DNA of 36,953 nucleotides, taken from assembly GCA_001724265.1 (NCBI GenBank), contig MEDY01000309.1, forward strand, positions 1 to 36,953. The letters are read 5' to 3'. Positions 1-36,953 of this stretch are shown here, one piece after another (position 1 is the first letter of the stretch; every line of letters starts with the position of its first letter). The notes beneath the pieces were generated by a model, which ran no database searches, was not told the origin of the DNA, and worked only from the letters and a program-made list of their open reading frames with translations. The stretch comes from Rhizaria sp. SCN 62-66. Taxonomy: Eukaryota. The position numbers and the translations under genes are program-made.

Positions 1-285
1 CTCCTGACGGACGAGACGGAACTTGGGCTCGACGTCGAGGGCGTCCTCGAGGGAGTCGTAGATGGTGGCGAAGCCGGTGGACTTCATGCCGCCGACGTCG
101 GTCTTGAAGCCGAAAACGAAGACGGTCTTCTCGTCAGCAGAGTACATCTTGGCGAGGAGGTCGCGGATCGTCTTCTTGTCGGCAGTGCCGGAGTTGGGGT
201 GGTGAACATCAAGCACCATCTGACGACGCTTGAGGAGGGTGTTCTTGATCACCTTGCGCGTGCGCACGGAAACCTTGCCTGCCAT
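1..285 (-). CDS. RPS24: 40S ribosomal protein S24 (eS24), 3' end truncated by the window edge
   Basis: Manual translation from the ATG at 285-283: MAGKVSVRTRKVIKNTLLKRRQMVLDVHHPNSGTADKKTIRDLLAKMYSADEKTVFVFGFKTDVGGMKSTGFATIYDSLEDALDVEPKFRLVRQE. It shows the eS24 signatures (RTRK..N.LL.R.QM, VFGF.T..GG..STGFA.IYD, EPK.RL) and strong C/G-ending codon bias. It is absent from the ORF track because it has no stop in the window. Confidence 0.96.
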   Translation of the reverse strand, partial: MAGKVSVRTRKVIKNTLLKRRQMVLDVHHPNSGTADKKTIRDLLAKMYSADEKTVFVFGFKTDVGGMKSTGFATIYDSLEDALDVEPKFRLVRQE

Positions 286-2281
286 GGCCTGTGGACATAT
301 GCAAACAAGGGGGAACAAAGAGAAAGCAGGCAAAACAGAGTTCAGGGGGTCAGCAAACATGTCAGGGCTCAACACAGGGCGATCTCGACACCGACAACGC
401 GATTCGCGAGCGGTTCAAGCAGGCACAAAAGCACCGCGCTATACCGCGGCCATGCATTCTAAATAAGATATAACGCTTCTTCTTTCTTTACATCATATCC
501 CGATGCTCAAGCAAACTCGACCGCCGCCTCATCAGGGCTTCGATTGCTCGCGCACAATCGCACTGGGGGCCCAGCCCAGCCAGAGGGCGCCGGTCGGTCG
601 GTTCCCGCATGCAAATTAAGCCGCATGTGACCGTGGGCCCGAGCTTCGGAGCCACTCTCACAGACGCATCTCCGGTCCTTCGTATACCCCTTGTATATTC
701 TGCCTTTGTGATAAAACAAGGTGCAATATTCTACCGGTGAATATTTATGTATTTTTCTGTTTGTAAATCTTGTTCGAGCACTTGGGTTACGCGCTGTATC
801 CTTCGTTCTTAAGTTGCGGTGGCAGGTGGCATCTACATCTTTCGAGGCCGATATGCGTTGTGAACGTATGTTATTTGGATATACGTTATAGATTGTGCTT
901 AACAGGTTATTTTAGAGCATATGTATCAATTTTGGGCGAAGATTGATTCATTAAGTGTTCGTATCAGTCTACTTTTTCCGTATTCTTGAGTGGTATTACA
1001 ACCGGCTAAATGACTTCCTTCATCTCGATCTATGACTAATTGTTATATCAAAGTGCTTTAGCAAGTTATATTGTGTGCCAGTAACTATTATACTAAGCAC
1101 AGCCTTTGTTTCTTTGAGTGAGCTCATTTCGGCAGGCATCGATACCTCGACGCAACAATTTGTGCCACTTATGATTTTGCTTTTCCACACTGAATGCAGA
1201 CTCAAACTGCATAAAATGATTCTAGCGTGGGTCTGCGGGTTTTGGTATGCTGAGTAAATGAACAAATAAGACCAACAGTCACTTGTTGGACCTGCTTGTT
1301 ATTGCTAACGCTGCTTGATTTTTGTACAAATCGCTTCAGAAACAATGTGTGGTCAGTTTGAAAAACAAGTTAGTTATCACACAAGAGCGAATTCACAAAA
1401 GTAAAAGCATGCGTCATATTTTTTGAATAATGATGTCGTAAGGTATACGTTCAGCTCATTTGCATCAAACTCAATCTACTTTGATATATCTTTTAAAATG
1501 CGAGGTTGTCAACATTAGTTACGTTTGAAGATTTTACGTGATAAAACAACCAAACCGGACTTTCGTCGTTTCACCTCAATATATAACATGAAACAAAACG
1601 ATAAAAATAATATATCCAGTATTTGGCTCGATGTGGCAACGTTAGAAGCGACAGTCTGCGGCAGAGCACTCTATACGTGACACTTGACTGGCTACGACCG
1701 ACGAGATGGCCGAGAGAGTCGAAGAATGGACTTGAAGGACGAAGCAATGCTGCTTAGGGCGTATATGTGGGCGATATAGCTGCGAACACTGCGCTTACGT
1801 CACAAGTGTAGTGACACGTGTGACATGTTTTTGCAAGTCACTTGTGTGCGCCGTATTCACGTGTATATTCCAACTTGCCACTTACACTCTAGTACTGCGA
1901 CGCGAGTCACCTTTCGCCCGAACTTCCCGTCTGCCTCATGATGCATATCGACATTGTCTCACGTTGATCTTAGTTTGACCTTTTATTCCAACTGTATTTC
2001 TCTATTAGAAATCGTTTTCGCCTCTACCGCGGTACCTTAACCTCGGCAAAGACGCATCTCCCGCAAACTCCTCGGGTCGTGACTACCGCCGTTGCTGCTC
2101 TGCATCCATTGACCGAGTCCAACCCCCGCGACGCCTCTGCTGGCGCTCTCCGGTCTCCTCCTCATACCACGCCTCGTCGCGGCGTCTTTTCTTTGCAGTT
2201 ATTTCCGCCGCTCTTCCATTTCGGCTCTAACTCCGCGCCTATTGCGGCTGATTACTTTGTGATACATTCACCACCTCCACG

Positions 2282-5200
2282 ATGACTTCACGCCCGCAAC
2301 AGCAGCAAGGGGTGGCCCCGGCCTCGGGTGCGAAGCCTGCGCAGCTCCCCAGCTCCGCGACCCTTGGCCCCGCTGTCCCTCCTCTCTCCAACCTCAACGC
2401 CAGCAGCAGCGCGAATTCAAGCAGCAGCAGCAGCTCTCTGGCTCCACTCACGCTTGCTGCCACTCTCAGCGGCGGCAGCAGCAGGGGCAGCACCTCAGCT
2501 GCAGCTGGTGGCAAGCTAGCGAGTGCGTCTGTCAAGCGTCCTCTCACTCCCCCGCACACGAGCACCAGCGCCAGCAACGCACACAAGGCCGGCGCCAGCA
2601 CACACACTGTGAGTGCAAGTGTGGATGTGAATGCGAATGCCAACAGTGCCGCCGGTGGCGCGGACGACACCGCGGTCGCTGCAGCCCTGCGGCGGCGCTT
2701 GTTGCTGCCCGAGGTGCCCTCGCACCTGCGCCCGGCTTTCTCCCGCGCGCGCGCGCAGGTGGCCCGCCTGCTGAAGCGGCGCGAGGCCGAGCGTGCACAG
2801 CGCAAGCAGACTGCGCTGTTGACGCGCCTCCGCGGCGGACACAACACGTTGCCGCCCTCGGCCTCGGCCTCTGGCTCCGACGATGACGACGACGACGAGG
2901 GTGACGGCGGCCTGGAGCACGCCGCGGACGCGCACGCCGGCGGCAAGAGCGGCGGCAAACAGGCCGCCTCGGCCTCTGGCTCTGGAGGCTCTGGCGTAAG
3001 TGTGTGGCTCATTGTGCGCCTGCTCCTTGCCGGCGTCGTCGTTGAGTACGTCTGGACAGTCGGCGAGATCCTCATGATGCCGTATCTCCTCGATCTAGGC
3101 GTGCCCATCGCGATCGCGAACCTGCTCTGGCTCGTGAACCCCGTCTTCGGCCTCGTCATGCAGCCCATCGTCGGCCGCTGGACAGACTCGTGCTCTTCCC
3201 CGTGGGGGCGGCGGCGGCCCTTCGTGCTGGCGCTGATGCTCATGCTCACGCTCGGCTACACCTGCATTGTAGCCACGCCCACGTTGACGCTCTCGGACCG
3301 CCGGTGGTCCAAGGTCATGGACAAAGTCTCTCGCGCGCCGCCGCATATCGAGGGGATCGAGCTCGTCGAGTACAGTGAGACCGACGCCCTCAGCGCGGCG
3401 TTCGAGCACGAGTACGGCGTGGCGATGATGAGTCTCGGCGACAGTGACGGCGGCGACGACGCCGAACACGACGCCGCGAGCGAGGGCGGCCGTCACAGTG
3501 ACGCTGACCACGACGTGGTCGACGGCGCCGCATACCACCACAGCACGAATGTGCACGCAAACGGCCACGGTAGCGGCAGCCCGAACGCGGCGAGCGCTCT
3601 CAAGCAGCTGCAGCAGTCGATCAACACCAAAAACGGGGACAGCAACAAGAGCAACAGTAATAGCTCTCCTGTGTTCGCTGAAACCTCAGACGACAAGACT
3701 GCTGCTGCTGAGACTGGTTTAGAGCCGTCGGCCTCTTCCGGGGAGGCGGAACCTGCGGGCGAGACGACAAAGATGCTCGTCCCGGCGGTGTACGTCGTGC
3801 TCACGTTCATCGCCTACGGCGCGAGCGACCTAGCCGTGGATCTGCTGCTCATCCCCTCGCGCGCGCTCATCAATGACGCGCTCGCCGCCGCGCCGTCCAA
3901 GGACCGCGAGCGCGTCAACGCGTGGTTCGGCGCCGCGGGCGGCGTGGGCCGGCTGCTGGGCCTGGGGCTGGTGGCGATGCCGATGCGCTGGGTCCCGCGG
4001 CCGCTCATGGCGCTCTTCGTGCCGGATAACAAGCTCGAGCACTACTACAACTACGACCCCAGAGTCTACAACGACGGCGGCGACCCCGAAAGTGGCGACA
4101 TCAAGGTGATGAACGCTGACGCGGATGTCGACGGCGATGAAAGCACGTCCGGGTTTGAGCTGACCAAGAGCGAGAAGGAAACCGTCGCCAATATCATGAA
4201 GGCGGACAAGGACCTCAGTAGTAGCTCCGACAAGACTGCGGCGGCCGTCTCCAAGGGCGGCTCTAAGGGCGGCAAGGAGGCGGCTGCGGGCGGCAAGCGA
4301 GCGCATCTGAGCGCGGCCGAGGCGCGCGATAAGTTCGAGCAGGCTGAGAAGTGGGTCGAGACGAGCGCCGTGCACGTGCGCGTGTGTTTCATCCTCTCTG
4401 CGCTTATGTTCCTAGCCATGTTGACTCCCGTGCTCACCGTCGCCGAGGTCCCCATCCCGCCCCCGCAGCCCGCCATCGAGAACAACGGCGCCGCCTCATC
4501 CGCGTCCAACGCCAGCTCGACAAACAGTTGCAGCGGCAGTGTGGTGCTGACCGAGGCCGAGCAGAAGGCTGCGGCCGCAGAGGCCGCCGCGGCCGCCCGG
4601 GCCAAGCGCCGCCGCGCGCGCGCGCAGAGTCGCAAAGTCGTCAAGATCATCGGCAGCACCAACAACATCGACGACGCTGACGGCGGCGGCATCGGGAGCC
4701 ATCTAAGTACCGCCAGCGGTCTAAGTGCCCGCCGCCGTGGCCGCGTTGCCGGTGCTGCCGCTAAGAGCGCTGAGCCCGGCCTCGAGATGGCTCTGCTGCC
4801 GTCCTCCAACACCGCAAGCCTCGCCTCCACCACCGGCGCGGTCGCCGGCAATGGCGACGTCTCCGGCGCGGTGAACGGCGCTGTGAGCGGGCCGCTGGCG
4901 CGCGTGGGCCGCGGGTGGGGGCGCGACGACGGGTACGTGGCCGAGAACGACCTGGGCGTCGAGGAGGACGACGTTGAGGACGATAGTGACCGCGAAAGCC
5001 GAAGCGAGGAGCTCAGCGAGAGCGAAGAGGAGGAGGCCGACGATGACAGTGATGCCGACGACATCGTCGCCAAGCTCGCCACCACGGCCGCCGCCGCCTC
5101 CAAGGGCGGCGCAGGCATTGCGAAGAGTGCGAGCTTGAGCAAGAGCACGGGCGCGCTCAGCGCCAGAGCTGCCGCCAACGCTGCCGCAGGCGCTACGGGG

Positions 5201-5427
5201 TTTGTTGGCGGCGGCAGCACTTACCAAGCCGACTACGGCCACGCTCAGGCTGGCCTCGGCTCTGCCCAGCAGCAACAGCAGCAGCAGCAGGCGCCGACTG
5301 GCTACGGGCACGGCTACGAGTACAGCGATGATGCCCCCCACGGCGACGGCGTCGGCTACGCGCCTGGCGACCTGTTCGAGGACGAGGACGAGGACGACTA
5401 CGACGGCGTGACGGCCTTCCACACCAG

Positions 5428-5458
<31 letters not shown>

Positions 5459-8400
5459 GCGGCCGCCGCTGTGGTGGCTGAGGCCGGCGGCTACAGCTAC
5501 CCGTCCGCCGCGGGCTCCGTGACGCACCACAACGGCATCTTTGCCTATTACAATACCCGCAACCACCACCGCCACGGCCATGGCCACGGCCACGGCGCTC
5601 ACCGTTACTCCGATGCCCAAGGCCAGGACTGGGACGCCGCGGAGGCCGAGGACGAGGCCGACGCGGGCACTGAGACCGAGGGCGACGGCGGCTACGACGA
5701 GGAGAAGTGGCTCTTTGACGAGTTCGGCTACGCCTACGTCTACGACAACTGCTGCATGCCGCCGCCGCCTCAGTTCGACGACGACAATATCGACGACGAC
5801 AACGTGAACAGCAACAATAACAGCAACCCCGCGGCGGCCGCGCTGGCCCGCGCGCGCGCCGCGCAGCAGCATGCATGGGAGATGCACCTGCGCAACCACA
5901 AGCTCTACGTGTACGATGTGTGCGGCCGGCCCGTGCGCGTGCGCCGCATGTACGGCAAAACGGGCGCCAACACCGGTGGCGGCGCGCGCGGCAGTGGCGA
6001 CGGCTCTGGTGCCGGCGATGACAACGGGGGCGGCAACAACCTCAATGTTGTTGCCGGCAACAGCGCTGCTGGCGGCAGCGGCCTGGTGAAGGCGGACGAC
6101 GGCAGCTTCTACAGCAACACCACCTACGAGTGGCCCTATAACAGCAACAACAACGCCGGCAACAATGACAACAGTGCCACTGCGACCACGGTCTCGCTCG
6201 CGGCTGCCAAGGCCCGCGCCCGCGCCGCCGCCGCGCGCGCCGCGGCCACCGGCCACGGACTCGGTGTCGGTGTCGGTGTCAAGGGCGCTAAAGCTGCTGC
6301 GGTGGCCGGCGACGATAGCGGCACGGTCGCGCTTTGGGTGCGGCGCATGCTCAAGCGCCTGAAGCTCGCGCCCGCCGCCGCCGCCGCGCCCGCTGCCGGC
6401 GCTGCCCACGGTCACTCTCACGGTCACGGTCACGGAGTGCCTGCAGGGGCGACAGCGGTCAGCGTGGGCGCGAAGCACCCCCACAAGCACCACAAGAGCG
6501 GCCGGGACGACGGCGCGGCCGCTGGCGGCGGCTACGGGTCGCTCGACGCCGATGACGGCGCCGCTGCGGCCGCCCGCGCCGCACGCACGAACCGCCTCGA
6601 GAACCGCTCCGAGAGCCGCACTGAGCGCCGGCGCGCGCGCGTGCGGGCCCGGCTGGCCTCGGCCGCGGCCGCCTCCGCAGAGCACCACGCCGACCCCGAG
6701 GCCGGCATCGGCGGTGTCGGCGTCAGCGAGGCCGGGTACATCCAGCAGAGGGACGACGAGGACGGCGACGACGCCAACAGGCTCTACAGCAACGCTGCCG
6801 CGGGGCTGTACAGCGACTCGGACGTGTCGTCCGATGACGGCAGCAGCAACAGCGACTGCTGCCACAGCGACCCCAGCTCCGCCGAAGACAGCAGCGACGG
6901 CGACAGCGACGACGACAGTGAGTTCGAGTCCGACGCCGACGCCGAGTCTAGCGCCAGCGCCAGCGCTAGTGCGAGTGGTGAGTCTGGTAGCAAGTCTGGC
7001 AGGAAGATTCGCGAGGACGAGGACTTCGACGGCAGCGTGAGCACGGACCCCACCCGTGTCGGCGCCTTCAGGGCCAGCATCGCGCGCTTCACCTCGCTCT
7101 TCCTCTGCTTCTCGCCGCGCTTCACGCCCCACAAGACCGACAGCAGCAACAGCAGCAGCAGCAGCAGTGGCGGCTACGACTACGACGACATCGCGCTCGC
7201 CAAGTCCGACGCCACCAGCTCCGCGGTGCCGCTGCTGGGGACCGCCGACGGCGGCATCGTGGCCGTGGGCGCGGACAGCAACAGCAACTGTCGACACTGC
7301 GACAGCCGCCGCGCGCGCCGCCACCGCCGCCGCGCACGCGCACGCGCCGCTGCCAAGCAGGCGCGCAAGGAGGCCGCCGCGGCCCAGGGCGGGCGCCGCC
7401 GCAGGGGTCTGTTGCGCCGGGCCGCGCGCGCGCTGCGCAGGCGCGTGCGCTTCCATCTCCCGGGCTTTCTGTCGGGGATCGTCGAAACCATCGGCACCGA
7501 GCTCGGCGGCGTCGCAGAGGTACGTGTCCAAGTGATCAACTTGGAATCTCTTGCTTTATTGTGATCTGGCGAATATGCTCTGACTGATGTTGAATTTAAT
7601 CACTTATGTGTACTTCCAAATCGTCTATATCTCGGCAAAAACTCACTTTTTTTATCGTCTTGATCTTTTGTTTTCCTTTTCCCCCTGCTTAGACGTTCCG
7701 GTCGCTGCCGCCCGTGCTCGTGCGGACGTGGCTGCAGGCGGCGAGCATGTGGTACCTGAACCAGACCATCTGCATGTGGTGGTCCTCCTTCTGCGCCGAC
7801 GACGTGCTCACGCGGCCCGCCCGCGACCGTCTCCGCGCCTCCGGCGGCAGCGCCTCGGCCATCGTGCCCGACATGCAGGCGGGCGTGCGCCTCGCGACGC
7901 TGTGCCTGGCCATCAGCGGCGTCATCGTCTTCTTTTTCGGCTCCCTCGCGCTGCCGCGGCTTAACCGCGCACTGGGCCCGCGCGTGTGGTTTCACATCAG
8001 CTTCGCGCTGCAGTACACCTCGGTGCTGCTCATGTGCCTCACGCCGATGGGCATGACGCCGCTGGGCGCCGTGCTCTGCTACAGTGTCATGGGCATCGTC
8101 TACCCCACTCTGCACACCAACTCGTTCGTCATCGCCGCCAAGTACTACTCGCCAGAATATGACACGGTCGTCGCCGCGCTTAACCAGCGCCGCGCCACGC
8201 TGCTCGCGCCGTTGCGCGCTTCGCTGCACCGGCAGCTCGTCGCCGCCGAGGCCGCCGAGGCCGCAGCGGCCGGGGCCGGCGAGACCGACGGCCTGCTGGC
8301 CGGGCAGAAGGGCGGCGCGGGCACGAAGGGCTCCGCTGGTGCTGCTGGTGCTGGGAAGGGTGGAAAGGCACTTAAGAGCGTGTCCTCCGCGAGGCAGTAC

Positions 8401-10773
8401 TTAGACGCGCTCAAGAAGTTAAGCCGCAAGACCCTGACAACCTTCACCAACTCTAGCGACGGCTCCGGCCCCGGCACGCTCGCCCTGACCCACGCGCCCG
8501 CCGCGCACGCCGCCGCTGCCGCCGAGGCGGGCGCTGCGCCCGCTAATGAGGGCGACGCTGCGGCGGTCGACGACGACCGCGAGTACACGGCCCCCAACGT
8601 CGTCCGCATCTCGGGCATCCGCTCGCAGCCCTCCTCACCCGCGCACGCCAGCCTGAGCGCCGCCGCCGGCACCGCCATTGCCGGCGGCGCGGCGGCCGCT
8701 GCGGGCGCGGCAGGCGCCACTCACAACCACGGCCACAAGCACCCGTCGGCGCTGACTCTCGGCGCCTCTGCCGCCGCCGCTATCGCCGGTGGCGCCGACG
8801 CCGGCATGATGAGCGCCTTCGAGGGCGACTTGACCGACGTCGGCGCGAGCGTCGTCGCAGGCACCGTGCCCGCCGACGGGTTCGACGCCCTCCTCTCCGC
8901 CGCCCCGGCCCCCGTGATCACAGCGGCCGCCGGCGTCACCGTCGCCGCCGCCGGTGCGAACGCTGGCGCTGGCGCTGTGGACGTGGTGAGCGGCGACATG
9001 AGCGACACGATCCTGGGCCTGACGCTGACGAAGCCGCTGATCATGCTGGAGCCCGAGGAGGCGGACGCCAAGCTGACCGCCGCCGCCGCCGCCATCGCCA
9101 CCGCCACCTCGGCACTCGCGCAGCACAGCGCGGACTCCAACGCCGACGCCGGCGCCGGCGCTAGTGTGAAGACTGCTGGCGCTGCCGCCTCTGCGGGTGC
9201 TGCGAAGACCCCCGGCCGCAGCGGTGTGACACACATCATCAGCAACAGCAGCAGCAACAATGCGCCCGGCTCCGGCTCCGGCTCTGGCTCTGGTGCCAAG
9301 GCCACCGTTAGCGCCCTGCCCAAGAGCTCCAGCGCCACTCCGGCCAAGAGCAAGGGCGTAGGCAGCGCAAAGATCCCCTCTGTGGCGAACGACATCGACG
9401 AGACGTACGGCCTGGGCACCGACAACAGCTTCGCCGACGCTGACGCCGACGCCGACGCCGAGGGCGACCGGTACGCCAGCGTCGTGGTCGGCGACGGGAG
9501 CCGGCGCGCCCGCCTGCGCGCGCTGGCTATCAGCGCCGCGGTTGGCGGCGGCGCCATGAGCGCTGCCGAGGACGGGCTGAGCGCTTACGAGTATGACGAC
9601 GGCGACAGCCTCGACGCCGGCGAGGGCGGCGGCAGCACGCCCAGGCGCGCGCGCGTGCGCCGCGGCGGCGATGTGACCGTGAACGGCGGCATGATGAGCG
9701 GTGACAACATCGATAACGACACGGGCACGGCGCGCGACTGCGACACCGACGGCACCGCCACCACCTACACCAACCGCCGCGGCGACGGGCTGCGCGACGC
9801 GGCTGATCTTGGCGACGCCGCGACCGAATTCAACACCGACGTCACCGACCTCAACGACCGTGAGCAGCGGATCGACGCAGTGCACAGCTTCAGTGACCGC
9901 GAGCACGACGCCGGCTCGCTCTCAGACTACGGCTCTACCGGCACCGGCTCCGGCGCTGGCGCGGGCGTTGGGGGCGCTCTTGTTCCTGTCCCGCTCTCGA
10001 CCTCGGCCTCGCTCGTCCTCCTCCCGCGCGCCGCCGCCAGCAGCGACGCCGCCGCCACGGGCGTCGCAGATGCTGACGGCGCGGGCGCGCTCGCCGCCTT
10101 CAGCGACAACGACGCCGCGCACGTGCGCAGCGCCGCCGCCAGCAGCGCCACCGCGCTGACCGTTGCTGCCGCCCCCACCGCGACCTCCGTGGCGACGAGC
10201 GGCGGCGGCGGCGGCGGCGGCGGACTGAGCCGCGGCGAGCAGCGGCAGCGCCGGCACGAGGCGCAGGCGCGCGTCCGCGACACGGTCGAGATCGCGGTGC
10301 GCTCGCGCGAGCTGGCCAAGGAGGCCTCGCTCGAGGTGCTCGCGCAGCAGGAGCAGGCGGGCACCGACGACGAGTGCTTCGGCGCCGTGGCGGCGGTCAT
10401 GACGGTGACGATGACGCTCGGCCAGTGCCTCATGGGGCTGACCGCGGGCGTGCTGATCCACCTCACTGGCTCCATCCAGCACGTCTTCACGCTCACCGCT
10501 GTCTTACTCATCGCCATCCACGTCGGGCTGCTGAGCGTCGAATACCGCGAATGGCGCCGCGACGAGAACATCGCCAACGAGCTCGCGCGCCGCCGCCGCC
10601 AGCGTAGGAAGCTCGAGCGCGAGGCCCGCGCCGTGCAGCGCGCCGCGCGCGCGCTCACTAAGACGGCCGTGCGCGACGCCAAGAAGCAGCAGAAGTCAGA
10701 GGCGCTGCTCAGCAGCAGCAGCATCAGCAGCGCCAGCAAGGGCGGCAGCGGCAGTAAGGCTGCGCATAAGTAA
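2282..10773 (+). CDS. MFS sucrose/H+ symporter-like transporter (SUC/SUT/SLC45 family), about 2772 aa. Exons 2282-7519 and 7693-10773.
   Basis: Family motif WLVNPVFGLVMQPIVGRWTDSCSSPWGRRRPFV, plus D....PSRALIND and multiple TM helices. A phase-0 intron 7520-7692 (GAG|GTACGT...cttag|ACG) joins the 1760-aa and 1019-aa ORFs in frame. Ends TAA at 10771-10773. Confidence 0.88.
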
Positions 10774-11431
10774 AAAAATATAAGAACAGACAGCTCGTAT
10801 TGAGCCATCTGGGCTTGACTTCACTTAATCATTACTATAACGTGTATATATAGTTTAGATACTATTGTTTTTCTACGTTAATGCGTATTTCACATCTTAA
10901 TTATCTTTATTATCATCAATTGATTCGAACAGTCTGTGTCAGTGTTACTCTTTAGGTGGCTTTTATTTTAGAGTGACTACCTGATGTGAATACTGTAACG
11001 AATACATATAACCGGATTCATATCATGTAAATGATCGTTTTGTATCTTCAACCCACGTTTTTTCGCTAAAAATGTATGTTTTGTGGATATAATGTTGTAA
11101 ACAAAACCATAAAACAATTTGTGGTTGTTCGTCGCGGGTTGCGGCAGCTGAGAAAACCTTGAACAATCATGTCTATCCTAGCATAAAAGTCCGTTAACAG
11201 CAAATAATACATGTGTCACGGAATTATGAATTAGTTTTTAAAATGTTAACTGTAATTTTACGTCCTATATCACAAATCTTATTGAGATATCCTTCATTTG
11301 CCCTGGGTCGCTCGCTCTCTAGATTTGCGCACTTGCTCGCGCGCAACAACTCAACTTGCACCAGCACTACCAAGCGGTTTTTCCTATCGGACCCATTTCA
11401 ACAGCAACGCATCTTTGCTTATTATTAACCT

Positions 11432-14400
11432 ATGCCGCCGCGCGCCATATCGAAACGCTCTACAACAGCAGCTGGAGCGGCGTAGACAGAGGCGCCAACT
11501 GCGCGAACATCATCAACGACAACAGCGAAGTCGCACCAGTCGCGGCTAGCGCTTGCCCGCGTCTCGAACAGCAACAGCAAGACTGTTGAAGGCGATGACG
11601 ATGACGACGACGTTCTGATTGTCTCGAGCATCTCCTCAAGCAGCCTTAGCACGAGTTTCACGAGTACGACGGGTGACGACGCTGATGTTGAGATGACACC
11701 TGTCACAAAGCGCAGTCGTCCCCTGGCAATTGCAACAGGAACTGCTAACGCGAGTACCGACGGCAACACCAACAACAAATTGACTGACGCGACTCCGATC
11801 GAGAATGTTTCAGTCGCAGTTGAGAGTGACCATGTAACTAAGCAGCCGCAGCCCTCACAGGTCCAATCGCAACTACCTCAGCCGCACTCGCACTCTTTGT
11901 CGTACCACTCCCTCGGCCCTCTCGAGGCGCGCGTGATTGCGTTGCGCGTCATCGCGTGGTACCGGGCTTCCGCGAGGACGTTTGACTGGCGCGAACGCTA
12001 CCACTGCAGTGAGAGCACATCTGATAGCAGCAATAGTAGATATACCAACAACAACAACAGTGATGATGCGAGTGTAAGTGCGAACGGGAGCATGAGTACA
12101 AGTACGAGCGGTAATAATAGCGCGAACTACTCTGCTGACAGCAGCAATAGCAGTGATGCCACAAATGGCCGTAGCTCCCAGAGTACTTACACGTGGCAGA
12201 CGCTGCCCGCCGCAGCGCGCTACCGTCTCGGTCCCAGCCCTTGCGCCTGTGAGTACCTTCCTTCCCAGTCTGCCTCACAGCAGTCACCCCTGCAGCCTCA
12301 CTCATGCACCGGCTCTAGTTGCAGTGCTAGCACAACTCACACCAACAGCAGCAACAGTAACAGCAACAGCAGCGAAGGTGTCTTTGTCCTCGCCCCGGCC
12401 CTGCGCCTGCTGCTGCGCCCTGGCCTCCCCACGCTCACAGCGCCCGCGCCGGCCTCTTTGGCGCGCCCGGCGCCGCCGCCACTGCGGTCGTGCCACGCGC
12501 TGGCCTACCGCACCCTGCTCTCCGAAGTCCTGCTGCAGCAAACGGGCACCGCGCGCGTCGCCGCCGCGTTTCCGCGCTTCCTCGCAGCCTTCCCCACGCT
12601 GCGAGCGCTCGCTCGCGCGCCCGTGGCTGCCGCCGAGGCCGCCTGGGCCGGCGTCGGCTACTACGCACGGGCGCGCGCACTGCACAGCGCCGCCGGGGCG
12701 CTGCTCGCGATGGCGGAGCAGGAGTCGCCGACGGCGACGACGTCGAGCTTGAGCTTAGACGACGCTGCTCCTGTCCCAGTGCCTCGCTCCGTGCCCGCAC
12801 TACTTACCCTGCCGGGTGTCGGCCCTTACACGGCCGGCGCCATCGCCGCCGAGGCCTTCGGACTGCCCGCGCCGGCGGTCGACACCAATGTGCTCCGTGT
12901 CGTCACCAGGCTCCGCGCACTCTATGCGGCCCCCGCCGCCGCGCTGGCGTCGGGCAAGTACCAGCACCGGCTAGACGACGACGGCGGCGCATCCGGCGGG
13001 GAGATAAGCGCTGCGGGGAAGGGCAAAGGCAAAGGTCGACAATCGAATAAGGCCAAGGGTAAGGGAAAAGGCGAGAAATGCAGCACGAATGATGACGATG
13101 ATGATGATGTGGTTGTCATTGATAGTGACCATGACAACGACGATCATAACAAGAGCCCGCTTCCGAGTTCGACTTTGAGTGTGATCAAGAATGCGGGTAG
13201 TGGTGATATTGTTGACAAAAGCAGTGTCTCTAAGATCTTACAAGGACCCTTAGTTCCCCTGCTCACAGCCACACTCTCACCAACTGCCGCTGCTTCCGCT
13301 GCTTCTGCCTCTGTGACTGGGAATAATAGCGACGCGCGCGCTGCGAGCGGCTTCGACCCCGAGAGCTCCGGCCTGCCGCTGCTGCCGGCGGCCACGGCGG
13401 GCGCCGCGGTGTGGCGCACTGCGGCCGCACTCGCCAGGGGCGCCTGGGCGCTCACCAACGCCAAAGACGAGTGCGTCCAGATCAACAGCAACTCGAGTGG
13501 CATCGCTGATATCGAAGACATTGCCAACGATGGCGACCCGATCGTCTCACGCCCCGCCCCGCCTGCCCGTAGCCAGTCCGTGGTGCAGTGGAGCGGGTTT
13601 GCGGACGCCTTCCTGGCCTCGGAGATGCTGCAGGGGCTGATGGAGCTAGGCGCGACCGTGTGCCTGCCGCGCCTGACCCACTGCAGCCGTTGCCCGCTGC
13701 GCCCGCACTGCAGGGCCGCCGGGGAGGCGGAACTCAACAGCAACAGCGCAAACGCGGCGAGCAACGGGAGCAGCAACAGCATTAACAGCAGCGGTGTCAG
13801 CGGCTCTAGTAAGAGGCTACGGGTGCAGGACAGGTGGGCGCTGGCGCTCGCTCGCAACAGGCAGGAACAACAGCAGCAGCAAGCTCAACTTGACTCACCC
13901 TTTAAGCCCGAGTCTAAGCCTGAGTCCGAGGATTACGCGTCGAAGTGGCTCGAGTGGGCGCGGGGCCGCGAGTACTGGCTCCGGCACGGCTGCCCTCCTC
14001 AACTCCGCCCTGCTTCCTCCTCCGCTGACGCGGCCACTGCTGCTCACAGCCTCCCTGCTGTAACTGAACCTTCAGGGCCGATGTTGCCGCCTGCTCCGTA
14101 CGATGCTGCGAGCATGCCTGCCTTCGACGATTACAACGGCTTTGCTTCTGACGCGCGCGGATTAACTTTGTCGCAGCACGTGTACATGTTCCCAGAGCTA
14201 GCTGACCCCGAGAGTGAGACGTCGGTGGCCACCGCAGCGAATATAGTGCGCACACTGCTCGCGCAACAGCTGCAACAGCAACAGCAACAGCAGCAGCAGC
14301 AGCAACAGCACGAAGTGGAGTCCGAGTCATCAGCCTTGTCGCAGTTGCAGTCGCGACTGCAGCCGTTGCCGCCGACGCCACCCCACTTGCTGCAGTGGCG

Positions 14401-16408
14401 CTTTGCTGCTGCTGCGCCGGGGTTGCTGGCGGGCGAGAGCGGTTATAATAACAGCAACAGCAAGAAGAACAACAATTCATCTTGGAGTGAGACTGAATGT
14501 ACCATATGTGCCGACTCTGCCTGCAATGCAAGCACCAATGGAGGGGAAAGTGTTGCTAGCGAGAGTGACAGTGAGCTGGGAACACTCAGGTACCCTCTTG
14601 TTGTGCCTAAAGCCAAGCCGTCGAAGGATGGAACAACCGCGGGCAAAAAGGGGAACAAAAACTCGAGCATGAATGGCGATGATGACGAAAACGACCAGCG
14701 TGGTGATGACGTTGGCGCTGACGATGAGAATAATGAAGGGGACGACGGCTGTGATTATAACGATGACAGTGCGGCTCTGAAGAGTAAGAAGATCCTCAAG
14801 AAGACTCCTCCTGTTCAAAAGGGTGCTGCGAGCATTTGGCTTCAAGCCGCCAACGCCAACAACAGCAACACAAGCAATAACAGCATCAACAGCAGCAAGA
14901 AGAAGATTGCATCTAAGGGGGTACTCAGTGCGTGGGATGCGCCTGATGACTCACCATTCTACTCAGACTCTGACTCAGATTCGGATACTGAGACTGCAAA
15001 CAGTGCTAAGAGCAAGGGTGCCCGTGAGTCGTTTTTCATATCATCGCTACCGATTCTCACTCTCGTGACGGACAGCAACAACAATAGCACGCTCAGCGAC
15101 TCCGCTCCTCACAATTACTCTGCTGCTGCCCACAGTCGCTCTCGGCGTACGCAGTTCTTGCTCCTGCGGCGCAGGCCCCAAGGTGGCTTGCTTTCGGGCC
15201 AGTGGGACGCTTACCAGCACCCGCTCGTAACAACGGCAGCGACTACATCATCTTCATCAGCACCTTTACCAGCATTGGCATTAATAACAGCAGCAGCGAT
15301 GGGGGGAGCGGAAGCGACCACGGCCGCGGCTGTGGCAGAGACGGCGGCGCTGGCGGCGGCTGCGGCCGTGGCTGCTGAGTCCGCGCACGCCTGGGCGGGG
15401 CTCGTGACTGCAGCCGCAAACACCGCACGAAGCAGCGACAACAACAGCTCTATGATTTTTAGCGGCAATAGCCACAGCAACCCTGATTCACAGTCACTCC
15501 AAGCACAGTCTTTGTTTGAAATCACAAACACGGTCCGCGTGCGCGGCTGCGACCCCGTCACAGTCACTAAGCCTGTCAAGAACAGCATCAAAGGCGCGAA
15601 ATCTACGGTCAAACGCCGTCGTAAGGCGTTTGCGAAGTGGTTTTTGCGCGTCTACTCTTCAGGCAAACACTACTTAATGCCTATTGTCACTTCTCTGCGT
15701 CCCTCAACTACTCACACAAACGCTGCTGACGACACCTCACCTCCTATCACCGCTGAAACGACTGATTCTCATTATGCCCGTGAAAACGCTCCAACCAACG
15801 CTTCCTGGTCTCTGCACGAACGCAGCGGGGTCTGGTACGGCGGCCCGAGCCCCGACACGGCGCAGTTCTGCGCTGTCCCGCTCGCGCGCATCGCGTCCTC
15901 CCTCACTCTCGATAGCAACAACAACGACAACGGCAACGGCAACGGAAGCGGTGACAGCAACGGCATGAATGGGTCAAACTGTACATGTGACGCTAACTCC
16001 CAGTCTGCGCGTGCGTGTGCGTGTGACGAGCGGAACGACCTGGCGTTCGCAGCCGCGACCGTCGTGGGCATCAGTGATCGAGACTGCGTGGCCGCGCTGC
16101 AACAGCTGCTGCAGGCGCCTGTCGCGAGCACTCTGGCCTATTTGGCCACGATTCTCGCTGTGGCGGGACGCAAAGCCACCGAGCAGGATTTTGCGCGCGC
16201 AACTACTGCGCGAAAGTCACTCACTGCTACAGAGCGACTCAACGCTACTGAAAATGCAGCGGCAGCAACAACGGCAGCAACAGCGGCAGCAACGACAACT
16301 CCTGTGACAGCGTTTACAGCGATAATGGTCGATGCAGAAAACCTTAACATTGCTAAAGCACATGATGACGACGGTGATGGTGTTATTGTGATGTCAGATA
16401 GTGAATAA
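11432..16408 (+). CDS. MUTYH: A/G-specific adenine DNA glycosylase MutY/MUTYH-like, about 1658 aa if the TAG at 11483-11485 is read as sense (otherwise it starts at 11693)
   Basis: LLSEVLLQQT (catalytic Glu), WAGVGYYARARALH, HhH LPGVGPYTAGAI, VDTNVLRV (catalytic Asp), QGLMELGATV, [4Fe-4S] motif CX6CX2CX5C (CLPRLTHCSRCPLRPHC) and NUDIX-like LLRRRPQGGLLSGQW. The upstream ATG at 11432 (MPPRAISKR) is in frame and lies at the AT-rich to coding transition. Ends TAA. Confidence 0.92.
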
Positions 16409-17117
16409 CTTTGAAGCCGCGCGAACCTGCCTGTCAAGTAACCATGATAAAGACATCTCATTTGTGTTTGTGGTGGGACTTGCCACTCCTTGCAGAAAAC
16501 GTCTTACCAGCAGACTGCAACAGCAACAACATTTAGATACAACAACATTTAGATATAGTTTTGAAATCTTGACGTTATTCAACGTTTATTTAGCCACAAT
16601 TGAACTTTTATTCAATTCATTCTCATTAGCCTCGTGTATTATACAAAATCAATCCACGTGCGTGACGGCACCTAACTGATGAAGGACGATTAAACATGTA
16701 CAGTACATGTATTAATGAGTGTATCCTTTAACAGCAGCAAACATGTCGCAGGTGTTTTAGCATATCATGTGATTATGATGTCATATTTTAAAAAGCGGCT
16801 GATTTCATTGCGCTCGAGTGAGAAATGCGTGGGGCTACGTGTTCCGGGAGAGGTTTCAGCGCAGTGTGGCTCGAGGCTGCCCCTGGCCACTCCTGGCCCA
16901 AGATAAGCCGCACACGTCACGGCGTGGATTTGAAGAGCCCTTATCTCCTTGGTGTTTCAGTGTAATCAAGTGCAAGTAACGTATATTGGCTTTTTTGTGC
17001 GTCTAGTTTATTATACTATTTAGAATATCGCTATCGATCCGTGGTTTATGCGTGCTCATCTCTTCAAAATCTTCGCGGCCCCTTCCTTCTCCCTTCTTGC
17101 CCACAGATCCTCTCAAC

Positions 17118-18266
17118 ATGGACTTCAAGATTGTACGTCGCGTTTACGATCAGTACTCCCAAAGAATTTTAGTTTATGTGGCTTTTTCTTTGTGTCGATA
17201 TGGCTTTCTTCCTGCTTACAGTGCTTTTTCTCGCAACTCCGCGCAAACCTCCGCGTCTACGTCTCCACTGATGTCCTCGTGCCGCTCCTCCCCCCTTCTC
17301 ACCTCCCCCTCCCTCTCTCCCTCCTTCCCCCCCACCTTTTGCTTCGTGTCACACTGTTCAGACCGGGACCACGACGACCAGCTCTAGCTCCAGCTCCAGC
17401 TCTAACTCCAGCTCCTCTATGAACGGCAAGGTCACGTCGAGCTCGAGCCACAGCACCTCCACCAAGACCTCCGGCGGCCACTCCACTACCACCAAGAAGG
17501 GCAAGAAGACCATGGGCAACGGCGATGTCATCGAGTACGAGACCTCCGGCAACGTCACTGCGGTCGAGTTTGACCCTTCGAATATGAACAACGGCTTCTC
17601 CATGGAGTTCAACGCGACCGGCCCCCCGCCGCACTCCCCCCACACGCCCCACGGCCACACTGTGGTCACCACCACCCACCAGGGCCCCCACGGCCAGCAC
17701 GTCACCTACACCGAGACGCACACCACCACCGTACGTCTTTGTTCTATCAACACAAAAGCAATATTTCTAGCTATAGTTGCACTTATATTTCAACATATTT
17801 AATTTTTAAATCTATATCCCAACATCTTTCTTGTCAATTTCCCTTCGCAATAATCTCACACTTTTGCTACTTTTGGTATCTTCTCTTTCCTCTCTCGGGG
17901 TCCACACACACACACATATCTCGACTCTGCCCACGTCTGCCACGACAGAGCCCGAAGGCGAACATCGAGGTCAACGCCGAGGGCGCGCAAGCCGTGGCGC
18001 ACGCGGCGATGATGGGCGTGGCGAACCTCTTCGCGCCGAAGCCGCAGGTCGTGGTCAAGGAGACGCACACTGTGTATGTGCCGGCTCCCACGCAGCAGAT
18101 CGTGTACCAGGCGCCGCCGCAGGAGGAGGTTGAGGAGGAGGTGTGGGAGTGCGTTGGCTGGAGCGAGGGCACGCACTGCTGCTGCCGCGTCATGGACCCC
18201 GAGAAGGCCAAGGTAGTCAACGCCCGCAAGCGCAAGATGGACCGTGAGTTCTCCCACAACAACTAA
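17118..18266 (+). CDS. Hypothetical 233-aa Ser/Thr/His-rich protein. Exons 17118-17132, 17362-17730 and 17949-18266.
   Basis: ATG GAC TTC AAG ATT|GTACGT, ttcag|ACC, ACC|GTACGT and gacag|AGC: both introns are phase 0 and join ORFs 17419 and 17739 in frame. Strong C/G-ending codon bias. Ends TAA at 18264-18266. No family recognised. Confidence 0.8.
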
Positions 18267-19448
18267 GCCGGGACTCAGCAATATCCGGCTAATTCGTTCG
18301 CCTTAAGCTGAAATGAAGACAGCTACGCTGAAACAAAGATAGATGACACGCGCTGACACAGATAGAGAGAGAGACTTTACAACACTGCAACGACGCACAG
18401 TGTGACTGTGTGGTGTTGCTGGTATTACGCGCTATGCTTGCCTGCTTGCTTGCCGGTGACTGAGTGAAATCACCGTGAGCAAAAACACAATGCACAAGTA
18501 CATAGACGCTACTAATTCGAAATGGTCGTGGCTGTTGTTTTTTTGTTGGGTTGTTTTGTTTTGTTTTTTTGTTGTCGGAGTATTTCATGTTAATGACACG
18601 ATATACTCGTTTTCCAAGTCAGTTATCTCTCCTATATTACGTACTTTTGTTCGAAAATATTACACAGGCAACCTATCATAGAAACGCGCACATTAAGCAC
18701 AACAAAAGCAAGGGCAACTCCCATTATCGGTGACAGAGTTCTTAACTTCAACAACAGCACTTTCTTAATGTTGCTTGTTGTCGATGTTGTTGCTTCTCGC
18801 TCCTAGCTTTGTTTGTGTCTGTTTGATTGTCTTACCCTGTCTTTCTGTGTGACTCGGCACTGCACTGCTTTTGTGCTCTGCTTTCTTACGCGGCTTGCTT
18901 TTTTTGTCGCTTTGGTGTGTGTGTATGTTGTGTCGTCGTTCTCTGTGTCTGTGGGAGGTGAGAACAAATAATAATACAAATTTTGAACTAACCCTGTCTG
19001 TATTGTTGTCTGTATTGTTCTTGTCACGAAAGTCGAGTCATGATTACCGCGAAGAAACAGAAATACAATTTATCAAAGGATGTCTTTCACTTAAAAATCA
19101 TCGTAACCTCGAACTCGTATCATCACCACTCATCGAATTGCTGAGGATATTATGCTTAGTAACACGTCTTTCTTTGTATTGGTTTTCTGTACTACGTATT
19201 GCTCTAATATACTAATGATAATATAATAAATGAATAACACGACTCTGCACTATGACCATCCTAAACAATCGCAAAATAACGAATCTCTTTTTGTGTGTGC
19301 TTTCTTTAATAAACGATAGTATGAACAATTAATTTAAAAGCCTGTCACAGATTGTTTGTGAAACACACTGCAACTAACTTCACAGCACGCAGCAGCCTTG
19401 CGAGGCTCTCGCCGCCGCAGCTGTGCCGCCTCGCATCAGCCGGGCGTC

Positions 19449-22400
19449 TCAGCCGGTCTTGTTGACTGCACGCAGCGGCGTGATGAGGTTCCGCAGCTCC
19501 GCGCACACGACCTCGACGGAGAAGGGCGTCGTGACAAGAGCGGTGACGAACCGTTCCACGCCGCCCCCCGTCGCCACGGCCGCGACCGCGGACGCAGCGG
19601 CGGCAGCCTGGGGCGCGTTGGGACCGTTGGCGGCGGCGGCCGCGGCGGCGGCGGCGGCCGCGGCGGCGGCAGCGGAGGAGACGGCACCATTCCAGCGGTC
19701 GACGAGCGACTGCGGGAACGAGGGCTCTGAGTCGAAGAGCAGGCGGTAGAGCGAGACGACCTCGCGCAGCAGCCCGGTGAAGGAGCTGTCCTTGTCGTTA
19801 AGCTGCGGCAGCAGCACCAGGTCCGAGGCGATGGCGACGATCTGTTGCGGCAGTCCGCGCTGCTGCGCGACCGCGGCAAGCAGGTTGTTGGCGGCCCAGA
19901 AGCGGATGAAGAGCCGCAGCAGCTGCACGCTGGTGCGGTAGCCGGCCGTATCGGTGGGGCTGCTGAGCGTCATCTGCTCCAGCACGCTCTCGCACAGCGA
20001 CGGGAGCGTGTCGGCGTGGTGCAGCAGCACGGCGTCGAGCTTCGACGACAGACATTCGCGCAGGAAAAGGTAGAAGACGCGCACCATCTCGGCGCGGCAC
20101 GCGCGCTGCTGCGAGAGCGCGGCCGCTAGCTCCACGCCGGGCTCCGGCTCGGGCGGCGCCGAGACAGAGGCCAGGCACGCGAAGTGCTTCTCCACGACGG
20201 GCACGAAGACGTTGGCGAGCACAGGCGCGAAGTCGGCGCCGAAGCGCGCCATGAGCTGGTTGGTGAGCTCCACCACGCGTCCGATGTTATTGGCGTCCGA
20301 GCATTGCAGCATGACCGTCAGTGCGGGCGCGAGCGCCTGCAGCGCGTTGGCGCGCATCACCTCGACGATGACGTGCAAGAACGCGATCGTCTTGGCGCGG
20401 AGCAGCTCGTCCGCGGGCGCGATACTGTACGCGGCCATGACCTGCCCGAACGAGTGCTCGAGCGCCTGGCGCGTGCCCGCATCCTCGGCCTCGGTGGGCG
20501 TCATGCCCTTGATGACCGTGAGCAGCGCCTGCACGAGCTGCGCCGCGCGCTTCGTCACGACGTCGGCCAGCGTCGGCATCGCCGCGGGCGCGGCCGCCAC
20601 AAGGTGCGTCAGCGGCTCGAGGGCGACCATCATGGCGCGCTGGAAGAGCGCCGGCGAGTGCGGGCCGGCGACCGAGGACGAGCAAACCATCGAGAGGCAC
20701 TCGCAGAGGTGCACACAGTCGGTGAAAGACACGCGGCCCTTGAGCCCGCGCTGCGCGCCGCGCGAGAGCACGCTCGAGATGACGTCAGAGAGCGCCGTGG
20801 TGAGCTCCAGCAGAAAGGGCTGCAGGTGCGACTTGATGCTATCCTGCGAGGTGAAGGCGCGGATGGTCTTGGTGAGCTGATAGGACGCGGCGGCGCGGAG
20901 CTCGACGACCGGGGAGCAGATGCCGCGGTCGTCGAGGAAGATTTGCAGCACGCAGGGCAGCATCTGAGGGCACATCTCGAGCACCTTATGGTAGCGCGCG
21001 AGGCACTCGTACAGCGAGGTCGCCACCAGCACATTGGGGTGGTACGTCAGCGGCGAGAGGAAGAGCGACGCGAAGGCCGAGCACCAGGGCTCCGTCGTCA
21101 GCGCGGCCATGATGCCCTTGCCCACGGCGTCGCCGAGCACGAAGATGAGGTGGATAGCCGACTCGATGCTCGCAAACGGCAGCTGCGCCACGGCCGACCG
21201 GCCCGCCGTCGACAGCACCGAGGCAACCGCAGGCAGGCTGCCCGGGGCGGCCGCGGCGGCGGCCGCGGCGGCGGCCGCGGCGGCGGAGGCGGCGGCGGCG
21301 GGATTGTTCATGAGCGTCTTGTTGAGGTACTCCCCCGCGTAGCCGACGGTGTCCCCGGGCGCGGCGGCAACAACAGCGAGCGCGACCTGCGCCAGCATCG
21401 AGTGCAGCAGCTCAAGTCCGTAGTCGACGCACGCGTCGCGCGCCACGAGGACCAAGGTGCGGAACACGCGGTCGAGGCGCTGTGCGCGGTACTGCTCGAA
21501 GCGCGCCTCGCGGTCGTCGCGCGTGTCTGCGTGGAGCGTGTCGCCCTCGGTCGAGTGCCAGGGCGGGTAGCGCCAGCCCGCGACGACGGCCTCAAGGCTC
21601 GTGTCGACCACCGACTTGTGCGCGTGCTGCATCACGCCAGTGTACTTGAACAGCGAGAGGAACTCGCTCAGCGCGTCCGTGGCCTGGAAACCCACCTCGA
21701 ACGTGGGGTTCCGCAGGCTCGACAGCAGACACGCGGCCGCGCGCAGCAGCAGCGTCTCGTTGGCGTGCACCGACGCCAGCTCCTCAGGGAAGAGTGTCTG
21801 CGTGAAGGACGCAAAGTCGGGGCACAGCACCACGGCGCGCGTGCGCGTGGAGCCGTCCGCCGCGGTCACCGTCACCTGCTTGCCTCCGCCGGCCGCGCCG
21901 CCTCTGCCGCCGGCGCCCGCCTGCTGGTGCTTGGCGGCGTGCGACGCGGCGCCGAAGACCGACTGCGTGGCGCGGCTGGAGCCCGAGGCGGCGGCGCGCG
22001 CCTTGGTGCGCATGTCGTTGCCCGGGTACGTGGGGATAATCTCGACGCCGCCGTCGAGGACCTCGTCGTAGCAGGCCGTGAGCTGCGTCACGAGCGCGGC
22101 CGCAAACTTGGTCATGGCGCACGCAAAGGTGGTGAAGTAGCCGTCGTACTCGGTCACTTCTTCCTCCTGGGAGAAGTCGAACTTTTCGATGATGGACACG
22201 AAATCCATCTGCTCGATCAACGCGAGACGCTTCAGCCTAAAAATAACCCGAAAAGAGACGACAGGCAAAGGCGAGCAGCAACAAATAAACAAATGAGCAT
22301 GAGATATTTTCGAGAAAGAGGTACACCTCGTCAGAGAATCGTCGAACTATAGTTCTTTGTTTTCTAGTTAAAATTAAAATGAAAGTGTTCAATTAAATAA

Positions 22401-23525
22401 ATATAGAGATGATTTGTAAGAGCGTACCTGGGCATGCCCTTGGTGGTGATGGCGGTGAGGACCGCGGCAGCGCCGTTGCGGAGCGTGGGCTCCGACAACA
22501 GGTTAAACAGCAGCGGGAAAAACTTATCATTGACGACGAGGTCGAGCTCGATCCACTCGACGTAGACGGCTAGGATGCTGAGGGCTGACAGCGCGAGAGC
22601 GGGGTGCGAGCCCATATAAGTCAGGATGATCGTCTCCAACGCGCCCACGATGGCAGGGAGCGGGCCTGCGCGCATGGCGTCCTTGATGCCCATCGCGATG
22701 ACGGCGTCCATGCGCTCGCGCGTCTGACCCGTCGACATGGTCGTGTCGGCCTTGATGATGTCTTCTTCGAGCGTCGTGAGCGTGAGCACGAAGAGCTCCG
22801 CGGGGACGGCGCCCTGGGGCAGGAACGAGATGAAGTCGTCGAAGAAGCTCGGCCACGCGCCCGGGTAGTCGCTCTTAGCGATGGCCGTGAGACACGTCGC
22901 CACGCGAGCCGTGACGTACTTCGGCACGGGGTGCGCGGGCAGCACGTCGCGCACATAAAGCAGCAGCTGGGTCCGGATGAACGACTTGGCCTCCTCGCCC
23001 AGCGCCTGGTAACGCTGCTCGATGCCGCGCTGCAGCATGTTTAGGCACACGAATTTGACGTGGTCGTGCCGCTGTGTCAGCGTCGCCGTGTGGAGACGCT
23101 CGAGGCAGAGGCGGAACATGTCCGCGCTGTCAGAGACGGAGCGCAGGTAGTCGCGCGCGGCCTCCGCCGTCGCCGGGTCAGAGGTCGCCACGTGCACGTA
23201 CGCCACAAGCACCGCGCGCTCGAAGTCGTCCTGTGGTGGCGTTATGAGATGAGTATCGTAGAGGCGAGAAGCGAACCATGTGTGAGAAGACGTAATAGTG
23301 GGGACCTTGCGTGGAGATAGAGTACTTATGGAAAATAAAGTTGCAATGTGAAAAGTATATGTAAAAATGTGTGGATTTTCTTTGGTTAAAGTTGGAAACA
23401 AGCGAATAAATGTGGCCAATTGCAGTGCTTAAAGAACGTACCTGGGCGGTGGCGGCCGAGGCCGAGGCCGCCGCGGAAGCGGAGGCTGCGGAGGCCGGCG
23501 CCGACGGTGATGCGAGGCCGGACAT
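19449..23525 (-). CDS. XPOT: Exportin-T (tRNA exportin, Los1/PAUSED-like importin-beta family), about 1224 aa. Exons 23525-23442, 23230-22428 and 22236-19449.
   Basis: IBN_N/Xpo1-like N-terminus (HVKFVCLNML, DYPGAWPSFF, IKDAMR, YVEWIELDLVVNDKF, KGMP) and downstream YECLARY and FLDDRGI..P...LRAAASYQL motifs typical of exportin-T. Introns 23441-23231 (phase 0, GTACGT..cag) and 22427-22237 (phase 2, GTACGC..tag) keep frame. Ends TGA at 19451-19449. Confidence 0.9.
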
Positions 23526-25794
23526 TGTGTGGGTGAATTAATTAAACAGAAAACGGACGAGCAGAGGCAGCAGCAAATGGGCTGGCTCTGAGTCGGTGCG
23601 CGCGAACGGGCAGCGGTGCGCTGTCAGTCGAGAGCCTGTGGCGCGGGCAAAGCTGTGAGGCGAGCGAGCGAGGCTGAGTCGAGAGTGCTGACGCTGCTGT
23701 GGGCTGCAAGTCGCGACTACGGTGGCGGCGAGAGCGAGAGGCAACGCGGGGAAGCGAGCGGGCGGGAGCGGGGCCGTTCGCGAGGGCGTACGCGGGAGCG
23801 CGAGCGAGAGCTTCGGGGGGGCTTGCGGCGGCTCTGGGGTAGCAGCAGCGGCAGCCGGGGGACTTAAGGAACTGAACTGCCTTGCTTTCACTGCCGGAGA
23901 GGACAGTTAGGGAAACGCGGGGTCGGAGACGCGTTTGCGGGGCAACGCGCAAAGGGCGAGCGCGGGCTTGGGGCGGCGAGCAGCGACGAGAGCGGCAGCA
24001 GCAACAGTGGCAGCGGCCAGCAACAGACGCGACGCCTATACGCCACAGAAGAAGCAAAGAAGGAAATATGATCGCAAAAACAAAGAAATTAGCTCATGCA
24101 AGCAGAGTTGAATTGGAGATTCTTGGTCGTATCGTTATTGACAATCCAAATAGGATGCAAAACGGGGTGGCAAAAGCACGTTTTGATCCTCGTGTTCGGG
24201 CGAGGCCAGAAAGAGCAGCTGCACCGGGGCCTACTCTAGGGCCCCAATACGCATGATAAATCCGTCTGACGCGTTCAACGACAGAATATGTGGTGTCCAA
24301 GCGCAAGAACATGTCGCTGGTTGGTAGCCGAAAAGCTTAAAGTGAAACGGGAGGGACTACGTGCAAACAAGGGCAAAGAATTGTCCGCGTCCTCGGCAAG
24401 TGCGCGCACCGCAAAAATAACCCGGAAAACGGCACGCAAACAAGTGCAAGCACCGGGATGAAGCACATAGAACAGAAAAAAGTGACAATAACTCAATTCC
24501 ACCAAAACTTTGCCATAAAGCTGACTTCACAACGAATTACAGCGGTCTATCAAATACAGCCCGCCGCCCTCTGCCTTCGTCGGCATCTGGCCGAGTGACC
24601 GTGAGCAAGGTAATTGCCACTTTAGGAATGGCATCAAGCAGCTGACACCACGCCAATGCGCTATCTAGCTTTGTGCATCACATTAAAGTCGTGTTTTTTA
24701 TATTTTCCTAAAATAACACTGTGACATTGCTCCATCTTGACGATCTTCAACGCGCTTTTCAGTCTTCCTCTTTGACCTAGTCTCTAACCGCTCGCCAACT
24801 CCACGCCGTACCCTTGGTAGCCGCATCTACTCTTCTTCAACACGCATGTCGTCACTGTTTAAGGGCTGTATGTTGAGTGTATTTGCTAGCTGATGTGTCA
24901 TTCCTTTTCTTTGAGCTTCGGAAGTGTGTGTTCGTGTGGGTCCTGTGACCCATGCGGCTGTTACCAACCGTTGCGACCGCTTGTGCTGTTTTCCTCTTTG
25001 TACGCACTTACTAGTTACTCTTAGCGATAACCTTAAGCCCCTGTGATTTTTGAGTGGACTTAGTACCTACGAGCGCTGTTTTATGTAGCTCAGGCATTGT
25101 CTTGATAGCACAGCAGCACCTAAGGGGAGAGATGTTCATAGCAGCAAATCCCTACTTCGATCATATTCTAGAAGTCAGATATCGTGACGATTATAATGGG
25201 CAATGCTATTTAAACCGATTTATTACATACTATTTGTAACGATGTATTACATATTACAATATTTTTAACTGTAGATGTTGTTTAAGTACATAAGTCCCTG
25301 CATTTGTGGAAGCTCACCGCCGCCTTCCTTGGATATCTACTTCTCCTCAATAACCTCAAAGGATAAACAAACAAAGTCACATAGACAGCGCATTGTGGCA
25401 ATGTTTATATCTCTATTTTAATTGCCTAATAAATACCAATTTAAGTTGAGAGAGCAACGCTGACGCTGTGTAGCCTCCATAAAACACGATCCAGACTTCC
25501 TCCGCCTCGTGCATCATCATTCTGCCTTGGACGGCAACTCAAACATTGCATACATCGCACGTATTCAGAAGACTAAGATATATAATAGAGATATTATATG
25601 TAAATGGTGTCTTTCTGTTTTAATTTTTAACCATATTTGCGCTGACGGAAGCACCAGCGAAATATCCATCCCCGACTGACCCCATTCCCCTTTCCTCCTG
25701 CTGTTCGCCCCTCTTCCCTCCCGTGCGCCACCCCAGCCGCCCCCGCGGCTGTTCCTTCCTCTCCCCGCCTTCCCCACCCCGTTCCGCGCGGCAG

Positions 25795-28700
25795 ATGGGC
25801 GGCGCCGTGTCCGCGCTGCTGGGCAGCAGCGTGCCGACGCTGCGCGCGGTGTTCAAGGAGCTGACCGTGCCGCTGCTCTCAGGCGACTGGCCGGCGCTGC
25901 TGCGCAACGCGCGCTTCTGGGCCTTCGCCGCGCGCATCCGCGCCACACCGCGCTACCTACTGCTGCTGCGCGCGCAGATGGCTTCGGTGCTGGCCGAGGG
26001 CGACGCGGCCATCGCGGTGCTGCTGCGCGCCGCGCTGCCCACGGTCCCGCCCGCGGGCACGGCGCTCGTGCTCTCGGTGCTGCGCCTGCCCTTCGTGACG
26101 GCCATGCTGCAGTCCGTCTGGTTCTGGGCGCTGCTGCTCGACAGGGAGTTTGTGCAGGGCATGCTCGGCATTAACTACGAGTTCGGCTTCGCAGGGTACG
26201 CGTCTCATCATAACAAAGCAAACGCTGATCAAATTGTGCTATTTTTCACTAAATTGTGTATATCTCGCTTTTATGATATCCTTAACGAACTATACTGCAT
26301 TAATGCATTAAATTCATTTTTTTCCAAAATACTGTATGTTTTCGTTTGGTTTTGTGTTTGCTATATAGATCAACGATCGCGATGATTCTGGCGCAACTGT
26401 CTCGTCCGGAGGTCACCTACTTACTCAGCGACATCGAGCTGCTCACAACCAAGGCGGCCGCTGCGACAGCTATGGCGGCGAAAGATAAAACACAAGCTAA
26501 AAACAAAACAAAGCAGAGTGGAACTAAGACTAACGCGAAGACGAACACAAACGCGCCGATTAGTGCAAGTGCGAAATCAAGTGAGAGCGAAACTAATGGT
26601 GGCTCCGCCTCTGCCGCCCCTGTCACGCCTCGATTGGGTTTCAGCACAAGTGCCTTATTCCAGCGTTTATGCGCAGATGCCGCCACACTATCCCGCAACT
26701 TAGCCCTCTACGCCAGCAAGCAGCGGAAACAGCTAAGGCAGCAACAACAACAGCAGCAACATCAGCAGCACCACTAGCCGTTGCAGCAACAGGTATTGCA
26801 GCCCCCGAAGCGTCTGTGGGTGACTGTGCTGCGCTTTGCGGCCTCGGCCTCGGTCTCGGCGCTGGCGGCCGACCCCGCGCTAGACCAAGCGGTCGAGGCC
26901 CTTACACGGCCACTTACACCCGACGAGGCACTGAGACAGAGGGCGATGATGCAGACGCTGGAGTCGGCCGACGCAGCCACCGCAGCAACTGCTACCGCAG
27001 CAGCAGCGACTACAGCAAAGACCGAGACTGCTCCTGCAGCTGCGCCTGCAACCGCGACTGTGACGTCGATTGCAGCTGAAACTGCGCCGTCAATCGAGAC
27101 TGAGACTGCGGCTGAGACTGTGGTGGGGGCATTGGTGCGGCTGCTGTGGGCGCGTTTGTCAGTCGCGCTGGACACTTACACTGCGCCCAAGGGTACTTAC
27201 ACCTCTCCAGCGAATACCACTGCTAAGACACAGCAGGCTACTGGCACCAAGGACAGCGACAAGGCCGCCGCGGCCGACTGCGACGCCGCGACTGACAATG
27301 AGGAGGCTGCGAATGACCGGGAGGGTGCGAGCCTTGGCGCGCTGCTCCGCGCCTCGTGCGCCGCCATCGCGGACTTTGCGCGCAGTCCGCTGATGCGCGC
27401 GCCGGTGTGCAGCAGCAAAACACATGCAAACACATCCACTGACGTAAACAGCAGCTCGAACGTTGCGCAACAGCAGCCTAGCGCGGGTGACCGTGGGCAG
27501 GAGGTGGTGACTGTGGGTATGTTTCTGGCGCATCACATTGATGTCGTTATCGACGGCTGCCGCTTGTTTTCGCGTGATTTGCTGACCCTGCTGCGTGAAG
27601 GTCTCCAAGAAGCAGCGAAACAGCACAAAGAGCAGCAAATTCTCCGCAAGCAGCAGCAGCAGCAGCAAGAGAATGAGCAGCAGCAACATCAGCAACAACA
27701 GCGCGCATCATTGCAACGGCAATCTGAAAACGCGAGTGCGAGCACGCCTGCTCCGAGTGCTGATGCCGGTGTCGTGCGAACTGTGCCCATTTGGCCTGAC
27801 GCTTCAGCTGCAAGAGTCCCCGTCAATAACAACAAATATAGCAAAATCACTGCAGATTCTGTGAGCGCAAAGGACTCGACTCTTGACAGTGTGATTGACG
27901 GCCATATTGACTCATTTCTTCAGCAAGATCTCTCTGAAGACGACGCTACTCGCAACAACTCGCTGCCACACTCACAGATGCCGTCACAGTCCCAGCTACA
28001 GCCACAGCTACAGCTACAACAACAGTCGCACTTGTAGTCGTCGCTGGCCACCTCCCCCTGGTCGGTATGGCTGCCCCAGTCGATCCTGCTGCTCTCGCTC
28101 GCGCGCTGGGCCGTGCTGAGCCCGCAGTCGTTGCGGGGCGTGCTGATGCTCGCGATGGCGGCACCGGCGTGGGGGCAGGTCTGCGCCTCTGCCGCCACTG
28201 CCGCAGTCGCAGGCACTGCTCCAACCCCAGCCACAGCCACTGCCGCTGCCACTGCCGCTGTGACAGCCGCAACCGAGGACTTGGCGTTGCTCTATGACCA
28301 GTATTTGGCGACTCTCCGCAGCAATAATGCCTATAGCGGCCCCAGCACCTGTTCGGGCGATCAGACTGACTCACGACCTGCGTCGGCTGCGCAGGCCGTG
28401 TTGGCGCCCCTCGTCGCGGCTGTGAGCTGTCCCTTCGCACGCTCGCTCGTCTCGCTCCTTTTGAGTCCCGCAGCGAAAGCGCACGGGGCGACGAGCAGCG
28501 CGAGTAGTTACTGCTGGTCACTGCGTGAGTTGCAGAAAGCGACGTCTCGCGGCTTAACTGCCGGAGGGGGCGACTTGACTTCTCATGCGAGCGATCAACT
28601 GGGTCTAATTGTCCCTTTCTCCCCTTTCTCGCAACTCTCGCAAAAGCTCGCTCACAACACACACAACGCCACGTGTACAGCGAGCTCTCCCGTCAGCCCT

Positions 28701-31700
28701 GCTGGCTGCGCGGCCGTGGTGCCCGTCGTCGCGGTGGTCGTGGCCAGCGTGCGCGACGCACTCGCGCTGCTGGGCGCCGCGTCGCAAATGCCTGCAGACT
28801 GCGTCGACTGCGAGCGCGGCGAGTGTCAGTGCCAGAGTTAGCGCCAGCGCCAGCGCCAGTGTCAGAGCCAGTACAGGATGAGTGACTCTGAGCATGAGAA
28901 GAACAGTGACCGTGAGCGTGTGCGTGACTCTGAGCAGCGCGGTCAGTGCTTGTATCACGTCGACGGCGACTGTGAGCTGGACGTTAGTGATCATGAACAC
29001 CGGCAGCAAAATTCACCGCAGCTTCTGATGCAGCGCCAGCAGTATTGTCAGCTCCTACAACTGTGGGACTGTAGCAATGTGCAAAGCGCTGCTGTAAGCG
29101 CCAACGACGGAGGCGATCCTAGCACCACCACTACTCACAACAAGAATAACAAACACGGTGGCAAGAGTAAGAGTGCAAAGAGTGCAAAGCCTAGTCAAAG
29201 CTGGTGGTCTAAACTCTGGCCTTGGAGTGATAACACCTCTACCACTAGTGCCGACACGACTGCTGTAGCTGCGACGGTCAACAGTGCTGCTGAGAGCGTC
29301 CCTGTCTCATCAGCTTCTGCCAGTCACAGTGACAGTCTCGCTACCGCAACTGCGGCGACAGTGCCCACAGTCACCCCCTCCCCCTCCGTGCTCACGGTTA
29401 CTCTCCCGCTGGACCTGCCCCTCGTGCACACGCTCTCTCGCTTCTGCGACGCGATGCTGCTCGCAGTGCCCACGCTCGTGCCTCACAGCGCTGACTCGAC
29501 CGCGACTGCAGCGGGCTCAGAGACTGCGACCGCGCCGCTGCTGGCCTCACTTGTCTCGCAAGTCTTCTTCACGCCCGCCGTGCTGGCCTCGTTTCTTGGC
29601 ACCATGTGGGTCGACTCGCTTCTCTGGACACTTGCGGAGTCGCTCCAACAGCAAACCCCTGCCACGGCCTCAACAGCAGCAGCAGCGGCAGCAGCGACGC
29701 CGGGAACAAGGCTAGGGACAACCGCAGCACCATTAGCTCTGGCCGCGAGCGCGTCGCCCACTGTCGGCCCGCTGCGCATGCTCTATCTGCGCACGCAGGC
29801 CAACGCGGCCGCTTCGATCCGTCTCGGGCGCATTTTTTCGGCCCCCGCCGTTGTGGCCGCGTTCGTCGCGCGCGCCGCGGGCTGGCGCACCGTGGGCGGC
29901 CGCGCGTTCAGGCGCGTGTTCAGCATCGGCGCGCTGACCGAGAGCGAGCTCGACGCCTACACCGGCGCTAACACCTCGAACAGCACTCACATGAACCCGA
30001 ACACGGGCGCGGGCAGTCACAGTGGCGGCGCTAGCGGGAGGATGGGTGTCGGGACAGCGATTACGGCCTTCGTTGGCGATATTGTTGCTGGCCTTGCGGA
30101 TATCCACTTGCATTCCGGCAGGTATTTGCATGGCGCCGATGGACAATTACGCTTTGATGCTAACAGCAACAAAGACGGACTGCTGAACGTGAACACTAAT
30201 GCAGCTTTGGTAAAGGAGTCTCATGCACAGACACATGTCCCTTTGCTATCTCTCGAACAACTGCAATCCCAGTCTCTGTTGCGCTCGCAGTCGCAGCAAC
30301 AGACGCAGTCGCGCTCGCTGCTTGTGCCGCTGCTGCAGTCGCCGTGGCTGGTCGCGTCCTGCTTGCATATCGTTCTGGCTCGTTTGTGGCCTGCCTGCGT
30401 CAACACCACAACTGCAACAACTGCAGCAACAACGTCAAACAACACAAACTCGCACTTAAGCGCGGGCGCGAGCACTCGTGCCGCTGCAGTCTTCCCGTGG
30501 GCCGCGTGCGTTGTCGCGATCATGCTGTCTGCGCTCACGGTCACTCCGCCTGCGTCGAACGGCGTCAGTACAAGCTCTGTCGGGAACCTAAGTGCCGCCC
30601 TTGGAGATGTCAATAACAGCTCTTCAGTGTTCACGCCGATCGTGTACAAAGAGGCGCGCGCCGCGGTGCTTGCGCTTGTGACTCACCCACTTACACTGCC
30701 GTACATCAGCCATCTAAGTACCTATCTAAGTGCCGCAAACAACAAGGACAACGTCAACAAACAGCAACAACAACGCGCTACAACGACGCTTTACACGAAC
30801 AACAGCACGAGCCCTGTGAGCACTGCCAATCACAATATGCATACACACAGTACCATTAACAATGGTGCTGGTTCAAGTGCTGGTGTCGGCGTCAGCGTTG
30901 GTAATCGAGTGAAAATGGGTTTTGTTAATGCGAGTCCGAAGGTAAAGCAACTCTTTTCTCGTATTGCGCAAATGCGCAAGCAGCAACAGCAGCAAAAGCA
31001 ACAGCAGTTGCCGCCCCAGGCACAGTTACGTTCTAGCTCAAGCTCCAATGCGAGTGCTAATGTGAATCAGCCACAGCCGCAGTCGCATTCACAGTCGCAT
31101 GTCCCGCTGCTGTTGTTTCCCCCGCGGCCACTGCTGCGCGTGTTGCTGGCGTCTGCACCCACGCTGCTGTCTCTCATCTTGTCGGCTGTTGCGAGCGCTC
31201 ACAGTCACCCTCCAGCGCCCGCACACGCGCTGCCACAGTCATAGTCACATTCTTTGAGTAACGCTGGTGTTGATCAAGTGAACAACTCCGCTGTTGCCGC
31301 TTCTGCTCCTGCTGCCGTGCATGCGACTGAAGCCAAGGCCCGCCTGTGCGCCGCTGCCCGTGTGAACGCTGCGGCCGAGACGCACGGTCGGCTCACGCGT
31401 TTGTTCATCGCCAACACGTCGCGCTCCATCGCGCGGCTTGCAGCCGCGGACAGAATCACGCCAGATATTAATGCAAGTGCTTCTGGCTCCGGTGTAAATG
31501 GGTGCTTTGTTGCAGCGCGCCACCTCGCACGCTTACTCGTCACAGACCCTTCAAACAACGCCGCCTCCACTAACCCAACCGCAGCGGCGACAGCGGCGAC
31601 AACGGCGACGATGAATGTCAAGACGAAGCATAGCGAAGCTGTATGTGCGCGTGTGTGTGTGCGCAGCGGCGTGCTGCAGCTGCTCACGGTCAGTTTCTGG

Positions 31701-34700
31701 CTCGCAGCGCGTCAGCTCGCGCGTCGTGCGCAGCTGCGCAGTGCCGAAGTCGCTGTGCCGCCGAAAACGCCATCGGATTCTGGCAAACTCAACGGCAATG
31801 TGCATACCAATAGCTGTGATGTTAGTGATGATGATCAAGACGACAGCGACTACTTTAGCGATCATGATGATGACGACACTGATTGCGACTTTGAGACGAG
31901 CATGAACACTGTTAGAACTTCCAGCAGTGGTGTTGTAAGCCGTGTGCGTGCTTCTTTGCCCGGTGTCAGCCAGTTCTTGTACCACACTGCCGTCCCGGTA
32001 CTGTCGCGCGCGCTCACGCTCTCTGCGGCGCTGGACTCATGGATGCCCACGACTACTGGAAGCGGGAGTCTCAGCACCCGCTTAGATCTCACTCCGAACA
32101 TTAAGTCAAGCGTGAAGACCAAAGCGGCAGCGGTTGATGCGGCGCTGCTGTCTCTCACCCAGCAGTTTACGACGAACGCTCACATCACGTGCCCTTGCCC
32201 CTGCGCTTGCCATAACAGCATCAACAACATTATCAGCTCCAGCAGCGTAAACGCACATTCGAGCTCTCCGGACTCAAGTTTCAGTTGCCGTGATGACTGC
32301 GGATTTGCGTGTAGCTGCGGTGTTGTACATGTGTCGGTAGCGTTTCAACAGCCGCCCGCATCCGAGCGCGTGCACTCGCAGTCCCAGCCATTGCTGTCAC
32401 AGTCGTCGAGCTCGCAGCTTTCTTCAAGCTCGCAGTCGCTGATGGTGCGCTCGCGCTCTGTTGTTGTCGATGCGTTATTTCCCACAAATCCAATGAATAG
32501 TAATGTTCGGAGCAGTGCGAGTGTCAATAACGATGATGCTCGAGTTGATGCTCTCAAAACAACTGCGATCCGCCTCCGTCTTCATTTGAACACTGACAAG
32601 AACAGTGACACTGACAACAGTAACGACTCTGACACTAATGTGATCAACAGCAATGGAAGCAACAACTCGAGCACCAGTAAGAACAGCAGCACGAACACTC
32701 AGAGTGTGAATGCAATGACATCTGCTCGCGCACTAGCTTCCCGTCTCTACCCCGCGTCTCCCGCCTCTTCACTAAGGGGTGGCCGCGTCGCAACGGCAAC
32801 AGTGTCGTCTCTCGCCCTCGCATGCACGCATTACCTGCCGTCACTGCCATTACGAGTGCGGCTTTATTTCGATATTGCATCGCCCGCCCTGACTAACAGC
32901 AACAACAATGGTGGCATCAAGATTGACAGTGATCTCGATACAGCTGCCTTAAGTGACCGCGGGCGCAGTTTAGCAACGGACTCTCAACTCCTGCCGTTGC
33001 TGCAGCAGCGCTACCCTGCCACGCTCTCAGCCGCTGCCACGGCCGACGCGCTGCTGCTGCCGGCGCTGGCAATTGCGCACAGTGGCGCTGTGGCCGCGGT
33101 GGCCGGCAGCGAGGCGCTGGCGAACGCGATCGCGCTGGCCTGGGACAGGGCGCGGCTTTACAGAGGCAAGATTATCCGCAACAGCAACAACAACAACAAC
33201 AGCAACAACAGCACGAGCGAGAACACAAGCAATACCACTAATGCTGGTCACGTCAACAGTAGCTTTGCTAATACCGCTGGTTTCGGTTCCCACACCACCA
33301 GCGGTAGCTCCAGCGCGGCCAGCGGTCTCTCCCTGCTCTCGGCGTCGCCGGCCTCTGCGGCGCGGCTTGTCGGCCTTGGTCGCAGTCTAGCCAAGGACTC
33401 CACACTGCGCGCGGCCCTAGGTACGATCAATATACATGTATATTGATTCAATCAAAACTTTGACAAGCAAATCACTATCCTGACTATTATCAATTGCATT
33501 CATGACTTCGATCAACTTTACTTCGCTTTTTTTAATTGTTTTCATTGATAGTGCGCATCGCCGAGTCTCCGCTGCCAACTGTGGCGCCGCCTTTGATTGC
33601 TCTTCTGCTTGTTTTACTCGCACCAACAACAGCAACAGCGACCGCTACAACTGAGGCTACTGCTACTAATGCTAGCGGTGCTAATGTTGATGTTCAGAGT
33701 GACTGCTATGTGCGTGCGTTTGTCGCTACTGTGTTGTTCACAGTCACTTGCACATCAAACGCGCAGACAACAACACAAACGCAAGCCAGCACGGCCGCAA
33801 CTTACGCGTCAACGCTGAGCAATGGACGCACGACTAACATCAGCAATGACGCCAGTGTTGATACGAGTACAAGTGGTAACGACAGTGATAGTGTCAGTGA
33901 TGCAAGTGAGAACTCTGGTTTTGGTTTTATTCTTGATTTGCCCTCTGTTTTTGCTGCTGCTCTCAAGTCAGACTGCGATGTCGCAACTGCTGGCTCTAAA
34001 AGCGCCAGTAAGAGTGGTAACAACGGCAGCGTGATAGGCCACAAAAGTGAGTTCACATCGCTGTTAGAGCGACTTTCTGCGATTCTCACGCTTCTCATTC
34101 CTTTGCAACTGCCGCTTAGCAACACCACCACCTCGACAACGCATGGTCCAACATCTGCACCAGCGACAACGGAAGCTACTGCGGCGACGGCGGCCGCTGC
34201 GAATGTGACTAAGCTGGCACAAACACTGCTTAAGGTTGCTAGGGCGAATCAGCGGTGGGACCTCCAAGGTAAGTATAAGGACAACGCTCACTAAATGCAT
34301 TTTATCATAATCGTACAAGATGTCGTATATTGAATCATTAGATGAAGAAACTGCAATATATCTCTGAAAAATTACTGATTTTACATCTTCTCTCGTCGTA
34401 TCCCCGTCACATCTCCCAGGTCTACTAACCTCCAAGGCGACAGCAAAGGCTCTTTTGTCACCGGCAAGTGTGCTGCTGCTGGCGCGGGGGCGGGTGGCTC
34501 AGCTCAAGACACTGCTGGGCGGCGGCGGCAACAACAACACCAGCGCTATGAGCAACAGTGGTCGCAGCAGCAGCAACAGCAGTCATACTGCTGGTGGGAG
34601 TAACAGCGCGATGAGTATTGTGGGTGAACTGATGCGTGAAGGCTTTGCTGTGAGTAATACCTCCAGCAACAGTACCAACAGCTTGACCACAAACAACACT

Positions 34701-35588
34701 GCGAGCAAACTAGCTCACAGCAACCCGAACGTGGCCAGTGTTGCACCTGGAGCTGTTGCAACGCTTGCTAACAGCATTACTCCGAGTGACGCTGACGCTG
34801 ATGCTCTTTCCACAATAACGAGTGCTGACCCTGCTGCAAATGATGATAAACACAGTGCCTGCTATGACAAAGGCTCGGATGGTGACAACATCAAGAGCAG
34901 TGTCACTGTTACTGCCAACACATCTCAGGTTCCTGCGTTGATTTACAACGCCGATTCTCGCGACATCACGTCATCCACTCCTATCACCACAGCGACCGCA
35001 ACAACTCAAACAACGACCACTGGGACCGACGCTCCTGTTGGCAGTATTGGCATCCTCAACAGTGACAGTAATGTCAACGCCAGTCCCATCGCTGGTGTCA
35101 ATGCCAGTGTCGGTGCCAGTGACAAGGACGACGTTACGACTCTGAGCGCTCTGGCTCGACTCAGGGCTCGCATCAAGACGCGCATGCAACAAAAGGAAGC
35201 GCAGCCTCACTCAAAAGATGCGCCCCCACAAGCATCAACTGAGACTCAGTCACAGACACAGACACTTCCGCAGCAACAGCTCCAGCAATTACAACTACCG
35301 CCGTCAACCCAGTCGCCGCCGCTGCAGCTGCAGCAACAATCGCAGACGCCGCGGCGCTTCTTACCACTGCGTGTACTCACGCAACGCAACACAAACACGA
35401 TTTCGAACAACGGCAATAGCAATAGCACAACCAGACGTGCTCCGATATCTCTGTACAACGCCACAACTGCTACAATTTCGGTCGTCCCTATGCAAGTGAA
35501 CGCAGTTCATGGTCGTGACTGGAATGCCGGTATTGTTGACATAGTACGGGGTTTCAACGACGATTTGCCTATCGTTGCGCAATTCTAA
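25795..35588 (+). CDS. Giant hypothetical low-complexity protein, at least 3112 aa, with four in-frame TAG codons. Exons 25795-26195, 26369-33420, 33552-34268 and 34420-35588. The 5' end is uncertain.
   Basis: ORFs 26346, 26781, 28113, 28878 and 31254 share one frame and are separated only by TAG (26775, 28035, 28839, 31242). Introns 26196-26368 (phase 2), 33421-33551 (phase 1) and 34269-34419 (phase 1) have GT-AG ends with matching phases. Ends TAA at 35586-35588. The ATG at 25795 directly follows a polypyrimidine-CAG acceptor, so upstream exons probably exist. Confidence 0.8.
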
Positions 35589-36019
35589 CAAACATTCACC
35601 TCAAACCAAGTTTAATAGCTCTCGATAATTAGCTTATCACGTATAATCTAGCCATTCCCAATATATACCGAAAAAAAATTTTGATTCCTTTCTCATATTC
35701 ACTTCAGCAGTGCTCAGATATTCTCTCTGCAGTTGTTACGCTCACGCTGATGACGCATGTGCTGTCTGAAACTCTTCAGATTGCGCCAAATAAAACTCAT
35801 TTTAAATCATGTTTATTTGTCTTCAGATGACTAGTTTTATATTTCGAACCACGAGGTAACGTGAACACTTTACGGATATAACATCAAAAGTCATATAATA
35901 TTATTCTGAAGTTTTAATAACTAAGATTTTAGGCGGCGACGTCATCTACAGCTCAATAACTAGCGTAAACAGCTCGTTTTGACCTTGTCTAAGTACCACT
36001 TAGACAGGGAACATAGAAA

Positions 36020-36092
36020 AGTTCTATAGCTCAGTGGTATGAGCATTGGTCTAATAAGCCAATGGTCCTGGGTTCGACCCCCAGTAGGACTA
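36020..36092 (+). tRNA. tRNA-Ile(AAT), copy 1
   Basis: 73-nt cloverleaf: acceptor AGTTCTA/TAGGACT+A, D-arm GCTC/GAGC, anticodon stem TTGGT/GCCAA with loop CTAATAA (AAT at 36053-36055), T-arm CTGGG-TTCGACC-CCCAG. It is followed immediately by a T-run (Pol III terminator). Confidence 0.95.
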
Positions 36093-36251
36093 TTTTTTTT
36101 GTTCTACGTTCCTTACTTTAGCCACCACTCCAGCCTATTCAGTCTCTCGCTTCATCAAGCATGTGAAAGAACGTGCGTTGTCTGCTGCCGAAGTGCGTCC
36201 ACTGCAAAGTGTACGACTGGAGCATCAGAGTAGCGTATTGTGCAGCAAAGC

Positions 36252-36324
36252 AGTTCTATAGCTCAGTGGTATGAGCATTGGTCTAATAAGCCAATGGTCC
36301 TGGGTTCGACCCCCAGTAGGACTA
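36252..36324 (+). tRNA. tRNA-Ile(AAT), copy 2
   Basis: Identical 73-nt sequence 232 bp downstream (anticodon 36285-36287), also followed by a T-run. Confidence 0.95.
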
Positions 36325-36918
36325 TTTTTTTATACAAGGCTCCTTTGGGGCCTTGTCTATCGTTTTGCGCGCAATTACACTGCGCATCACCGCCCTACGC
36401 ACCGTCGCACTCCTTCGCACACCGCTGCCGCCTCCGGTCCGCTCTACCGCTTCGCTGCCATGGAGCTACCTTTCCTTTTTGCCTCGGTGGTGCTCTCTTG
36501 ACTACCTCCATCTCTCCACGCTCCAGTCGCTTGCGCTGACTTGTTCAAGTTGCGAGTCATGCGAGTTAGACAGTCGCACAGTCACTGTTCAGGTCCAGTC
36601 GTAGCACTGTGCATTGACTCTCATGAACACCCAGCACTGCGACAGTTGCCGACCAGGTGTCATGACGCTTTCAGGGTTACATGCCGCGCTCAGTTGTGCT
36701 TGCCCAGTCATGGTCACTGTTGTCACTCAGTGTACTGTTGCAACCGAAGAGACAGCTGTCTACTTGATGGACACAACAGCGTGACACTTATATTAGAAGT
36801 GTGCATTCATGCATGAACAGCATGAATGCGAGCTAGAGCCTGTTTTAGTGTTGTTATAGTAGTATATATTTAAGCGGACTATAACTCACACGAACAAAAA
36901 TGAACTATCGCATAAGTC

Positions 36919-36951
36919 ATCATAACTCAGTCACGATCATAACTCAGTCAC
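36919..36951. repeat. Short tandem repeat, 17-bp unit ATCATAACTCAGTCACG, about 2 copies, at the window edge
   Basis: atcataactcagtcacg followed by atcataactcagtcac, read directly from the sequence. Confidence 0.6.
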
Positions 36952-36953
36952 TG

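What the first reader, a model, noticed from the sequence alone, without database searches (positions are those of the whole stretch)
26369..33420. Non-standard nuclear genetic code: TAG is a sense codon while TAA/TGA still terminate
Seen: this 7052-nt exon, bounded by phase-compatible splice sites, stays in one frame with no frameshift, no TAA and no TGA, but has four TAGs (26775, 28035, 28839, 31242). Coding-like composition continues across each TAG, and no AT-rich intron surrounds them. All five gene ends in the window are TAA (10771, 16406, 18264, 35586) or TGA (19451-19449), never TAG. Known: UAA and UAG are nearly always reassigned together, and uncoupled UAG reassignment is reported in only a few eukaryotes (e.g. 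the fornicate Iotanema spirale, an uncultured rhizarian, some ciliates). Inference: this organism uses such a code, possibly of independent origin, implying a tRNA(CUA) and an eRF1 that ignores UAG.
Basis: partly seen in the sequence, partly recalled or inferred. Interest (0 to 1): 0.96.

Follow-up and report, generated by a model that had tools for sequence, protein, structure and literature searches.

The report
Four in-frame TAGs in one gene
A very long gene of an unidentified wastewater microbe with a nucleus is interrupted only by four TAG "stop" codons sitting where glutamine codons would be expected, which most likely means this organism reads TAG as glutamine, although one gene cannot prove it.

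Summary
Exon 26369-33420 is open for 2350 codons apart from four TAGs. The other five frames carry 55-115 stops each. It belongs to a four-exon, 3112-codon gene (25795-35588) with canonical AT-rich introns and a TAA stop.

The TAGs are not assembly errors, because contigs from other samples show the same letters. No intron-like AT-rich stretch surrounds them. The coding signal stays in the same frame in all five segments.

The TAGs sit at glutamine-like positions (P=0.0016). One fills the CAG slot of a CAG-NGN repeat.

Neutral pseudogene decay fits poorly: no TAA, no TGA and no frameshift. Under assumed indel rates I estimate a probability of 5e-5 to 1e-2.

The reassignment claim rests on four codons in one orphan gene.
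- The other genes (5828 codons) have no TAG. About 3 would be expected (P about 0.05).
- No tRNA(CUA), eRF1 gene, whole genome or relative could be reached.
- No listed RNA contig crosses a TAG.
- 5 of 5 gene ends are TAA or TGA.

Verdict: TAG read as Gln with TAA and TGA kept as stops is the best explanation (about 0.57), as a rarely used codon. If true, it is a new member of a known kind of code (NCBI table 15 type). Rivals remain open.

The parts
25795..26195 (+). Exon 1 of the large orphan gene ('gene E'). It starts at ATG and has 72% GC.
   Evidence: sequence. (model closes in frame; the exon is followed by GTACGC).
26196..26368 (+). Intron 1: 173 nt, 31% GC, GTACG...TATAG.
26369..33420 (+). 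Exon 2: 7052 nt, 2350 codons, 59% GC. Its only stops are four TAGs.
   Evidence: Coding log-likelihood is positive in frame 0 and negative in frames 1 and 2 in all five segments.
26775..26777 (+). In-frame TAG 1 (codon 270 of the gene), right after a Gln/His run.
   Evidence: context. (an X2 contig spanning 23990-26876 has no differing letter).
28035..28037 (+). In-frame TAG 2 (codon 690), after a Gln/Leu/Pro-rich run.
   Evidence: (an X2 contig spans 26899-28674; its only difference is at 26936).
28839..28841 (+). In-frame TAG 3 (codon 958). It occupies the CAG slot of a (CAG-NGN) repeat in which the other 7 of 8 units have CAG.
   Evidence: codon print. (tandem repeat at 28822-28872). (an X3/X4 contig spanning 28225-31143 has 0 other letters).
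31242..31244 (+). In-frame TAG 4 (codon 1759), in a Gln/Ser/His patch.
   Evidence: (an X2 contig spans 30888-33170; its differences are only at 31058 and 32886).
33421..33551 (+). Intron 2: 131 nt, 29% GC, GTACG...GATAG.
33552..34268 (+). Exon 3.
34269..34419 (+). Intron 3: 151 nt, 35% GC, GTAAG...CCCAG.
34420..35588 (+). Exon 4, ending in TAA at 35586-35588.
19449..19451 (-). TGA terminator of exportin-T. This is the only gene end in the window that a homologue corroborates.
   Evidence: In the alignment with P0002 both proteins end at the same place.
10771..10773 (+). TAA terminator of the MFS-like gene. The in-frame TAG at 7690 is the 3' end of that gene's intron.
16406..16408 (+). TAA terminator of the MutY-like (HhH-GPD) gene.
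18264..18266 (+). TAA terminator of a small two-exon gene.

Best explanation
In this unidentified, GC-rich microbial eukaryote from wastewater and activated-sludge samples, TAG is translated and TAA and TGA still terminate. TAG most probably stands for glutamine. The four TAGs in exon 2 of the 3112-codon orphan gene are then ordinary but rare glutamine codons that arose from CAG by C-to-T change inside glutamine-rich, low-complexity stretches.

Shown: the TAGs are real. They are in frame, inside coding sequence and at glutamine-like positions, and no other kind of damage is present.

Inferred, not seen: a tRNA-Gln with anticodon CUA, one base change away from CUG, and an eRF1 with weakened recognition of UAG.

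The codon would be used far less than in the established UAG-to-Gln lineages. This could mean an early or weakly efficient reassignment in a GC-biased genome.
For: 1. The frame is open for 2350 codons with TAA 0, TAG 4 and TGA 0. The other five frames carry 55-115 stops.

2. The whole four-exon model closes in frame with canonical splice sites and a TAA end.

3. Coding log-likelihood is +0.23 to +0.39 bits per codon in frame 0 and negative in frames 1 and 2, in 5 of 5 segments between the TAGs.

4. No intron-like stretch surrounds the TAGs.
- The minimum 100-nt GC in the exon is 0.41.
- The 3 introns of gene E have 0.29-0.35 GC.
- The 5 introns read in the window all start GTACG or GTAAG, and the four with firm borders are 131-191 nt.

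5. The TAG sites have on average 6.0 Gln within 10 residues either side. Random positions have 1.22 (P=0.0016), CAG codons 4.64 and CAA codons 4.43. Other possible source codons have 1.1-2.1. TAG 3 fills the CAG slot of a CAG-NGN repeat.

6. All four TAGs are present, with no differing letter, in contigs from other samples. X2 (another study, 2025) covers TAGs 1, 2 and 4. X3/X4 covers TAG 3.

7. Neutral decay is unlikely. P(4 of 4 nonsense changes are TAG) is 0.07-0.10. P(the first four disabling hits are all TAG) is 5e-5 to 1e-2 under assumed indel:substitution ratios of 0.05-0.2.

8. There is no RIP-like CpA depletion: (CA+TG)/(AC+GT) is 1.32.

9. Of 5 gene ends, 0 are TAG. There are 4 TAA and 1 TGA, and the TGA end is corroborated by a homologue.

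10. Contigs from a polyA RNA library lie on exon 2 downstream of TAG 1 and TAG 3, at 27004-27639 and 29573-29848.

11. There is precedent for UAG-only reassignment to Gln through tRNA(CUA) (PMC5304391 and PMC11687900, passages read).
Against: 1. Only 4 codons in 1 of 6 genes show the feature. The other genes (5828 codons, 151 CAG and 27 CAA) have 0 TAG.
- Scaling by the CTG/TTG first-position control, 2.95 TAGs are expected there, so P(0)=0.053. P(all 4 fall in gene E)=0.10.
- Without that correction, 4 TAGs against 180 CAG+CAA codons in gene E versus 0 against 178 in the other genes is more lopsided.

2. Established cases use the codon widely.
- Iotanema has 204 in-frame UAG in 126 genes (PMC5304391).
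- In Trochilia and Hartmannula, 78-84% of genes have an internal UAG (PMC11687900).

3. The gene has no homologue, so no TAG aligns with a conserved Gln.

4. No tRNA(CUA) is in the window; it holds only two tRNA-Ile. No eRF1 gene is available.

5. None of the 8 listed RNA-library pieces crosses a TAG, so the TAGs are not shown in mature mRNA.

6. Five gene ends are too few. At equal use of the three stops, P(no TAG) would be about 0.13.
Confidence: 0.57

Rival explanations
1. The organism uses the standard code, and gene E is a recently inactivated gene. Four independent CAG-to-TAG nonsense mutations are fixed in this population, only the first 269 residues (or nothing) are made, and the rest has not yet decayed.
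For: - TAGs occur in this gene only. The other genes have 0 in 5828 codons.
- The gene is an orphan with no detectable relative, so it may be dispensable.
- CAG is the commonest one-step source of a stop here: 97 CAG against 47-48 CAA, 6 CGA and 22 TGG in exon 2.
- P(4 of 4 stops are TAG) of 0.07-0.10 is not negligible.
Against: - There is no TAA, TGA or frameshift in 9339 nt, and all six splice sites are intact.
- The coding signal is undiminished in every segment.
- About 2.7% of substitutions create a stop, so four nonsense hits imply roughly 150 neutral substitutions. With assumed indel ratios, the chance that the first four disabling hits are all TAG is 5e-5 to 1e-2.
- There is no RIP-type signature that could supply a TAG-specific mutation process.
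- RNA-library contigs still lie on the exon downstream of the first TAG.
Confidence: 0.2
2. The organism uses the standard code, but these four TAGs are read through at a useful rate. Either near-cognate tRNA-Gln(CUG) does so in a glutamine-rich message, as for premature stops in yeast Snf5, or the cell has a weak natural amber suppressor. TAG would then be leaky or ambiguous rather than reassigned.
For: - The TAGs sit in Gln-rich surroundings.
- All four are followed by a pyrimidine: C, T, C, T. By recalled knowledge and PMC13192750, C at +4 weakens termination.
- This reading would explain why TAG is tolerated only in such a gene.
Against: - Four stops in series at 2-8% each would leave about 1e-7 to 4e-5 of the full-length product (my arithmetic from the paper's figures).
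- 0 of 4 TAGs has a Gln codon directly on either side, so the QXQ motif is absent.
- The protein is 5.9% Gln, below the 7-20% of the yeast examples.
Confidence: 0.12
3. The TAGs never reach the ribosome. Either unusual GC-rich in-frame introns are spliced out, or the mRNA is edited at these sites.
For: - No listed RNA contig spans a TAG, so this is not directly excluded.
- 4 of 5 introns read in the window end in TAG, so TAG is the usual 3' splice site here.
Against: - All 5 introns read begin GTACG or GTAAG. The four with firm borders are 131-191 nt. The three of gene E measured 29-35% GC, and the others read as AT-rich.
- The 150 nt upstream of each TAG have 51-73% GC.
- The only GTACG or GTAAG motif within 600 nt upstream of any TAG is the donor of intron 1, at 26196.
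- The frame and the coding signal run straight through on both sides.
- U-to-C editing of nuclear mRNA is not an established process (recalled).
Confidence: 0.07
4. The TAGs are sequencing or assembly errors at CAG codons.
For: None found.
Against: Contigs assembled from other samples carry the same letters at all four places, although they differ from the window at five other places. X3 and X4 give identical pieces and may be one data set, so they count once.
Confidence: 0.02

Closest known systems
UAG-only reassignment to glutamine with UAA and UGA kept as stops (NCBI table 15 type). Reported in Iotanema spirale, Protocruzia tuzeti, Hartmannula sinica and Trochilia petrani (PMC5304391 and PMC11687900, passages read).
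   Same: TAG is the only in-frame stop. TAA and TGA end the genes (5 of 5 here). The TAGs lie at glutamine-like positions. The proposed mechanism is the same: a tRNA-Gln(CUA) one mutation away from CUG, plus an altered eRF1.
   Different: - Usage here is far lower: 4 TAGs in 8937 codons and 1 of 6 genes, against 204 in 126 genes (Iotanema) or 78-84% of genes (the two ciliates).
- No TAG lies at a conserved aligned position.
- The tRNA and eRF1 were not seen.
- The genome is GC-rich (59% GC overall's base counts; conserved genes have GC3 of 0.75-0.91), with few, long, AT-rich introns. This is unlike the ciliates described, which have 27-54% GC. Lineage is unknown.
Glutamine-context readthrough of premature stops in Saccharomyces cerevisiae, for example snf5-Q225X and snf5-Q267X (PMC13192750, abstract and first part of Results read).
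   Same: Stops derive from Gln codons inside Q-rich low-complexity sequence. Gln is inserted by tRNA-Gln competing with the release factor. Two of the four sites here have C at +4.
   Different: The yeast cases involve single stops, 2-8% efficiency and laboratory alleles, and a QXQ flank matters. Here there are four stops in series, 0 of 4 has a flanking Gln codon, and the protein is only 5.9% Gln.
UAG reassigned to other amino acids with UAA kept as stop: Leu in the rhizarian exLh and in TARA phyllopharyngean MAGs, Ser in Scotinosphaera (PMC11687900 and PMC5304391, passages read).
   Same: UAG is uncoupled from UAA.
   Different: The neighbourhood test here points to Gln, not Leu or Ser. TTG and TCG codons have 2.1 and 1.8 Gln neighbours, against 6.0 for the TAGs.
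Unprocessed pseudogene.
   Same: There are premature stops in a gene that has no relatives.
   Different: There are no frameshifts, only one kind of stop, intact splice sites and a full coding signal.

Membership tests
Nuclear code with UAG = Gln and UAA/UGA = stop (table 15 type) | In-frame UAG in many genes, at positions where orthologues have conserved Gln | tested here: inconclusive
   TAG is in frame in 1 of 6 genes only, and in 0 of 5828 codons of the others. The carrier gene has no orthologue. The only indirect support is the Gln-neighbourhood test, P=0.0016.
Nuclear code with UAG = Gln and UAA/UGA = stop (table 15 type) | UAG is never a genuine terminator, and UAA and UGA are | tested here: met
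   The 5 gene ends are 4 TAA and 1 TGA, with 0 TAG. Only the exportin-T end is corroborated by a homologue. The sample is very small.
Nuclear code with UAG = Gln and UAA/UGA = stop (table 15 type) | A tRNA with anticodon CUA and Gln identity | not testable with these tools
   The window holds only two tRNA-Ile(AAU) genes. No genome is held, and no further contig was reached.
Nuclear code with UAG = Gln and UAA/UGA = stop (table 15 type) | eRF1 N-domain altered so that UAG is not recognised | not testable with these tools
   No eRF1 gene is in the window and no genome is held.
Nuclear code with UAG = Gln and UAA/UGA = stop (table 15 type) | The UAG codons are present in mature mRNA | tested here: inconclusive
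   The RNA-library run X5 has 3 listed pieces on exon 2, and none of its 8 listed pieces crosses a TAG. A further 4360 pieces were not shown.
Pseudogene (neutral decay) | A mixture of stop types, frameshifts, damaged splice sites and fading coding signal | tested here: not met
   TAA 0, TGA 0 and no frameshift in 9339 nt, with canonical splice sites. Coding signal is positive in 5 of 5 segments.
Q-context near-cognate readthrough (yeast Snf5 type) | Gln codons directly flanking the stop (QXQ) in a message rich in Gln codons | tested here: not met
   The flanks are His/Pro, Leu/Ser, Ser/Arg and Ser/Ser. The protein is 5.9% Gln.
Intron-borne stops | The stop lies inside a stretch with this organism's intron features (GTACG/GTAAG start, about 130-200 nt, AT-rich, YAG end) | tested here: not met

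The most novel reading that the evidence does not exclude
This is an independent, early-stage capture of UAG as a glutamine codon in a GC-rich, non-ciliate microbial eukaryote. The codon is still rare (about 2% of Gln codons in one gene and none in conserved genes). It is tolerated first in glutamine-rich, fast-evolving low-complexity sequence, where CAG-to-TAG changes are nearly neutral. That would be a snapshot of the intermediate state that models of codon reassignment postulate but established cases no longer show.
Probability: 0.3. Interest if true: 0.85.

Novelty: new member of a known kind. Interest (0 to 1): 0.62.

Why it matters
Nuclear codes in which UAG and UAA have different meanings are few. 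The papers read list about eight lineages.

If TAG is read here, this would be another lineage with such a code: an uncultured wastewater eukaryote with a GC-rich genome. RPS24 scores best against animal and fungal chains, which is only a weak hint to placement, and independent origin remains untested.

It would also show a reassigned codon at very low usage. That bears on how reassignments begin, whether by codon capture or through an ambiguous intermediate.

There is a practical point too. Standard gene callers split this gene into fragments, as the database entries P0003, P0004 and P0005 show. Proteins of such organisms are therefore mis-predicted in metagenome catalogues.

If instead the gene is a fresh pseudogene, the finding is ordinary.

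Tried and rejected
**Whole genome.** None is held.

**Homologues of gene E.**
- The near-length search of the read-through exon found none.
- The 800-aa segment found only the window's own fragment P0003.
- The exhaustive HMMER search of 1199 residues spanning TAGs 2-4 gave 4 hits. Three are the window's own fragments. One is a 38%-identity low-complexity match, P0006, which I disregard.
- Cluster members P0007 and P0008 are identical to the window.
- Pfam gave nothing significant.
- ESM Atlas gave no usable hit for exon 1 or for the last segment of exon 2.

**Further DNA of this organism or relatives.** All scans found nothing.
- Metagenome contigs with exon 4 and with the exportin-T alignment.
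- Genome contigs with exportin-T and with the tRNA-Ile gene.
- Viral contigs with exportin-T and with the tRNA-Ile gene.

**Earlier notes of this scan.** Nothing on this genome or on look-alikes. One unrelated note on a phage came up and was not used.

**Organism placement.** RPS24 against the PDB scores best with animal and fungal chains (1e-26). Tetrahymena scores 3e-23, and apicomplexan, kinetoplastid and Euglena chains score 1e-16 to 1e-19. This is too weak to name a lineage.

**RIP-like mutation.** Rejected on dinucleotide indices.

**Joints and loose ends.** Those around 26738-26770 and 28840-28872 come from unrelated CAG- or GCC-repeat contigs of the metagenomes (short sides of 20-31 letters, low agreement). 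I ignored them.

**RNA depth.** Depths are per contig and were not used to rank expression.

**Polymorphism.** Only 4 differences fall in gene E: 2 synonymous, plus Ala>Thr and Gly>Val. That is too few for a test of selection.

**Literature.** The search for a code variant in activated-sludge eukaryotes found nothing relevant in its listing.

**Supplements.** Supplementary tables of PMC5304391 and PMC11687900, with codon usage per species, could not be seen and might refine the usage comparison.

Full report
**What is in the sequence.**

With TAG read through, the + strand frame 26304..33446 is open for 2380 codons with exactly four non-standard steps. These are the TAGs at 26775, 28035, 28839 and 31242.

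Within the proposed exon (codons from 26370) the coding frame holds TAA 0, TAG 4 and TGA 0 in 2350 codons. The other five frames hold 66, 115, 96, 65 and 55 stops. The open frame is therefore not a by-product of composition.

Together with an upstream ATG exon and two downstream exons they make a closed model:
- Exons at 25795-26195, 26369-33420, 33552-34268 and 34420-35588.
- 9339 nt, which is 3112 codons plus TAA.
- The only internal stops are the four TAGs, at codons 270, 690, 958 and 1759.

**Could the TAGs be artefacts or lie in introns?**

Contigs assembled from other samples carry the same letters.
- Run X2 (a different study, 2025) covers TAGs 1, 2 and 4. It differs from the window only at 26936, 31058 and 32886 within the exon.
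- The X3/X4 contig at 28225-31143 covers TAG 3 with no difference.
- X3 and X4 give identical pieces and may be one data set, and X1 may be the source of the window.
- X2 is DNA, because its contigs run through introns and intergenic sequence.

Five introns can be read in the window: three in this gene, one in the MFS-like gene and one in exportin-T.
- All begin GTACG or GTAAG and end in YAG.
- The four with firm borders are 131-191 nt.
- The three in gene E have 29-35% GC, and the others read as AT-rich.
- No 100-nt stretch of exon 2 falls below 41% GC.
- The 150 nt upstream of each TAG have 51-73% GC.
- The only GTACG or GTAAG motif within 600 nt upstream of a TAG is the donor of intron 1, at 26196.

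A codon-usage log-likelihood, trained on the other genes, is positive in frame 0 (+0.23 to +0.39 bits per codon). It is negative in frames 1 and 2 in all five segments that the TAGs delimit.

**What the TAGs stand for.**

All four lie in or beside glutamine-rich low-complexity sequence.
- The third occupies the CAG slot of a (CAG-NGN) repeat in which the other 7 of 8 units have CAG.
- The TAG sites have on average 6.0 Gln within ten residues on either side.
- Random positions have 1.22 (P=0.0016 in 100,000 draws).
- CAG codons have 4.64, CAA codons 4.43, and the other possible one-step source codons 1.1-2.1.

The TAGs therefore arose from, or are equivalent to, glutamine codons.

**Pseudogene decay.**

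About 2.7% of possible substitutions in this coding sequence create a stop.
- The chance that four of four are TAG is 0.07-0.10.
- The chance that all four are CAG-to-TAG is 0.0006-0.014, depending on the transition weight.
- If frameshifting indels are allowed at assumed indel:substitution ratios of 0.05-0.2, the chance that the first four disabling hits are all TAG is 5e-5 to 1e-2. The ratios are my assumption.
- A RIP-like CpA-to-TpA process, which would favour TAG, is not supported. (CA+TG)/(AC+GT) is 1.32 and TpA/ApT is 0.78 in the exon.
- The start codon, the six splice sites and the terminal TAA are intact.

**What speaks against a genome-wide reassignment.**

The window has five other genes:
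- RPS24, partial.
- An MFS-like gene with one intron.
- A MutY-like HhH-GPD gene.
- A small two-exon gene.
- Exportin-T.

The TAGs at 7690, 22366 and 22349 are a 3' splice site or lie inside introns. The TAG at 11483 lies 18 codons into the MutY-like frame, upstream of its first Met codon.

In 5828 codons of these genes there is no in-frame TAG, against 151 CAG and 27 CAA. The synonymous first-position pair CTG/TTG serves as an internal control for GC bias.
- About 2.95 TAGs would be expected in these genes, so P(0)=0.053.
- The chance that all four fall in gene E is 0.10.
- This is a tension, not a contradiction.

It does mean the codon would be much rarer than in established cases.
- Iotanema has 204 in-frame UAG in 126 genes (PMC5304391, passages).
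- In Trochilia and Hartmannula, 78-84% of genes have an internal UAG (PMC11687900, passages).

The gene ends are 4 TAA and 1 TGA, with 0 TAG. Only the exportin-T end is checked by a homologue.

**What could not be obtained.**

- No genome is held.
- Gene E has no relative in any search. Only the window's own fragments came back, split at the TAGs by standard-code gene callers. Pfam and the Atlas are blank.
- Six scans of public contig collections found nothing.
- The window holds only two identical tRNA-Ile(AAU) genes. No tRNA(CUA) and no eRF1 gene could be examined.
- The polyA RNA run X5 holds 24% of the exon's sampled words.
- It has listed pieces at 26444-26681, 27004-27639 and 29573-29848.
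- None of its 8 listed pieces crosses a TAG or an intron.
- The organism comes from bioreactor, wastewater and activated-sludge samples. Its lineage is unknown. RPS24 scores best with animal and fungal chains, which is not diagnostic.

**Weighing.**

Assembly error and intron-borne stops are very unlikely. Neutral decay fits badly.

Context-driven near-cognate readthrough by tRNA-Gln is real in yeast, at 2-8% per stop (PMC13192750, abstract and first part of Results).
- Four stops in series would leave almost no product.
- None of the four sites has the QXQ flank.
- The protein is 5.9% Gln.

The reading that best fits is that TAG is translated, most probably as Gln, while TAA and TGA terminate. 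The codon would be rare.

I put this at about 0.57. The rivals are:
- A fresh pseudogene, at about 0.20.
- Leaky or ambiguous TAG without full reassignment, at about 0.12.
- Removal of the TAGs from the mRNA, at about 0.07.
- Sequencing or assembly error, at about 0.02.

**Comparison and novelty.**

The nearest known system is the UAG-only reassignment to Gln of Iotanema, Protocruzia, Hartmannula and Trochilia (the NCBI table 15 type).

Of its defining features:
- One is met on a small sample: no TAG terminators.
- Two are inconclusive: TAG at conserved Gln positions, and TAG in mRNA.
- Two are untestable here: tRNA(CUA) and eRF1.

If true, it is a new member of a known kind, notable for the GC-rich genome and the very low usage. 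If it is an early-stage capture, it would be more interesting than the established cases.

Noticed in passing
window 36020-36092 and 36252-36324 (+): Two tRNA-Ile(AAU) genes with the same length, score and anticodon lie 232 nt apart, each followed by a T run. No exact copy exists in the prokaryote-genome or viral-contig collections.
   Followed up: partly
window 11486-16405 (+): A MutY-like HhH-GPD glycosylase of about 1640 codons. That is several times the usual size, through long Asn-, Ser-, Asp- and Gln-rich inserts.
   Followed up: no
window 7520-7692, 17734-17933 (approx.), 22237-22427 (-), 26196-26368, 33421-33551, 34269-34419: The introns are uniform and AT-rich (29-36% GC where measured), inside exons of 52-72% GC. 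They mostly start GTACG, and four of the five with a clear 3' end finish in TAG. The borders of the intron in the small gene were only estimated.
   Followed up: partly
window 2252-10773, 19449-23428, 25795-35588: Codon GC3 differs strongly between neighbouring genes. It is 0.84-0.91 in the MFS-like gene and exportin-T exon 2, 0.66 in the MutY-like gene, and 0.55-0.64 in exons 2 and 4 of the orphan gene.
   Followed up: no
window 36919-36951: A 17-nt unit repeated about twice sits at the very end of the window. All four runs laid lack 2 letters at 36930 relative to the window. This may be an assembly break or an error at the contig end.
   Followed up: no
window 25795-25830 (+): The orphan protein begins Met-Gly with Ser at position 6. 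By recalled knowledge this resembles an N-myristoylation signal. It also has five strongly hydrophobic 19-residue stretches.
   Followed up: no
window 22428-23428 (-): Exportin-T exon 1 aligns with the N-terminus of P0002 but has no Met at the homologous start. A further short 5' exon probably lies upstream, where RNA-library contigs map at 23466-23999.
   Followed up: no
window 17508, 26936, 31058, 32886, 35551: Five single-letter differences separate the window from the 2025 sample X2 over the stretch its listed contigs cover. This is nearly the same strain ten years and one study apart.
   Followed up: partly

Follow-up and report, generated by a model that had tools for sequence, protein, structure and literature searches.

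A gene of 2492 codons in this eukaryotic nuclear contig carries four in-frame TAG codons that are real and fixed; they occupy glutamine-type positions, and the gene around and downstream of them is intact and conserved. On balance, and with modest confidence, we read TAG as a sense codon in this organism, most parsimoniously one for glutamine. We infer that the TAGs are translated, that glutamine is the residue inserted, and that a tRNA and eRF1 provide the mechanism.

The window (the whole stretch of DNA analyzed, 36,953 nucleotides) originates from a wastewater or bioreactor metagenome. Its exons are GC-rich and its introns are AT-rich with GT..AG borders. Besides the TAG-bearing gene, it contains an exportin-T gene, an HhH-GPD gene, and an MFS-like gene, whose conserved parts contain no TAG. 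The two introns in the window (173 and 191 nt; GC, 0.31 to 0.34) both start with GTACGC. The exportin-T intron is confirmed by homology; the intron of the TAG-bearing gene is a prediction, bridged by none of the RNA contigs, but it resembles the exportin-T intron in its 5′ splice motif, length class, and AT-richness. The 5′ splice site of the predicted intron lies directly after exon 1, which scores 0.338 in frame under a codon model versus −0.79 and −0.42 off-frame, and joining the two exons keeps the frame. Coordinates of these and the other features are collected in Table 1.

Table 1. Features of the TAG-bearing gene and its four TAGs, their independent sequence cover, and a possible fifth site
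Feature	Positions	Strand	Details
Exon 1, TAG-bearing gene	25795..26195	+	ATG at 25795; 133 codons plus 2 bases; coding in one frame only
Predicted intron, TAG-bearing gene	26196..26368	+	173 nt; GC 0.31; GTACGC...TATATAG
Exon 2, TAG-bearing gene	26369..33446	+	All four in-frame TAGs; terminator TGA 33444-33446
TAG 1	26775..26777	+	Seven Q, then H Q Q H H [TAG] P L Q Q Q; 5 nt past (CAR)n array
TAG 2	28035..28037	+	Q L Q P Q L Q L Q Q Q S H L [TAG] S S
TAG 3	28839..28841	+	CAG slot of x-Q hexanucleotide repeat
TAG 4	31242..31244	+	L P Q S [TAG] S H S; variable linker between two P0005-conserved blocks
Tandem array (NNN-CAG)n, period 6/12/18	28822..28872	+	Tandem Repeats Finder, scores 43-60; encodes alternating x-Q peptide; contains TAG 3
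TAG 1 independent cover (X2 contig)	23990-26876		Identical
TAG 2 independent cover (X2 contig; X6 contig)	26899-28674; 27847-28090		Identical
TAG 3 independent cover (X4 contig; end of X6 contig)	28225-31143; 28694-28844		Identical
TAG 4 independent cover (X2 contig)	30888-33170		Identical
Possible N-terminal extension, HhH-GPD gene	11432..11692	+	Possible fifth in-frame TAG 11483-11485, A A G A A [TAG] T E A P; not Gln-rich

The TAGs fall at codons 270, 690, 958, and 1759. Over the 2354 codons of the long open reading frame (ORF), the coding frame contains these four TAGs and neither TAA nor TGA, versus 11 to 31 TAG, 8 to 33 TAA, and 32 to 61 TGA codons in each of the other five frames across the same stretch. 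Nor does the full gene contain an in-frame TAA or TGA before its terminator, or any frameshift over 7.4 kb. We scored exon 1 and the five pieces delimited by the TAGs with the codon model, which was trained on the window's other genes: frame 0 scored best in all six segments, each of which has no in-frame TAA or TGA, versus 1 to 36 off-frame. The predicted protein is largely low-complexity, and glutamine makes up 5.9% of its residues. It matched no Pfam family at E ≤ 0.01; when the threshold was relaxed to E ≤ 1, its N-terminal part gave only two subthreshold matches, and exon 1 and the relative P0005 gave none.

P0005 was the one relative found by an exhaustive search of 1.84 billion representatives, whose four matches otherwise comprised three of the window's own pieces. 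It is an uninterrupted ORF of 898 amino acids that spans the TAG 4 column and is collinear with the large protein from about position 29880 to the last codon and last residue; the downstream 730 codons are conserved. Blocks downstream of TAG 4 are nearly identical between the two (the LLQLLTV.FWLAARQLARRAQLR block, for one, matches at 23 of 24 residues). Together, collinearity and these blocks show that what follows TAG 4 still belongs to this protein and is conserved. As the sole detectable relative, P0005 has no interruption at the homologous place. The first-pass annotation had suggested comparing TAGs with ortholog columns; this could be done for TAG 4 only, where P0005, which covers no other TAG, has V in an unconserved linker, a column uninformative on the residue. 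A search of the ESM Atlas with P0005 gave no usable feature match, and its structure matches all had TM scores of 0.14 to 0.27.

All four TAGs read identically in contigs from runs of three other studies (X2, X4, and X6), and no variant was recorded on any of them. Metagenome runs X1 to X4 contain 88 to 99% of the sequence words sampled from the contig. Samples separated by ten years show only three differences in the gene, two of them synonymous. Foreign contigs from metagenomes pile onto the repeats, as seen from spikes in depth and loose ends at 26738-26770 and 28840-28872; assembly error was rejected as an origin of the TAGs because the contigs sharing these letters are long and uniquely flanked. 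An intron at any of the TAGs was likewise rejected: there is no GTAYG within 400 nt upstream of TAGs 1 to 4, where local GC is 0.60 to 0.66, nor an AT-rich island near any of them. Poly(A) RNA contigs (X5) match the gene before TAG 1, between TAGs 1 and 2, and between TAGs 3 and 4 (three of the eight X5 pieces listed). None of the listed pieces extends over a TAG or across an intron, and this RNA library may contain DNA carry-over. Among the joints listed for the RNA run, none removes a TAG site.

The clearest indication of where the TAGs came from is TAG 3, which had been described as falling exactly on the Q position of an alternating repeat. The codons at 28824-28874 (TGT CAG TGC CAG AGT TAG CGC CAG CGC CAG CGC CAG TGT CAG AGC CAG TAC) bear this out, giving C-Q-C-Q-S-[TAG]-R-Q-R-Q-R-Q-C-Q-S-Q-Y; the Q register of the array holds CAG in seven of its eight codons, and the eighth is TAG 3. 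The contexts described for the other three sites were also found as claimed, with the trivial difference that the run before TAG 1 has seven Q instead of six, and the QSHSQSH said to lie near TAG 4 is located about 50 codons upstream. Random sets of four positions in the same protein matched the mean Q count within ±6 residues of the TAGs with P = 0.003 (P = 0.0015 at ±10; P = 0.06 at ±3). When neighborhood likelihood was compared over 20 residue classes, Q was best, with a margin of 2.1 to 2.4 natural-log units at ±6 and ±10 that shrank to 0.56 at ±3. Immediately next to the TAGs, the codons are CAC, TTG, AGT, and TCA at −1 and CCG, TCG, CGC, and TCA at +1 (TAGs 1 to 4, respectively); none of the four has CAA or CAG on either side. 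A Gln-like context is equally expected from CAG-to-TAG nonsense mutations.

Descent of the four TAGs from Gln (CAG) codons is thus well supported by the repeat register and the Gln-rich neighborhoods. The first-pass annotation had gone further and proposed that TAG is a synonym of CAG; of that claim, the descent stands, while decoding as Gln is the most parsimonious reading, short of a demonstration. Its caveat that CAG to TAG is the commonest route to a nonsense codon holds for this gene, which has 101 CAG-type codons and in which TAG accounts for 53 to 59% of nonsense paths. That all four stops are TAG is for the same reason weak evidence: random nonsense substitutions would give this result with P = 0.08 to 0.12.

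Across the window, none of the six well-supported gene ends is a TAG (TGA, TAA, TAA, TGA, TGA, and TAA), for which P is about 0.18 if ordinary TAG use is assumed to be 25%; two weaker ORFs end with TAA. The certain in-frame TAGs are all in one of the six genes, and the certain coding parts of the other five (about 5,900 codons) have none. At the rate of the large gene (4 of 148 Gln codons), these five, with 197 Gln codons, should contain about 5 TAGs, and the probability of seeing none is about 0.005. Should TAG follow CAA use, a plausible assumption given that the high-GC3 genes avoid CAA, the expectation falls to 3.4, with P = 0.03 for none and P = 0.15 for none or one. A possible fifth TAG lies in the possible N-terminal extension of the HhH-GPD gene. 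The 69 open codons between it and the first later ATG (11693) score 0.209, versus −0.51 and −0.29 off-frame and about −0.96 for intergenic sequence; we offer a coding extension there as a suggestion, alongside an upstream exon or a long 5′ untranslated region. Two other candidates were rejected as coding TAGs: a minus-strand TAG at 22364, which is inside the exportin-T intron, and one in an AT-rich extension upstream of the gene at 7714-10773, which is not coding-like (GC, 0.45).

Some 8,400 codons were free of in-frame TAA. TAA ends three of the six genes, exactly where GC drops (for example, from 0.70 to 0.29 at g2). In g2, g3, and g6, the next in-frame TGA is 2 to 32 codons past the TAA, so reading TAA as sense would hardly alter these proteins. 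Under a code in which both UAA and UAG encode Gln (UAR), the CAA:CAG ratio of the large gene predicts only about 1.9 TAAs in it, versus the 0 observed, a comparison of low power. A UAG-only code, with TAA kept as a stop, is implied but not established from this window.

Under the reading that we favor, the ribosome would read TAG as an amino acid, most probably glutamine, by means of a CUA-anticodon tRNA-Gln that descends from tRNA-Gln(CUG/UUG), as is usual in UAG-to-Gln codes. The release factor would no longer terminate efficiently at UAG; TGA, and probably TAA, would stay terminators. The TAGs would have arisen from CAG by C-to-T transitions inside slippage-prone CAG-rich microsatellites and been kept because such changes would be synonymous under this code. 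The window has two tRNA genes, both Ile(AAT); a tRNA(CUA) was looked for among the window's tRNA genes and an eRF1 gene in the window, and neither is present there. The exportin-T homology search returned a single match among 8000 scored candidates (P0001, 57% identity); the lineage is thinly sampled. Searches for relatives by exportin-T alignment in metagenome_contigs, genome_contigs, and viral_contigs, and by alignment of the large protein and P0005 in the first two of these, gave pattern matches and no confirmed relative.

The rival that survives best, although we hold it to be unlikely, is that the code is standard and the gene is a recent pseudogene or is dispensable, with four CAG-to-TAG nonsense transitions accumulated in CAG-rich tracts and translation ending at codon 270. 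The commonness of this route to a stop, the confinement of certain TAGs to a single gene, and a probability of four TAGs in four stops that, at about 0.1, is not small are all in its favor, and a largely low-complexity product without a known family could be dispensable. However, nonsense paths make up only 2.8% of substitutions, so that four of them under neutrality imply roughly 140 substitutions. Indels would go along with such a number of neutral substitutions. Instead, not one frameshift, TAA, or TGA interrupts the 2492 codons, frame-0 codon bias is present in every segment, and the blocks after TAG 4 are nearly identical to those of a distant relative. The few differences over ten years, mostly synonymous, and the RNA contigs that match parts downstream of TAG 1 and TAG 3 also speak against it. 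In short, the features of neutral decay (mixed stops, frameshifts, lost codon bias, and lost downstream conservation) are absent from this gene.

Next in order, and with a low probability in our estimate, comes leaky termination under the standard code: a near-cognate tRNA-Gln would read the UAGs in their Gln-rich context and insert Gln, yielding some full-length protein. Three of the four sites are in or beside Gln runs, and two TAGs are followed by C at +4, a base that weakens termination according to the available text of PMC13192750. The same text describes premature stops in yeast that are flanked by Gln codons (QXQ motif) in Q-rich transcripts and are read through at 2 to 8% by tRNA-Gln, which inserts Gln, so that the downstream protein is still made. 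The likeness extends to a stop derived from a Gln codon within a Q-rich, low-complexity region. Yeast readthrough, however, needs the flanking Gln codons that adjoin none of our four TAGs, and the Gln content of the large protein is below the 7 to 20% given for the yeast cases in that text (PMC13192750). Moreover, the four stops lie in series: at 2 to 8% per stop, about 1 in 100,000 or fewer chains would be full length, a yield too small to account for a downstream ORF that has been maintained.

TAG might instead be a sense codon that specifies a residue other than Gln (Leu, Glu, Ser, Tyr, or Lys, as UAG does in other reassignments), with the CAG-to-TAG changes tolerated in disordered, low-complexity tracts; we think this improbable. 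Nuclear codes in which UAG encodes Leu, Glu, or Ser exist, as the accessible parts of PMC5304391 and PMC11687900 report. All sites are in poorly conserved linkers that would tolerate many substitutions, as the V of P0005 at TAG 4 illustrates, and the possible fifth TAG is outside a Gln context. Against this, Leu, Glu, Ser, and Tyr would predict most TAGs at TTG, GAG, TCG, and TAY sites, whereas the neighborhood likelihoods at ±6 and ±10 favor Q and TAG 3 is in exact CAG register; with four sites only, this exclusion is a soft one. Very improbable, finally, is that the TAGs never reach the ribosome, because short in-frame introns with TAG at their 3′ end are spliced out or because RNA editing converts U to C, or that they are repeat assembly artifacts: TAG does end in AG like a 3′ splice site, and sites adjoin the repeats that attract foreign contigs, but the GTACGC-type motif and AT-rich surroundings of the window's introns are missing near the TAGs, the uniquely flanked contigs of three other studies have the same letters, and no listed RNA joint excises a site.

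Nuclear reassignments of stop codons are rare, and changes of UAG without UAA are rarer still. The literature consulted names one fornicate, a rhizarian, a green alga, and a few ciliate lineages. If TAG is indeed a sense codon here, this further nonciliate, GC-rich lineage would represent an additional independent origin and, with TAG so scarce, a natural example of an early "codon capture" phase. We put forward, as a tentative idea, that the organism is in a very early stage of codon capture and belongs to a GC-rich, intron-bearing lineage from engineered waters outside the known variant-code groups, in which UAG = Gln is uncoupled from UAA = stop. On that idea, TAG use is about 0.05% of codons, almost only where CAG microsatellites mutate. 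If correct, it would show how the return of a stop codon to coding sequence begins, by synonymous C-to-T drift in low-constraint Q tracts of lower-GC3 genes; if the gene proves to be a recent pseudogene instead, the observation is unremarkable. There is also a practical consequence. Gene prediction under a standard or bacterial code breaks the large gene at every TAG, and public collections carry the pieces as individual proteins; eukaryotic metagenome bins from this organism will consequently be misannotated until its code is settled.

The UAR-to-Gln code (NCBI table 6) is used by many ciliates, hexamitin diplomonads, Ulvophyceae, oxymonads, and the aphelid Amoeboaphelidium protococcarum. As in that code, Gln would capture a stop here through the single C/U difference from CAG/CAA, and the TAGs lie in Q-rich tracts; Q-rich proteins are expanded in UAR-to-Gln ciliates, according to the accessible text of PMC10942620. 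Unlike in that code, the large gene has four in-frame TAGs and no TAA, though at the low power noted above. Algal ponds and comparable engineered waters are aphelid habitats (available text of PMC6299283), and a link to Amoeboaphelidium (UAR = Gln, algal ponds) is a lead from the literature alone, as represented in the accessible parts of PMC5304391, PMC6299283, and PMC11687900; the part of PMC10608142 available gives no GC figure for Amoeboaphelidium. The GC-rich exons, AT-rich introns of 170 to 190 nt, and multigene contigs do not resemble ciliate nanochromosomes.

UAG-to-Gln with UAA kept as a stop is an established code type in the available text of PMC5304391 and PMC11687900, which describes it, with UAA and UGA as stops, in Iotanema spirale and reports it also in Protocruzia tuzeti and two phyllopharyngean ciliate lineages. 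For I. spirale, the accessible part of PMC5304391 reports 204 in-frame UAGs in 126 genes, Gln in 22 of 28 hyperconserved columns, and UAG at the end of none of 119 complete transcripts. The window differs in having four certain TAGs in one of six genes and no residue-informative column. Within its six genes, it agrees with I. spirale in combining in-frame TAG with an absence of in-frame TAA and TGA, in gene ends that are TAA or TGA (TAG at none of six), and in the Gln-type positions at which its TAGs occur.

The large gene carrying TAG in frame at 26775, 28035, 28839, and 31242 (TAG1 to TAG4) has two exons. Its upstream GC-rich segment, which begins with an ATG at 25795, reads as coding in one frame only, and removal of the predicted intron joins 25795-26195 to 26369-33446 with the frame kept, giving 2,492 codons terminated by TGA, of which TAG1 to TAG4 are codons 270, 690, 958, and 1759. 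The TAG frame contains 4 TAG, 0 TAA, and 0 TGA in 2,354 codons; the remaining five frames contain 11 to 31 TAG, 8 to 33 TAA, and 32 to 61 TGA. When we scored six segments of the gene with a codon model trained on the window's other genes, frame 0 was best in all six, with no TAA or TGA in frame versus 1 to 36 per segment off-frame. The encoded protein is rich in Ala, Ser, Leu, and Thr (Gln, 5.9%), and a Pfam search found no family for it.

We searched 1.84 billion representative proteins exhaustively with HMMER, taking residues spanning TAG3 and TAG4 as the query, and obtained four matches: three are the window's own pieces, cut at TAGs by gene callers, and the fourth is a relative of 898 amino acids (aa), P0005. 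P0005 is collinear with the large protein from about 29880 through the last residue, with strongly conserved blocks on either side of TAG4, and nothing interrupts its ORF at the TAG4 column. Since that column holds Val in P0005 and lies within a variable linker, it is uninformative about the residue. Across the collinear region (29700-33443) the window's protein has 1,248 aa versus 898 aa in P0005, the excess consisting of low-complexity insertions (poly-Q, poly-N, Ser/Thr/Ala runs, and an acidic D-rich run); tandem-array periods are multiples of 3 in all but three arrays, and this looks like lineage-specific microsatellite expansion within coding sequence. Among the matches listed, contigs of a polyA-RNA run (X5) match 26444-26681, 27004-27639, and 29573-29848 with zero differences; these record presence in an RNA library at stretches outside the TAG sites and are no measure of translation.

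The four TAGs are real: contigs from three other studies' runs are letter-identical across them. TAG1 and TAG4 lie in contigs of metagenome run X2 (23990-26876 and 30888-33170), TAG2 in an X2 contig (26899-28674) and a contig of run X6 (27847-28090), and TAG3 in a contig of run X4 (28225-31143) and in a further X6 contig, at its extreme end. Among the 32 matches listed, beyond which there are 3,175 more, no variant falls on any TAG; X2 differs from the window across the gene at at least three sites, namely two synonymous third positions and one Ala-to-Thr change. There was no sign that the TAGs are spliced out. Both introns in the window have a GC content of 0.31 to 0.34 and start with GTACGC; GC near the TAGs is 0.60 to 0.66, the lowest 60-nt value within 200 nt on either side is 0.43 to 0.53, and the motif GTAYG is absent from the 400 nt upstream of each TAG.

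As the first-pass annotation had observed, TAG3 occupies the Q position of an alternating x-Q repeat (28824-28874, C-Q-C-Q-S-[TAG]-R-Q-R-Q-R-Q-C-Q-S-Q-Y), where CAG fills seven of the eight Q-register codons and the TAG at 28839 is the eighth; TRF reports arrays of period 6, 12, and 18 at 28822-28872. The contexts it gave at 26775, 28035, and 31242 are as described, except that seven Q residues, not six, precede the first H at 26775. Compared with random positions in the same protein, the surroundings of the four TAGs are Gln-rich (P = 0.003 within 6 residues on either side, 0.0015 within 10, and 0.06 within 3). Among the 20 residue classes, Q fits the TAG neighborhoods best, by 2.1 to 2.4 ln units when 6 or 10 residues on either side are taken and by 0.56 when 3 are. 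Gln is the parsimonious residue, TAG being one transition from CAG, and the exact repeat register and neighborhood likelihood support that choice.

A recent pseudogene that accumulated nonsense mutations under the standard code seems to us unlikely. Random nonsense substitutions would give TAG 53 to 59% of the time in this gene's codons (four of four, P = 0.08 to 0.12), and the earlier caveat that CAG-to-TAG is the commonest nonsense route was justified: Gln-like context is equally expected either way. However, nonsense paths make up 2.8% of all substitutions, so four such changes correspond to roughly 140 neutral substitutions, a number that mutation spectra suggest would bring several indels; nothing else in the gene is broken, and the conserved blocks persist. 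Readthrough favored by Gln context under the standard code is less credible still: a Gln codon directly adjoins none of the four TAGs, and at the 2 to 8% per stop given for yeast-type readthrough in excerpts of PMC13192750, four serial stops would leave almost no full-length product. The earlier proposal that TAG is a synonym for Gln is supported in part: the positions are Gln-type in both register and neighborhood, but the four sites all lie in unconstrained tracts, which leaves some room for another residue; the exact CAG register and the Q-favoring likelihood make that improbable. Removal, editing, or artifact is very unlikely; independent contigs carry identical TAGs, and the splice motif is absent nearby.

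The window is eukaryotic nuclear DNA, and metagenomes of bioreactors, wastewater, activated sludge, and fuel cells, drawn from several studies (2015 to 2025), have contigs that contain it.

Features of the large gene and its neighbors in the window
Feature	Position	Strand	Details
Exon 1, large gene	25795-26195	plus	Coding frame; 5' splice site GTACGC at 26196
Predicted intron, large gene	26196-26368	plus	173 nt; AT-rich, GC 0.31; TATATAG end at 26368
Exportin-T gene	19449-23419	minus	Pfam Xpo1 (E = 8e-25), Exportin-T (E = 2e-16)
HhH-GPD base-excision repair gene			Pfam
MFS-like gene			Pfam
tRNA-Ile(AAT), two identical copies	36020-36092, 36252-36324	plus	232 nt apart

The two tRNA genes are a tandem duplication, and no other tRNA gene was found in the 36,953 bases. 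The exportin-T intron (191 nt, 22427 down to 22237, GTACGC...TTTTTAG, GC 0.34) is removed with the frame kept, and the spliced junction peptide matches P0001, a relative's exportin-T (1,119 aa, 57% identity); poly-Ala and Gly-rich insertions in the window's protein are absent from P0001. The TAG at 22364-22366 (minus strand), which ends the upstream exportin-T ORF in frame, was rejected as a coding TAG: it is intronic. Coding-like ORFs lacking a Pfam family lie at 33536-34294 and 34368-35588 (plus strand) and at 1-462, all TAA-terminated; the first of these could be a small gene in its own right or belong to the next gene as an exon. The left edge is open on both strands (1-462 plus, 1-414 minus), either of which may hold the true gene. 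At 36930, X2, X4, and X5 contigs are shorter than the window by 2 bases, with several joints and loose ends grouped close by (36883-36953); a repeat or an assembly problem at the window's end may be the cause.

Exons are GC-rich (GC3, 0.53 to 0.92), and introns and intergenic DNA are AT-rich. GC3 is 0.84 to 0.92 in the MFS-like gene, the gene at 7714-10773, and exportin-T, and 0.53 to 0.66 in the HhH-GPD gene, the large gene, and the gene at 34548-35588. Neighboring genes are thus strongly unlike in GC3, with CAA and the TAGs concentrated in lower-GC3 genes; CAA counts are 47 in the large gene, 19 in the HhH-GPD gene, and 0 to 6 in genes with GC3 above 0.8. The absence of any certain in-frame TAG from the other five genes counts against sense TAG genome-wide: about 5 would be expected at the large gene's rate per Gln codon (P of zero, ∼0.005), or 3.4 if TAG follows CAA usage (P of zero or one, 0.15). 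In favor of reassignment, TAG ends none of the six genes, and there is a possible fifth. The HhH-GPD gene has 69 open, coding-scoring codons upstream of its first ATG, themselves without ATG; between these and the ATG at 11432 stands a TAG in the same frame (11483-11485; region 11432-11692), which may be a sense codon and whose surroundings are not rich in Gln.

Taken together, it is fairly likely that TAG is translated at all, and on balance we favor its translation by this organism, most probably as Gln. The commoner UAR-to-Gln code, reported for the aphelid Amoeboaphelidium protococcarum (excerpts of PMC5304391, PMC6299283, and PMC11687900), may apply in place of a UAG-only code. TAA may remain a stop: it is absent in frame and ends three genes where GC falls; yet only ∼1.9 in-frame TAA are expected from the CAA:CAG ratio, and an in-frame TGA follows 2 to 32 codons past each of those ends. 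If TAG is indeed a Gln codon, this would add a case of a known type of code variant, with unusually sparse TAG use, in a GC-rich eukaryote of engineered waters. What the window shows is consistent with a UAG-only Gln code such as those of Iotanema spirale, as excerpted from PMC5304391, and of some ciliates, as excerpted from PMC11687900.
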